DNA of 52,423 bases. It comes from a virus (lineage: Duplodnaviria; Caudoviricetes). Under the pieces are notes generated by a model. It worked only from the letters and a program-made list of their open reading frames with translations, was not told the origin of the DNA and made no database searches. The DNA lies in IMG/VR virus record IMGVR_UViG_3300020045_010931, positions 1 to 52,423 of that record; one strand, written 5' to 3'. Made by a program: the position numbers and the translations under genes. Each line of letters starts with the position of its first letter. The first letter of the stretch is position 1. Below, piece by piece: positions 1-52,423 of this stretch.

Positions 1-366
1 ATATGAGAACCTGGATATTTTTAATCAGTTGCATGTTAAGGAGTGCGCTATCCAAGAGCAAAACTCTGACCTGTTCGCCAGGTAAACGTACGACGAAACG
101 GTAAGGTAGTATTTCCGCTTGCCCTATGAGTTTTTTGCAATTGATGTTCTTAGCAAACTTTTTCATTGTTAAAATCAATTTTGTTAATACAGTTATCGCT
201 TAAAAAATAAGTGCAAAGAAAATCAATTGCAAAAAACTCATACGGCGGGCGTAAATACTGCCTTACCGTTTCGTCGTACGTGTACCTGGCGAACAGGTCA
301 GAGTTTTGCGCTGGTATAGCGCTCTCCTTAACATGCAACTGGTTAAAAATATCCAGGTTCTCATAT
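1..366. repeat. Imperfect inverted repeat (1-155 vs 212-366), probable fold-back chimera at the contig end
   Basis: 1-155 is the reverse complement of 212-366 with about 13 substitutions; the copy has in-frame stops. Confidence 0.9.
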
Positions 367-779
367 TGCCCCCGGCATATCTTACCGATTATTGCAGAAA
401 CACAATAGGCGGTAATTTCTTTATACGCGTCGCCCACCAGGCGCTCCCGGTTTAGCCACATTACAAGGCGTATCTTACTTGTATATTGTCTCAAACCCTC
501 CCGTCGGCCACCGGCAACCGTTCCGTAATCCTCAAAATACAAAATGCTTTTACGGCTACTATCTGGGACTAATGAGACCTCCCGGCCCAGGCAATCGTCC
601 CCGCGCCCGGTAACGTCGTAACTAACCGGCATACGGTGGCGCAATGCTTTGGCCGTAACACCCTCCGCGGTGTCCGGATAGGTTGAACTTTCAACTATTT
701 GGGCCAGGCCGGCCTTTAGATCCATAAAAGGCAAAGAGGCAATCTTATTGCGCAAAATGCTGGCTAACTCTTTATTCAT
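150..779 (-). CDS. Putative tail-completion/neck protein
   Basis: 209 aa; follows the neck genes downstream of the major capsid gene; assignment by position only. Confidence 0.5.
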   Translation of the reverse strand: MNKELASILRNKIASLPFMDLKAGLAQIVESSTYPDTAEGVTAKALRHRMPVSYDVTGRGDDCLGREVSLVPDSSRKSILYFEDYGTVAGGRREGLRQYTSKIRLVMWLNRERLVGDAYKEITAYCVSAIIGKICRGQYENLDIFNQLHVKESAIPAQNSDLFARYTYDETVRQYLRPPYEFFAIDFLCTYFLSDNCINKIDFNNEKVC

Positions 780-783
780 TTGA

Positions 784-1395
784 CTATAAATTACTATCGT
801 TTATAATTTGTAAAACCCCATCCACAACCACGGTTTTTAGTGTGGTAAAATCCTGCTCACTTAACGCCTTTCCTATAAAATCCCCGTCGCGGTCCCGGTT
901 CCAGTTCATTTTTTGTTGAGCCTCGGTATTGGTCGCGCCCAGGCTACACGAATAAATCCCGGTACTCTCGGTAACGGGTCCGGGCAACATCGCCGCCCAC
1001 ATTTTATTAGTATATGAGTAATCAACGTGGCTGGATTGCAGACCCTGGGCGGCTCTAAACTCTCCCCAGGTACCCAGCCGGTCCTCTGGGGTGGCTTTCT
1101 CTTTTTTCTTTAGCTTTTTGCCCTTTCTATAGGTGGCGTCGCCGGCCTCCCCTTTCTCATTAACTCCATGCTGTTTAAGCCAGGACTGGCCGCCGCTGTT
1201 TAACTCCTTACCGTGGAAAAACCAGGCGGGTATCGGGTTTGTGCTATACTGCTCCCCGATACCCTGCTCCTTAATTTTACGCTCCGCTATGGCTTTAGCC
1301 GACAAAACCAGAGTTTCGGCAATCTCTGGTAAACGCGCTCTCAACGTGTCGCCTAATTGCTGTAATCTGGTTTTGAAATCCTCTAAATCTGGCAT
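784..1395 (-). CDS. Putative neck/virion morphogenesis protein (HK97 gp10/Mu gpG-like)
   Basis: N-terminal helix, VDYSYTNKMW (VDL..TG.M-like) motif, position after head genes. Confidence 0.55.
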   Translation of the reverse strand: MPDLEDFKTRLQQLGDTLRARLPEIAETLVLSAKAIAERKIKEQGIGEQYSTNPIPAWFFHGKELNSGGQSWLKQHGVNEKGEAGDATYRKGKKLKKKEKATPEDRLGTWGEFRAAQGLQSSHVDYSYTNKMWAAMLPGPVTESTGIYSCSLGATNTEAQQKMNWNRDRDGDFIGKALSEQDFTTLKTVVVDGVLQIINDSNL

Positions 1396-1399
1396 TTGA

Positions 1400-2614
1400 T
1401 TAGTTGTTATTTATCGGGGCAATATCCTCCATTTTAAAGAAACCCGGCACATGTTCGCCACCTATGCCATTGCCAAAATTGCCTATCGCGTCGAGGGCGC
1501 TATCAATATCCGCCTGGGTGCCGGTCGTTGTGATGTTCTGGACCATGTGTAACCCGCTTTTATCGTCGCGGCAAACAAAGCAATCCGTTGCCGTTACATC
1601 AATAACAGCGCTTATGTACTCAACCCTGGTGTCGTACTCTGTTCTAAAATGGTTACGCTTACCGTAAAGGTATTCCATGCCTTGCATGGTGTACCGGTTC
1701 ACCTCGTTAGTTTTACGGACCTCCTCAATTATAAACTCCCCAGCTTTAAATTGTACCGCTTTGGCCAGGGCAACGCTAATGGCCTCGTTTTCGTTGTACT
1801 GGCCGCAAACCAGTTGCTCATTGTAACAACGTAACTCGCAATCCACCAATAATCCCCTGGTAAACTTATCTGTAATGCCGCCTGTAAAGTCCGTAAAGCT
1901 GTCCATCTGGATACCCATAGGCTTTATGTACGCCTCAAATGGGTTTTTAAGGCCGCCGGTACAACCGCAATCAATTTTATTATCCTTTGGGTTAAAGCCG
2001 TCGCCCAGGCTACGGTCGTACGCAAAATAATAATCCTGGGGGCGCCCGTCTATGGCCATAGGCAAAACCAATGGCTCCCCGCCCATATCGACAACTGTGT
2101 GCATGTTGGCCACGGTGTTTACGGTATATGTTGCAACAACAACGCCCATTACTGACCCCTTTGGCGCCCTAATAATGTTTATTGGTAGGTTAGCGACGTC
2201 GCCGTTTACAATGATAGTGATACCGTTAACCTTAATTACCGCGTCTGGCAAAACGGACCGGAATAGGATACCCTGGATGTTTTTAACGCTGGCTAAAGTT
2301 GAGGCGTAACCCATCTGGCCAACGATACCCCTAAAAGCCGGGGCGCTGGTGGTGTACTTATTGTTTATGGCAATAATCAAATCCTCGGTTATTTGCTTAG
2401 TTGCGTTTGATACCGCCAATAATGCCAGCTGGGCCATATTTTTACACGTATCAACCTTTTGCAGGGCCTCCAGGCTTAACCCTCCCGGTAAAGTATCCAG
2501 GTAAAGCCCGGATTTTGATTTTGCCATTTCGGTACGCTGTTCGGTGGTCAGGTTTTTAACAACACATTCGCAACTCTCGACGGTAACGCCTACTATATTT
2601 TTTAAACAATCCAT
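1400..2614 (-). CDS. Cys-rich structural protein, probable head-tail adaptor
   Basis: 404 aa, 11 Cys, immediately downstream of the major capsid gene. Confidence 0.5.
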   Translation of the reverse strand: MDCLKNIVGVTVESCECVVKNLTTEQRTEMAKSKSGLYLDTLPGGLSLEALQKVDTCKNMAQLALLAVSNATKQITEDLIIAINNKYTTSAPAFRGIVGQMGYASTLASVKNIQGILFRSVLPDAVIKVNGITIIVNGDVANLPINIIRAPKGSVMGVVVATYTVNTVANMHTVVDMGGEPLVLPMAIDGRPQDYYFAYDRSLGDGFNPKDNKIDCGCTGGLKNPFEAYIKPMGIQMDSFTDFTGGITDKFTRGLLVDCELRCYNEQLVCGQYNENEAISVALAKAVQFKAGEFIIEEVRKTNEVNRYTMQGMEYLYGKRNHFRTEYDTRVEYISAVIDVTATDCFVCRDDKSGLHMVQNITTTGTQADIDSALDAIGNFGNGIGGEHVPGFFKMEDIAPINNN

Positions 2615-2634
2615 AGTAATAATTTTTTTTAAAT

Positions 2635-2642
2635 CAAAAGTA
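2635..2642 (-). promoter_or_regulatory. Bacteroidota -7 promoter box TACTTTTG
   Basis: Matches TAnnTTTG upstream of 1400..2614; abuts the capsid-gene terminator. Confidence 0.55.
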
Positions 2643-2645
2643 AAT

Positions 2646-2675
2646 AAAAAAAGCCGTGCAACTTAATGCACGGCC
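2646..2675 (-). terminator. Intrinsic terminator after the major capsid gene
   Basis: GCCGTGCA/TGCACGGC stem followed by a U-tract on the minus strand. Confidence 0.8.
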
Positions 2676-2701
2676 TTTCAAAGTTTTACGGTCCTGGGGC
2701 C

Positions 2702-3787
2702 TTATGCCGCTACACGGTTGTAAGCGGTTACGCCTGTAGGTGTGTAAGTGGTTCCGTTAATGGTTGTTGGGCAACCGTTAGGGTTTAAGAAAATACCGCC
2801 CTCTGTTCTGAAACTCCATTTGTGTAGAATTTCGCGAATTTTGGTAACTGGGTTGTCCACGCACTCCATTTTAAAAGTAACGTCGTACTCAACGCCAGGC
2901 AACAAACGGCTCTTAATCTTAAACTCGGTACGGTTGATAGCGTCCATTTTATTAGGCGTTTCACGGTAACGTGCGCGGGTTTTGAACGCCACGGCACCAG
3001 GGGCCACAATAAAAGTATCCACGTCGTTGATACCAGCTTTATCAAAATTAAACTGATCGTATGCAACGCGACCGTCCAACCTGGCGGCGCGGGTACCGTC
3101 GCCTTTGCCGTCGTTATTACCGGCGTCAATTTTGGCGTTTTCGATAGGCTGGTAAAGCCAACCGCGATCTATAATGTAGCCAGCTGGCATTTTGTTAATG
3201 ATAGCCTGTTGTTGTAAAACAGTCAATAGGCGAACATCAAACGCGTTTGCTGGGATACCAGTTGAGTTGTTTGCAAAGCTAAACCCGTTAGACGCAACGC
3301 CATTGCTGGCCACGGCTACGTTAATACCGGCAAACGATTTAAGTTTTGCAAGTAATTGCTGGCTCCAAAATTCGTCCAGGGCTTTAGTGTGCAATAAAAT
3401 GCCGGCCGCGGTAAACTCCTCATAAGTGTAGTAATTGGTACGAAATTTTTCAATATTAATTTTCAACCCTGGGGTCGATTTTAATATATCTAATTTGTAC
3501 GCTAAACCACCGGTACCCAGTTCCTGGCCGTCAATCTCGCAATCGCTAACCGCGTCGGAAACTTCTATACCACATGGGTTAATGAAGTTAACGACAACCT
3601 CGTTGTCGCGGTCTGGGTTCTCCAGTTCTTTAAAGCGGGCTGTCTGGTTTTTTAGTACCGCCAGGGCCGTGTCGCTATACGGGACGTACTCCTGGGATAA
3701 CTGGCTATCGGTCCACATCTGTTCGGCCTTTAGCTTGATTTTTAAAATTTGGCTTTCGGTTAAATCGCCATTCGCTGGGAAATTCAT
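2702..3787 (-). CDS. Major capsid protein
   Basis: 361 aa; follows scaffold and portal genes and is followed by a strong terminator; FIVAPGAVAF strand typical of the HK97-fold C-terminal region. Confidence 0.75.
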   Translation of the reverse strand: MNFPANGDLTESQILKIKLKAEQMWTDSQLSQEYVPYSDTALAVLKNQTARFKELENPDRDNEVVVNFINPCGIEVSDAVSDCEIDGQELGTGGLAYKLDILKSTPGLKINIEKFRTNYYTYEEFTAAGILLHTKALDEFWSQQLLAKLKSFAGINVAVASNGVASNGFSFANNSTGIPANAFDVRLLTVLQQQAIINKMPAGYIIDRGWLYQPIENAKIDAGNNDGKGDGTRAARLDGRVAYDQFNFDKAGINDVDTFIVAPGAVAFKTRARYRETPNKMDAINRTEFKIKSRLLPGVEYDVTFKMECVDNPVTKIREILHKWSFRTEGGIFLNPNGCPTTINGTTYTPTGVTAYNRVAA

Positions 3788-3815
3788 GTTTGTAAGTTGT
3801 AAAAGGGTAAAAAAA

Positions 3816-4718
3816 TTAAACTGCGCTTGTCTCTTTTTCCCAAACCTCCGAAACCTTTAAACGGTCCTCTAACTTAATGCTCTCGTCCCCTAATATTTTA
3901 CCCAGTTCGTCCAGGTTTTTAGGTTTCGAGATACCGGCCGGGTAATCCGCGCCGCCGCCCTGTTGGTGGTCGTTGTTATCGTTACCGCCATTCGCGCCGC
4001 CGTTGTTATTCTGAAATTCAAAGTAACTGCCGGCGTTTGTCTTAACAAGTTCGTCAAAAGACAAATTGTTACCGTGACTATCGGTAACAACCTTTCCGTC
4101 TTTCATTATGGTAATACCGCTATCGGTAATATCAAAATCGTACCCGGTTAATGACTGCAAAAATGTGTTTTTGATGTTTTGGGCGATAGTAGGGTTTTTA
4201 GAGTAAACAGGTTTTAAGCCCTCCAGTACCTCCATAGCTTTTGCCTGGGCTTTGCCTATGGTTTCTTTGCGGGTAAACTCGGTATCCTTTTGGGATAACT
4301 GGGTTTTGTAATCGGTCTCCTGGTCCTTTAACGCCCTGTTTAGTTCTTTCTCCCGGTTAATGTACGCGGGGTGTTTCCTAACGTCGTCGTCGGTCAGGTC
4401 CTTTGGCTTCGCGCCGCCGGCACCGGCTGTTTTCTCCTCAATAACTTTCTCTATCAGTTCCAGACCTGTAACGTCGGCCTCTACTCCGAATTTTTCTTTA
4501 ACTGATTTTTCCAGTTTTTCCAGCGCCTCCTTAGTACCTTTTTTGTGGCCGTCCGCGAACGTTTGGCCCTCTTTAGGTTTTGTGAGTGTGGCGACCCTGG
4601 TCGCGTCAGCTTCAAGTATTAATTTTTCCGCCTCGTTTTCATCCTTTAGAATTTCATCGATTTGGCCAGCATCTAATTTATACGCCTTAGATAGTAGCGC
4701 CCGTAATATCTTTTCCAT
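3816..4718 (-). CDS. Capsid scaffolding protein
   Basis: Charged coiled coil with an N/G-rich linker near the C-terminus, directly upstream of the capsid gene. Confidence 0.7.
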   Translation of the reverse strand: MEKILRALLSKAYKLDAGQIDEILKDENEAEKLILEADATRVATLTKPKEGQTFADGHKKGTKEALEKLEKSVKEKFGVEADVTGLELIEKVIEEKTAGAGGAKPKDLTDDDVRKHPAYINREKELNRALKDQETDYKTQLSQKDTEFTRKETIGKAQAKAMEVLEGLKPVYSKNPTIAQNIKNTFLQSLTGYDFDITDSGITIMKDGKVVTDSHGNNLSFDELVKTNAGSYFEFQNNNGGANGGNDNNDHQQGGGADYPAGISKPKNLDELGKILGDESIKLEDRLKVSEVWEKETSAV

Positions 4719-4720
4719 GA

Positions 4721-4728
4721 CAAAAGTA
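4721..4728 (-). promoter_or_regulatory. -7 box TACTTTTG, 2 nt upstream of the scaffold ATG
   Basis: TAnnTTTG with a TTTG at 4748-4751 (19 nt spacing). Confidence 0.65.
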
Positions 4729-4748
4729 TAATGTAATTTTCAAACTGC

Positions 4749-4774
4749 AAAACCCCCAGCTTAATTGCCGGGGG
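4749..4774 (-). terminator. Intrinsic terminator
   Basis: CCCC.GC/GC.GGGG stem followed by a U-tract on the minus strand. Confidence 0.55.
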
Positions 4775-4793
4775 CCTATTTTTTCTTTTTTTA

Positions 4794-5480
4794 TTACTTA
4801 TTGAGCGCGGCAACCTCGTCAGGTACCGCTATAACTTGTTTCCACCCGTTTTTATTAACCCCTAAAAGGTCCCAGGTTTTACGGCTAAATATGGTCTGCA
4901 TTTCGCCGTTTTTGGCTGTAATGTAACCCTCTCCGTGGTTTCTAACGTTCAATTCGTGCAAACGCTGTTTTTCGGCCGCTCTTTGCTGGGCCTCCAGGTC
5001 CTTACGCTCCTGCTCCTCCCTTTGTTCGCGGGCCAGTCGCTCCTCGTTGGTTTCCGGGGCTGGCGTGTTATCCACTACAACCGGCGGAATAATTGGCGCG
5101 GGTGTCGGTGTCTGTACCGCTGGCGCAATTGGTGGCGGCGGTGGCGTTGTACCCTGGGGCGCGGTTTGTACCGGTGCCGGCGGGGTCGCTCCCGGTGGGG
5201 TTGCCTCTCCAGGATTAGCCGGGCCGGGGCCGTTGTTGTTTTCCGTGGCCGGTGGCGTTACGCTGGTGGTGTTTGGCTGGGTACCGGTCCCAGCTGGTGG
5301 CGTGGTGGCCGGCGGGGTTGCGGCCCCAGCCTGTTTTAATAGATCGGTTGCTGATTTTCCGCTGTTTTCAGCGGCCAGCCTCTCCGCTTTCTCTTTAGCG
5401 ATTTTAGCGGCTCCAGTTAACGGTTTTACCGGTTTATCCGTGCCGGTGCCGTTGTTGTTTTCTGTCTCTGGGTGGTCCAT
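4794..5480 (-). CDS. Pro/Thr-rich low-complexity protein with a small C-terminal domain
   Basis: ATPP/TTPP repeats, a short coiled coil, then a compact domain YITAKNG...KNGWKQV. Confidence 0.7.
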   Translation of the reverse strand: MDHPETENNNGTGTDKPVKPLTGAAKIAKEKAERLAAENSGKSATDLLKQAGAATPPATTPPAGTGTQPNTTSVTPPATENNNGPGPANPGEATPPGATPPAPVQTAPQGTTPPPPPIAPAVQTPTPAPIIPPVVVDNTPAPETNEERLAREQREEQERKDLEAQQRAAEKQRLHELNVRNHGEGYITAKNGEMQTIFSRKTWDLLGVNKNGWKQVIAVPDEVAALNK

Positions 5481-5504
5481 GATTAAATTATTTGTTTAAA
5501 AATT

Positions 5505-5532
5505 CAAATGTATGCAAAATTATTGTGCCAAA
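5505..5532 (-). promoter_or_regulatory. Bacteroidota-type promoter (TTTG ... TACATTTG)
   Basis: -7 box at 5505-5512; TTTG at 5529-5532 (short 16 nt spacing). Confidence 0.5.
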
Positions 5533-6398
5533 TCTTTGAGGTCTGGCCGTAATGTAAATGCCAGGGCTTTAGGTATCCAGTTGTAATGATGCCGGCAACC
5601 GTATCCGCCACGGTCCAGGAAAGGGTTATAATCTGGCGGTTTGGCCTCGGTCGGGTTAAACTTCTCTATCTCCTCCCTGGTAAACACCTTTCCGTTTTTG
5701 TCTATGCAAAATTTACGGCTGGTTTTGATTAGGCCGCCCTCATAAATGGCGTAATCCAGGTTTAGCTTATCGGCATACACCTGGCTATTTGCGCCGTCAA
5801 CCTGGCTGTATAGATCATAAACAAAATTACGGGCATAGCTTTGGAGGGCGCCCGCTTTCTCTTTATTGCCGGCAACGTACGTTTGTACCGCCTCCTTTGC
5901 CTGGTTATAGCCTCCCTGGGTAATAATCTCCTTAACGGCAATATTCCGGATTTGGTTTTTAATCCTGGGGTCCTTAATCAGCGTATCCAGGTAACCGTTT
6001 GGCTTAACATTGTTTTTAACGATACCCAGCCAGCCAGATATTAGGTTTGCGGCCTCGGTTTTAATGGGCAACAATATTGCCGGCTTATCGAACGTACTAA
6101 AGTAATTAGCGTTGAAATCAATTATTTTACTTACCCCATCGACAATAGTTTTAACTATCTCCAGGCCGTGGGTGGCGTTGTACTGGGTAAACACCTCGTC
6201 TAATAATGACAGTAGCCGGCGGTTTTTTGTACTGTTAAGGATAACCCCGCCGTCGGTCTCCAGCTTATCCAGAAACTCATTAACCACCAGGTCCAGTAAA
6301 CCGCGTTGGCTTTCGGCAATCCTCCCCTCCAGGGTGTAATTTATTGAGGCAATGAGGTCCGTACGGTTACCGGTTAAAAGTTCTAATTTGTCGGCCAT
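5520..6398 (-). CDS. Minor head morphogenesis protein (SPP1 gp7/Mu gpF-like)
   Basis: Directly after the portal; SRKFC...GKVF and GGYGCRH motifs. Confidence 0.75.
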   Translation of the reverse strand: MADKLELLTGNRTDLIASINYTLEGRIAESQRGLLDLVVNEFLDKLETDGGVILNSTKNRRLLSLLDEVFTQYNATHGLEIVKTIVDGVSKIIDFNANYFSTFDKPAILLPIKTEAANLISGWLGIVKNNVKPNGYLDTLIKDPRIKNQIRNIAVKEIITQGGYNQAKEAVQTYVAGNKEKAGALQSYARNFVYDLYSQVDGANSQVYADKLNLDYAIYEGGLIKTSRKFCIDKNGKVFTREEIEKFNPTEAKPPDYNPFLDRGGYGCRHHYNWIPKALAFTLRPDLKDLAQ

Positions 6399-6408
6399 CT
6401 GCTATAAT

Positions 6409-6432
6409 GAAAAAACCGGCACGTCGGCCGGT
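6409..6432 (-). terminator. Intrinsic terminator after the portal gene
   Basis: ACCGGC/GCCGGT stem followed by a U-tract. Confidence 0.65.
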
Positions 6433-6437
6433 ATGGT

Positions 6438-8402
6438 TTATTTTTCGGTATTTTCTTCGTCGTCGGGGTTCTGGTCGTCCGGGTTTCCGTTATTGTCGCC
6501 CCCGTTATTTTGCTCCCGTCCGCCTGGTCCGCCCAGCAAATTATTGCGGAAAGTATTAAGGTCCATCTTTGGCGCGTCGGCCTCAATCAGTTTTTTATAC
6601 TCCTCAATTTTCGCGTCCAGTATGGCACGCTGTTTTTTTCGGTCCTGGGTGGTCCAGTAATCCGGTACCTCCTCCTCAATATCAATAAATATCAACTCGA
6701 AATTTGAGTAAAGTATTTTGGACCGCCTCGGTACCTCTGGGCTGGATAACAAAACCGCAATCTCGTCCGGGTTCTTACCGTTAAAAGGGAAAAACCGGCG
6801 CTTAATCCGGACCTTTAAAAGGCCCAGCTGGTCGCCAGCAAAAATAATATCGGCCAGGTCCGCGGTAATGCTGTCTTTCATAAACGACGGGGCGCCGCTT
6901 TCGTTTATGGTTTTAAGTTCGGCCAGCAAAACATCAGCTGTCTTTAACTTGAAATCGGCCGGGAAAACGTGGTCTATATCAGCGTTTTCCAGGTCCTCAA
7001 CATTGGCCAGCATAGCAATAACGCCTACAATGTCTTTCCAAATGTCGCTAAACTTCTCGGTAAACGGCTCCAGGGCGTCGTACACCGATTGCATATTGTT
7101 ATCATTCTCGGTGGCCGTCTGCATTGGCTGGCCACTCTCCCCGCTCCCGTTATTGGTTTTTTTAACAAATACCTGGCTGTTAAAAACCGCCTGGTGTACC
7201 TCGCTTTTAAGTTGCTGGGTATATTCGTTTTGAAACTTAACCAACTCCATGCTGGGCGTAACATAGGCCACCAACTTAGTAAGATCTATTATCTCATTAT
7301 TAGGCGTGCCTTTCTCTGGCATTGGCAAAGTAATAACGTCCTGGCTCGTTTTGTGGCCACCCCCGAAACCGGTACCGCTACAGGCTGGGCAAACCTGGCC
7401 ATCCATCGTATAACCGCCGTTACATTTTTTTTCCCGGCTGGGTCCCTTACATACTGGCGCGTACTGTATTTTTTGCGGGAATACGTGGTTTGTCATGGTC
7501 AAATCAAACTCCGATACGGTTTTGATTGACTTATCAAAGAAACACATACCGTCATGGTATGGGTTGACGTACGTACGGCCGTCGGTATCCAGGTCGCCAA
7601 AATACCCTATACGGAACGCCGGAACGAATTTTAATTTAGGCTCGTTAACCGTCTCCAAATAAACCACCTGGTTAGTTTTGGGGTCGGTAATGTATTGCTG
7701 GTTTTTGCCTGGCGCAAAGCCCACACTATCCAGGTACTCCTTATTGACGTTTTCCCAAACAATGGTATAATCTTTTTCGTAAAGGGTGTGCTTTATGCCG
7801 GCCTTTTTGATAACGTTACCACCCTCCAGGGTATTAACTTTAATATCAAACTGGGTATAGAGCCAATAAACCTCCTCGTTTATCACTTTGAAGTTACGGG
7901 CCTGTTTGCTGGATACTTCAAAGGGCCTGGCCTGGATAACGTCGGCCGCGCTTTCCGGGGCGTCCCACTCTACAACGACCCAGGCGTTAGGGTCGGTAAA
8001 GGTCAGAGCCATAAAGCGCGACTTTAGCCAATAGTCCAGACCTTTTGTTTTACGCTTACTGGAGCCGTAAAACTTTTTAATCATGATCTGGATTTGCTCA
8101 TTTTTGGCCGGGTCCTTAACGTCAACTACAGAGCGGATACGCTGGTTACGTGCAACCTTGTAAAACGGCACCCGGATAGACGCGGCCACCGCCGGGGTAA
8201 TGGCTTTGGTTATGGTGCAACGCTGAATAAAGGCAACGGGGTCCTCTTTACTGGCAACGCGGCGCAATAGCTTTGCCATGTTGGTACCCGTCATTAAGAT
8301 TTTATTTTTTTCCGCTAACTCGGTAACGGTTTTGTAATCCTGGTGGGTTAGGTTGCCCTCTACCTGTTCGCGTATTAACTTCTGGGCCTCTGTTAGCTTC
8401 AT
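6438..8402 (-). CDS. Portal protein with an inserted Zn-ribbon
   Basis: ~654 aa (likely start MKLTE at 8402), upstream of minor head/scaffold/capsid genes; acidic disordered C-terminus; CKG..CNGG..CPACSGTG insert. Confidence 0.75.
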   Translation of the reverse strand: MKLTEAQKLIREQVEGNLTHQDYKTVTELAEKNKILMTGTNMAKLLRRVASKEDPVAFIQRCTITKAITPAVAASIRVPFYKVARNQRIRSVVDVKDPAKNEQIQIMIKKFYGSSKRKTKGLDYWLKSRFMALTFTDPNAWVVVEWDAPESAADVIQARPFEVSSKQARNFKVINEEVYWLYTQFDIKVNTLEGGNVIKKAGIKHTLYEKDYTIVWENVNKEYLDSVGFAPGKNQQYITDPKTNQVVYLETVNEPKLKFVPAFRIGYFGDLDTDGRTYVNPYHDGMCFFDKSIKTVSEFDLTMTNHVFPQKIQYAPVCKGPSREKKCNGGYTMDGQVCPACSGTGFGGGHKTSQDVITLPMPEKGTPNNEIIDLTKLVAYVTPSMELVKFQNEYTQQLKSEVHQAVFNSQVFVKKTNNGSGESGQPMQTATENDNNMQSVYDALEPFTEKFSDIWKDIVGVIAMLANVEDLENADIDHVFPADFKLKTADVLLAELKTINESGAPSFMKDSITADLADIIFAGDQLGLLKVRIKRRFFPFNGKNPDEIAVLLSSPEVPRRSKILYSNFELIFIDIEEEVPDYWTTQDRKKQRAILDAKIEEYKKLIEADAPKMDLNTFRNNLLGGPGGREQNNGGDNNGNPDDQNPDDEENTEK

Positions 8403-8417
8403 TTTTAAAAGTTTTAC

Positions 8418-8467
8418 CAAATGTAAGTAAAAAAATAAAGGCCAAATATCTTTAATATCTGGCCTTT
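8418..8467 (-). promoter_or_regulatory. Portal promoter overlapping an upstream terminator
   Basis: TACATTTG at 8418-8425 and TTTG at 8443-8446 inside an AAAGGCCA/TGGCCTTT hairpin. Confidence 0.6.
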
Positions 8468-8490
8468 ACTACATGAAAAACAAAACAACG

Positions 8491-8925
8491 TTACTCTTTA
8501 AACAATTCGCCCAGTACCGACAACGTGACCGACTGGGTACCGGCGCCTGTATATCTAAATTGATAGTATCGGTATTTGTTTGGTCCCAGGTCGAATAATT
8601 TACCCTGTTGTGTAACGTTCGTAACCAGCAAACTATCGGTATTGACCCGCTTATACAGGACGCCGCTATTGCTGTACCACAACGTTACGACGCCCGCGGC
8701 CGTACCGCTGATTTTGTCCAGCTTTACCTCCGCGGTAAAGTTTTTATAGACCGTGGTGGGGGCCAGGGTTAGTGCGCGGGTATTCGCATTAACAACCCTT
8801 ACCGTGTCTAAATTGGTGGCGCTCTTAAACTTCGCCTCAACGATAACCTTGTTATCGACCTGGGCCTGGACCTGGGTTGTCATTAAAAACAAACCGGCCG
8901 CAACTGCAATTAAAAGTTTTTTCAT
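8491..8925 (-). CDS. Signal-peptide-bearing beta-rich protein
   Basis: MKKLLIAVAAGLFLMTTQVQA-Q Sec signal; TLWYSNSG and YRYYQFRY suggest a beta-sandwich. Confidence 0.7.
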   Translation of the reverse strand: MKKLLIAVAAGLFLMTTQVQAQVDNKVIVEAKFKSATNLDTVRVVNANTRALTLAPTTVYKNFTAEVKLDKISGTAAGVVTLWYSNSGVLYKRVNTDSLLVTNVTQQGKLFDLGPNKYRYYQFRYTGAGTQSVTLSVLGELFKE

Positions 8926-8958
8926 TTTTAAAAAATTGTTTTGCTCAAATATATAAAT

Positions 8959-10131
8959 CTATATCGTTATAGTATTTACAAAAGTGGGGCTTTCAACATA
9001 CCCAGGCGCGACCGCGCTAACCCAGTAGTAATACGTCCCAGCCGCCAGGCCGTTGTCGTGGTAATTTAGAAACGTATTGTAGTACCCGCCGTAATAATGA
9101 GGGTAACCCAAATAAACCTCCTGGGCCGCGTCTTTATCATTGGTCTGGCTACGTAAAACCCTATACATAGCCGCGCCAGGCACCGGGTCAAAGATTATTT
9201 TATTGCCGTTCTGTATGGACGTTACCGGCGCGGCCAGCCTTTTAAGCGACAACTTAACTGCTTTGGCCAGGTCCGCGGCCTCCCTGGTATAACCATTGTC
9301 CGAAAAATGCAATTTATCAGCGTTGTAAATGGCCAGGTTTAACGGGTCGGCATAGTCTGGGTTATCCTCCCTATCGTAAAACTCCGCTCCACATTCCGCC
9401 TCTACGGTATAGCGCAAAATATCAATCAGCGCTAAACGTATGGTCTCCGCGTCTCCTGGAGTAACTGGACCGTATGCCGTGCTGGCCTGTTTTGTTGGCG
9501 TGGCGTAAATGAATTTATAACCGCCGCTATCCCTGGTAAATTTGCGTATGGCAACCTCCAGGGCGTCGGCTATTGTTTGCGCGTCGGCTCCTGGGGCGTG
9601 GATAATATCGTTTATAGCAATTTCAGAAAGGACGATTTTGTTAATTACGCCATTGGTAAATCCAGCCTGTACTCCGTTAAAACTGGCGTCCAGGTCGGCA
9701 ACTGTACGCCCATCCGCTGAAAAATCCGTAAACGTTGCTCCAGGTAATAACGTCGCCAACAAAGCGACCATTTTAAATAGGTTTGGGTTTGTTGAACTGT
9801 ACCCAGCCAGTAAGCTATCCCCGTTTGATGCAATTTGCATGTTACCGTATTGCTCTAAAGGAATTACGCCGCCGCCGCCACCGTCCCCGGTGGCAACTTT
9901 AAAAAAATTGACGTCGATATAATTTGTTAGATCCTCGTAACTGGCAAATGGCACCCCGTCGCCGTCCTGGTATTGGTCGTATTTCATAATACCGTTACTG
10001 GACTGCCTGTTATTACCCGGCTCTACTAACTGCACGCTTTCGGTTTCCGGGTAATAATTCGCGGATACCTGACCCTTTTGGTATGTTCGGCCACCCAGGC
10101 GAACAAAACCACTTCCGTAATTTAATTTCAT
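8959..10131 (-). CDS. SGNH/GDSL hydrolase with N-terminal module and C-terminal FN3-like domain
   Basis: GDSLLAG block I, IND block III, DKLHF catalytic D-x-x-H; Gly linker after the N-domain; GTYYYWVSAV FN3-like end. Confidence 0.75.
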   Translation of the reverse strand: MKLNYGSGFVRLGGRTYQKGQVSANYYPETESVQLVEPGNNRQSSNGIMKYDQYQDGDGVPFASYEDLTNYIDVNFFKVATGDGGGGGVIPLEQYGNMQIASNGDSLLAGYSSTNPNLFKMVALLATLLPGATFTDFSADGRTVADLDASFNGVQAGFTNGVINKIVLSEIAINDIIHAPGADAQTIADALEVAIRKFTRDSGGYKFIYATPTKQASTAYGPVTPGDAETIRLALIDILRYTVEAECGAEFYDREDNPDYADPLNLAIYNADKLHFSDNGYTREAADLAKAVKLSLKRLAAPVTSIQNGNKIIFDPVPGAAMYRVLRSQTNDKDAAQEVYLGYPHYYGGYYNTFLNYHDNGLAAGTYYYWVSAVAPGYVESPTFVNTITI

Positions 10132-10153
10132 ATTGTAAAAGTACATTAAAAAC

Positions 10154-10183
10154 AAAAAGCCCGGCGACCTTTCGGACCGGGCT
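10154..10183 (-). terminator. Intrinsic terminator
   Basis: AGCCCGG/CCGGGCT stem followed by a U-tract. Confidence 0.75.
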
Positions 10184-10239
10184 AAATTAGCTACAACTTT
10201 GGCCTGTTTTTTATGTACAACTTTTGGCCGAAAATTATT

Positions 10240-10428
10240 TTAATGAGACCAGGGACAACCGCAACGCATACAATGAGCGATACCTGGGCCTATGCCCATC
10301 GTTGAGGTTAACGTTGGTATGGTACACCGGCACCACAACGGCCCCCTGGTCTCCTCCTGCTCTGGTTTGCGATAACCGTAAAGCGGGGATTTGCTGTATT
10401 TCTGTTTTTCGGTCTGCTCTTTAGCCAT
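10240..10428 (-). CDS. Small Zn-finger-like protein
   Basis: CRC...CMRC; likely start MAKEQ. Confidence 0.55.
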   Translation of the reverse strand: MAKEQTEKQKYSKSPLYGYRKPEQEETRGPLWCRCTIPTLTSTMGIGPGIAHCMRCGCPWSH

Positions 10429-10699
10429 GTTTGTAATCCTCCAGGTCCATCTCGTCCGGATTGTCAAAGTTGATTATAACTATAGGCTCTGGGGCAAAAC
10501 GGGTAATTTCGGTATGGGCCTCTATTGCATCCGCGTCCATATTAACGTTACCAGCCTCGACAAATATGTGGGTATATTGCCCGTCCACGCTTTCGTCCCC
10601 ACCCTTTAGCGATTTTCTGAAATCAAGTAATACAACGGTTGCGTCGTCTGGGACGTCAACCATTGCCTCCAGGTCGTTTATAAGTTCGCGCTTTGTCAT
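10421..10699 (-). CDS. Hypothetical protein
   Basis: MTKRELINDLE start typical of phage small genes; translationally coupled. Confidence 0.65.
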   Translation of the reverse strand: MTKRELINDLEAMVDVPDDATVVLLDFRKSLKGGDESVDGQYTHIFVEAGNVNMDADAIEAHTEITRFAPEPIVIINFDNPDEMDLEDYKHG

Positions 10700-10908
10700 T
10701 ACTTAACGACCTCCTTACGTTCGATAGTCAGCACATCGTCGTTAAACGGCGCGTCCTGGCGGCTTAAATAGTTGCTTAACGTGTTGTATGAGTATTGCGG
10801 GTTTGCGTTGGTGAACGATTTTAGGTTATGATACGGGACCGCCTCCCCGGTTGCTTTAGTTGTTACCATAACAATAAAGCGGCGTTTCTTTTGTTTAGTC
10901 GTTGTCAT
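10699..10908 (-). CDS. Small putative DNA-binding protein
   Basis: Basic N-terminus; YSYNTLSNYLSR recognition-helix-like segment; has its own promoter. Confidence 0.55.
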   Translation of the reverse strand: MTTTKQKKRRFIVMVTTKATGEAVPYHNLKSFTNANPQYSYNTLSNYLSRQDAPFNDDVLTIERKEVVK

Positions 10909-10912
10909 TTGA

Positions 10913-10941
10913 CAAATATATAGTTATTTCTTTGTTACAAA
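10913..10941 (-). promoter_or_regulatory. Bacteroidota promoter, near-leaderless
   Basis: TTTG at 10938-10941, TATATTTG at 10913-10920, 4 nt before the ATG; overlaps a TTGTCA-TT-TGACAA palindrome. Confidence 0.65.
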
Positions 10942-11154
10942 ATCTTTTAGGCCGGCCTTTAGCTTATCAACCGTGGTGGCCACCGCGTCCCGCTCCAGCT
11001 GTTCGTCTACCTGGTGCATTAAGTGCATGCACTCGTTAACCGGCAAAGCCAGTAATTGCTCGTAAACCTTTGGGCTGGGCTTATCGTTCATGGTTAATTT
11101 TTGCTGGTGCAATCTTATTGCCTCCAGGCGGTCCAGAAAATCGTTTAGTATCAT
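10924..11154 (-). CDS. Hypothetical protein
   Basis: ORF with TAATG coupling. Confidence 0.6.
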   Translation of the reverse strand: MILNDFLDRLEAIRLHQQKLTMNDKPSPKVYEQLLALPVNECMHLMHQVDEQLERDAVATTVDKLKAGLKDFVTKK

Positions 11155-11405
11155 TAGCTTAAATTATTTAACTTATTTGTCAAAGCGTTTATTTTTCTCT
11201 GAAATCCATCGGCAACCATGTTGCGTATATCCTCCCCATCGGTTCCGATTGCCAGGCCGGAAAGGGTTATATCATTACACAAACCGTTTGTTTTATAAGT
11301 TAGTGTTATGGTCGCTTCGCGTAATAAAACCTGGCCTTTTATATCATTCAGTCTGTCTATTTCGGCCACCATTTTAGCGGCCATTTTTGCGGTTTCGTAA
11401 TTCAT
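11154..11405 (-). CDS. Hypothetical protein
   Basis: ORF in a tightly packed operon. Confidence 0.6.
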   Translation of the reverse strand: MNYETAKMAAKMVAEIDRLNDIKGQVLLREATITLTYKTNGLCNDITLSGLAIGTDGEDIRNMVADGFQRKINALTNKLNNLS

Positions 11406-11663
11406 TTAGTTGCATGGTTTTAATGTAAATATAGTTATGTACTGGGCGCCTTTGTTTGGGCCGGTTGTTTGCGCGAACGTGGCCAGGTCCTTAACCACCT
11501 GGTAATCCTCCCCGATTTTGTCGATACGACCCTGGTAAGCGATTTTGTAATTAGGGTTGTCAACCTCAAACGTTAACATTTCCAAATTACCGGCTTGCAT
11601 AGGGTCAACTGCCAACATGAAAAATATAAACGTGCTGGCTCCTTTTGTTACTGTGGTCCTCAT
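11406..11663 (-). CDS. Hypothetical protein
   Basis: Likely start MRTTV via TAATG overlap. Confidence 0.6.
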   Translation of the reverse strand: MRTTVTKGASTFIFFMLAVDPMQAGNLEMLTFEVDNPNYKIAYQGRIDKIGEDYQVVKDLATFAQTTGPNKGAQYITIFTLKPCN

Positions 11664-11866
11664 TACTCTACAACCTTTCTGATTAATAAGTGATTGCACG
11701 CCAGCGGGGCAATGCTTAACTGGCTACCGCCTTTCTCCCCGCTTAGCTGTAATTCAATATCCGGTGCGTACGTATCCGGTAAAACGAATTTAACGACGTC
11801 GCCGTTAGGGTACTCAACGCGTACCCACTTTTTGCCCTCTGGGCGGTCTAATACTTGAATGTCCAT
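11663..11866 (-). CDS. Hypothetical protein
   Basis: First gene after the promoter at 11889. Confidence 0.6.
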   Translation of the reverse strand: MDIQVLDRPEGKKWVRVEYPNGDVVKFVLPDTYAPDIELQLSGEKGGSQLSIAPLACNHLLIRKVVE

Positions 11867-11888
11867 ATATTGGTCCCTTTTGTTTCGA

Positions 11889-11921
11889 CAAATATAACGT
11901 CATTTATTTGTTATATCCAAA
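11889..11921 (-). promoter_or_regulatory. Bacteroidota consensus promoter (cassette type)
   Basis: TTTG-N21-TATATTTG. Confidence 0.75.
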
Positions 11922-11931
11922 TTATAAAACA

Positions 11932-11960
11932 AAAAAGCCGCAACATATTTGTCACGGCTT
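11932..11960 (-). terminator. Intrinsic terminator
   Basis: AAGCCG/CGGCTT stem followed by a U-tract. Confidence 0.65.
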
Positions 11961-11981
11961 TAAAATACTGATCACTTGATT

Positions 11982-12311
11982 TTAGAACAGCGCAATTACG
12001 TGCGCGACCCTGTAGGCCCTCCAGCCTTTTTGCTCCAGGTCGTAATACGTTTGTACGCTGGGGTTATCTGGGCGGGCGGCAACCTCTTTGGCTCCTGGGT
12101 CTCTCGGTGGCGCCGGTGGGATATAATCCTGGTTGAGCGTGCCAAACGCCACCCTGGTCTCCCCTTTGGTGTTTTCAAATGCAAAGTGACAAATACCGGC
12201 CTTTAGGCTGGCCTTAATGGCTGGCTCCAGTTCGGGAGCGGTTAGCACGTCCTTAACCTCAATTACCTGGTCGTTAGTGGCTACTTTAAAAATTACTTTT
12301 TTGGTTTTCAT
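11982..12311 (-). CDS. WYL_2/SH3 beta-barrel (DUF2693-like) protein
   Basis: FENTKGETRVAFGTL and YYDLEQKGWRAYR motifs. Confidence 0.75.
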   Translation of the reverse strand: MKTKKVIFKVATNDQVIEVKDVLTAPELEPAIKASLKAGICHFAFENTKGETRVAFGTLNQDYIPPAPPRDPGAKEVAARPDNPSVQTYYDLEQKGWRAYRVAHVIALF

Positions 12312-12376
12312 GTTGTATGGTTTTACGTTATAGATACATTGTTGCCCTGGCTTATACTTGTAATCCACGGCTTTAG

Positions 12377-12847
12377 TTAATTTACATCGGTTTGATTGCG
12401 GCCCAGGCTACGCATAACGCGGCGGTACCTCTTTGCGTCGGCTCCATATAACGAGGGACTGGCCGGGCGTATGGCTTTGGAAAACATTTTTACCGCCTCC
12501 GTTGCCGCCCTGGTTATAGTATCAACGATTTGCACGGCTCTGTTTACTTTGCCAATGGCGGTACGCGTGGCCTCGTTAAACTCCTTAACGGTAAGCGCCT
12601 CAATTACCATATCCATTGCGTCGGTAAAATGCGTATGGACAACCAGCCCGTCCCCTTTAATGGCCTCCGCTATTTTGGACTTTACTACCTTGTAAGGTGT
12701 GCCGGCCTCTATGGCGTTTTTTATGGCCGCCTCCATTTCCAGCGTTTTGCCGGTTACGCGGGCGCCCGTACTTATGACTGTACGGTTAGTTAAGAGCATA
12801 GGCAACGGACCTGGCCCGGCGCCTACAATGGCTATCTTTTTTATCAC
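12377..12847 (-). CDS. Hypothetical protein
   Basis: 156 aa ORF in the operon. Confidence 0.55.
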   Translation of the reverse strand: MIKKIAIVGAGPGPLPMLLTNRTVISTGARVTGKTLEMEAAIKNAIEAGTPYKVVKSKIAEAIKGDGLVVHTHFTDAMDMVIEALTVKEFNEATRTAIGKVNRAVQIVDTITRAATEAVKMFSKAIRPASPSLYGADAKRYRRVMRSLGRNQTDVN

Positions 12848-13044
12848 TTGTATAGTGCTTTGAAGTTGTTAAACTCGGTTTCGGTTATCTCCTGGTAACT
12901 GGCCAGCTTTATTACGTACCCTTTGCCGCTGGCCTCGCTTATGCTTTTTACGTAATGAAAGGGGTGTATATCAGTAACCCGGTGGTCTGGTTTAAATGGC
13001 TGGCCGTTGGCCGAAAACCAAATACTTAAAAAGTAAAATTTCAT
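12844..13044 (-). CDS. Hypothetical protein
   Basis: Likely start MKFYF via TAATG overlap. Confidence 0.6.
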   Translation of the reverse strand: MKFYFLSIWFSANGQPFKPDHRVTDIHPFHYVKSISEASGKGYVIKLASYQEITETEFNNFKALYK

Positions 13045-14054
13045 TATTCGTAACGGTTTATATAGTTCTCTGTATTGGCGTCCACGCAATCAGCGCAAAG
13101 GTAAAGCCCTTTATTGCCGCTTACGTCTTTGACAGCCGGTTTTAAAACCCCAGCCTTAAAACAGGTTTGGCACGCTAACAACGGCCCTGGACCTCCAGAT
13201 ATTAACCCGTTAACAACTCTATACTCAATAGGCATATAACCCCATGTTGTGGTATCCTGACCTATTTCTGACGGCCTTTTTAAATCAGCTGTGCGGGCTT
13301 GTACCCAACTATCTAAAAAACGCGCCCGGCCCGCCGTTCCTGGTCCCGTAACCCTTTCGGCCTCATACGCGTTACTTTTTGCCCGGCATTCGTAACCCTT
13401 AACTGGTTGCCCTCCGTTAGACGCCTCCGCGTAATCCAGGCAATTGCAATCTGGTTTTGTGCATGTATCCGGACGCGGGTATTTGTCTACGTTAACGGTA
13501 TTTGTCTTTAGCCCCTTTAGGAAACTATCAACTACATCGGTGGCGTGGTCCTGGTTTTGGGCAATTGCTTTATAAACGTCTAACTGATAACTATAATCAG
13601 CTTCGTTGTTAGGCATTTTAAAATCCGTTGGCATATCAACGTTAACCCCTGGGTAAATTTCTTTTAGGTATTGCTCCAGGTCGCGGCCGGCTTTCTCCGC
13701 TGGGCTTTCAAGTGGTAAATGTGATAACCTGGGGCCGCGTTTAGTAACAACAAACTCCCCGCCCTCAACCTCCATAATTCCGCCAGCTGGGTAAACGCCA
13801 CTAACTTTAAACTCTGGCCTATAACGGACCTGGGCGTGGGCGTGATTAAGTAGTTCGGCATAACCTGGGTGGTCCTTTGCGTCGCTCATTTCCATAAGTC
13901 CGACCAATGTAAGCCCGCGCAACTGGTGTAAGTACTGAATTTTAACCAGTTCAACCCCGGCCCAGGTGGGCGTCGGGGCCAGCATGTTTTTAAGGTCTGC
14001 AAAACCCTCCTCGTTTTTTGGGTTACATATAACCCCGATAACTTTTTTATCCAT
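13044..14054 (-). CDS. Mosaic hypothetical protein with Cys clusters
   Basis: CTKPDCNC and CQTC...CADC; likely start MDKKV after the promoter. Confidence 0.65.
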   Translation of the reverse strand: MDKKVIGVICNPKNEEGFADLKNMLAPTPTWAGVELVKIQYLHQLRGLTLVGLMEMSDAKDHPGYAELLNHAHAQVRYRPEFKVSGVYPAGGIMEVEGGEFVVTKRGPRLSHLPLESPAEKAGRDLEQYLKEIYPGVNVDMPTDFKMPNNEADYSYQLDVYKAIAQNQDHATDVVDSFLKGLKTNTVNVDKYPRPDTCTKPDCNCLDYAEASNGGQPVKGYECRAKSNAYEAERVTGPGTAGRARFLDSWVQARTADLKRPSEIGQDTTTWGYMPIEYRVVNGLISGGPGPLLACQTCFKAGVLKPAVKDVSGNKGLYLCADCVDANTENYINRYE

Positions 14055-14075
14055 TGCTTTTATTGTTTGACCTGA

Positions 14076-14115
14076 CAAATATATACGTGTTTTTTTGTTT
14101 CACCAAATTTGGTGA
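14076..14115 (-). promoter_or_regulatory. Consensus promoter with a 16-bp palindrome over the -33 box
   Basis: TTTG-N20-TATATTTG; perfect palindrome TCACCAAATTTGGTGA at 14100-14115. Confidence 0.75.
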
Positions 14116-14130
14116 CAATAAAAGTTAACT

Positions 14131-14436
14131 TTATTTGTTTAACCCCAGCTTAACGCTATCCCTGGCGCCTATTGTCTGCAATGCGTTTTGTACAATGTAC
14201 CTGGGGATTTTACCAGGCGCGATATAGCGCCCTTTGTACTTTACGCGGCTCCCCTTTCTGCTAAGGGTATCCTGGAGCAATATGTACCCGGTGCCGCCCA
14301 GCGATACCACTTTAACAATACTGGGTACTGGAAATTTGTAACCTGGGTAACGCTTCGCCGGCTCCTGGGCAAAACATTTAGTACCTATCAAAATGATAGC
14401 GGCCGCGGCCAGTAGTGTAATGATGTTTTTATACAT
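14131..14436 (-). CDS. Exported basic protein
   Basis: Signal-peptide-like N-terminus ending CFA-Q. Confidence 0.6.
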   Translation of the reverse strand: MYKNIITLLAAAAIILIGTKCFAQEPAKRYPGYKFPVPSIVKVVSLGGTGYILLQDTLSRKGSRVKYKGRYIAPGKIPRYIVQNALQTIGARDSVKLGLNK

Positions 14437-14439
14437 GGC

Positions 14440-14718
14440 TTATTTGTATTTGTAGGTTACGGTCCCGGTGGCCACGGTATCAAATACCCGGATATTGTTA
14501 CGGTCCCAAACCTGGATTAATGATTTACTGTTTACGGTTACCGTTACCGCCGTACCGGTGGTATAGTTAACCTTTAACGTGCTGGTCTCAACGTCGTTGA
14601 TTATGGTTTTGCAACCGATACACGTTGAGGTAACGAAACCCGGCGCGGTAACATCGGCCGGGATAACGCACGACGATAACAAAGCCATCGCCAGGGCTGG
14701 TAATAATAACTTTCTCAT
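14440..14718 (-). CDS. Lipoprotein
   Basis: MRKLLLPALAMALLSS-C lipobox. Confidence 0.75.
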   Translation of the reverse strand: MRKLLLPALAMALLSSCVIPADVTAPGFVTSTCIGCKTIINDVETSTLKVNYTTGTAVTVTVNSKSLIQVWDRNNIRVFDTVATGTVTYKYK

Positions 14719-14889
14719 TTATCCGAAAATTTGTTTGTACTGCTCTTTACTGCACTCAACACACACAACATTAACGCTGGCGTTGTCCTGGGCAATTTTG
14801 CTGATTAAACCGACCTCGCTTAACATTAGCGGGTTATCAATCGTTTTACCCTCATGGGTGGTAATGGTAACTTTTAGGTACTTTTTCAT
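14719..14889 (-). CDS. Small hypothetical protein (56 aa, not in the ORF track)
   Basis: MKKYLKVTITTHEG...KQIFG*; fills the gap and abuts the next ATG. Confidence 0.6.
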   Translation of the reverse strand: MKKYLKVTITTHEGKTIDNPLMLSEVGLISKIAQDNASVNVVCVECSKEQYKQIFG

Positions 14890-14892
14890 GAT

Positions 14893-15093
14893 CTATAATT
14901 TGAAACGTTTTTTAATGTACTTAACTCCAGAGTTGAATTTTTTATAAATAACCTGTTCGCTATGGCCCAGGGTATTCTTTATATCAAACCAATATTCGCC
15001 ACCGGTTAAAAAGGTGGATACCTCGGTACCGTCTAACAGGGTTACGGTATTGTAATCTCCTGCACTCTCTGGCTTTTTCAATTCTAAATCCAT
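14893..15093 (-). CDS. Hypothetical protein
   Basis: Likely start MDLELK after the promoter. Confidence 0.6.
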   Translation of the reverse strand: MDLELKKPESAGDYNTVTLLDGTEVSTFLTGGEYWFDIKNTLGHSEQVIYKKFNSGVKYIKKRFKL

Positions 15094-15114
15094 TGCTTTA
15101 TGTTTTTGTTGAGA

Positions 15115-15145
15115 CAAATATAAGCACGTTTTTTTGTCTTGCAAA
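15115..15145 (-). promoter_or_regulatory. Bacteroidota consensus promoter (cassette type)
   Basis: TTTG-N19-TATATTTG. Confidence 0.75.
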
Positions 15146-15184
15146 TTTATTTAACAAATAATTGCACTTTTATTTGTCACCAAC

Positions 15185-15213
15185 AAAAAAGCCCAGAGCG
15201 TTAGGCCCTGGGC
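15185..15213 (-). terminator. Intrinsic terminator ending the terminase operon
   Basis: AGCCCAG/CTGGGCT stem followed by a U-tract. Confidence 0.75.
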
Positions 15214-15219
15214 TGGTGG

Positions 15220-15501
15220 TTAGTTATTGCGCCAGACGTTGGCGCCGCTCTTTATTCGCTTTAGTTCGGGATAGGATATTAACAGGGTCCACTCGTCCCC
15301 GGTTTTGGTCCTGGCCCTGGTGACTGGATAACCTTTAAATCTGGTCCGCGACGGCCAAAACGCCTCCAGGCTATCCAAATCTAATGTAACCGGCAAAGCC
15401 TCGTTATACTCCGTTAGGTCCTCGGTGGCAATACCCTGGTCTGCCATTTCGTTACCCAGGTCGTTTAAAAACAGCGCTTTAAATTCAAACAGCTTATTCA
15501 T
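15220..15501 (-). CDS. Hypothetical protein
   Basis: 93 aa ORF. Confidence 0.6.
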   Translation of the reverse strand: MNKLFEFKALFLNDLGNEMADQGIATEDLTEYNEALPVTLDLDSLEAFWPSRTRFKGYPVTRARTKTGDEWTLLISYPELKRIKSGANVWRNN

Positions 15502-15524
15502 TTTCTTATGTAACCGTAATGTAA

Positions 15525-15914
15525 CTACTTACCCCCGTTGCCCAGCCTGACGTTGCGTTCGGCCGCCATCAAAAACTCTATATCCCCATAGGCATTAAGG
15601 CGCCTAACAACGTCCTGGAGCCATACCACGGCGTAATCGTCCGCCTCTGGACCATGCGATGGTATAAAACAGGCCGTCGTTGTTAGTAGCGGCTCACAAT
15701 AATGGTCCTTTACAATTAATGCCGGCCTGTTTTCTACAATGCCAAACTCATAAGTAAAACGCCCATGCCTGTTAAGCTGGGGCAATCCTTTTATAAATGT
15801 AGCCTCCTCAACGCTTAACTCCAGGGTTTCCGGCGTTAGCTTTCTGGCTGGGCTATGGCTACGCAAAAACCGGCCTATCCTGGCCAGTAGATTGATTTTC
15901 TTTTGTTTGTCCAT
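15525..15914 (-). CDS. Hypothetical protein
   Basis: Coupled to the terL stop (TAATG). Confidence 0.6.
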   Translation of the reverse strand: MDKQKKINLLARIGRFLRSHSPARKLTPETLELSVEEATFIKGLPQLNRHGRFTYEFGIVENRPALIVKDHYCEPLLTTTACFIPSHGPEADDYAVVWLQDVVRRLNAYGDIEFLMAAERNVRLGNGGK

Positions 15915-17515
15915 TATTGAAAGTTCTTTATATAGTCAACACAAATATTTGCCACCTCATACTCCATAGCGTCGCCGGTGTGGCCCATTGCCTCGTATTT
16001 CTCCCCGGTCTCCTCGTCTTTAACCTTTGTCTTTAGTTTGCCGGCCGCGCCCAGCTTTACCTGCTCCAGGTCCTTTATGAGGGTGGTACAACTGGGGTCA
16101 ATTATTATTTCGACGCCTGGGATATTGCCGGCAAATATGGCGTTTAGTAGATCGCGGCGTTGCCCAGGTGCAATGTTAGGCACGTTAACGCGTCGGCTAT
16201 CGTTATGGAAATATTGCCATAGCATCTCCTCAATGGCTCCGTAATCGGTGTAACTCCCCAGGCCAGGTTTACGGGCGGCGCCGGTGGCGTCCCCATAATA
16301 GTAAGCCTCGGTACCCACCGGCGTCTCCTCTTTAAATTTCTCGCAAATGGCGGCCGTGGTGTTAAGTGGGCTGGCCAGGCAATACTCCCGGTAAAACCGT
16401 ATCTGCATCACATCTATAAAGGTCCAGCCAATTTGCGGCTGGTCGGCCTTTTGCTTACCGTCCGGGTGCAAATACCTCCCTACGTACTCAATCTGGGATA
16501 GTAGGCACGTCATGTACGGCACAACGTTAAAATCCCAGGTCAGGTGTACAGGTAGGCCACTAACGAAAACGACCGGCCTAACGTGGGTAAGCCGGTTAAA
16601 TGCGTGTATGTACGTACCGCCCACTTTGGCGAACGGATAACCATGTATCAACTTTAGGGTCAGGTCTGGACCAAACAGCGCCGCCCGGTTTTCCAAATAA
16701 CCCCTGGCCAGGTTGTGGGCGTTATGGTAGGCGCTGGATACTATCGCGCAACGCTTTTTATCTTTGTTTTCCTTATAAAAGAAATCGGCCGCGCCCGCGC
16801 TTACCTTATCAAGTATTTCCTGTTGGTACGCCTCCAAATCAAACCACTCGTTTACCCAGGTAACCAGGCCCGACGCCGGGGAGGTATGTATATAGAGCGG
16901 GTTCCATGCCGTTAGGCCCCTGGCGATAACCTCCTCCGTACTAAAACCCTCGTCTTTATTTTCCAGGCCATAGACCAGGGTGCCGTCCCGCTCATACCAT
17001 AAACCCGGCTGGCGCAAACGGCCTTTAATAACCTCCTTTACCGCTTTCTCCTCGGTGTCTTTAGTTTCGTCCAGTTCGGCCCAGCAATACTCTTTACCGT
17101 CCTGGGCCATATAGTTATCCAGGGAGCCGATAAATACCAGGCACCCGCTAAAAAACGAGATAGTGTTTTTATACTTTGGCAACTTAACAAAGCGCTGGAA
17201 ATGGGGCGGCGGGGTTTTATCAATAACGTACGTGCCGTTTGGGTTTTCCTTACTGTACTCCGTAAAGCCGTAAACGGTACGCCACACCTCCAGCACGGCC
17301 TTTAGGGTGGCCGTATTCAGCTGGTCCCAGGTGTTCGCGCCAATAAAGCCACGCAACCGGGGAAACAAACTAATTTTGATACCACTACTTAAACCAATGG
17401 TATGCGATTTGCCGCCACCCTGGCCGGCCATATTTAAAATATCGACCTCCCGGCACGCCAAAAGGGCCTCCTGGGGTTCGCTTAATTCAACCTCAATAGT
17501 CTCTGTATCCTGCAT
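15914..17515 (-). CDS. terL: Terminase large subunit
   Basis: Walker A AGQGGGKS, Walker B WAELDE, RNase H-like TWDFN, YGDATG and HTGDAMEY. Confidence 0.92.
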   Translation of the reverse strand: MQDTETIEVELSEPQEALLACREVDILNMAGQGGGKSHTIGLSSGIKISLFPRLRGFIGANTWDQLNTATLKAVLEVWRTVYGFTEYSKENPNGTYVIDKTPPPHFQRFVKLPKYKNTISFFSGCLVFIGSLDNYMAQDGKEYCWAELDETKDTEEKAVKEVIKGRLRQPGLWYERDGTLVYGLENKDEGFSTEEVIARGLTAWNPLYIHTSPASGLVTWVNEWFDLEAYQQEILDKVSAGAADFFYKENKDKKRCAIVSSAYHNAHNLARGYLENRAALFGPDLTLKLIHGYPFAKVGGTYIHAFNRLTHVRPVVFVSGLPVHLTWDFNVVPYMTCLLSQIEYVGRYLHPDGKQKADQPQIGWTFIDVMQIRFYREYCLASPLNTTAAICEKFKEETPVGTEAYYYGDATGAARKPGLGSYTDYGAIEEMLWQYFHNDSRRVNVPNIAPGQRRDLLNAIFAGNIPGVEIIIDPSCTTLIKDLEQVKLGAAGKLKTKVKDEETGEKYEAMGHTGDAMEYEVANICVDYIKNFQ

Positions 17516-17567
17516 CTAACAAACGCTAACTGTAAATATTTGTCCTGGTGACAACGAAACCCCGCTT

Positions 17568-18188
17568 TTATTTGTCATTTATAATTACGGTCTGTATGGC
17601 GCCCTCCTGGCGACGGCCTTTAAATACGATCTGTCTAATTGTCGTATTATTCGTTATGGCGCCCGGTTTATCGGTTTCGTTAGTAGGCGTTTGTAAGCTG
17701 GCCATTATCTCGTAACGCTTTGTTATACACCATTGGACGGTATCCAGGAAACGCTTATTACCGGCGCCCTCCCGTTCGTTATCAATAATCTCGGTTACTA
17801 AGAGGACCGGCGCCCGCTTACTGGTGGCCTTATGCTTACCAACGGGTACGCTTTTAGTCTGGCGTATCTTCTCTGGCTGGCACGACCTAACCCAGGCGTC
17901 CCAGGCTTCGCGCTCCAGGTTTTCGATTTTCAGCAACTCCCGGCGCTTGTAATCATTAATGGCCTCGGTGTTTTGTTCGGTCCAGTCCTTTAAAGCCGCC
18001 TGTATCGTTTCGTAAACCGTTGATAGCGAACAGCCCCGCGGCAACTCCTGGCTAATCCTTTCGGCAACTGCTTTGAGTGTGGTATTGCCCTGCAAATAGT
18101 ACTTAACTGCTTTTTCCTGGACCGCCGCCCGCCACACCGCGGAGGGTGTTAACTTTTTGCGTGGACCCAGGCCCGTTTTTTGTGTCAT
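17568..18188 (-). CDS. terS: Terminase small subunit
   Basis: N-terminal HTH (LKAVAERI...SLSTVYETI), LENLEREAWDAW helix, directly upstream of terL. Confidence 0.75.
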   Translation of the reverse strand: MTQKTGLGPRKKLTPSAVWRAAVQEKAVKYYLQGNTTLKAVAERISQELPRGCSLSTVYETIQAALKDWTEQNTEAINDYKRRELLKIENLEREAWDAWVRSCQPEKIRQTKSVPVGKHKATSKRAPVLLVTEIIDNEREGAGNKRFLDTVQWCITKRYEIMASLQTPTNETDKPGAITNNTTIRQIVFKGRRQEGAIQTVIINDK

Positions 18189-18313
18189 AGCTTTATGCTT
18201 ATTTTATCTACGTTGTAAATATCTTATAAAATTAGGGTTTTCTCTGCTCTCTTTATATAGTGGCTATACGTTGTCCTGGGTGGTTTCGCTCACTTTTGGC
18301 CAGATACGGCACG

Positions 18314-18343
18314 AAAAAGCCCGGAATTATGACAAATCCGGGC
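18314..18343 (-). terminator. Intrinsic terminator upstream of terS
   Basis: GCCCGGA/TCCGGGC stem with a U-tract, flanked by direct repeats GCTCACTTTTG. Confidence 0.7.
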
Positions 18344-18376
18344 CTAATCTGCTCACTTTTGAGCGCTTTTGTGCTG

Positions 18377-18766
18377 TTAACAATAACTAATGTCCTCCAG
18401 TATTGCCTCCCTGGGCGTATAACCGTCGTCAAAATAGTTAATCCAGGGGTCAAAATCCAGCGGACCGTCGCCTATATGGTATCCATACCGGCGTCCTACC
18501 TTATTAAACTCGTTTACCCACAATCTTAGGGTCTCTTTCTTTTTAAGGCGCCTGGATAGTCTTTTTTTGGGTATAAAAACCGTTAACTCGCTGGGGTGCC
18601 TAAAAATCATTTCGCCGGCCGCCGTTTCGCATTTATAAAATGTCAATCCGCCAGGCTCCGCCCCTTTGGCTTTTAACTGTACCTTAATCCCGTCGGCCGT
18701 GTACCAACGCTGGCCAATCATTGGCCTTGTTTTTACCTTAAATAGTGTGTTGGGTTTATTTTTCAT
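18377..18766 (-). CDS. Hypothetical protein
   Basis: C-terminal W..YFDDGYTPREAI phage motif. Confidence 0.65.
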   Translation of the reverse strand: MKNKPNTLFKVKTRPMIGQRWYTADGIKVQLKAKGAEPGGLTFYKCETAAGEMIFRHPSELTVFIPKKRLSRRLKKKETLRLWVNEFNKVGRRYGYHIGDGPLDFDPWINYFDDGYTPREAILEDISYC

Positions 18767-19011
18767 TACTGTTTGCTCTCCTCTGGGGTTAAGTTGCCGG
18801 CCGTTTTAATGGCGCTATCAACGTCGTACCCTATTCTTTTAGTGTTATTTAGGTTTTTGTTGTCCTGGTGGTTAACGAAATACCAGCCATAACGCTGTAT
18901 TCCGCACGACCCGGTATAATAAACCGTAAAATCGGTAAAGCCCCGCCTTAACAGGGCCTTAACGATCTTGTGGTTTTTGTCCTCCTGGCTGGTGTATATC
19001 TTTTTTGCCAT
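18766..19011 (-). CDS. Hypothetical protein
   Basis: Translationally coupled ORF. Confidence 0.6.
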   Translation of the reverse strand: MAKKIYTSQEDKNHKIVKALLRRGFTDFTVYYTGSCGIQRYGWYFVNHQDNKNLNNTKRIGYDVDSAIKTAGNLTPEESKQ

Positions 19012-19026
19012 GTTTGTCTACTTTTA

Positions 19027-19094
19027 CCGTATGGTTTTTTCGGACGCCATGCCGTACGCATCGCCAACGCTATGCCCGACGGCACGCCATACGG
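19027..19094. repeat. Intergenic cluster of ~12-bp iteron-like repeats that also forms a long hairpin
   Basis: GACGCCATGCCG, TACGCATCGCCA, AACGCTATGCCC, GACGGCACGCCA; outer stem CCGTATGG/CCATACGG. Confidence 0.6.
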
Positions 19095-19098
19095 CAAT

Positions 19099-19593
19099 TT
19101 AGTCAACTGGCGACGCCTCAATTTGCGCGTCTATATCCTCCAGCATTTCGGCCAGGTTCTTATTTACGCGGGGGTTGTACCCGTACCTGGACCCCATAAA
19201 CTCTCGTAGAGTTTTCGCGCTATCGCCGCAAAAGTCCCGCAACAATACCCGGCAATCAATATTATAACTAAACTGCCTAATGTTATGAGTTTCCTTTTGT
19301 CCTATAGCAACCCTGTTTACCCATACCGATAAATTAAATCGCTCGGTAACCTCCGGGTCCGTGTCGTGCGTACCTGGGCTTAACTCGGTAATGCTGGGTT
19401 GATAGCAACAATCCTGGTTAACCAGGAAAAACCCGCCAGGCACCATAATTACGGCGTCTTTTGATACGTTCAAATATTCGCCAGCCTTTAAATAGTTAGG
19501 TATTAACGCCTCTATATGCTGGGTAAGGTCGGAATAAGCCACCGGGTAAACCATTACGTTATCCGCGGTACTCTTTGTTTTTTTGTTTTTCAT
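19099..19593 (-). CDS. Hypothetical protein
   Basis: 164 aa ORF. Confidence 0.6.
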   Translation of the reverse strand: MKNKKTKSTADNVMVYPVAYSDLTQHIEALIPNYLKAGEYLNVSKDAVIMVPGGFFLVNQDCCYQPSITELSPGTHDTDPEVTERFNLSVWVNRVAIGQKETHNIRQFSYNIDCRVLLRDFCGDSAKTLREFMGSRYGYNPRVNKNLAEMLEDIDAQIEASPVD

Positions 19594-19751
19594 TAGTGCT
19601 GGTCCTCCATTACCTCCCGGATATGTTCGGCCCTGGCCCTGGTATCCTCGCTAATTTGATTTAATACGCTTAATTGGTCCTCCATAGATAGGTCGGCGGT
19701 TTCGACCTCTAAAAACACCGTAATGTTTCCGACCGCTGTCTGTACGTCCAT
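19593..19751 (-). CDS. Small hypothetical protein (52 aa, not in the ORF track)
   Basis: MDVQTAVGNITVF...EDQH*; A-rich leader and TAATG coupling. Confidence 0.6.
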   Translation of the reverse strand: MDVQTAVGNITVFLEVETADLSMEDQLSVLNQISEDTRARAEHIREVMEDQH

Positions 19752-19844
19752 TTTTTTGATATATAATTAGTGAATTATTTTAGATCCATTTAAACCGGAA
19801 ACATCAAAGCTGGGCGGGTCCACAATTTCGGTAATACGGCTAAT

Positions 19845-20504
19845 TCACCAGCCCATAAGGGTACGGGAGCGCGTTATCTCGTTAACGTAATTTTCGGCTC
19901 CTGCACGCTCCAGGCGGCCGACCTCTGCCATAAACAGCGCTCCAGCTTTGGCCAGCTGTTTGATATTGCCAGCTTTGGTGCCTTTGGTAGGTTTCCACCA
20001 AATAGCCGCCCAGGGCCAAAACGGCGGTATTTCCACGTCGCCCGGTCGGTCGTAATTTTGTAAATACCCCTCCCCAGCTTTATATAATTGCTCCTCTATA
20101 TACTCGTCGTCCATAGCCTCGGTAATCTTCAACACATTAACTACCCGGTTACGTTCGGCCTGTACATACTTAAACCCGGCCTCCGCTGTATATAGGTCCG
20201 GGTGTCTCGGTAACATTACCAGGCGTTTGCGCTCCTCCTCGCTACAAATACAGGCGCTCCCGTCGTTGGGTTGCCAGCTGGCGGCGTGGTCGATAAGTTG
20301 CTGGGCTATACCCATGTAAAAATTACGTATATCCTCCCCCATCATGTGGAAAAATGTAAGGGCGCCCGCCTGGCCGTGCTGTCTGGCCAATTTTTCGGCC
20401 AGGTTTTGCAAATGTGGCGTACCCTCAAATAAAGCCTCTGCCAGCTGGCTAATAGTCAGCTTTGCGTTAGGGTCCTTAACCTTTAAAACCGTGTGGTTAT
20501 TCAT
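19845..20504 (-). CDS. Conserved phage protein (AER...DDE...WPW...WWKP...LAKAGAL..AE..RL family)
   Basis: Recognisable widespread phage domain of unknown function in the C-terminal half. Confidence 0.7.
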   Translation of the reverse strand: MNNHTVLKVKDPNAKLTISQLAEALFEGTPHLQNLAEKLARQHGQAGALTFFHMMGEDIRNFYMGIAQQLIDHAASWQPNDGSACICSEEERKRLVMLPRHPDLYTAEAGFKYVQAERNRVVNVLKITEAMDDEYIEEQLYKAGEGYLQNYDRPGDVEIPPFWPWAAIWWKPTKGTKAGNIKQLAKAGALFMAEVGRLERAGAENYVNEITRSRTLMGW

Positions 20505-20782
20505 TACTTTATGATTTTGATTTGTTTGATAGATTTTATTGCTTTTGTATCTCTAAAACGCTCCCCAGGCGTGGGCGCCTCAATTAGCATTATATCCCCG
20601 GAATGTTTGAATTTTACAAACTCGGTATATGTTCGCGGCTCCAGGTAATGTATGTTGTCGGTTAGCTTGTAACCCAGCTGGACGGGCCGGTTGCGCATAA
20701 ATGGCCATAATGCTAAAAATTGGCTCTTTGTCATTCCCCCAGGTTTGATAAATGGGTATCGTTGCCAGGCGCTGACGGCCAC
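20504..20782 (-). CDS. Hypothetical protein
   Basis: Coupled ORF; start uncertain (ATGA overlap near 20734). Confidence 0.5.
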   Translation of the reverse strand: MAVSAWQRYPFIKPGGMTKSQFLALWPFMRNRPVQLGYKLTDNIHYLEPRTYTEFVKFKHSGDIMLIEAPTPGERFRDTKAIKSIKQIKIIK

Positions 20783-21381
20783 GGTTTCGGCTCTGGCACG
20801 CTCATTAATTCGTTTTTAGGTATTGGTACCGCGTCTGGATTTTCGCGGCGATCTACTATTTTACCCGTCTTGTCAATCCCCCCGTAACCGCTTTTAGTTA
20901 ACTCTATGCCGGCACGTAACAAGGCCAGTCTTTCCGCGTCACCAGCGGCCAGCGGTGGCCCCTCCATTGTAACGCCCCAGGTTTCAACAATATTACCGGC
21001 CAGGTCGTGGCGGCGTTCGTATGTTCTGGTCATATCCCCATCCTTTACCGGGTTAGGCATAGTTACCCAGTCCTCCAGCTTAAACCAAAAATCAAAACTT
21101 CTGGCCGTTGCCTCAATATTGGTGTTATCGTTAATATACGCCTGGTGAAACCCCACGGCTATTGCCTTAACGTCCGCAACGTAAAAAACCGGCTCTATGG
21201 CCGGTAATTCGCTGTCTGGATAAGGGAAAACAACCCCGTTGCTAAATGTAATGGGCGTATCTAACGCTTTTAACTTGATACAAGCATCTTTATAAAGGGC
21301 AACTATACCCTTTTTGCCGTGTTTCATTATTTCCGCCTCCCACTCTGGGCCAAACGGTGTGTAATCCTCGCTATCCTGCAT
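20731..21381 (-). CDS. Hypothetical protein
   Basis: YTPFGPEWEAE and SGYGGIDKTGKIVDRRENPDA modules. Confidence 0.65.
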   Translation of the reverse strand: MQDSEDYTPFGPEWEAEIMKHGKKGIVALYKDACIKLKALDTPITFSNGVVFPYPDSELPAIEPVFYVADVKAIAVGFHQAYINDNTNIEATARSFDFWFKLEDWVTMPNPVKDGDMTRTYERRHDLAGNIVETWGVTMEGPPLAAGDAERLALLRAGIELTKSGYGGIDKTGKIVDRRENPDAVPIPKNELMSVPEPKPWPSAPGNDTHLSNLGE

Positions 21382-21387
21382 CGCTTT

Positions 21388-22149
21388 TTATTTTTTAAAT
21401 AGTTTTCTAACTGCCTGGTATGGGGTATAATGAGCGTTGTACAAAACCATTGCATCATTATATTTAAACTGTACATGCTCCTCCAGGATACCCTTACGTT
21501 TTGCCTCCAGTTCGATAAGCATACGCAACCAGGGGCCTATCTCGGTATCCTTAATTGTCGCGGTGGTGAACGCAACATTTTTTTGATGCTCCAGCGTTGC
21601 CTCCTTTTGCTCCCTGGGGCTTTCCATGCCACCGGTACCGGTTTTGTCACGATACCAGGCCACCAACATATCCCAGTACGTTACGCTGTGCATTTCGCCC
21701 GTAACTACATGGTCGGGCATAATTTGTTTAACGTAAAGAGTGTGGTTTACCTGGCCTTTAGGCGCGAACAGCATACAAATACGTTTCCACCAGCTGGCGG
21801 TCCAGTTCGTGCTAATCGTTACCTGGTCGCGGTATTTTTCTCCCTTAAATTCGATTAGTTCGCCGGGCTGGTTCATTTCCAGGTATTTCTCTCGCATTTT
21901 GTCCAGCGCCGCAATGATGTTGTCCAGGGATTGCGCGTTACTAAACTCAATTTTAACAGGCAATGCCGATACGTCCAGCTTTTTGTCCATGTTAAACTCC
22001 CGGCACCCGTCACGGCCTTGCAATAGCCATAAAACCGGGGTATCTTTCTCCAGCTTTAACTCCATGCCAGGCCCCACCGTAATGTCCCCGGTGCCTAATT
22101 TGATAACGTAAACATCGTTTACGCCCACCTTTTTAATTTTCATTCCCAT
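21388..22149 (-). CDS. Hypothetical protein
   Basis: 253 aa ORF. Confidence 0.6.
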   Translation of the reverse strand: MGMKIKKVGVNDVYVIKLGTGDITVGPGMELKLEKDTPVLWLLQGRDGCREFNMDKKLDVSALPVKIEFSNAQSLDNIIAALDKMREKYLEMNQPGELIEFKGEKYRDQVTISTNWTASWWKRICMLFAPKGQVNHTLYVKQIMPDHVVTGEMHSVTYWDMLVAWYRDKTGTGGMESPREQKEATLEHQKNVAFTTATIKDTEIGPWLRMLIELEAKRKGILEEHVQFKYNDAMVLYNAHYTPYQAVRKLFKK

Positions 22150-22150
22150 A

Positions 22151-22420
22151 CTAAAACATCGGGTTAAAGCCTGGGGCTGGTTTAAACTTGATTATTTTTT
22201 TTGCAGGAATATGCACCGGCACCCCGGCGGCTATATTCCGGCCTATTTTGGCTTTACGCTCAATCGTTTGGAATGAGCCAAACCCGCGAATAAATACGCC
22301 CTCACCGGTCGCGGCCGTGTGGTGTATGGTGTCCAGAATAGCCTCTAAAGACTTTTTTACGTCCGCTGGATCTACTTTAGATTTTTGGGCGGCTTTTGCG
22401 ATTAACTCGGCTTTTGTCAT
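22151..22420 (-). CDS. hup: HU/IHF-family DNA-binding protein
   Basis: MTKAELI...IRGFGSF...RKAKIGRNI...IPAKKIIKFKP signature. Confidence 0.95.
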   Translation of the reverse strand: MTKAELIAKAAQKSKVDPADVKKSLEAILDTIHHTAATGEGVFIRGFGSFQTIERKAKIGRNIAAGVPVHIPAKKIIKFKPAPGFNPMF

Positions 22421-22439
22421 GATACTAATTGTTTGATTA

Positions 22440-23069
22440 TTATTTAATTGAATTAAGAAACTCGGTAGCGTCCGCGCCGTCAGCCCAGCCTATGGCCTGT
22501 TTATATTCTGACGGTCCGGAAAAACAAACGTTGTTACCCTCTATGTGGGTAACCTTTAAAACGCCGTTTTTAGCTAAGAACGTGGCGGCCCTCATATATT
22601 CGCGCATTGTCTTATCACTTAACGGCCATTTGTTAGCAAACTCTGAAAACGCCAAAAACAAGTAATAAAGACTTTCTAACGCTGTTGGCTGGCCAGGCTC
22701 ATAAGTATTACCAGGCTCAACAAAAACGTCTAACTCGTCAATACCATGCTCCAGGTCCATACATTCGCTGGCCATCAGCTGGCGTACAAACGCCTCCTGG
22801 TATTTGGACAAAAGCCCGGTATCAATCATTCCCTGGCGGTCGATGCCGTATAATAGGGCCTCGTCTATGGTTTCGTCAGTTACCGGTTTAAGGTCCTCAA
22901 TATCAACCCAGCCCTCATAATGAAAAATGCCGCAACTGCCCTCCATGCTGGGGTGTGGACCTATGGTTACAAATGACAAAATCGGGTTTAAAAACGCCGG
23001 CTCTTTGTCCTCCTTAATGGTTTGCCAGTAAAATACTGGGGTACCCTCTTTTAAATCTTCGCTTTGCAT
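22440..23069 (-). CDS. Hypothetical protein
   Basis: 209 aa ORF. Confidence 0.6.
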   Translation of the reverse strand: MQSEDLKEGTPVFYWQTIKEDKEPAFLNPILSFVTIGPHPSMEGSCGIFHYEGWVDIEDLKPVTDETIDEALLYGIDRQGMIDTGLLSKYQEAFVRQLMASECMDLEHGIDELDVFVEPGNTYEPGQPTALESLYYLFLAFSEFANKWPLSDKTMREYMRAATFLAKNGVLKVTHIEGNNVCFSGPSEYKQAIGWADGADATEFLNSIK

Positions 23070-23326
23070 ACTTGTATGTTAAATATTTCCAGGTGAAACT
23101 CTATGTACTCCAGCAACCAGTAATTTTTTACGCCGGTTGCCTCATTTCTATACCACAAAAACCAGCTGGCCGGTACCTCTGCCAGGGTTAGGCCCTGGTG
23201 TGGCCCAAACGCCATTAATGTATCGTCCAGGACGTCCTTATTGTATGGCGCGTAATAATTTACCGCTGGCCGTTGCGGTGTGGTATGGCCGCCCCAGTTA
23301 GGGGCCTCAATTGTTTGCTCACTCAT
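23051..23326 (-). CDS. DUF3820/ExoX C-terminal-like small protein
   Basis: MAFGPHQGLTLAEVPASWFLW matches the MPFGKHKG..L.EVP..YL.W pattern. Confidence 0.7.
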   Translation of the reverse strand: MSEQTIEAPNWGGHTTPQRPAVNYYAPYNKDVLDDTLMAFGPHQGLTLAEVPASWFLWYRNEATGVKNYWLLEYIEFHLEIFNIQVCKAKI

Positions 23327-23750
23327 TGTATAAAATAAATTGACCTCGGTACAGATAGGTATTGTTTCTCGTTCGGCTAACCTCCAGTAAATCCCCGTCG
23401 CCAAACATTGCGTAAACCATGTAAAACTCCCCGTCCAGCTTTATGCCGTCCACCTCGGTAAGATGCTTTTTAGCCTTTCTTTTTGGGGCAACGCCTCCAG
23501 GTGGTAAACGGAACGCGGCAAATAAATCCCCGTCCATATCAACCAGGCCGGCATACTCAACCCAGGGGGTCCACTCGTCAACATGTGCGCTGGACGTTAT
23601 TTTACCGGATTTTGCCGGCATTCCGATTTGTGTAACCTTTGTACCCGGTTCTAAACCGTAACAAGGGTTTAGGATTAAGTCAGGGCGCCCGTAAATTATT
23701 GGTTTGCCGTGTATTTCAATCCGTTCAAAAAAGAAAATTGATTTTTGCAT
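23319..23750 (-). CDS. Hypothetical protein
   Basis: 143 aa ORF. Confidence 0.6.
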   Translation of the reverse strand: MQKSIFFFERIEIHGKPIIYGRPDLILNPCYGLEPGTKVTQIGMPAKSGKITSSAHVDEWTPWVEYAGLVDMDGDLFAAFRLPPGGVAPKRKAKKHLTEVDGIKLDGEFYMVYAMFGDGDLLEVSRTRNNTYLYRGQFILYNE

Positions 23751-23920
23751 TACGCCTGGGGATGCTCCGCGCCGTAAAGATTATACCCGTAATGAGTTGT
23801 AATTATAGGGTTATCAGCGTGGTTGATGTGTTCGCCAATTTCGGCCTCCATAGCCTCGGTAATGTGGTCGAACGTCTGGCCATAAGCGGCGGCCGTGTGG
23901 TTACTTGTTTGGTTTTGCAT
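23750..23920 (-). CDS. Small hypothetical protein (56 aa, not in the ORF track)
   Basis: MQNQTSNHTAAAYG...EHPQA*; TAATG coupling. Confidence 0.55.
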   Translation of the reverse strand: MQNQTSNHTAAAYGQTFDHITEAMEAEIGEHINHADNPIITTHYGYNLYGAEHPQA

Positions 23921-24191
23921 GACGTTTTTTATTTGTTTGAACTAATACTTTTTTCCAAAATACCAGGTCGATTTTGCAATACTTCAACTCTAATTTTAAG
24001 CGGAGGGTTGATGTTTTTGCCAGGCCATCGGCTATTATCTTATAAAATCCGGATACCTGTACGACGTTGGGGTTAATTAGCTTACACGTATAAGGCATGT
24101 CTTTAATAAAGTAGACCGCGATCTGGCCCTTTTTTCTAAAAACCTGTTTATCCTCTTTGGCTTTGTATAAGTAATTAATTTCCTGGCTCAT
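23901..24191 (-). CDS. Hypothetical basic protein
   Basis: Likely start MSQEIN. Confidence 0.5.
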   Translation of the reverse strand: MSQEINYLYKAKEDKQVFRKKGQIAVYFIKDMPYTCKLINPNVVQVSGFYKIIADGLAKTSTLRLKLELKYCKIDLVFWKKVLVQTNKKRHAKPNK

Positions 24192-24236
24192 TAGTATAGT
24201 TGTGGCCCATAACAAACGCTACGGACCAAAAATATA

Positions 24237-24506
24237 CTAAAATTTTCGTTTGGCCATTTTCTCTACAATCCTATTGCCCTCACGGATAGCCTGTTTTTGT
24301 TTCCAGGCGGCGTATTTCTTTACAATCCACATCTCAATATTAACGTCGATACCGACCATAACCAGGCCCAGGATTAAAAAGTTGTAAAGATACCCGACAA
24401 CCAGCGGCGCCAATAATAGTAAATAACTGATATTCACTTTATGGCCAAACTTTAACAGGACCATAATTAAAAATAACCCCTGGGGTAAATCGATGCCTTT
24501 TTTCAT
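24237..24506 (-). CDS. Small membrane protein
   Basis: Hydrophobic segments with a basic C-terminus. Confidence 0.6.
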   Translation of the reverse strand: MKKGIDLPQGLFLIMVLLKFGHKVNISYLLLLAPLVVGYLYNFLILGLVMVGIDVNIEMWIVKKYAAWKQKQAIREGNRIVEKMAKRKF

Positions 24507-24563
24507 GTGTGTTTTATTTAAGTTTCAAATATGTTATATCTTTGTTTAATAACCAAATTAATT

Positions 24564-24941
24564 TTAAAATAATTGAGCGCCGCCGTTTTTCTTTAATTCC
24601 CGCCGGTGCCGTTTCTCGTCAATATCATAACGGAGGTGGCAACGCTGGCACAAAGCGGCCAGGCGCTCCAGCTGTACGTCGTGGTTATCTTCGTCGTGGT
24701 CCAGGTGGGCAACGGTTAGCACGATTTTTACAAACTTTATTTTCGGCTCAAAATCAACCAACACGTCGGCCTCGCTACCCTCTGGCATATATTCCCAGTC
24801 TGCTTGCCCAGGCGTCGGTCGGTAAATAATTGCTTTGTTAGGTACCTGGCAAAACTTACAACAATGGCCGTCCCTTTTGAGAACGGCCGGCACTATTTCT
24901 GTTTTCCAGTTAGTCGGGTATTTGCTGTAATCTACTGGCAT
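24564..24941 (-). CDS. HNH endonuclease
   Basis: RDGHCCKFC...LTVAHLDH...N...LCQRCHLRYD. Confidence 0.88.
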   Translation of the reverse strand: MPVDYSKYPTNWKTEIVPAVLKRDGHCCKFCQVPNKAIIYRPTPGQADWEYMPEGSEADVLVDFEPKIKFVKIVLTVAHLDHDEDNHDVQLERLAALCQRCHLRYDIDEKRHRRELKKNGGAQLF

Positions 24942-25432
24942 GGCTCTATAAATTGCTTTTGGTGGTCGCTTAACGTCTGCCAGCCCTGGGCGCCTTTAAA
25001 AGGAAACGGCCGTATCCTGGTTACGTCGGATAATTCCCAAATCCAGCGGTCGGGGTCGTATCGTATGATCGTTTTGTTTTCCATTAATTCCCGGTCGGTT
25101 TCGTGGTCGCCCATCAACTTACAACCGCTTAAATGCGCAATGCCAATGGCGTACCCCATCGTTTTAGTATCCCAGTCATTTGAACGCCCCAGGAATAAAC
25201 CGTTTGCCTTATACATTTCCTGCATATGTTCAATTTGCTTATCGCTCGAAAACTCCTTTAACTCGGTTGTGGTGAACGCTTTTAAGCTGGTGCATATCAG
25301 TAACAAGCCCCGGTAATGCGTTTGCCTGGTCCGGGTTTCCTGCTTACCCTCATACACGATAGCGGACGCGTAGGGGTCCTTAAACGATAGCGCTTTTACT
25401 TCGCTTAATAAAATCTCCTCTTTTGTTATCAT
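24932..25432 (-). CDS. ASCH-domain protein
   Basis: KALSFKDPYASAIV..GK.ETR...YRGLLLIC and PFKGAQG motifs. Confidence 0.85.
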   Translation of the reverse strand: MITKEEILLSEVKALSFKDPYASAIVYEGKQETRTRQTHYRGLLLICTSLKAFTTTELKEFSSDKQIEHMQEMYKANGLFLGRSNDWDTKTMGYAIGIAHLSGCKLMGDHETDRELMENKTIIRYDPDRWIWELSDVTRIRPFPFKGAQGWQTLSDHQKQFIEPCQ

Positions 25433-25449
25433 GGCTTTTTGTTTTTTGA

Positions 25450-25905
25450 TTATTGAAATATTTGGCCGTAACGCTCGTTTGCGTCAGCTGGTAAAATCCA
25501 ATTATTCTCCAGCGCGTAAAGCAATACCCAGCCCGACGCCATAGAGCCAGGATTTACCATTGTGGCGGTACGTTCCCAGCGTTGCATCTTAGTAAGTTCG
25601 TAAAAATGGTATTCCCAAATCCGGAACGGCGCCGCGTCCCCTGGCGGGTTTGCAACCCTGGCGTATTGGCTTTGTGGCAAAGCCGGCGCCGTTACATCGC
25701 CACCCAGTAAAACGTCTAACTCCTCTTTTGTCCAGGCCGGTACGCTACTATCCGGGTCGTACTCTGTTAGCGGGTCCCAGGGCGCAATCTCCCAAATATC
25801 TTTATCCCCTTTCAAATGCCATAGTACGGCCCTGGGCTGTATGCCAAACTCAATTATTTTGGCGGCAATATCTTTACTGGTTGTTATTTTCGTTAGCGGG
25901 TCCAT
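25450..25905 (-). CDS. Hypothetical protein
   Basis: TS..IAAKI...G and PAWTKEEL..LL phage motif. Confidence 0.65.
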   Translation of the reverse strand: MDPLTKITTSKDIAAKIIEFGIQPRAVLWHLKGDKDIWEIAPWDPLTEYDPDSSVPAWTKEELDVLLGGDVTAPALPQSQYARVANPPGDAAPFRIWEYHFYELTKMQRWERTATMVNPGSMASGWVLLYALENNWILPADANERYGQIFQ

Positions 25906-26164
25906 TGTTCAAAATGTATTGTTTTAAGTGGTACAGGTGTAAATAAGCTACTGTAAAGGGATAAGATAATGGCCTGGCCTCGGTTAATATGGTGGTTGAC
26001 TTATCGACCAATTTATTACAGTCCACCACCGTTATACAGGCGTCAAGTTTAAACGGCGTTGCCGGTAATGTTGCTGTATCAAACCACGCCTTTAGCCGCT
26101 CCGCTTTGCCTTTCGCGCTTTGCTCTCTATCCGTTAGCGGCTCCTGTTTGGGTGTAAACCTCAT
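25874..26164 (-). CDS. DUF6965-like protein
   Basis: WF....LP..PFKLD.C..V.D pattern. Confidence 0.55.
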   Translation of the reverse strand: MRFTPKQEPLTDREQSAKGKAERLKAWFDTATLPATPFKLDACITVVDCNKLVDKSTTILTEARPLSYPFTVAYLHLYHLKQYILNNGPANENNNQ

Positions 26165-26732
26165 ATAAAAAGGGTGGTAAGCGCCTAACCTCCTCCTGGT
26201 TAAGCATGTGCATAAACTTTTTAAAGCGCTCTTTTACAATTGGTATAATCGGCATATCCTCAACCTTTGTGGTCGGGCCGTGCTTACCGTCGTAAATATT
26301 GTGGCAATCCCCGCACGCATAAAAAAAATTATCGTCGTTAACTTCAACGCTGATAAAATGCTCCTTTGGCACGATATGGGCTATAATGGTCCTGGGGTTA
26401 GGGTAATGCCTGAAATTTAACGGGCCTCCGCAATTTTCACAAATCCGCGGCTGGCGTTCTATCCACTTATTAAACCAGATAGCCCGCAATTGGCGCCTGG
26501 CCTCCTCCAGCTTATCGTCCTGGGCTTTCTTACCACTAACTTTTTTAATGGCTGTACGGGCTTTATTTGCGGCCCTAACGTCGTCCGGGCTTACTGGCCA
26601 TATATCAGCGCCCAGCGGAGCGCCTTTAATGTCGGTAACCTTATAAACCCCTTTGTCCTCCAGGTGAAAAAATACGGTTTGGCCGGTTGATATTAAAATC
26701 AATTCCGCCCCGCGCTTTAGCTTACTCCCCAT
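26127..26732 (-). CDS. HNH/NinG-like nuclease
   Basis: CENCG...AHIVPK...N...ACGDCHNIYD. Confidence 0.75.
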   Translation of the reverse strand: MGSKLKRGAELILISTGQTVFFHLEDKGVYKVTDIKGAPLGADIWPVSPDDVRAANKARTAIKKVSGKKAQDDKLEEARRQLRAIWFNKWIERQPRICENCGGPLNFRHYPNPRTIIAHIVPKEHFISVEVNDDNFFYACGDCHNIYDGKHGPTTKVEDMPIIPIVKERFKKFMHMLNQEEVRRLPPFLYEVYTQTGAANG

Positions 26733-27027
26733 TTGGTTGATACATTTGGGTTAGGTACTTATCCGGTCCCTGGCGGGTGTACTTTTTGGTACCAACGATA
26801 TTAAACTTTCCGGATACCGGGTAATAATCCAGGGCCGTAAATCCCGGTTTCATTATCCTAAATTGATAATCGGTTATCCGGTGTACTTTCAACTCCAGGC
26901 GGTTTGCAACCTCCTCTAATTTTTCCATGTTTTCGGCCGCCCTTTCCTGGCGTTGCTCTTTTAAAACGGCACGCATAGCCCGCCAAAATTCGCCCATTTC
27001 GTTAGGCTCGTCTACTTTCTTACTCAT
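26722..27027 (-). CDS. Conserved phage hypothetical protein
   Basis: MGEFWRAM...R..RAAEN...DYYP.SGK pattern. Confidence 0.65.
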   Translation of the reverse strand: MSKKVDEPNEMGEFWRAMRAVLKEQRQERAAENMEKLEEVANRLELKVHRITDYQFRIMKPGFTALDYYPVSGKFNIVGTKKYTRQGPDKYLTQMYQPNGE

Positions 27028-27041
27028 TGTTTGACTGAATA

Positions 27042-27065
27042 AGGCCCGGACGCAATGCCGGGCCT
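27042..27065 (-). terminator. Stem-loop (weak terminator or processing site)
   Basis: AGGCCCGG/CCGGGCCT stem; poor U-tract. Confidence 0.45.
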
Positions 27066-27083
27066 GGTAAGTGGATAAATTAA

Positions 27084-27947
27084 TTACTCTGGTAACCCGT
27101 CGCCAACGTCTTTAGGGTCTATAAACGTTTCGTTTCTGGGTATCTGGTCAACCGGTGGCTGTTCGCTATCCGCTGGCGCTTCGCTTTCGGCCTGGGCCTC
27201 GTTGTCAACGGTGGCGGCCGGCGCTGGCTCCTCGCTACCTGGCGCAACCGGTTCCGGGTTGTTAGCCTGGTTTGTTATGGCCTCTTTACGTTTACGGTGG
27301 CTTTCGGCCATACCCTGCACTTTGGCGTTAAGGTCGGTAACTTCGGCCTCGGTTTTTTCGGCCGCTTTTATTTTCGCCGCTTTGGCCGCTTTAGCCGCCG
27401 CCTTTTTTTTCTCTTTGGCGTCGGTCGGTATCGGCTCCTCTTTATCCTCCTTAACCTCTTCAAAATGGACGTCCTGGGTATCCGCTTCGTTAGCGGAGGC
27501 GGTTGCCTGGTCAGAGGCGGCCGGCTTATCGTCGCCAATAAACATACGGGTCTGTTTTTCGTCCTGGCTCAAAGCCCTGGATAACATACCTATCTCCTCC
27601 CCGTAAACATCAAAAAACCGCATTTTGCCGTTTAGTAGGTCAGGAAACAAATACAACTTTCCAGTAACTTCTCTTTTGCCGGTTGATATGGTTTTCAACG
27701 CCTCCGCTTGCAATAGCTTAACCGACTTTATACGGCCGGCGTAATCTTCTTTTAGGCTCTTTAGTTCGGCCTCGATTTTGGCCAAATTCATACCAAATTT
27801 AGCGTACGCGCTCTGCTCTTTCATCAGGTCGTCATACGTTAACGTCCTGGCAAATTCGGCCTGTTCGGTGCGTAGGCATTGCTTTGCCATCAATTTTTCC
27901 CGCTCCTCCCGGCTCATATCCGGGTACAGTCTGTTGTTGTCTGTCAT
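27084..27947 (-). CDS. Coiled-coil protein with a Lys/Ala-rich and acidic disordered tail
   Basis: Structured N-domain followed by a KKKAAAKAAKAAK histone-H1-like stretch. Confidence 0.7.
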   Translation of the reverse strand: MTDNNRLYPDMSREEREKLMAKQCLRTEQAEFARTLTYDDLMKEQSAYAKFGMNLAKIEAELKSLKEDYAGRIKSVKLLQAEALKTISTGKREVTGKLYLFPDLLNGKMRFFDVYGEEIGMLSRALSQDEKQTRMFIGDDKPAASDQATASANEADTQDVHFEEVKEDKEEPIPTDAKEKKKAAAKAAKAAKIKAAEKTEAEVTDLNAKVQGMAESHRKRKEAITNQANNPEPVAPGSEEPAPAATVDNEAQAESEAPADSEQPPVDQIPRNETFIDPKDVGDGLPE

Positions 27948-27958
27948 GGTTTAAATGA

Positions 27959-28282
27959 TTATTTTGTTTTTAAATCGTTGGGGTCCTTTGTGTACCTGGC
28001 CACGTACGCCCCTAATAGCGTGGTCATGTTGTCCTCACTTTTGGCCTTTCTAATAAGGTCCTCCAGTTTTTTCTTATGGTTAATTTCTGTTTTTACGCTC
28101 TCAATAACCGGGTAAACGCCATCTGGTAAAATCAATTTTCCGTTATCAGTTTCCAGGACGCCGGCGGCAATTAACTCCCGTCCGGTCCTGTTTACGCGCC
28201 GCCTGGTTTCGGTATATGTTACCCTCAATAAGGGCAATACGCGGGCAATCAGTTTGTCCGTATGTTCTTTGCTATACCTCAT
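27959..28282 (-). CDS. Hypothetical protein
   Basis: Translationally coupled ORF. Confidence 0.6.
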   Translation of the reverse strand: MRYSKEHTDKLIARVLPLLRVTYTETRRRVNRTGRELIAAGVLETDNGKLILPDGVYPVIESVKTEINHKKKLEDLIRKAKSEDNMTTLLGAYVARYTKDPNDLKTK

Positions 28283-28581
28283 TAGTGACCGTCGTTTAAG
28301 TCCATAACAATTAGGTCAGCGGCAAACATTATGGATCCAGCAACGCCGCCGTCGTTGGCCCCCAGCTGGCGCAAACATTCAGCAATGCTATCCGTATCGC
28401 CGCTAACCATCCCCTGGACCCTGGCGACCGGCTGGCCGTCCCTTTCGCCTCGCTGAATATGGGCAACAATAATGGCGTCATTATCCGCGTTGCCGTCGGT
28501 TTTGTACCTGGGCAACTCGTCCAGCCAGGTTTTAAACAGCGCCTCATTTGCGGCCTGTTCGTCGGTGGTTTCCATTTTCAT
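28282..28581 (-). CDS. Hypothetical protein
   Basis: 99 aa ORF. Confidence 0.6.
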   Translation of the reverse strand: MKMETTDEQAANEALFKTWLDELPRYKTDGNADNDAIIVAHIQRGERDGQPVARVQGMVSGDTDSIAECLRQLGANDGGVAGSIMFAADLIVMDLNDGH

Positions 28582-28640
28582 AAATAAAAAGTAAAGGCCA
28601 GCCCCAGGAAAGGGACCAGCCGGTTATATAGATCAGTTAA

Positions 28641-30077
28641 TTATTGCTCAACGCCCAGGGAGTTAAATAACTCTTTCATGGCCTCAACGACCTTATCCTG
28701 GAATTTATTTAAAAGCGCGTTTGCACTATCCGTTTTTAAAATTGGTTTTTCTAACAGCTGGTAGCTATGTATATATTCCTGTATTTGTACGGTGTCAGAT
28801 AACAAGGCTTTGCGGGCTTTTTCGGCTTCCTGGCGTTTATTTTCTTCTATGGCTTTAGCTTTAATTTGCTCTCCTGCAATAAAGTCGTTAGCAAATGTTA
28901 TAGTATCGTCCCAGGCGGCCGGCGTCTCGTTATGTATATTGTTTGTGTAAACGTTCAAACGGCCGTCAGTAACTACATTTTTAAAATAATACCCAGCATC
29001 ATACGGAGCAAAGCCCAAACCCTTTAACTGGCCATTTCTAAAATTGACCCGGTTGTTAAAATCCTCCTCCTGTTGGCGGCGGGTTTTTTCTTTGGCCTGG
29101 ATACTTTCGGCCCGTTCCTTAACCATTTCCAGGTTAACGTCCCAGTCGGCTAACTCCATACCTTTTAGGTCAGCCACCGGCACCGATACGTCCCCGGAAA
29201 CTGTTTTTATTTGGTATTCAGAGGCAACCGGGTTGTATATTAACCCCAGGGCCAGTAATTGATTTTGGCGGGCTGTATGCTTTGCGTGGTCGGCCTGGCG
29301 TTGCTGTTCGGCCAGTCGGTCCTCCTGCTCCTGTAAACGTTTTTCGCGGTCCTCCTGGTCCTTTCTTTGTTGCTCCAGGCGCTGGCGCTCCTGCTCCTGC
29401 TCCTGGCGCTGGCGCTCCTCCTCTTTACGTTTGTTTTCCGCCTGTTCGTCCAGCTTTGCCTTAACATCTTTTGCGCGGTCCAGCAACTCCGCAAACTGCT
29501 CAATCGTTAAAACCTGTATAGTCTCAACGCCCACGTTAATGTCCCCCAGCACGTAATAAACCCCGTTGAAAACTAAACCGGTTGCCTCCAGCTGGTCGAT
29601 ACGCTCCTTTAACGCGGCGGCTTTGCTCTCCTCTAATTCTTTGGCCACGCGCTCCAGTTCGTTATCTATAACCGCCAGCTTATCCTCCGCCTCTTTCTCA
29701 ATTTCACGTAACGGCGTGGCCAGACCTTTTGCGGCCTCGTCTATCCCGCGACCCATTGCCAGGTAATCGGCTTTCAATTGTACCCTGGTTTTTTCAACCA
29801 ACACGGCCAGCCCTTTTACATCTTTGCGGAATTTGTCAACAACGGCGTAACCTTTTTTATCCGCAACGCCCTCTATCTCCATAGCCTTTAGTTGCTTTTT
29901 TAAAGCCGCTATTTTTTGCAATGGTAGATTGAATTTTGCAACCTCCTGCTTAATGCGTTCGGCTATCGTTGGCAACTCAATATGTGGGGTTATTGCCGTG
30001 TTGTCCACCTCGGTAGACTGGTTAATTTTGGCGCCTTTCGGGCCGCCTTTTTTCTTAGTGGTGTCTTTAATCGTCAT
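28641..30077 (-). CDS. Long coiled-coil protein (DUF1351-like N-terminus)
   Basis: EKTRVQLKA..L..GRGIDEAAK motif; EQR-rich heptads; repeated R..QL..LG units. Confidence 0.65.
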   Translation of the reverse strand: MTIKDTTKKKGGPKGAKINQSTEVDNTAITPHIELPTIAERIKQEVAKFNLPLQKIAALKKQLKAMEIEGVADKKGYAVVDKFRKDVKGLAVLVEKTRVQLKADYLAMGRGIDEAAKGLATPLREIEKEAEDKLAVIDNELERVAKELEESKAAALKERIDQLEATGLVFNGVYYVLGDINVGVETIQVLTIEQFAELLDRAKDVKAKLDEQAENKRKEEERQRQEQEQERQRLEQQRKDQEDREKRLQEQEDRLAEQQRQADHAKHTARQNQLLALGLIYNPVASEYQIKTVSGDVSVPVADLKGMELADWDVNLEMVKERAESIQAKEKTRRQQEEDFNNRVNFRNGQLKGLGFAPYDAGYYFKNVVTDGRLNVYTNNIHNETPAAWDDTITFANDFIAGEQIKAKAIEENKRQEAEKARKALLSDTVQIQEYIHSYQLLEKPILKTDSANALLNKFQDKVVEAMKELFNSLGVEQ

Positions 30078-30101
30078 GGCGAAAATTGCTTTTTGTTTGT
30101 G

Positions 30102-30131
30102 CAAATATATTTATATTAAACTTATATCAAA
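30102..30131 (-). promoter_or_regulatory. Bacteroidota consensus promoter
   Basis: TTTG-N18-TATATTTG. Confidence 0.7.
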
Positions 30132-30137
30132 CTTATT

Positions 30138-30575
30138 TTAAACTTTTTTACGTCTATTATAAAATTTGGTGGTTTTCTTTGTGGCTGGTGTATCCAGATT
30201 AGGCTCTACAATATCAACGTTATAGCAAACTTTCATAAGCCTTTTTTTGATTAGGTACTCCTCGGTAACGAAACCCTTAACGTCCTCAACGATAAAAGCG
30301 CCCTCGGACGTCTTATAAAAAAAGTCGCAACGGTATTTTGTAATCTCAATACCGTTAATGGTAATTACAAAAACCTTTTGCCTGGTAACGCGCCCTATTT
30401 CTCCGATATTCATTTTATGCTCCAGGACCATAAAGCGGTCGCGCTCTGCTTTGCTCTGGAATTTTTGGCCGTTATACTCAACCCAGGCGTTATTATATTT
30501 CCCTCGTTTGATAGCCTGGGCGGCCATATACTCCAGGTACTCCTCCCCTGTCATTAGATCCGTTCTTTTTTTCAT
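30138..30575 (-). CDS. DUF1064-family PD-(D/E)XK nuclease
   Basis: KYNN...FQSKAE..R...YRCDFFY...IVEDVKG...Y.IKK.L. Confidence 0.85.
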   Translation of the reverse strand: MKKRTDLMTGEEYLEYMAAQAIKRGKYNNAWVEYNGQKFQSKAERDRFMVLEHKMNIGEIGRVTRQKVFVITINGIEITKYRCDFFYKTSEGAFIVEDVKGFVTEEYLIKKRLMKVCYNVDIVEPNLDTPATKKTTKFYNRRKKV

Positions 30576-31285
30576 TGCTTTGGCTTAGTGGGCATTTTGC
30601 TAACCCGGTCCTTAAAATCTTTAATAGCGCCGCCCACATCAACGGTACGCCGGCTAATGTCGGCCCGGTCGGCCTCCAGGTATGGGGAAAGGTTATCTTT
30701 TGCCTCCTGCTTATTCATTTGCTCCGCGGCCAGGTGGCTAACCCTCAACGCGTCGTACTCTGCCAGCATTTTAAAAACGGTATCCTGGTCCATCCGGTCC
30801 AGCACGCGGCCGAACGTTGATTTTTTTGCCAGCAAAAAGAAACTAACAAAATCCTCCAGCTTGTACGCCCACCAGTCCGTTAATAAGTCGATAGCCAAAT
30901 CAACTACCTGGTCGTCAGTAAGCGGGCGTATAAGGTTAAACCCGGTTTGAAAATCATTTATCAGCAACGACAAAACCCCGACGGTCTCTTTTGTGCCGTC
31001 GCTCCCTGGGATTGCTGGGGTTCCGTCTTTCGCCGGTACCGGGGGATTTGCGAAGTGTTTTTTTATTAAACTCAACTGGGTACCGCTCTGCATTATAGCC
31101 GGGAAATTAGGACGGCCGCCGTAAATTAATCCGCCGGCCATTTCTCTAAATTCAATTTTCACCAGGGGGTCCTTACTACTTAAAGCGCTGATTAATTTTG
31201 TCGATAACTCCCTGGTCTGTAGCTGGTGCGTTTCTACCGCCGTTGTTTTTTTGCTCTCTAATTTTTCGTTTTGCATGGTCCTCAA
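30572..31285 (-). CDS. Replication-module protein (helicase-loader position)
   Basis: Directly downstream of the initiator; assignment by position. Confidence 0.5.
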   Translation of the reverse strand: MRTMQNEKLESKKTTAVETHQLQTRELSTKLISALSSKDPLVKIEFREMAGGLIYGGRPNFPAIMQSGTQLSLIKKHFANPPVPAKDGTPAIPGSDGTKETVGVLSLLINDFQTGFNLIRPLTDDQVVDLAIDLLTDWWAYKLEDFVSFFLLAKKSTFGRVLDRMDQDTVFKMLAEYDALRVSHLAAEQMNKQEAKDNLSPYLEADRADISRRTVDVGGAIKDFKDRVSKMPTKPKQ

Positions 31286-32138
31286 TAATTTTAGTGTAAA
31301 TGCTGTTAAACTGGGTATCCAGGTTAGTAAGGGTAAAATTTGCCTGTAGCCATTTGTCGCCAGTTACGTACGCTTCGTGGAAAAAATACTTTACTGCTCC
31401 GTGTATCTCCTCCTCCGTAAATTTCTCCCTGGGCTTTAATTTCTCCCTAACCTTAAACATCACTTTCGTAATGATAGATTTTAACTTTTTGCCATCGACC
31501 GCCATAAAATAGTATTCCCCGGATTTTACCTGCTCCAGGTACAACTCCAAAAAATATTTTTTTGCAAAATTGTAAATACTGGTTTCGGACCCGGTTAGTA
31601 AATTATCGACCGGCGCGAATAGCGGCGGCGCTTGTTTGTCGGTTTTTGGTTTTTTAGTTCTGGGTTTACTTGTTTGCTGTTTATTATTGGTTGGTGTGGC
31701 GTCAGGTGTAGCCGGCGGTATGGCGTCTGTGGTTGCGTCAGGTATGCCAGCCGGTAAAGCGTCCTGGGTGGCGTCGGGTTTTATCGGACGGCTCAATACA
31801 TTGTCCAGGCAACCGGCGGCGGATAATTTGCAATCGTAAAGACTAATAAACCGGGCCACGTAAATATTTACGCTCTCCTGGATAATGCGGATAGCGCCCC
31901 AGGCGGCCAGGTCCTTTACGGCCTTTAAAAAAGTCTCTTTATCCTTAACCCCTATGGCTTGCATACCCTCGTCAGTAGGTAGCTGAAATTCGCGTATCCA
32001 GCCGGTCCTATTGTTTTTCTCCACACACCACAAATACAAAACCCCGTGTACTGGCTTAACCAGGCGCGGGTTTTCAAATGCGAAATCAAACCAGGCGCGG
32101 GTCAGAGCGTACCCGCTTATCAGTTGTGTGTCGTTCAA
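31176..32138 (-). CDS. Replication initiator protein (lambda O-like organisation)
   Basis: N-terminal winged HTH (LYLWCVEKNNRTGW), central iteron-encoded PDAT repeats, C-terminal helical domain. Confidence 0.75.
   Translation of the reverse strand: MNDTQLISGYALTRAWFDFAFENPRLVKPVHGVLYLWCVEKNNRTGWIREFQLPTDEGMQAIGVKDKETFLKAVKDLAAWGAIRIIQESVNIYVARFISLYDCKLSAAGCLDNVLSRPIKPDATQDALPAGIPDATTDAIPPATPDATPTNNKQQTSKPRTKKPKTDKQAPPLFAPVDNLLTGSETSIYNFAKKYFLELYLEQVKSGEYYFMAVDGKKLKSIITKVMFKVREKLKPREKFTEEEIHGAVKYFFHEAYVTGDKWLQANFTLTNLDTQFNSIYTKIIEDHAKRKIREQKNNGGRNAPATDQGVIDKINQRFK
31640..31775 (-). repeat. Replication origin: 7 x 12-bp iterons plus an A/T-skewed tract
   Basis: 31692-31775 has consensus GACGCCAYACCN on the minus strand, followed by an A-rich tract. 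Confidence 0.7.
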
Positions 32139-32145
32139 GATGTTG

Positions 32146-33156
32146 TTATTTAACTCGGTTTATAAATCGGCGTACGCCGTTAACGTCGGGGTGTAGGCTA
32201 ACAAAACCATCCTTTCCAAAATCCAGCCGCTCACTTTCGCCCAGGGCTTTACGGATTTTGTTTTCTGATAGCCTTTTTTGCTCCTCTAACTGCTTTATTT
32301 GAGCGGCGGCGGCCTGGTGGTCCCTGGCCCAGTTATATTGCGCTGGCGTCCCCTTTTTGCCCGTTGGCCTGGTTGTCTTATACTTCTCTTTCATAAATGA
32401 GGTATAAGCGTCGGACCCGTCCGGTTGTGGCTCCAGTTCGGCCAGTTCGGCCGTTAGTTCGTCCACATCTTTATAATTAAAATTGCTCTTTGCCTGGAAA
32501 CGTTTGATAAGTATCTCCTTACCACGCTCTACCTTTTGCCAAAATTCGTGCGTATGCTCAACGATGCCGTCAAACAGTTCCGGATTAAAAGGAAATGGCG
32601 TTACCTCAAAACGGCGGCCGTCTCGCAAAACAGCCAATTCTCCATAATCAAATCCACAAACCCCCATCTGGGTCTGTACCTGTATCAAGTGCTTTGGAGG
32701 TATCCCGCTTTCCCACTTATCCTGCTCATGCCCGGACAATGTTTTAATCTCCAGGGCGCCCTCCTCTTTGTCGTCGTGCTTATTAATGATACGGTCCAGG
32801 GAAACGAACAGCCAGGGATATTTTGGGTTTAAAACGTACGCATTCATACGCCGGCATTTTCGTATAATTTGGCCCTGGCGCTTATTTACAATCATACTCT
32901 CCTCACTTCCGCCCCAGTACTGCCATAGATCAGCAACAAACGCCTCCTGCTCCTTACCCATAAACATGTGTATGTTTTCGACGTTATACCCTATATCGTC
33001 CCCGATTTTTTCGTAAAACAACTGAATGCTGGCTTTATACTGGTCCAGCCCCAGGATACAACCGACGTCAGAGGCACCGACGCCGCCCTTTCGATACTGG
33101 AGCCAGGCCATAAGGTCCATTTGCTTAGTATCTACAAATATTAAATCGCTCCTCAT
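32146..33156 (-). CDS. YqaJ-like viral recombinase/exonuclease
   Basis: WLQYRKGGVGASD, SLDR, LEIKT and QVQTQM motifs. Confidence 0.9.
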   Translation of the reverse strand: MRSDLIFVDTKQMDLMAWLQYRKGGVGASDVGCILGLDQYKASIQLFYEKIGDDIGYNVENIHMFMGKEQEAFVADLWQYWGGSEESMIVNKRQGQIIRKCRRMNAYVLNPKYPWLFVSLDRIINKHDDKEEGALEIKTLSGHEQDKWESGIPPKHLIQVQTQMGVCGFDYGELAVLRDGRRFEVTPFPFNPELFDGIVEHTHEFWQKVERGKEILIKRFQAKSNFNYKDVDELTAELAELEPQPDGSDAYTSFMKEKYKTTRPTGKKGTPAQYNWARDHQAAAAQIKQLEEQKRLSENKIRKALGESERLDFGKDGFVSLHPDVNGVRRFINRVK

Positions 33157-34013
33157 TTTTTAACCGGTGGTTTTTTAATACCCTTTTTGTCAAGTACTTT
33201 GTGTAACTCCTCCAGGGCTTTGTTTGACTTATTGATAGCGGCTTTTTTGTGACCCGGCTTAATTTTGAAAATGTCCTTTAGGACGCCCTCTTGGTTTTCG
33301 ACCGTTGCCCGGTACGCGTTCAATACCGCCAGCTTATCCAGATCTATATCCTCAATCCTGGCCACCTCCATTAATTCGCAAATCTGGGCGGCCTTTACGC
33401 CCTGGTCCATAAAGTAATTAACCGTCGCGTCCCGGCGCTCTGGCAACGTCTCAATCGTCCCCTTTGCCACCTTTCGCACGTCGGCCATAATGTCCATAAT
33501 AATTGCGCTGGGGATAACCTTAAAAATGGCGTTGCGGATTGCTATAGCGTTTGCGGCCAGGCCGGCCAGTAATATACCCTCGTCGTTAAAGCGCTGGCCG
33601 CGTTCGTCGATTATTAGGCGCTTTACCTCAAAGTTGCCGCTGGTGTTATTTTCCAGGTCATGGCACGACCCCTGGGCGGTTATTACCCGGCCGTCGTTGT
33701 CAACTATTCTGGAGCCATAACGGAGGTTACCGTATGTACTGGCCACAATCTCCGCTAACCGGACCGACGGCCCCAGGTGGGTAACCTCTCCCTTTTTTAA
33801 AGCGTATTCGCACGACGCGGCAACGCCCACGCTAAAGGTTGCCAGGCTTAATGCCCGGTCCCGAAATTTGGTTAAACTACGCGGGTGGCTTTCGGCCCAG
33901 GATAATTGCGTTTCCATTTCCGCCCTGGTAATGAGGCTAACCGTGGCCTCTCTGGGTTCTATTTCCCGTACCTCCAGGTCCTGGTCTGTACGGTGTATGT
34001 TATCGTTTTCCAT
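33153..34013 (-). CDS. Putative single-strand annealing protein
   Basis: HPRS...GPSVRLAE..A..YGNL family; coupled to the YqaJ gene. Confidence 0.6.
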   Translation of the reverse strand: MENDNIHRTDQDLEVREIEPREATVSLITRAEMETQLSWAESHPRSLTKFRDRALSLATFSVGVAASCEYALKKGEVTHLGPSVRLAEIVASTYGNLRYGSRIVDNDGRVITAQGSCHDLENNTSGNFEVKRLIIDERGQRFNDEGILLAGLAANAIAIRNAIFKVIPSAIIMDIMADVRKVAKGTIETLPERRDATVNYFMDQGVKAAQICELMEVARIEDIDLDKLAVLNAYRATVENQEGVLKDIFKIKPGHKKAAINKSNKALEELHKVLDKKGIKKPPVKK

Positions 34014-34297
34014 TAGGCGGCGGGGGCGTTTGCTGTTTGGTCCATCAAACTATTTAATTTATCCCCCTCGACCCTTTCGCCCTCCAGTCTATCACTAAAA
34101 AATTTGCTGATAGCATCCGACAATCCCGCTGTTTTAACGTATCCGTGTTTTAACGCCCGGTCAATAACCGGCCTGGAAAAACCCAGCGCTTTGCTTAATG
34201 TATCCCCATCCCCACGGCGTCTAAAACGTTGCCAGGCTTTATGTAAGTTGCTGTCAATAGTGCGCTCGTAAACTGTTTTTTCTTTGTCCTCGTCCAT
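34013..34297 (-). CDS. Cro-like HTH regulator
   Basis: GDGDTLSKALGFSRPVIDRAL HTH; first gene of the replication operon. Confidence 0.6.
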   Translation of the reverse strand: MDEDKEKTVYERTIDSNLHKAWQRFRRRGDGDTLSKALGFSRPVIDRALKHGYVKTAGLSDAISKFFSDRLEGERVEGDKLNSLMDQTANAPAA

Positions 34298-34318
34298 ATA
34301 TTTAAAAGATTATTTCTG

Positions 34319-34383
34319 CAATGATAGAAAAAACTTTAAACATATATCCAACACAAATTAAAAATATATCAAATGTATATACA
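34319..34383 (-). promoter_or_regulatory. Promoter region of the replication operon
   Basis: TATCATTG at 34319-34326 and TACATTTG at 34370-34377; ATATATCMAA repeats. Confidence 0.5.
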
Positions 34384-34386
34384 ACA

Positions 34387-34413
34387 AAAAAGGCCCAGCG
34401 ATAACGCCAGGCC
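34387..34413 (-). terminator. Probable terminator
   Basis: GGCC...GGCC imperfect stem followed by a U-tract. Confidence 0.45.
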
Positions 34414-34454
34414 CCAGTATGATACCGTATTAAACTTTATACTAAGGTAGTTAT

Positions 34455-35351
34455 TTATTGGAAAGGTTCGCAACTTTCTGCGCAACTCTCCTGCTCGTCA
34501 AGGTCGAAATCATAATCTGCATTATCAGTTTTTAAAGACTGGTCAACCGCAATTTTAAAATCCTCTTTAGCCTCCTCCAGTAAATCCTCTATCGTTTCCC
34601 CCTCTCTAAAAAACCGTACAGGCGTCTTATCATGTTGCATCTTTTTGGGCTTTACCTGGGCGTAATCTGTCTGCATCCTGGCAACCCAGGCAATATCCTC
34701 CTCGGTAACTGACTTTGTCTTAATCTGGGTTAATAATTTTCTTTTGCTTTTTTTATAGCATAATTTACAATTACCGTCATAATCCGGTAACTGCAAATCG
34801 AAAATTTGACGTTTCCAGAAAACAGCAACATCTGGTTTTTTAATTTGCCAGTCATAAAGAGGGTACCATTGGTTTTTATCTTTTTGAGTTTCCGGGTTGC
34901 CTACGCGGGCTTTTTCGTCGTAACGATAACCTATTACCGTGGTATATTTTTTATGATGCCCCCATCCTATTGATTTGGCGTAACTACGTATCGGATTTGT
35001 TTTTAGTTCGCGTGTACAATGTTTAAATTTCTTGTTTGGTATGCCGTACTTTTTAATTACCTCCTCAAAAACGGATCCGTCTCTGGCCGCTGTTTGATAG
35101 TTAACTACTTTGTGCGTTGATGATTTACGGCGGCCGTGGTGTACAACGGCCTCAACCCAGACAATAGGGAAACCAAAATATTGCTCCAGCTGGTGTACAA
35201 ATAATAATGTCTCCTCTTTTTCCCTGCTGGTGTTAGCGAAAATAAATAGAAATTCGTAAGCGTCTTTATACCTGGTCCATAGCATAAAAGCCATAAGGGC
35301 GGACGTACGCCCACCCGAAACCGAAACCAGTAATCTCTGTTTTTTTACCAT
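34455..35351 (-). CDS. PAPS reductase/DndC-like PP-loop protein with Cys clusters
   Basis: SVSGGRTS PP-loop, CTRELK, GYRYDE..R, YPL.DW, NCKLCYKK, C-terminal SCAESC. Confidence 0.85.
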   Translation of the reverse strand: MVKKQRLLVSVSGGRTSALMAFMLWTRYKDAYEFLFIFANTSREKEETLLFVHQLEQYFGFPIVWVEAVVHHGRRKSSTHKVVNYQTAARDGSVFEEVIKKYGIPNKKFKHCTRELKTNPIRSYAKSIGWGHHKKYTTVIGYRYDEKARVGNPETQKDKNQWYPLYDWQIKKPDVAVFWKRQIFDLQLPDYDGNCKLCYKKSKRKLLTQIKTKSVTEEDIAWVARMQTDYAQVKPKKMQHDKTPVRFFREGETIEDLLEEAKEDFKIAVDQSLKTDNADYDFDLDEQESCAESCEPFQ

Positions 35352-35352
35352 A

Positions 35353-35541
35353 TTATTTGCGTAATGATTTTTCAATTTCGCCGGCCTCTATTGTCTCTGT
35401 TATTGAGGTAACGGTATGAAATCCAAATGAAGTAATTTTAAATAGCGTGCCAGCTGGACCCCTATAATATTTATCGCTTATTTTGGTCATTTTGTTGATG
35501 TTGGCCAACTGCTCCAGCAATGTTTTAATTTCAGTTTTCAT
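35353..35541 (-). CDS. Hypothetical protein
   Basis: Small ORF in the operon. Confidence 0.5.
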   Translation of the reverse strand: MKTEIKTLLEQLANINKMTKISDKYYRGPAGTLFKITSFGFHTVTSITETIEAGEIEKSLRK

Positions 35542-35542
35542 A

Positions 35543-35749
35543 TTAATAAGCAAAATCTAACCTTAATTTTTGACTGGGTAAAAGTGGACCTATAAAATTA
35601 TGTGTTAAAAATCCCCGGATTAAAAGACCATCAACTTGATCATATTCTTTATACCCTATATGGACGTTTGCCAGTTGCCACGCCCCTGTTAATCCATCGG
35701 CATTAACTGTAAAATCGGTGCCTTTAAAAGTGAAATAATACGTTTTCAT
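35543..35749 (-). CDS. Hypothetical protein
   Basis: Likely start MKTYYF after the promoter. Confidence 0.55.
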   Translation of the reverse strand: MKTYYFTFKGTDFTVNADGLTGAWQLANVHIGYKEYDQVDGLLIRGFLTHNFIGPLLPSQKLRLDFAY

Positions 35750-35774
35750 GATTTTGATTAATTGTTTGACCTGA

Positions 35775-35807
35775 CAAATATATCTGCTTTTTTTTGTCAT
35801 TTGCAAA
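35775..35807 (-). promoter_or_regulatory. Bacteroidota consensus promoter (cassette type)
   Basis: TTTG-N21-TATATTTG; shares 23 bp with 14062-14084. Confidence 0.75.
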
Positions 35808-35818
35808 TTATTTGAAAT

Positions 35819-35849
35819 AAAAAAACCCAGGGCGCTTATTTCCCTGGGT
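35819..35849 (-). terminator. Intrinsic terminator after the lysis cassette
   Basis: ACCCAGGG/CCCTGGGT stem followed by a U-tract. Confidence 0.8.
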
Positions 35850-35905
35850 CCGTCAAACAAAAAGTAACCATTTCGCACCAGTCCGCTAACAGGTAAGAAT
35901 GAGTA
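35819..35905 (-). ncRNA. Candidate small RNA (~85 nt)
   Basis: TTG-N21-TACTTTTG promoter (35909-35940) fires into a terminator with only an 11-codon ORF between them. Confidence 0.4.
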
Positions 35906-35919
35906 CGACAAAAGTACTA

Positions 35920-36624
35920 TTAAATTTGAATGTTTAGCAACGCGGCTGTTTTTGGTCCCACTTCGCCGTCCGGGTTTAGTTCGTTAGTATCCTGGTAAGC
36001 GCGTACGGCCTCAAATGTACCGCGCCCAAACTTACCGTCAACTGCCATTTTATAAAAGCGCAGGGCCTTTAATTTCGTCTGTATTGCCACAACAACCGGC
36101 CCCTCCATTATAGGGGTTTTAAATCGGTAAATAGTTGATACCGGGGGTACGGTTTTAAATGGGGCCGCGCTCTCCTCATATTCTATCCAGGGTACCAAAA
36201 TACCGTAACTCCAGCGGCGGCCGGTAACCACCGATTTTATAAAGCCGGTTTTCCTGCTATGGGCCTCAATCGTCCCGCCCTTTCCATCACATACCACCGC
36301 GTGGCCTACCTGGCCGTCAGCGGCAACGCGCAACAATATTGCGCCTGGCGTTCTGTTAGCCTGGTCCACCGTTATGATTATGCCCATTTTACGGGCGTCG
36401 CGGTCCAGAAACCCGGTATAGGCGTCGGCGGTTGACGGCTTACCGTTGTTGTTAGCGCAACCGTATAGTTTGCCGGTCAGCTGGTATATACCCCAGGCAA
36501 TCGTCTCCGCGCAATCCCAGGGTCCGCGCCAGTTAGGATTATCTTTAGGGACCAGGGCGCCCAGTAAATAAACTTCGCCGACGTGTGGCGTTAAAATGTT
36601 GTACAGATCAATACCTTTTTTCAT
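35920..36624 (-). CDS. Endolysin, NlpC/P60-type peptidase with C-terminal peptidoglycan-binding domain
   Basis: WDCAE catalytic Cys, GHAV His, IEAH; VDGKFGRGTFEAVRAYQ...DGEVGPKT PG-binding motif. Confidence 0.85.
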   Translation of the reverse strand: MKKGIDLYNILTPHVGEVYLLGALVPKDNPNWRGPWDCAETIAWGIYQLTGKLYGCANNNGKPSTADAYTGFLDRDARKMGIIITVDQANRTPGAILLRVAADGQVGHAVVCDGKGGTIEAHSRKTGFIKSVVTGRRWSYGILVPWIEYEESAAPFKTVPPVSTIYRFKTPIMEGPVVVAIQTKLKALRFYKMAVDGKFGRGTFEAVRAYQDTNELNPDGEVGPKTAALLNIQI

Positions 36625-36628
36625 GGCT

Positions 36629-37219
36629 CTACTTTTTAAAATATTTGAAATAAATTAATCTACCTAAAAAGAAAACGACCAGGACGGCCGCTATCCCTAT
36701 CACAATCAACCGCCAGCGGTTACGGTCCTCCGTTATGTTATCCAGGTTAGTTTGTGTTTTATCCAGCTGGCTTGTAATCCCCTGTAGCGTTGCCTGGAGC
36801 GCCGCAACCCTGGCCGTGCTTTCCCTGTATATTGGCACCTTTATAGTATCTGGCTTACATCGCACGTATGAGCCGCGTAAATCACTCATTGCCTTTTGCA
36901 GGGTACTTACCTGGGTTTTGTATTTCGCGACCTCCTGGGCGCTGATTTGGCCCCCAGCGGCTATTTTAGACGCGTCAACCTCTAACTGGCCTTTTAAATT
37001 GTTCACCAGCTGGCCCAGGCTATCTATTTCCTGGGTATGGTCGATATTGTTAGACGGCAATACCTCCGCTTTGCCTACGCTATCCCGGACCGGGTAATTA
37101 GTTGCACAAATAGCGGCCAGCTTTCCCGGGTTGTCGCTGTAATACTTTAGCGCGACCATTTCGGGCGTTTTGCACCCGACCGCCGCGGCCAGGGCAACAA
37201 AAATTAATAGTTTTTTCAT
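36629..37219 (-). CDS. Putative unimolecular spanin
   Basis: Lipoprotein signal MKKLLIFVALAAAVG-C, coiled coil, C-terminal TM with a basic tail; lies between holin and endolysin. Confidence 0.7.
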   Translation of the reverse strand: MKKLLIFVALAAAVGCKTPEMVALKYYSDNPGKLAAICATNYPVRDSVGKAEVLPSNNIDHTQEIDSLGQLVNNLKGQLEVDASKIAAGGQISAQEVAKYKTQVSTLQKAMSDLRGSYVRCKPDTIKVPIYRESTARVAALQATLQGITSQLDKTQTNLDNITEDRNRWRLIVIGIAAVLVVFFLGRLIYFKYFKK

Positions 37220-37249
37220 GTTTGAATTTTTGATTAAGTCCAAAAATAG

Positions 37250-37281
37250 AAAAAGCCCGGCAAAAATACCGGGCTTTTTTT
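37250..37281. terminator. Bidirectional intrinsic terminator
   Basis: AAAAAAGCCCGG-loop-CCGGGCTTTTTT. Confidence 0.75.
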
Positions 37282-37282
37282 G

Positions 37283-37651
37283 TTAGGTCAGCTTTACGTC
37301 CCCCTCTATGTGTTGTATTTCGGGCGGGTCGGCCGGCTTAATAGGTTCGGCCGGTGGCGTGTCTGGTGGCGTTGGTACTGGCGGGCCGCCTTTCCAGGCC
37401 ACGTAAAGACTGTAAATATTTTGAAAGGTAATTATCGACGCAAAAAAGGCGGATATTATTAGGAACGCGTACACCAGTTGCATTTTTATTTTTTCGTCGC
37501 TTATCTGTACGACTGCAATGTAAATGGCGGCGCCGGTAAGAAAAAAGGGAGTAAGCCGGCGGTAACTGGCGTGGCCGGTATTATCCTCAAAGGACGGGGA
37601 TAGCCAATTTACAAACGGCAAAAGGCCAATAATTTTAAATATCCAGTACAT
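37283..37651 (-). CDS. Putative holin
   Basis: Two TM helices after an ASYRRL motif; Pro-rich C-terminus; within the lysis cluster. Confidence 0.6.
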   Translation of the reverse strand: MYWIFKIIGLLPFVNWLSPSFEDNTGHASYRRLTPFFLTGAAIYIAVVQISDEKIKMQLVYAFLIISAFFASIITFQNIYSLYVAWKGGPPVPTPPDTPPAEPIKPADPPEIQHIEGDVKLT

Positions 37652-37654
37652 GAT

Positions 37655-37966
37655 TTAAGGCTTTGATTTTAATGATTGCTGGAATTGCATTTGTTGTTTT
37701 AGCAACATAATATCCTGGGTGTTTTGATTTACACGCGTTTCAAAGCTACCTATAAACGCCTTTATGTTGGCGCTTTCGTCCTTTTTATCAGCTTGCAAGG
37801 TGGCTACATTTTCGGCCAGCCTTTCTATTTTATTGCTCATATTTTGCAAGAAAATAACGAGGGTGACGGCATAAATTAAAAATTGAATAACGTCTTTAAC
37901 CGAAAATTTTAGGTTCTCCATTATGGTAGCTGTTCTGGTTTGTTGAGTGTGTGCGTTGTTGCTCAT
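37655..37966 (-). CDS. Single-TM coiled-coil protein (holin/antiholin-like)
   Basis: TM VIQFLIYAVTLVIFL followed by a coiled coil; within the lysis cluster. Confidence 0.5.
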   Translation of the reverse strand: MSNNAHTQQTRTATIMENLKFSVKDVIQFLIYAVTLVIFLQNMSNKIERLAENVATLQADKKDESANIKAFIGSFETRVNQNTQDIMLLKQQMQFQQSLKSKP

Positions 37967-38025
37967 TTCCGTAGGTGTAAAGATATATGAAATATTTAAA
38001 AACAATCCTCAAAAATCAATCCACT

Positions 38026-38059
38026 AAAAACCCCGGCTACCTTTGCAGGGCCGGGGTTT
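38026..38059 (-). terminator. Intrinsic terminator
   Basis: AAACCCCGGC/GCCGGGGTTT stem. Confidence 0.75.
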
Positions 38060-38063
38060 CGGT

Positions 38064-38963
38064 TTAAACATTGTCGCGATAAACCGCAATTTTAATAGTG
38101 TGTGGGTTTTCAACATCTATCGTATCGGACCCCACAACCGCCGTATCCTCCAGCGTTATGCCGTCCCCCTGGGCTGGCCCGTTTATAAATTCTTTTTTAA
38201 GAGTTACCCCGCCGGCAAATTCCAATTCCCAGCGGTAATTATCGTATCTAAAATAATTATGGTTTCTTAAAAGCGCCTGGCCAGGCACCAGCGTTATGCC
38301 ATCAACAAACGCGTCGCTAACGTTTTTTAATTCGATAGTTATATCAACGCTGGATTTATTGATAACTCCAAAACAACCCGTATCTACAGGGTTTTGAATT
38401 ATTGCATACATTGGCGTGGTAAAGTCGGACGGAAAATTAAAAATTGCTCCGCCTGGAGGTACAGAGCAATCAGCGCTAACCGTCTGGGCTACGTAATCCG
38501 GACTTCCTGGTTTATAAATTAAACTCCGCTGTATGCAACCGCCCGCACCGTACAGGTAGAAAAATCCAGACCCCACCGGTGGCGCTGTAAATTTGTAAAG
38601 CCCGCCGTTTGGCGCAATTACAACCCTATCGCCTATCTGGCTGGCCGGGTCTCCGCTTGCACACCAGGAAACCTCAACGGCGTTACTGGATTGATTTATT
38701 ATTACGCTCTCCCCAGCGCCGCCTCCAGCATCGCCCAGGCTTAAAAACTCGTCGTCAACCTCTAAACTGGTTTTCATTATAATCAAATAATCGTCTCCAG
38801 CCTCTAACTCCGTGAATGCGTTTAGGGTTTTTTCTGGGTCCCAGCTGATATAATTACCCTGTACATGGTAAATCCTTTCACAATTTGTATTATTAAAAAT
38901 GGTCGATAGGGCAACGGATACCTTTGCCGTGGCCGCGTTCGCCCCTGCTATTAATGTCCTCAT
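38064..38963 (-). CDS. Modular beta-rich protein; shared N-domain paralog 3
   Basis: NCERIYH..NYISWDPEKTLNAFTELEAGDDY N-domain, then a Gly linker. Confidence 0.7.
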   Translation of the reverse strand: MRTLIAGANAATAKVSVALSTIFNNTNCERIYHVQGNYISWDPEKTLNAFTELEAGDDYLIIMKTSLEVDDEFLSLGDAGGGAGESVIINQSSNAVEVSWCASGDPASQIGDRVVIAPNGGLYKFTAPPVGSGFFYLYGAGGCIQRSLIYKPGSPDYVAQTVSADCSVPPGGAIFNFPSDFTTPMYAIIQNPVDTGCFGVINKSSVDITIELKNVSDAFVDGITLVPGQALLRNHNYFRYDNYRWELEFAGGVTLKKEFINGPAQGDGITLEDTAVVGSDTIDVENPHTIKIAVYRDNV

Positions 38964-39181
38964 TAGTCTAATGCTTTAAAGTGTTTTGATAAATTAACTT
39001 CCGCCTTTAGGTCCATCGCATAAACCTGGCCTTTTTCCGCTTTCTCTATCGCGTTAAGGGTACCAGCTGGCGACCATGATTTATAATTTTCATGGTGCAA
39101 ATGGTAGACCCGATTGCAATTTTCGGCGTTAAGTCCCGCGGTTTTAAACTTAACGTTCTTTTTTGCCTGGTAACGTTTCAT
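38963..39181 (-). CDS. Stand-alone copy of the shared N-domain (paralog 2)
   Basis: ENCNRVYH..NYKSWSPAGTLNAIEKAEKGQVY. Confidence 0.7.
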   Translation of the reverse strand: MKRYQAKKNVKFKTAGLNAENCNRVYHLHHENYKSWSPAGTLNAIEKAEKGQVYAMDLKAEVNLSKHFKALD

Positions 39182-39186
39182 AAAAT

Positions 39187-40152
39187 CTAATTTATAACGA
39201 TAAACATATCATCAAAATCAATATCAATACCAATGGCAACAACGCTCTCATAAGACTGGGCCAGAGCAACCGGGGCCGAAATCCCAGAATAAGAGCCGCC
39301 GCCGCTGGATTTGCTTATTACAGTAATATTGGCCGCGTACGTCTCGTTTGCAATAATCCGGAAACCTATTGAAGTAGCGCCCGGGTTTGCATCTATCACG
39401 GCTTTAGTTAGGTTATAACCTCCGTCCATCGGGTCGATTTGGGAAACCTGGTCTATAACGACCCCAGAGTTATCTAAAAGCATTATACCTAAAGATTTAT
39501 TTACATTATTCTTAACGGCCACAACGTGCGGCAATGCCTGTAAAAGGAATACTGATAGAGATAGGCCCGTTTCAAACCATGATGTCGGACCCTGCATTAT
39601 AACATCTCCAGTATCTAAAATTTCCGGCTGTACTGGGCTATTGCTTACAATTGTACCGCTCCCGTTGCCATAACTAACGCCGGCAACTTTGCCGTATGTG
39701 CCTGGCTGGTCAACCACAACCCTAAACGCGTTTGCTGTTACTGGGATTGCAGACGACTGTTTAAAAAAGTATGGGGGACCCTGAAAATTAACTTTATCCG
39801 ACCCTACAACAACATTACTACTGTTAAGGTACTCTATGGTATATGAATATCCGCTACCGCCGCCGGTTGCTGTTGGCATTGCTGATAAAAAAATACCTAC
39901 ACCCTCACCCGTAGCCACATCAAACCACTCGGTTAAATCTATCGTTTCCCCATCAACGACGTAAACTATATATCCTTTGCCGGCTTCTACAGCGGTAACA
40001 TTGTTAAGGGTCCCGCCTGGTCTCCAGCTTTTAAAATCGCCGTCCACCTCATATACTTTTAAACAATTTTCGGCTGTTAAGCCCATATCTGCCAGGTTTG
40101 CGTTAGCGCTTGCAACCAATGCAAACGGACCGCTTGTTATAATTTTGCTCAT
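39187..40152 (-). CDS. Modular beta-rich protein; shared N-domain paralog 1
   Basis: ENCLKVYE..DFKSWRPGGTLNNVTAVEAGKGY N-domain. Confidence 0.7.
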   Translation of the reverse strand: MSKIITSGPFALVASANANLADMGLTAENCLKVYEVDGDFKSWRPGGTLNNVTAVEAGKGYIVYVVDGETIDLTEWFDVATGEGVGIFLSAMPTATGGGSGYSYTIEYLNSSNVVVGSDKVNFQGPPYFFKQSSAIPVTANAFRVVVDQPGTYGKVAGVSYGNGSGTIVSNSPVQPEILDTGDVIMQGPTSWFETGLSLSVFLLQALPHVVAVKNNVNKSLGIMLLDNSGVVIDQVSQIDPMDGGYNLTKAVIDANPGATSIGFRIIANETYAANITVISKSSGGGSYSGISAPVALAQSYESVVAIGIDIDFDDMFIVIN

Positions 40153-40166
40153 TTTTTTTACAATTG

Positions 40167-40193
40167 AAAAAAGCCCGGTTTGTGGCCGGGCTT
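40167..40193 (-). terminator. Intrinsic terminator after the tail tube gene
   Basis: AAGCCCGG/CCGGGCTT stem followed by a U-tract. Confidence 0.8.
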
Positions 40194-40211
40194 CGTTTTA
40201 AGATCTATTAA

Positions 40212-41078
40212 TTAGCTTAGTGCAACGTCCCCGTCCGCAAACACCCCGGTAAACACCGCCCCGCTGGCGTCGGTAAACCTCCAGGCGTCGCCGGTGTAAT
40301 CGGTGGTGGCGTCTATGCTGGCAATTTCCGTACTGCCAGATTTTAACACCATTGTTATAGGTAAACCTGGGCGCGGCGTCACTTCATTAAACTCAAATTT
40401 CAGGTCCGGGTCAGTCGCCCCTACAAGCGTAGTAACGCCCGCGTCGGTCGCGCTCGTTGCACTTGCAAAAGTTTGTATAGTATCAAACGTTGACGGTACA
40501 GAGCCGCCCAGGTTAAAGTCTATATCAAAAACCGGGCTTACTTTCAACCTCTCAAAGCTGAATTTTGAGCGCCAGGTTAAATTACCGGTCAGGTTTTCCA
40601 GGTCGTCGTCTCCACCTGGTAAAACGTCGTCCATAACGATAGTAACAATCTGGCCCTCGTTAGATCCGAAAAATACGCCGCCCATTGTTTCGTATGCGAA
40701 TAAACGGACCTGGATACCGCACTCTGTAGCACGCATAAACTCGTAATTTTCATCGGTTACCTGGTAAGTAGTAAACGGTATGGTATGGTCCTTACCTACC
40801 TGGGCCGTAATACCGTTATCAATTTTTTTGGTAACGTTACCAGGTGCTGGTTTTTCGCCGGTTACCGTTAGGGCGCGGATATAATCGTTGCCTACTGTCG
40901 AGGACTGGTTTACGCGGGTTTGCCACTCTGCTAAGAGTTTCCAGTTAGTGAACGGCTGGGCGTTCAATTTTCCGATAAATAAGCGCCTCAACTGGGACGC
41001 AAATACCTCCGGACCGCAATTGTTGTAATTTACCCCAGGTAAATCATACAGGCAATTAGTTGCACATGTTGGTTTCAT
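40212..41078 (-). CDS. Probable major tail tube protein with a C-terminal extension
   Basis: Own promoter and terminator; beta-rich; FTTYQVTDENYEFMRATECG pattern. Confidence 0.6.
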   Translation of the reverse strand: MKPTCATNCLYDLPGVNYNNCGPEVFASQLRRLFIGKLNAQPFTNWKLLAEWQTRVNQSSTVGNDYIRALTVTGEKPAPGNVTKKIDNGITAQVGKDHTIPFTTYQVTDENYEFMRATECGIQVRLFAYETMGGVFFGSNEGQIVTIVMDDVLPGGDDDLENLTGNLTWRSKFSFERLKVSPVFDIDFNLGGSVPSTFDTIQTFASATSATDAGVTTLVGATDPDLKFEFNEVTPRPGLPITMVLKSGSTEIASIDATTDYTGDAWRFTDASGAVFTGVFADGDVALS

Positions 41079-41114
41079 ACTGTTTTTATAAAAATTAAAA
41101 GTTTAATATTTAGT

Positions 41115-41122
41115 CAAATATA
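41115..41122 (-). promoter_or_regulatory. -7 box TATATTTG of the tail tube gene
   Basis: TAnnTTTG upstream of the ATG at 41078. Confidence 0.55.
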
Positions 41123-41149
41123 ACGGTTTTTTTTGCCGTCGTTAATAAA

Positions 41150-43402
41150 TTATACTTCCGATACGCTTATATCAAATGGGCTTTGTACGCCTGTAAATGG
41201 AATTGTCCCGCCGCTCGACGCGGTATCTCCAAACGACCCATTTGCCGCGCTTATACTGGCGCTAAAATTACCGGTCCCAGACGTTGCACTAACCAAAACC
41301 GTAAAAGTACCGCCCAGTATGGTATCGCTGTCTCCTCCACCACCGGCACCAACACTAAGCACGGCAACTGTACCGCCGCCGCTGGTTTTTATGGTTGCGC
41401 TGGCCACTCCTGGCGCTGATAAAGAAACGAGATCACTCCCGCCGCCATCGTCGAAACAATCCCCGTTTGTGTTGGCATACGCCTGGCCCTCCGTATCAAA
41501 ATCCGGGTCGGTCGCCGCCTGGTTATCCGCGTCGGCCTGGCTAATTGTTGACGTGTACGTTTTAGTAAATGGTACAACCGTCCCCAGTAAAGGCTCCTCG
41601 CAATCATTTTTTGTAAAATCTTCGCTCCTGGTGGCCGTATATTCAGTTTCTGGAGTACAGGCGGCGCCATTGGCCGGGTTGTTTGCGTATGCCTGCCCAT
41701 CCGTGTTATAATCTGGGTCCGTTGCGGCCTTGTTATCTGCATCCGCCTGGCTAACGGTCGAGGTAAATGTTTTGCTAAATGAAACGGTCCCGCCCGTAAA
41801 CCCAGCGCCGCAATTATTCCGGGTAAAATTCTGGGTCCTGGTGGCGCTGAAAGTTGGCAAAGCGTTACAAACCGCTCCGTTGGCCGGGTCGTTAGCAAAT
41901 GCCTGGCCCTGGGTCGTATAGTTAGGGTCCGCGGCCGCCTGGGCCATTGCATCCGCCAGGCTAATTGTTGATGTGTAATTTTTGCTAAAGTTTACAGATG
42001 TGCCGGCATAGCCTGGAGCGCAATTGTTACGCGTAAATGATTGCACCCTATCATAACTATAAACAGCGTTAGGTACGCACGTTGCGTTTGCATCCGCCTG
42101 GGCCTGGCCATCTGCCAAATATTGCGCGTTATCCGCCGCCCTCATATTATCCGCGTCGGCCTGGCTAATTTGAGATACATAGGTTCTGGTAAACGGCGTT
42201 GGCGTGCTGTCATGTTGGCCAGCTGGGCAACTCCCGGTAAATGTCTGGGTACGAACATTTGTAAACGTTGCTATTTGTGAGGCGTTACTAAGTGCATAGG
42301 TACAGTTAAAGTTTTTGGCCTCTATTTTAAACCAGCTGTACCCCATTGCAGGGATTTGATTAACACCACTTTGTAAAGCGCTGTACTCAATATTTGAGGC
42401 AACCAAACTATACGGGCCAGCCTCTACCATTGCGCCGTAAACATTTATCCAGGTATTAGGGTCGGCCGTGCCGGCTATGGTAATAAACCCATCGGCATAT
42501 CCAACGCCATTTAATACCGCCGCTGGCCCTGGGCAACCCTGGGCAACCAGGTTATCACAACACGACCCCAGTATTATTGCAATATCTTGCTGGAATGTAA
42601 TTTTAACCGTCGATTTGCAACCGGGGACGTCAACCTGGCTGTCAACCTTAATGTATTTAAGGTTAGCGGTATTAATTCCGTTTTTTGATACGAGGGTAAC
42701 ATTTTTGTGCATCTGGATAACGAATAAAGCCACCTTTAAAAAATCGGGTACAAACAAATTAATGTAGTACGGGATAACTGTTTTTTGAAATGTCGGTATA
42801 TCGTTATCGTCGCCGTCCTTTGTGGCGTCCTGGCTTAATTCCGGCTCGCTTGCCGTAATCATGGTATCCAGATAAACAACATTTTTAAAAACCTGGTCCT
42901 CATAATAAAAAGGCAAAATATTGCACGGATTAGACCAGGTAAGTTTTAGATAATTAATGTTAATATCCTCAACGTTAAACGCGTCGTTAGGGGGGATAAA
43001 AAACATTTCAGACGTACGATTATTGCCAACTCCACCAAACAGTAAAACCGACTGGTAAAACCCAGTCGGCAAATTTAGTGGAACGTTGGGGCCGGTCGCC
43101 GGCTTAACTGTTAGCGCTGACCCATCGTAATAAAAGTAATCGTTACCCTCCATTGTCCGGGCCTTTATTTTCGTCGCTATGCTGGGCGCCAGGTCAAAGG
43201 TGGCGCCCGTTGTAACGTTTTCAATAATCCATCCCAGTATCGGCCTGGGCGTACGTGGCCGGTACCATTGCCAGGGTAAAAGCGCGTTTTTAGGGCTTAT
43301 CAGCGCCATATCACAATCCGCCTCGCAATTTTCCCTATACCTGTTTTGTTGCTCCTTTTTTTCATACCAGGGGAACGCGCCCGGCGTGCTGTTGTAAATC
43401 AT
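41150..43402 (-). CDS. Tail protein with four DUF5977-like repeats
   Basis: 4 x ~68 aa FTRNNC..G..G..V...YTSTISQADAD..A.....GQA.AN....C. Confidence 0.8.
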   Translation of the reverse strand: MIYNSTPGAFPWYEKKEQQNRYRENCEADCDMALISPKNALLPWQWYRPRTPRPILGWIIENVTTGATFDLAPSIATKIKARTMEGNDYFYYDGSALTVKPATGPNVPLNLPTGFYQSVLLFGGVGNNRTSEMFFIPPNDAFNVEDININYLKLTWSNPCNILPFYYEDQVFKNVVYLDTMITASEPELSQDATKDGDDNDIPTFQKTVIPYYINLFVPDFLKVALFVIQMHKNVTLVSKNGINTANLKYIKVDSQVDVPGCKSTVKITFQQDIAIILGSCCDNLVAQGCPGPAAVLNGVGYADGFITIAGTADPNTWINVYGAMVEAGPYSLVASNIEYSALQSGVNQIPAMGYSWFKIEAKNFNCTYALSNASQIATFTNVRTQTFTGSCPAGQHDSTPTPFTRTYVSQISQADADNMRAADNAQYLADGQAQADANATCVPNAVYSYDRVQSFTRNNCAPGYAGTSVNFSKNYTSTISLADAMAQAAADPNYTTQGQAFANDPANGAVCNALPTFSATRTQNFTRNNCGAGFTGGTVSFSKTFTSTVSQADADNKAATDPDYNTDGQAYANNPANGAACTPETEYTATRSEDFTKNDCEEPLLGTVVPFTKTYTSTISQADADNQAATDPDFDTEGQAYANTNGDCFDDGGGSDLVSLSAPGVASATIKTSGGGTVAVLSVGAGGGGDSDTILGGTFTVLVSATSGTGNFSASISAANGSFGDTASSGGTIPFTGVQSPFDISVSEV

Positions 43403-43409
43403 AATAATT

Positions 43410-46400
43410 TTATTCTACTGGTACGCTCGTTAGTGAATACTCAATTTTATAGTAACTTATCTGTACGGAATTACAATCTTTATCCAGGACCTCAACGGCA
43501 CCGGTAAATAAAACCATATCAAACCCGGTCAATCCCACAACTTCGTCCGTCTCTGCAATAAAAATCGGGTCTCCATTGCCGGCCTGGTCGGTTTGTTTTC
43601 TATGTATTTGGACCGTCATACCCAGCCCTGTTGTGTCATAAGGCACCGTTTTGCCGCCATCCTGGTAAAAATACAAATGATAGGTCCCCGTCCTGGTAAA
43701 TCCGCCGGTGGATATTGGCGCGGTTGACGGCGGCCCCTCTGGTATCTCAATAGGGCAATCTCTTATTTGTGCTATGTTACTATTTTCGGTATAGACAAAA
43801 TCAATATATACCGGCGGGTTTATTTTGACTTTAACCAGCCCAGTTGTTGTGAATGTGCCGTTAGTAACGTCGTAATCAAAACTATCCATACCCAGGTAAT
43901 TTAATGGCGGGGTATAGGTAAAACTGCCATCTGCATTTATAGCGACCGTACCGCCCTGGTCGGTTGTTTTTGTTTCTGCAATTACCGATAACGACCCTAT
44001 TGTGGTGGTATCATTATCCTTTACTCCAGGTGCCGCAACTGTTAGGGTAATATCTTTGGACGTGGTATAATTATCGGTATTGGCAACCGGGGCGTTAGGG
44101 TCCCTAACGTTAATTATACCGTTGCCCGTTGCTGTTAATCCCTGGTCGTCAATAAGGGTAAACGTAAATAGATCCTGGCCGGTAAAATCATTGTTAGGCG
44201 TGTATGTTAACGCCCCGTCCGGATTAATTGAAATTATCCCGTTTGCCGGTTGCGTGTAACTCTGCAATACAAAACCTATATCGTCCGTGCTATTGGCCAA
44301 TGCTCCCGGCGCCGGCTCATTTAATTGTACATTTTTGAGCGTGCTAAAAATTACGGCCCCGGCCACCGGCGCGGTATTAGTAGGGTTAACATTTATTACG
44401 ACCAGGGCGTTGTTGCTCGGTTCGCTCCAGTCGTCCAAAATCCTATAAACAAGCATATCCTGGCCGTTAAAACCAGGATTAGGCACATATCGTATTTTTT
44501 TGTTTGGCAATACGGTTGCGGTACCACTTGACGGCGGTATAACAATCTCAACCGCGGTAATGGTTGCTCCTGGGTCCGCGTCGCTATCGTTCGCCAGTAC
44601 ATCAATATCAATCGTCTGGCCCTGGTAAATGGTGACAATATCATTACCGGCGACCGGCGGCGTATTGCTTGTTAGATCTGCATCCGCCTGGTATAGTAAT
44701 TCTAACTCTATGGTGTCAGATTTAAACGAAAATTCCGCCTTGTTTATAGTACCGATACCCAGGGCCGTTTTTACCTTTTTATCAGGCTCAAAAGTATCTC
44801 CGCAACAAAGGGGTACAGTTAACTTTACCCCTTTCTTTGTTGGCCGTACCGTAATAAAATCCGTTGGTTGCCCGTTCATATTCCCGCGCTTTAAAGGCCG
44901 GTTATATCGGTGGTAATCCCGGTGTAATTGCGCCCATGCAAACGAATTGTTAAGCACACTACCGCCCAAAATTGGCGCCTCGCTGTTGATGCGATAAACG
45001 CCGGCAACTAATCTGGTGGATACAAAAACAAATCCGTCGTCAGATACGCGGCTACTATCCGGGTCCGGATTGCTTAAACATAGTTGTACGTCGGTTGTAA
45101 CTTTTTCGACCGGGTAATTTTTAACCCCGCTTGCATTTTTGGAGGTAACGCACGCGTCGTTATATACTATCGGCAAACCTGGAAAATCCCCGTAATAATC
45201 GTTTTCCATGAATGTAAACCGCTCCTCCCTGGGTATGCTGGGGTTATCATAACTATACCTACGCATATTTTTAACAAACTCCGCGTATCTCGGTATCGTT
45301 AGGTCAAGCCCGATAACCTGTGTATCAAAGTATTTTACATGCTCAATCCGAAAAACGTTTGCACCCTGGCCAACGTCGTACGTTATCCTCCAGGTAGTAT
45401 TAAACATGGTTATCAGCGTTTTTAAAAGCTGTTCCCAGTTTATTTTTGCAATTGTGGCGTTACCCGAAACCGTCGGCCGCTTAACGTCAGATTTTTGGAA
45501 AACAATTATATTATCAACCTTTGATATTTGGTTTGTAACATAGTTGATGTTTGTAACAACGTCCGGGTTAATCTGGAAAAAATCAGATTTTACAATCATT
45601 CCGCCACAAAAATTACTAACGAAATAACTTAAAATGTCGGCCAGCGGCACCCCGTTATCTATGGCGCTTATCGCTCCGCTACCGGTGCCGGCGCTACTGC
45701 CTATAACCTGGCAACTCATTGTATAATTATTGTAATCGCCCTCTACCGGATAGGTGTATTGACAATTATAAATACTGGCCGGCTTCGCATATTTCTGAAA
45801 AACGCCTACATCGTCCCCAGGCAAACAAAACGGCTCTATTGCAATCCAGTCAGGGCCAGGCGACGCGCCACCGCACGGCACATTTGTAACCTGCCTGGCG
45901 TACATCGTGGTAACATCGCATGTATCTGTAGACGGCTCAACGGCAAATAAACTGGGGCCGTCTCCGCCATCATCTAACGGAGGCGGGGCTGGCGTATATA
46001 TTTGTACGTTATGGTAAGCGGCCCAGCCGTAATCTCCAAAAGTACCGGGACCCTCCCAGGCAAAACCACCACAACCCACGCCGGTCTCCGGGTGGGTTGT
46101 TACATGCTGGGTCAAAAATTCCAGTTCAATATCTGGTGGAATTAACGAAACCGTCCGCCTTATGGCTAATAGATCGAGTACATTTATCTCCTGGCCCTTG
46201 TTATCCTCAAAGCAACTGTAAAGCTGGGTTTCGGATAGCTTTAACTCTATGGTGCAACGGTCCAGGTCAAAATCCCCATCGTTTAAAGCGATACGACCGG
46301 CAAACCACGGCGCCCAGGTCTCTATCCCGTTAGTTACACAACGGCGCTCTACCATTATGGGGATATAATCGCACCGGTATATTGAGCGCTCCAGCTTATA

Positions 46401-46577
46401 CAGTCGCCTAAAAGCATCGCCTACAAATAGTATTTTACTGGGTAACTCCTCTTTGTAGTAACTTTTACCGTCGTCTTGATAACTCCAGGAAAGTTTAAAA
46501 TCAGCCTCCCCTAATGGCTCGACCTTAAAATTACCCAGCCGGTCGGTAATCGTGTATCTATAGTTTTTTTTACTCAT
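43410..46577 (-). CDS. Tail tip/hub protein with three Ig-like (Big_9/tandem-95) repeats
   Basis: Follows the tape measure gene; N.PPVA.ND...VLANDSD...YTP...F.G.D.F.Y repeats at ~43826-44667. Confidence 0.8.
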   Translation of the reverse strand: MSKKNYRYTITDRLGNFKVEPLGEADFKLSWSYQDDGKSYYKEELPSKILFVGDAFRRLYKLERSIYRCDYIPIMVERRCVTNGIETWAPWFAGRIALNDGDFDLDRCTIELKLSETQLYSCFEDNKGQEINVLDLLAIRRTVSLIPPDIELEFLTQHVTTHPETGVGCGGFAWEGPGTFGDYGWAAYHNVQIYTPAPPPLDDGGDGPSLFAVEPSTDTCDVTTMYARQVTNVPCGGASPGPDWIAIEPFCLPGDDVGVFQKYAKPASIYNCQYTYPVEGDYNNYTMSCQVIGSSAGTGSGAISAIDNGVPLADILSYFVSNFCGGMIVKSDFFQINPDVVTNINYVTNQISKVDNIIVFQKSDVKRPTVSGNATIAKINWEQLLKTLITMFNTTWRITYDVGQGANVFRIEHVKYFDTQVIGLDLTIPRYAEFVKNMRRYSYDNPSIPREERFTFMENDYYGDFPGLPIVYNDACVTSKNASGVKNYPVEKVTTDVQLCLSNPDPDSSRVSDDGFVFVSTRLVAGVYRINSEAPILGGSVLNNSFAWAQLHRDYHRYNRPLKRGNMNGQPTDFITVRPTKKGVKLTVPLCCGDTFEPDKKVKTALGIGTINKAEFSFKSDTIELELLYQADADLTSNTPPVAGNDIVTIYQGQTIDIDVLANDSDADPGATITAVEIVIPPSSGTATVLPNKKIRYVPNPGFNGQDMLVYRILDDWSEPSNNALVVINVNPTNTAPVAGAVIFSTLKNVQLNEPAPGALANSTDDIGFVLQSYTQPANGIISINPDGALTYTPNNDFTGQDLFTFTLIDDQGLTATGNGIINVRDPNAPVANTDNYTTSKDITLTVAAPGVKDNDTTTIGSLSVIAETKTTDQGGTVAINADGSFTYTPPLNYLGMDSFDYDVTNGTFTTTGLVKVKINPPVYIDFVYTENSNIAQIRDCPIEIPEGPPSTAPISTGGFTRTGTYHLYFYQDGGKTVPYDTTGLGMTVQIHRKQTDQAGNGDPIFIAETDEVVGLTGFDMVLFTGAVEVLDKDCNSVQISYYKIEYSLTSVPVE

Positions 46578-49500
46578 TACTCGGTTTTTTTATAGGTGGT
46601 TTTTGTTTGGCCGTCCTTAATATAAAAGTTCTTGTTATCTTCCCATTGCATAGGGTCGGACCTTTTGCGGGCCACCAGGTACTCCAGGGCTTCGCGCATA
46701 ACTTTTATATCCTCCGCATTCTCGCTGACGCCATTTAAAGCGATATACGCCACTTTCGCGTCGTCCCTGGCTCTTATCTCGGTAACGCCCTCGTTCTGTA
46801 CTGTAGTGGCCAGCGTTACGCCTGTACCGGCTAAAAACTCCATTAGCTGGTCCTCGGTTAGCTGGCCATTGTTCAATCCGTCTAAAAAGTCGCCGTATTG
46901 GTCGGTAACGGTTTTTCTCATAACGTACTCCCCGCCCTCCAGTTCAATAACACCGCCGCCGCCATCAATAGATCGGTAACGTTGACCCCCGTTGTCGTGG
47001 CTTTTACCGTCGATTAAACCACCCTCTCCAAATTGCACGGCGTTATCATTTACCGCGCTAAATGCGTTCGCTTTTGCTGTAATAAACGCGCCTGTCATTA
47101 AGCCCACGGCCGCAATTGCCAGCGGGATACCCAGGCCGAACGGGATAGCTGAAAATGATTTAAAGATGTTAACGGCCGAAACGATTAACCCCGACGCCTC
47201 CGCGGCGGTATCAATAGCCAGCTGGGCCTTTTGGACCGCCTGGCGTTTCTTGATTAATTCCTGTTGTTGCTTAATCTCCTCCTCTTTCTCCTTTTTCTTT
47301 GCGTCCAGCTGGGCCTGTATGGCGGCCACGTTGTTTGCCAGGCCGTTTGCCTGTAATCCTTTCTCTCTCTCCAGCTGGGCCTCCAGGTCGTCGATTTGGC
47401 TTTCCGTTTCGTCGATAAGGTTTTGCTTTGCCTCAATCTGGCGGTCGTACTGGGCAACAATGGCGTCCGTAATTCCGGAAATACTATCTTTAATCGTATT
47501 AAAGGCTGTTGTAAGCGCCTGTTTTGCATTGTCGTCCAGGTTAGATAAACCGAACAAATCAAAAACATCAAAGGACTGGGTATCTTTTAGCCCGTCCTTT
47601 ATCTGCTTTCGTAAATCTGCTATTAACTTTTTTTGCTGGGCAATAACAAGCTGGCTCTCTTTGGTGCCGTCGTCCACCAGTAACTCCAGCTTTTTCTCTG
47701 CATACTCCAGCTGGATTTTAAGCAATTCAATATTTAGTAACTGTTGTTGCTTTTTGTTTTTCTCGTTGAACTTACCGGATAGCTGTACGCGTATCTGGTC
47801 CAGCTGTTCGTCCTGTTCAACCTCTTTTAGCGCGGCCTCCTGTCTTAACCTTAAAACCTCCCGGTTATATTTCGCCTCGTTGGCTTTTAACAGAGCGTCC
47901 CTTAATTCTATCTCGTCTTTATACTGGGTATTTATCTGGTTTTTTTTCTGCTCAAAACCAGCGGCCAAAACGTTAAGGTCCTTTTGTAGGCCGTTTTTTT
48001 CACTTTGCGCAATCTCAACGTTTGCCGCCAAACGCGCCTCCAGTCGTTTGCGCTGATATTCTTTTTCAAGTGTGGCCAGTTCGGCATTTAGGCCGGCCTG
48101 TATGGCTTTTTGTTCGGCAACGCCCTGCTTTATTATTTTGGAGTATAACGCGTTTTGCCCCCTCAAATCTGAAATTTTGGCGGCCGCAATTTTAGGGTCT
48201 ATCAAACCGGCGCCGGCCTGTTGATTTAACAGGGTTATCTCCGCGTTATTCTGGCGGATAGTTTGCTGGTAATCCCTATTACTCGCTTTGATATTGTCTA
48301 TACGGTCCTTTGCAGAGTTTTTTAATTGTACTATCTCCTTTTTGTTGCCCTCTGCCATACCCTTTAACTGTTCGTCCCGGATATTTTTGATTGACTGGAC
48401 CAGTAACGCACCTAATTTTTTACGCTCGTTATAGTCTGCATTTTCCTGGGCAACCAGGGCCTGGTTAAGGGCAATCTGCTCCGTTATAGTTTGCTGTTTT
48501 TGCGCTATCGCTTTTAGATCTATTTGGGCCATACTGGCAACAATAGCGTCAGAATTTGCCAGGCGCTCCTTACTTATTTTATCCGACTGGGCGTAATACT
48601 CTTTGTCGTCCAGTATTTCGTCGTCGTGCAACTTTGCAAGTTTTTTGGACTCCTCCGTTAGAAACCGGGTATAATTTTGCCTGGTCTGTATTTGCTCCTT
48701 TAGCCCCTTTATTTCTATCTCGGTAATCTCGCTATCCTTTGCGCCCCTTTTGTTTGCATTGGCAATACGTAGGTTTGTTAAGTTGTCGTCAGCTGTTAAC
48801 TGGTCCTTAAACAGGTCCTTTTGATTTTCCAGGGCCGCGTTAAGTTTGGCGGTCGCCTCCTCCGCGTCGCCGCTGGCGCTTGCAAATTGTATTAACGCAA
48901 TAGCGGCTAATGTTATAGCCGCGATAATCAACGTAAAGGGATTTAACAACAAAGCCGCTGTTAATCCAGCGGTTGCCGTGGTTGCCGCCTCGGTGGCCAC
49001 AACCTGGGCCTCGGTGGCGACAATTTGGGCCTCGGTCGCTACAACGTTGGTCTCCGTGGCCACCGTACCCACAACGGTTGCCTCTGTCTGTACGGCCGTG
49101 GCCGCTGTCTCCGCAATTGCCGCCGTGGTGTCGGCCGCTCTCATTCTGCTTAGTAACAATATTCCCAGTGCGCTATCTTTATTTAGAGCATTTGCCAGCG
49201 CCTGGATACCCTGTAAAACAGCCATAGCCCCGGTAACCTTTTGTATGATAACCTGGGCTTTTGCGCTTTCGCCGCCAAACAAAGCAACGGCGCCCTGGGC
49301 CGCCGTAAACGCACCGGCTAAACCTGTTATAGCACCTATGCCAGCATCCAAATATTTAGTACTGGACCCTAAGTTTTTAACCCGGTCACTTACCCCGCTT
49401 ATCTGGTTTGCCAGTTCGCCGGCCGCGTCGCTCAACTCGGTGTACTCCTCGCTGTTTTCTTCGCCATTTATGGCCATTAGCGCCAACTCCTCCCGCATTT

Positions 49501-50392
49501 GCCTCAACTTAGTGGTTAGGCTAACGGTTTTTTCTTCCGCGCCCTCCTGGGCCTCGTCCAGCTTAACAGTAGCCACGCCCATAGCGGCCAGGGCAACATT
49601 GCCGGCGTCAACCGCTTTTTTAAAAAGTTCAAACTTTGGCGTACCTGGGTCCAGCGTCCCCAGCTTTGTTGATAGCGCGGATACCTGGGCGGTCAAAATC
49701 TCCGCGTCGGTCGTTGTTTTTGATATGGTTTCGTCCAGGTTATCAATTTCGGCTTTCGTTAAAAATTGCCCTGGGTCACCAAAAAGCCTATCAAACTCCC
49801 CGGTCAATATCTCCACGGTCGGGGTCGTGTTGGCGACTGCATCGTTTAATTTATTTATAAACTCCTCCGCGGTCTGTATTTGCGTTTGCAGGGTTATAAA
49901 ACTTTGGGTACCCGGCTCCAGGTCGGCCAGGGCTTTTTTTGAGAAATCCAGGACGGCGTTAAACTCCTCGGTGTAAGTGGTCGCTTTCTTAATCTCATTT
50001 TCCAAAAATTCGATTTGCGCACTATCGAAATTTAGCCCTACATCTACGCTGGTGGCCGTCAAACTGCCCAGCCTTTGTTTTATAGCCGCTATCCTGGCCG
50101 TAAACTGTTCGCCAACGCCCTTACCGCTCAACGCGTCCGAAATATCTTTACCGGCCTGTTTTGCCTGTTCGCGCAATACCTGTACGGCTTTAGCGTCGGC
50201 CTGTATGGCGCCGGTCAACTTATCAGCTGAATTTGCGGACGTGACAAACGCCCCCTGCATCTCTTTTAAAGCGCTGGCGGCGTTTTCCCCCAGCTGTGTA
50301 ACGCCGGCGTCCATCTTATTTAACTCCGTAAAAAACGGGTTTGAATTTATGCTAAATGGTACCTCATAGTTACCGGTTCCGTTTGTTGCCAT
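46577..50392 (-). CDS. Tape measure protein
   Basis: ~1271 aa Ala/Gln/Lys-rich helical protein with hydrophobic segments and a FGEGGLIDGKSH..GG...ELEGGEYV C-terminal motif; likely start MATNG. Confidence 0.9.
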   Translation of the reverse strand: MATNGTGNYEVPFSINSNPFFTELNKMDAGVTQLGENAASALKEMQGAFVTSANSADKLTGAIQADAKAVQVLREQAKQAGKDISDALSGKGVGEQFTARIAAIKQRLGSLTATSVDVGLNFDSAQIEFLENEIKKATTYTEEFNAVLDFSKKALADLEPGTQSFITLQTQIQTAEEFINKLNDAVANTTPTVEILTGEFDRLFGDPGQFLTKAEIDNLDETISKTTTDAEILTAQVSALSTKLGTLDPGTPKFELFKKAVDAGNVALAAMGVATVKLDEAQEGAEEKTVSLTTKLRQMREELALMAINGEENSEEYTELSDAAGELANQISGVSDRVKNLGSSTKYLDAGIGAITGLAGAFTAAQGAVALFGGESAKAQVIIQKVTGAMAVLQGIQALANALNKDSALGILLLSRMRAADTTAAIAETAATAVQTEATVVGTVATETNVVATEAQIVATEAQVVATEAATTATAGLTAALLLNPFTLIIAAITLAAIALIQFASASGDAEEATAKLNAALENQKDLFKDQLTADDNLTNLRIANANKRGAKDSEITEIEIKGLKEQIQTRQNYTRFLTEESKKLAKLHDDEILDDKEYYAQSDKISKERLANSDAIVASMAQIDLKAIAQKQQTITEQIALNQALVAQENADYNERKKLGALLVQSIKNIRDEQLKGMAEGNKKEIVQLKNSAKDRIDNIKASNRDYQQTIRQNNAEITLLNQQAGAGLIDPKIAAAKISDLRGQNALYSKIIKQGVAEQKAIQAGLNAELATLEKEYQRKRLEARLAANVEIAQSEKNGLQKDLNVLAAGFEQKKNQINTQYKDEIELRDALLKANEAKYNREVLRLRQEAALKEVEQDEQLDQIRVQLSGKFNEKNKKQQQLLNIELLKIQLEYAEKKLELLVDDGTKESQLVIAQQKKLIADLRKQIKDGLKDTQSFDVFDLFGLSNLDDNAKQALTTAFNTIKDSISGITDAIVAQYDRQIEAKQNLIDETESQIDDLEAQLEREKGLQANGLANNVAAIQAQLDAKKKEKEEEIKQQQELIKKRQAVQKAQLAIDTAAEASGLIVSAVNIFKSFSAIPFGLGIPLAIAAVGLMTGAFITAKANAFSAVNDNAVQFGEGGLIDGKSHDNGGQRYRSIDGGGGVIELEGGEYVMRKTVTDQYGDFLDGLNNGQLTEDQLMEFLAGTGVTLATTVQNEGVTEIRARDDAKVAYIALNGVSENAEDIKVMREALEYLVARKRSDPMQWEDNKNFYIKDGQTKTTYKKTE

Positions 50393-50696
50393 TTTGGTAG
50401 GTTGTTTTTTCTTGTTTAATTTTCTTACGCCATAGGTCAAAAAGCGCCCAAAACTCCATAATGTGTAAACTTTTTATTCTATCATACTCCGCCAGGCTAC
50501 CCTCTGCCATTTTAAATAATAACTCTCTCCAGGTAGCGCGTAAAGCCGCGGTTTGTGCCAGTATGGTTTTACCGGCGGCTTTGTCAGCGTTTGGCCGGCC
50601 TTTTACTTGCCGTTTATTGTCCCCGTAATGGTCTGGGTAACTCTCTGATAAATTCCTAAAAAGCCACTTACTGTAGTGAGCGCCACCTGAAAAAAA
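50370..50696 (-). CDS. -1 frameshift extension of the tail assembly chaperone (gpGT-like)
   Basis: Slippery T TTT TTT at 50690-50696; the -1 frame stays open to TAA at 50370-50372 and encodes ...WRELLFKMAEGSLAEYDRIKSLHIMEFWALFD... Confidence 0.75.
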   Translation of the reverse strand, partial: FFSGGAHYSKWLFRNLSESYPDHYGDNKRQVKGRPNADKAAGKTILAQTAALRATWRELLFKMAEGSLAEYDRIKSLHIMEFWALFDLWRKKIKQEKTTYQNGNKRNR

Positions 50697-51112
50697 TCGT
50701 TCATCGCCAGGCCCTCCGCTTTCCAGTCTGAAATTTTGGTATCAATCATATCCTGGGTAATTATTGCGCGGTTTTCGTCCTTAGTATTCATAAAAAGGGC
50801 GCAAATCTTTAAAATGACCGGCTCCCGTTCCTGGACCTTTACCAGGCCGCGCTTAATGTCGCTTAGTGTTACGGCCGCGTTGGCAAAGTTGATTTTATTT
50901 AGCTGGCTCTCCAGCTTATCCAGCATATCAAACATGGCCTTAAAGGTTACCCCGAACGCCAGTTCTTTCTCTAAAATTTGAAACTCAACGTAGCGCTCTA
51001 CGCTTAAAAATTGCTCCACCGTGTACTCCTTACCGTTGGCCATAAATACCCCGGTATTGAGATCTATACGTTTAACTCCCTGGTTGCTTTGGTTTGTTGT
51101 ATCCATGATCAT
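50603..51112 (-). CDS. Tail assembly chaperone (gpG-like)
   Basis: Upstream of the tape measure gene, with a slippery heptamer near its 3' end. Confidence 0.75.
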   Translation of the reverse strand: MIMDTTNQSNQGVKRIDLNTGVFMANGKEYTVEQFLSVERYVEFQILEKELAFGVTFKAMFDMLDKLESQLNKINFANAAVTLSDIKRGLVKVQEREPVILKICALFMNTKDENRAIITQDMIDTKISDWKAEGLAMNDFFQVALTTVSGFLGIYQRVTQTITGTINGK

Positions 51113-51453
51113 TATTGTTTGTCTAAATGGTTTTTAATTAATTCTGCAAATAGTATAGCGGCGCAAATAGCAAAAAGATGCCATATAAGCGAATAAGTAC
51201 CCCAGGCGTGTATTGATACCCCGGCGATAGAAATATTAAACCTGGTGAACAGATAGAGCCATAGGGCGGCCTGTCCGGCTATGCACTTATGACAACCCCA
51301 GATAGGTTTAAAAAACCAACGCCTTTCCCATCGTTCGCCAAAACGTAACCACCAGTTTAAAATCGGCTCTCTAAATAATATTTCCTTATAAACGACCGCC
51401 GTAACGGCAACGGCCCCAGCTAATGCCAGGGCCTTAAAAAATTCTAATAGCAT
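51112..51453 (-). CDS. Three-TM membrane protein with CxxC (DUF1360-like)
   Basis: KPIWGCHKCIAG at the start of TM2; coupled (TAATG) to the tail chaperone gene. Confidence 0.65.
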   Translation of the reverse strand: MLLEFFKALALAGAVAVTAVVYKEILFREPILNWWLRFGERWERRWFFKPIWGCHKCIAGQAALWLYLFTRFNISIAGVSIHAWGTYSLIWHLFAICAAILFAELIKNHLDKQ

Positions 51454-51459
51454 ACTTTT

Positions 51460-52422
51460 TTAGTTTGGTTTGATTGCGGTAACACAAATTGTAAATGTTG
51501 AGACTGTTAACGATAATACCCCGGTGTTTTTTAATTGAACGGTGCAACCGGTGGCGGTAAAGTTAGTTAATGTTATTTGTAAGCTACTAAGCAATGTTAG
51601 ACCGGCAACTGGTGTGTATGTGGTTTGGTACGTAGCGCTCCCCATACTCTTATCGTATGTAATGGCCACGTTTATAGTTGCCCCGCCCAGAATAACGCCC
51701 ACGCCATTTGCGCAACCGCTGGCAATTGTTAAGCTGGATAACCCGCTGGGGCCGGTTGCGCCAGCGGGTCCGGTTGCGCCAGTATCTCCTTTGGGGCCGG
51801 TTGCGCCGGTGGGTCCAGCCGCGCCAGTTGCCCCAGTAGGCCCCACGTTTCCGTTATCCCCCTTAACCCCTTGCGGCCCGGTGGGTCCAGACGGACCAGC
51901 GGGGCCAGTTAAACCGGTGTCTCCTTTTGGCCCAGCTGGCCCCATTGCTCCAGTATCGCCTTTGGGTCCCTGTATCCCCTGTTGACCTTGCGGACCAGTA
52001 GCGCCATTTGCTCCAGCTGGCCCAGTTTGTCCGGCTGGCCCGGCCTGGCCTATTGCCCCAGTATCTCCTTTTTCTCCCCTTACACCCTGTACACCTTGTG
52101 GCCCTTGCGCCCCGGACGGTCCAGGCGGCCCGGTCGGTCCTGTTTGCCCAGCTGGACCGGTTGCGCCGTCGGCTCCTTTGTCCCCTTTATCGCCTTTCGG
52201 TCCGATTGCGCCGGTTGCTCCCTGGGCGCCGGTCGCCCCAGTTTGCCCGGTTTCTCCAGTTGCTCCAGGCGTCCCTTTTATCCTGGCTTGTTGCGTACCG
52301 TCCGGGTTAGTTATTATTGAGGGGGTCAACCTTACCAGGTTGTTATCAGCTACGCCGTTTTTCCATTGGTAATTAACCACGGTCGCGCCCACTTTGATAC
52401 CTACAACAAAGCCGGCCCTTAA
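51460..52422 (-). CDS. Collagen-like fibre protein (5'-truncated by the window edge)
   Basis: About 59 uninterrupted G-X-Y triplets and a C-terminal beta domain; the frame stays open to the end of the window. Confidence 0.85.
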   Translation of the reverse strand, partial: LRAGFVVGIKVGATVVNYQWKNGVADNNLVRLTPSIITNPDGTQQARIKGTPGATGETGQTGATGAQGATGAIGPKGDKGDKGADGATGPAGQTGPTGPPGPSGAQGPQGVQGVRGEKGDTGAIGQAGPAGQTGPAGANGATGPQGQQGIQGPKGDTGAMGPAGPKGDTGLTGPAGPSGPTGPQGVKGDNGNVGPTGATGAAGPTGATGPKGDTGATGPAGATGPSGLSSLTIASGCANGVGVILGGATINVAITYDKSMGSATYQTTYTPVAGLTLLSSLQITLTNFTATGCTVQLKNTGVLSLTVSTFTICVTAIKPN

Positions 52423-52423
52423 C

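Follow-up and report, generated by a model that had tools for sequence, protein, structure and literature searches.

We describe a family of small phage membrane proteins, represented by the product of the gene at 51112..51453 (hereafter X), in which an almost invariant CxxC motif is predicted to face the cytoplasm and whose gene occupies a fixed place among the virion genes. A possible reading of these properties, which we put forward tentatively, is that X is a phage-encoded thiol-disulfide oxidoreductase that would serve conserved cysteine pairs of the virion proteins during assembly in the cytoplasm. An oxidase inverted relative to DsbB and VKOR had been proposed by a sequence-only reading of this DNA; overall, the idea of an oxidase is partly supported by the present analysis. 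The DNA analysed, called the window below, constitutes an entire virus record (52,423 bases), with all called genes on the minus strand. Since the record is circularly permuted, the gene at 150..779 stands just upstream of position 52392 on the coding strand. The features discussed are collected in Table 1.

The open reading frame of X was reproduced; its residues 54-57 read CHKC and stand where TM2 begins, as previously proposed. TM1 and TM3 were found by a Kyte-Doolittle scan. An AlphaFold (AF2) model of the protein (pLDDT 93.8, pTM 0.83) contains helices at residues 2-28, 34-40, 48-53, 55-71 and 89-112. The helix is thus broken exactly at C54, which places the CxxC at a helix N-cap. The loop that precedes the motif is basic and Trp-rich, and the helix that follows it carries, on one face, a conserved polar and aromatic stripe formed by Q61 and W65. 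The asymmetry of basic residues on which the sequence-only reading relied was recovered: residues 23-53 contain seven K/R, to which K56 can be added, against none in the next loop (one if R71 is counted), and the C-terminal tail contains two. Moreover, the K+R content of the TM1-TM2 loop and C-terminal tail exceeds that of the N-terminus and TM2-TM3 loop in 135 of 135 family members. This bias predicts an N-out, C-in arrangement in which the CxxC stands at the cytoplasmic end of TM2, as had been deduced by the positive-inside rule for X itself.

Table 1. Position and description of X, of its neighbours in the window and of two genes in the corresponding slot of cultured phages
Record	Feature	Coordinates	Strand	Description
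Window	X	51112..51453	(-)	113-aa three-helix membrane protein, predicted inner-membrane, N-out/C-in
Window	Codons of CHKC (C54-H-K-C57)	51283..51294	(-)	Residues 54-57 of X, followed by G60-Q61 and W65
Window	Tail assembly chaperone G	50603..51112	(-)	169 aa; adjoins X; 1-nt overlap of its start codon with the stop codon of X (TAATG)
Window	Slippery heptamer T TTT TTT	50690..50696	(-)	Putative -1 frameshift giving GT; -1 frame open over 50741 to 50370, spanning the gap
Window	Tape measure	46577..50440	(-)	1287 aa, no Cys; PHROG tape-measure match 1.4e-18; tblastn matches to tape measures of Bacteroidota phages
Window	Tail terminator homologue	150..779	(-)	209 aa; profile match to 9wwa_h 'terminator protein', E 4.5e-6; upstream neighbour of X in relatives
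Window	Head-to-tail adaptor homologue	1400..2614	(-)	404 aa; profile match to 9wwa_I 'adaptor protein', E 0.0029
Window	Capsid-position protein	2702..3787	(-)	361 aa; candidate capsid protein, named from position only
Window	Collagen-like tail-fibre-type gene	51460..52392	(-)	Pfam Collagen 1.9e-29; PHROG tail-fibre matches
Window	Lysis block	35920..38005		Two-helix 122-aa holin candidate, spanin-like gene, endolysin
AS73P1	Unannotated ORF	42013..42273		86 aa; in the X slot
PD491P1	PD491P1_00011			85 aa, three-helix, CDFC; slot order terminator, X-like gene, chaperone, tape measure

In metagenomic collections, ten close proteins, X itself included, and 136 cluster representatives at E<=1e-3 were obtained. 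An alignment of X with 134 of these representatives was used; a repetitive protein of 536 aa (P0059) and one of 58 aa (P0100) were excluded. Over the 135 aligned sequences mean column identity is about 10%. Against this background, C54 is kept in 134 sequences and C57 in 133, so that the motif is conserved across the homologues. The other well-kept positions are Q61 (132 of 135), G60 (131), W65 (128), P50 (121) and I100 (117), followed by H92 (91). Position 56 is K in 85 sequences and R in 11. The third cysteine of X, C97, is kept in only 55. No named, Pfam-annotated, NCBI-derived or UniRef-derived protein is found among the relatives, and X itself has no match in Pfam or PHROGs, nor by tblastn in 50,697 cultured phage records. 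The X family so far comes from uncultured phages only. No fused or longer form was found at 372-2000 aa, a result of little weight.

The location of X inside a tail gene block is a fixed trait of the virion module, and X behaves as a core gene in the related contigs that cover the site. In a close comparison set of 11 loci on 10 related IMG/VR contigs, genes encoding a 404-aa, a 203-aa and a 209-aa protein precede X. Next after X come the 169-aa gene, then, beyond some 160-235 nt of gap, the tape measure gene and a gene for a 1055-aa protein. Both flanks of X are visible in eight loci, and across the ends in one circular contig; one contig ends at X. A homologue of chaperone G and the tape measure come directly after X in nine of the ten close contigs, the tenth being the one that stops at X. 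The collagen-like gene, directly upstream of X and between it and the terminator, has this position in the window phage only, and no homologue of it was found in the related loci of the ten contigs. In a distant set of 32 further loci, with about 20-35% identity between structural proteins, a homologue of the 169-aa protein is encoded directly 3' of X in 30; of the two exceptions, one locus is cut at X and the other has an unmatched ORF and then the tape measure. A BLAST-detectable homologue of the 209-aa protein precedes X in 21 of the 32. X and the structural genes diverge at similar rates.

As judged from its sequence, the 169-aa gene is a canonical chaperone G with a GT frameshift. The gene at 150..779, by its match to the terminator chain 9wwa_h, encodes a terminator homologue rather than a tube protein. 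A Foldseek search with the adaptor-position protein returned nothing at E<=0.001, and sequence searches of the PDB with the proteins at 2702..3787, 3816..4718 and 6438..8420 returned nothing useful.

This setting invites an explanation centred on the chaperone. X could be a membrane scaffold or anchor, whose CxxC would bind a metal (zinc or an iron-sulfur cluster) between two protomers of a dimer, and whose basic loop would dock G/GT and the tape measure. The translational coupling of X to G through their 1-nt overlap is in line with this proposal, as is the fact that the chaperone homologue adjoins it in 30 of the 32 distant loci and, likewise, in cultured Bacteroidota siphophages. The tape measure does have hydrophobic segments, and two cysteines in each chain would be appropriate for a metal site that bridges protomers. 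We nevertheless regard a scaffold as unlikely. It leaves the paired-cysteine pattern of the virion proteins, described below, unexplained; moreover, the actinophage relative of X precedes the portal gene, away from the chaperone, and the crAss001 relative lies outside the structural block. These positions indicate that the wider superfamily is not tied to G or to the tape measure.

The membrane location of X could also reflect a task unrelated to virion cysteines, such as superinfection exclusion directed against tape-measure-mediated DNA entry, lysis timing in a holin- or antiholin-like manner, or host takeover, with a CxxC that stabilises the protein or binds a ligand. Class I holins are three-helix, N-out/C-in proteins of similar size, and X resembles them in size and layout. 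A precedent for an exclusion protein located within a tail gene block is HK97 gp15, and no function is known for DUF1360, the family to which X is compared below. Several observations make such a role improbable. The phage has a separate block for lysis, with its own holin candidate, spanin-like gene and endolysin, and a holin reading of X was set aside on that account. Accessory genes for exclusion are usually patchy in distribution; X, in contrast, occurs in all related contigs that span the site. No relative was found when 185,579 species genomes were searched with close patterns, which makes a role expressed from a prophage unlikely. Finally, the invariant CxxC-x2-GQ-x3-W signature is suggestive of a chemical rather than a structural site.

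If X acts on cysteines, its substrates would be expected among the virion proteins. The cysteine counts given by the sequence-only reading were reproduced (11 in 1400..2614, 16 in 41150..43402, 17 in 43410..46577 and 6 in 150..779), as was the complete lack of cysteine in the 1287-aa tape measure. The description of the virion as Cys-rich held in part: the proteins listed contain 1.6-2.9% cysteine, but the total, 173 of 16256 residues or 1.06%, is ordinary. What is unusual about the virion cysteines, on comparison of the related sequences, is how conserved they are rather than how many. In ten structural families drawn from the related loci and containing 52 cysteines, mean identity is 0.77 for Cys and 0.50 for Trp, the other residue types ranging from 0.18 to 0.42, and 25 of the 52 cysteines are at least 90% conserved. 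Ten cysteines of the adaptor are kept in 30-36 of 36 relatives, and all four of the capsid-position protein in 33-35 of 35. Both cysteines of a 292-aa protein are present in 29 of 29 relatives, four of a 288-aa protein in 7 of 7, and C324, C333, C344 and C347 of the portal-position protein in 24 of 24. In the terminator, C197 is kept in 29 of 29 relatives and C209 in 27 of 29. Almost no cysteine occurs, in any relative, in the tape measure, the 300-aa protein (3816..4718) or the 203-aa protein, and the chaperone has one.

Where cysteines are lost, they go in pairs: C15 with C57 (6 of 6 cases) and C216 with C218 (2 of 2) in the adaptor, and C72 with C339 (2 of 2) in the capsid-position protein. 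C263/C270 and C345/C348 of the adaptor and C197/C209 of the terminator are further candidate pairs among the conserved cysteines. This paired loss, together with even numbers of cysteines, is compatible with disulfide partners. It should be noted that the CxxC-type spacings, and the C-x8-C-x10-C-x2-C arrangement of the portal-position protein, would fit zinc sites equally.

The relation of X to known phage genes was searched for through DUF1360, a family with which it has several traits in common. Both are small, with three membrane helices, a basic loop after TM1 and a CxxC at the start of TM2, and both DUF1360/phrog_781 genes and X are phage-encoded, often within a virion gene block. They differ after the CxxC, where the X family has x-A-G-Q-x-A-L-W and DUF1360 has (L/I)-(S/G)-x-W, and in an extra Trp-rich helix in the loop of X. 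Comparison of X with PF07098 (DUF1360; gathering score 21 bits) gave nothing at E<=10, none of the 135 family members matched it at E<=1, and the phrog_781 HMM matched neither X nor its 135 relatives. As a positive control, gp7 of mycobacteriophage PG1, with the motif CPWC, scored 41.4 bits (1.5e-10) with PF07098 and 9e-57 with phrog_781. Thus, by HMM thresholds, X does not qualify as a member of DUF1360 or of phrog_781. A profile comparison of the X family with PG1 gp7 likewise gave no alignment.

Other comparisons may point toward a more distant relationship. In a structure search of BFVD with X, the best row was gp97 of crAss001, a transmembrane protein (probability 1.00, TM 0.67). Proteins named DUF1360 accounted for six of the top 50 rows, with probabilities of 0.21-0.99 and E-values of 0.1-3.3. 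A protein-atlas search with X pointed in the same crAss001/DUF1360 direction. In its record, crAss001 gp97 is annotated as DUF1360; searched against Pfam, it gave nothing at E<=1. An hhalign comparison of the X profile with crAss001 gp97 gave a probability of 92.5% over TM1, the Trp-rich loop and the CxxC.

Synteny provides a second link. A small CxxC membrane gene is found in the slot of X in cultured Bacteroidota siphophages, where it is shorter and encodes three helices. The arrangement of PD491P1 (Table 1) is repeated in TCUEAP2, P2559Y, P2559S and BF503P1, and B124-14 has an X-like gene in a slightly different neighbourhood. By tblastn, the PD491P1-type gene is present in 45 cultured Bacteroidota phage records, and relatives of it occur in 390 IMG/VR stretches. 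PD491P1_00011 matches phrog_781 at 8e-6 and PF07098 at 9.6e-5, and the AS73P1 gene matches phrog_781 at 2.7e-4; with PF07098, the PD491P1-type gene reaches 17.8 bits, under the 21-bit threshold. No PDB chain matched the X-like protein of PD491P1. The hhalign comparison of the X-family profile with a seven-sequence alignment of the PD491P1 type is weak (E 0.0016, probability 16%); in it the two CxxC motifs are aligned. The layout with a putative cytoplasmic CxxC is also found, by eye, in PD491P1_00011, crAss001 gp97 and PG1 gp7. Given synteny and architecture on one side, and a weak profile match with no phrog_781 match on the other, X is treated here as a divergent branch of a DUF1360-like superfamily; gene order and architecture support this placement, of which the sequence statistics are no proof.

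Several phages that carry such genes have, or have close relatives with, reported virion disulfides. Chain 9wwa_h is identical to PD491P1_00010 (189/189 residues, E 7e-131), from which PDB entry 9wwa can be assigned to phage PD491P1. The virion of PD491P1 is described as disulfide-networked in one sentence of a citing paper. The adaptor and the terminator of PD491P1 are distantly homologous to those of the window. Among its proteins, the capsid-position protein has four cysteines, the adaptor eight, the terminator one and the X-like protein three, and the 315-aa protein and the tape measure have none. Judged by these counts, the distribution of cysteines in PD491P1 parallels that in the window phage.

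A second lineage is that of the actinophages Jabs, Jeon and PG1. In a 2026 preprint on Jabs, about 1,700 virion disulfides are reported across capsid, connector, tail and tip, and its authors leave open whether these form unaided or with the help of an oxidoreductase, be it from the host or the phage. The major tail protein of Jeon has cysteines at 19, 60, 79 and 131, exactly the bonded residues of the Jabs tail tube, and the hexon-capsid cysteines of Jeon and PG1 correspond to the Jabs residues at constant offsets. A DUF1360 gene with CPWC lies directly upstream of the portal gene in PG1, Jeon and Evaa, and by analogy with these relatives Jabs probably has one too. In a third lineage, inter-subunit disulfides are reported for the gp57 dimer, the tail barrel and the hubs of the crAss001 virion.

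Four actinophages that lack the family have virion proteins poor in cysteine. Nine virion or morphogenesis proteins of Bxb1 contain none in 3240 aa. TM4 (18 cysteines over 4867 aa), Giles (13 over 4441 aa) and Corndog (24 over 5391 aa) reach 0.29-0.45%; the capsid proteins of these last three have 0, 0 and 2 cysteines, respectively. In TM4, the only family match is one of 9.5 bits inside a 458-aa frame. Two phages run counter to the association. The Agrobacterium phage Milano is cited as having a virion disulfide network, yet it has no match to PF07098 or phrog_781, and a scan of its first 50 kb for a membrane ORF with CxxC was also empty. Thus, a catalyst of this kind would not be needed everywhere. 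Disulfides are reportedly also discussed in the T1 structure paper, and T1 has no match to the family. Taken together, related CxxC membrane genes are found in three lineages in which the phage or a close relative has reported disulfides (PD491P1; Jabs, Jeon and PG1; crAss001). The co-occurrence may then be counted as about three independent lineages and is partly post hoc, since some of them were found through the likeness itself.

The comparison with DsbB and VKOR, from which the idea of an oxidase originated, fared unevenly: a predicted cytoplasmic CxxC at a helix start was found as proposed, but likeness in fold or sequence was not. No homology to DsbB or VKOR was found: neither X nor the 135 members matched in Pfam, and the structural comparisons that follow brought up neither of the two. 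A Foldseek search of the PDB with the model of X gave nothing at E<=0.001. In a VIA-align comparison over 48,161 chains, DsbB and VKOR were absent from the best 50 rows, and the best Z, 7.3, was no higher than the background for helical proteins. When PDB sequences were searched with a profile, only chance alcohol dehydrogenase rows came back. The likeness resides in a CxxC placed at the membrane-facing beginning of a transmembrane helix, with conserved polar or aromatic residues one turn in (Q61 and W65 in X). In contrast, DsbB and VKOR have at least four helices, two Cys pairs and a periplasmic or luminal site, whereas in X there are three helices and a single invariant pair, and the site is predicted to be cytoplasmic.

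That one pair can suffice is indicated by MauE. This membrane protein with a single CXC was recently reported to replace DsbB, and a quinone has been proposed as its partner. X resembles MauE in being small, located in the membrane and limited to one Cys motif, and differs from it in the motif itself, CXC in MauE, and in the periplasmic DsbA pathway in which MauE functions. For the formation of virion disulfides in a reducing cytoplasm, the precedent is the virus-encoded E10R-A2.5L-G4L pathway of poxviruses. Sulfhydryl oxidases of poxviruses and of other large DNA viruses share this task with the role proposed for X. They differ from X in being soluble or membrane-associated FAD oxidases assisted by thioredoxin-like carriers, with unrelated sequence and fold.

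The following scheme can be proposed for X. It would be made late, as an inner-membrane protein with its N-terminus out and both its basic, Trp-rich loop and its C-terminus in. Its CxxC, which we infer to be redox-active, would be oxidised at the membrane, where menaquinone or another acceptor might take electrons via the conserved face formed by Q61, W65 and H92. X would then pass disulfides, directly or via a carrier, to Cys pairs of capsid, adaptor, portal, terminator and tail-tip proteins, so that the virion cysteines would be oxidised before lysis. A redox-active CxxC serving virion cysteines is the most economical reading of the invariant N-cap pair, its predicted cytoplasmic face, the Q61/W65 stripe and the location in the virion module. 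Virion disulfides could, for their part, instead arise in air, after lysis or during purification.

The same evidence from conservation, topology and co-occurrence would also accommodate the opposite activity: X could be a reductase, an isomerase or a redox sensor that keeps virion cysteines reduced or correctly paired until release, with spontaneous oxidation outside the cell. The Jabs authors do suggest that the network may form during or after lysis. We consider this quite improbable, as the cytoplasm is already reducing and a dedicated membrane reductase seems redundant. Parabacteroides and Bacteroides, on which PD491P1 and crAss001 were isolated, are anaerobic gut genera, and it is for phages of such hosts that oxidation by oxygen after release would presumably be least available.

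Returning to X as a generator of disulfides, the proposal may be extended to its relatives. X, the PD491P1-type protein, crAss001 gp97 and the actinophage gp7-type proteins might form one DUF1360-like superfamily whose role is to generate structural disulfides at the cytoplasmic side of the host membrane, a generalisation that we offer as a conjecture, plausible but short of probable. The host range of the family leans to Bacteroidota and Actinobacteria.

According to another 2026 paper, no disulfide-forming machinery had been described in phages. The X family provides a concrete, small and conserved candidate for a phage disulfide-bond enzyme, and the wider family is present in phages that can be cultivated, namely PD491P1 and PDS1 (Parabacteroides), crAss001 (Bacteroides) and PG1/Jeon-type phages (M. 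smegmatis). If the role proposed here is wrong, a strictly conserved CxxC membrane protein in virion modules still needs explaining. If it is right, X would be a new membrane disulfide catalyst working toward the cytoplasm and, should the reading hold for the superfamily, this would count as the third or fourth type of membrane disulfide generator, its orientation being inverted relative to DsbB and VKOR. It may also provide a compact tool for producing disulfide-bonded proteins in the bacterial cytoplasm. For the phages themselves, it would explain how virions with hundreds to thousands of disulfides are built inside a reducing cell by phages of Bacteroidota and Actinobacteria, and it would account for the stability of abundant gut phages.

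On sequence grounds, the stretch between the tape measure gene and the gene of the 113-aa CHKC membrane protein encodes a G/GT tail chaperone pair of the textbook kind. Inside the gene of the 169-aa chaperone G, window positions 50696..50690 form a T TTT TTT slippery heptamer, and the -1 frame of this gene is open as far as 50370, so that it covers the 163-nt "gap" ahead of the tape measure. A gap of about 160-235 nt is kept at the equivalent site by the relatives. Within the window, no tail tube gene is found between the terminator gene and the chaperone gene. The collagen-repeat gene that lies between the terminator and the CHKC protein has a counterpart in none of the related contigs examined, and its frame remains open up to the end of the window, at 52422.

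Features of the window and small CxxC membrane genes of deposited phage genomes (L numbers are record handles)
Feature	Genome	Coordinates	Strand	Remarks
Tail terminator homologue, 209 aa	window	150..779	-	homologue of a protein of the cultured Parabacteroides phage PD491P1 (PDB 9wwa)
Head-to-tail adaptor homologue, 404 aa	window	1400..2614	-	homologue of a PD491P1 protein (PDB 9wwa)
Portal-position protein	window	6438..8420	-	four invariant Cys
398-aa protein, GDSL-like lipase/acylhydrolase domain	window	8959..10155	-	Pfam 1.7e-8; head gene region
PAPS-reductase-like gene	window	34455..35375	-	PHROG 5e-44; Pfam PAPS_reduct
Lysis block	window	35920..38005	-	apart from the CHKC protein
Tail-tip proteins	window	41150..43402 and 43410..46577	-	four DUF5977 repeats, Big_9 and cadherin-like domains
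G/GT tail chaperone pair	window	50370..51112	-	slippery heptamer, open -1 frame
Collagen-repeat gene	window	51460..52392	-	tail-fibre-type
Unannotated small CxxC membrane gene	Alistipes phage AS73P1 (L048)	42013..42273
Unannotated small CxxC membrane gene	TCUEAP2 (L135)	2492..2761
Unannotated small CxxC membrane gene	P2559Y (L050)	4992..5237

Cysteines of several virion proteins are conserved. In the portal-position protein, C324, C333, C344 and C347 (C-x8-C-x10-C-x2-C) are invariant in all 24 relatives compared; the four residues could form a zinc site instead of disulfides. The 1055-aa tail-tip protein has 17 cysteines, most of which recur in 7-9 of 9 relatives. In Mycobacterium phage Bxb1 (L145), nine consecutive virion/morphogenesis proteins (8719..20984; 3240 aa) have zero cysteine.

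Enzymes of the PAPS reductase family, of which the window encodes a likely member, use thioredoxin as reductant. The lysis block comprises an endolysin carrying a PG_binding_1 domain, a 122-aa two-helix holin candidate, a 116-aa spanin-like protein and a 204-aa protein in which two segments are hydrophobic.

Finally, several Bacteroidota phage genomes have been deposited without an annotation for the small CxxC membrane gene; for B40-8 and others, too, the annotation under the match to this gene reads "none".
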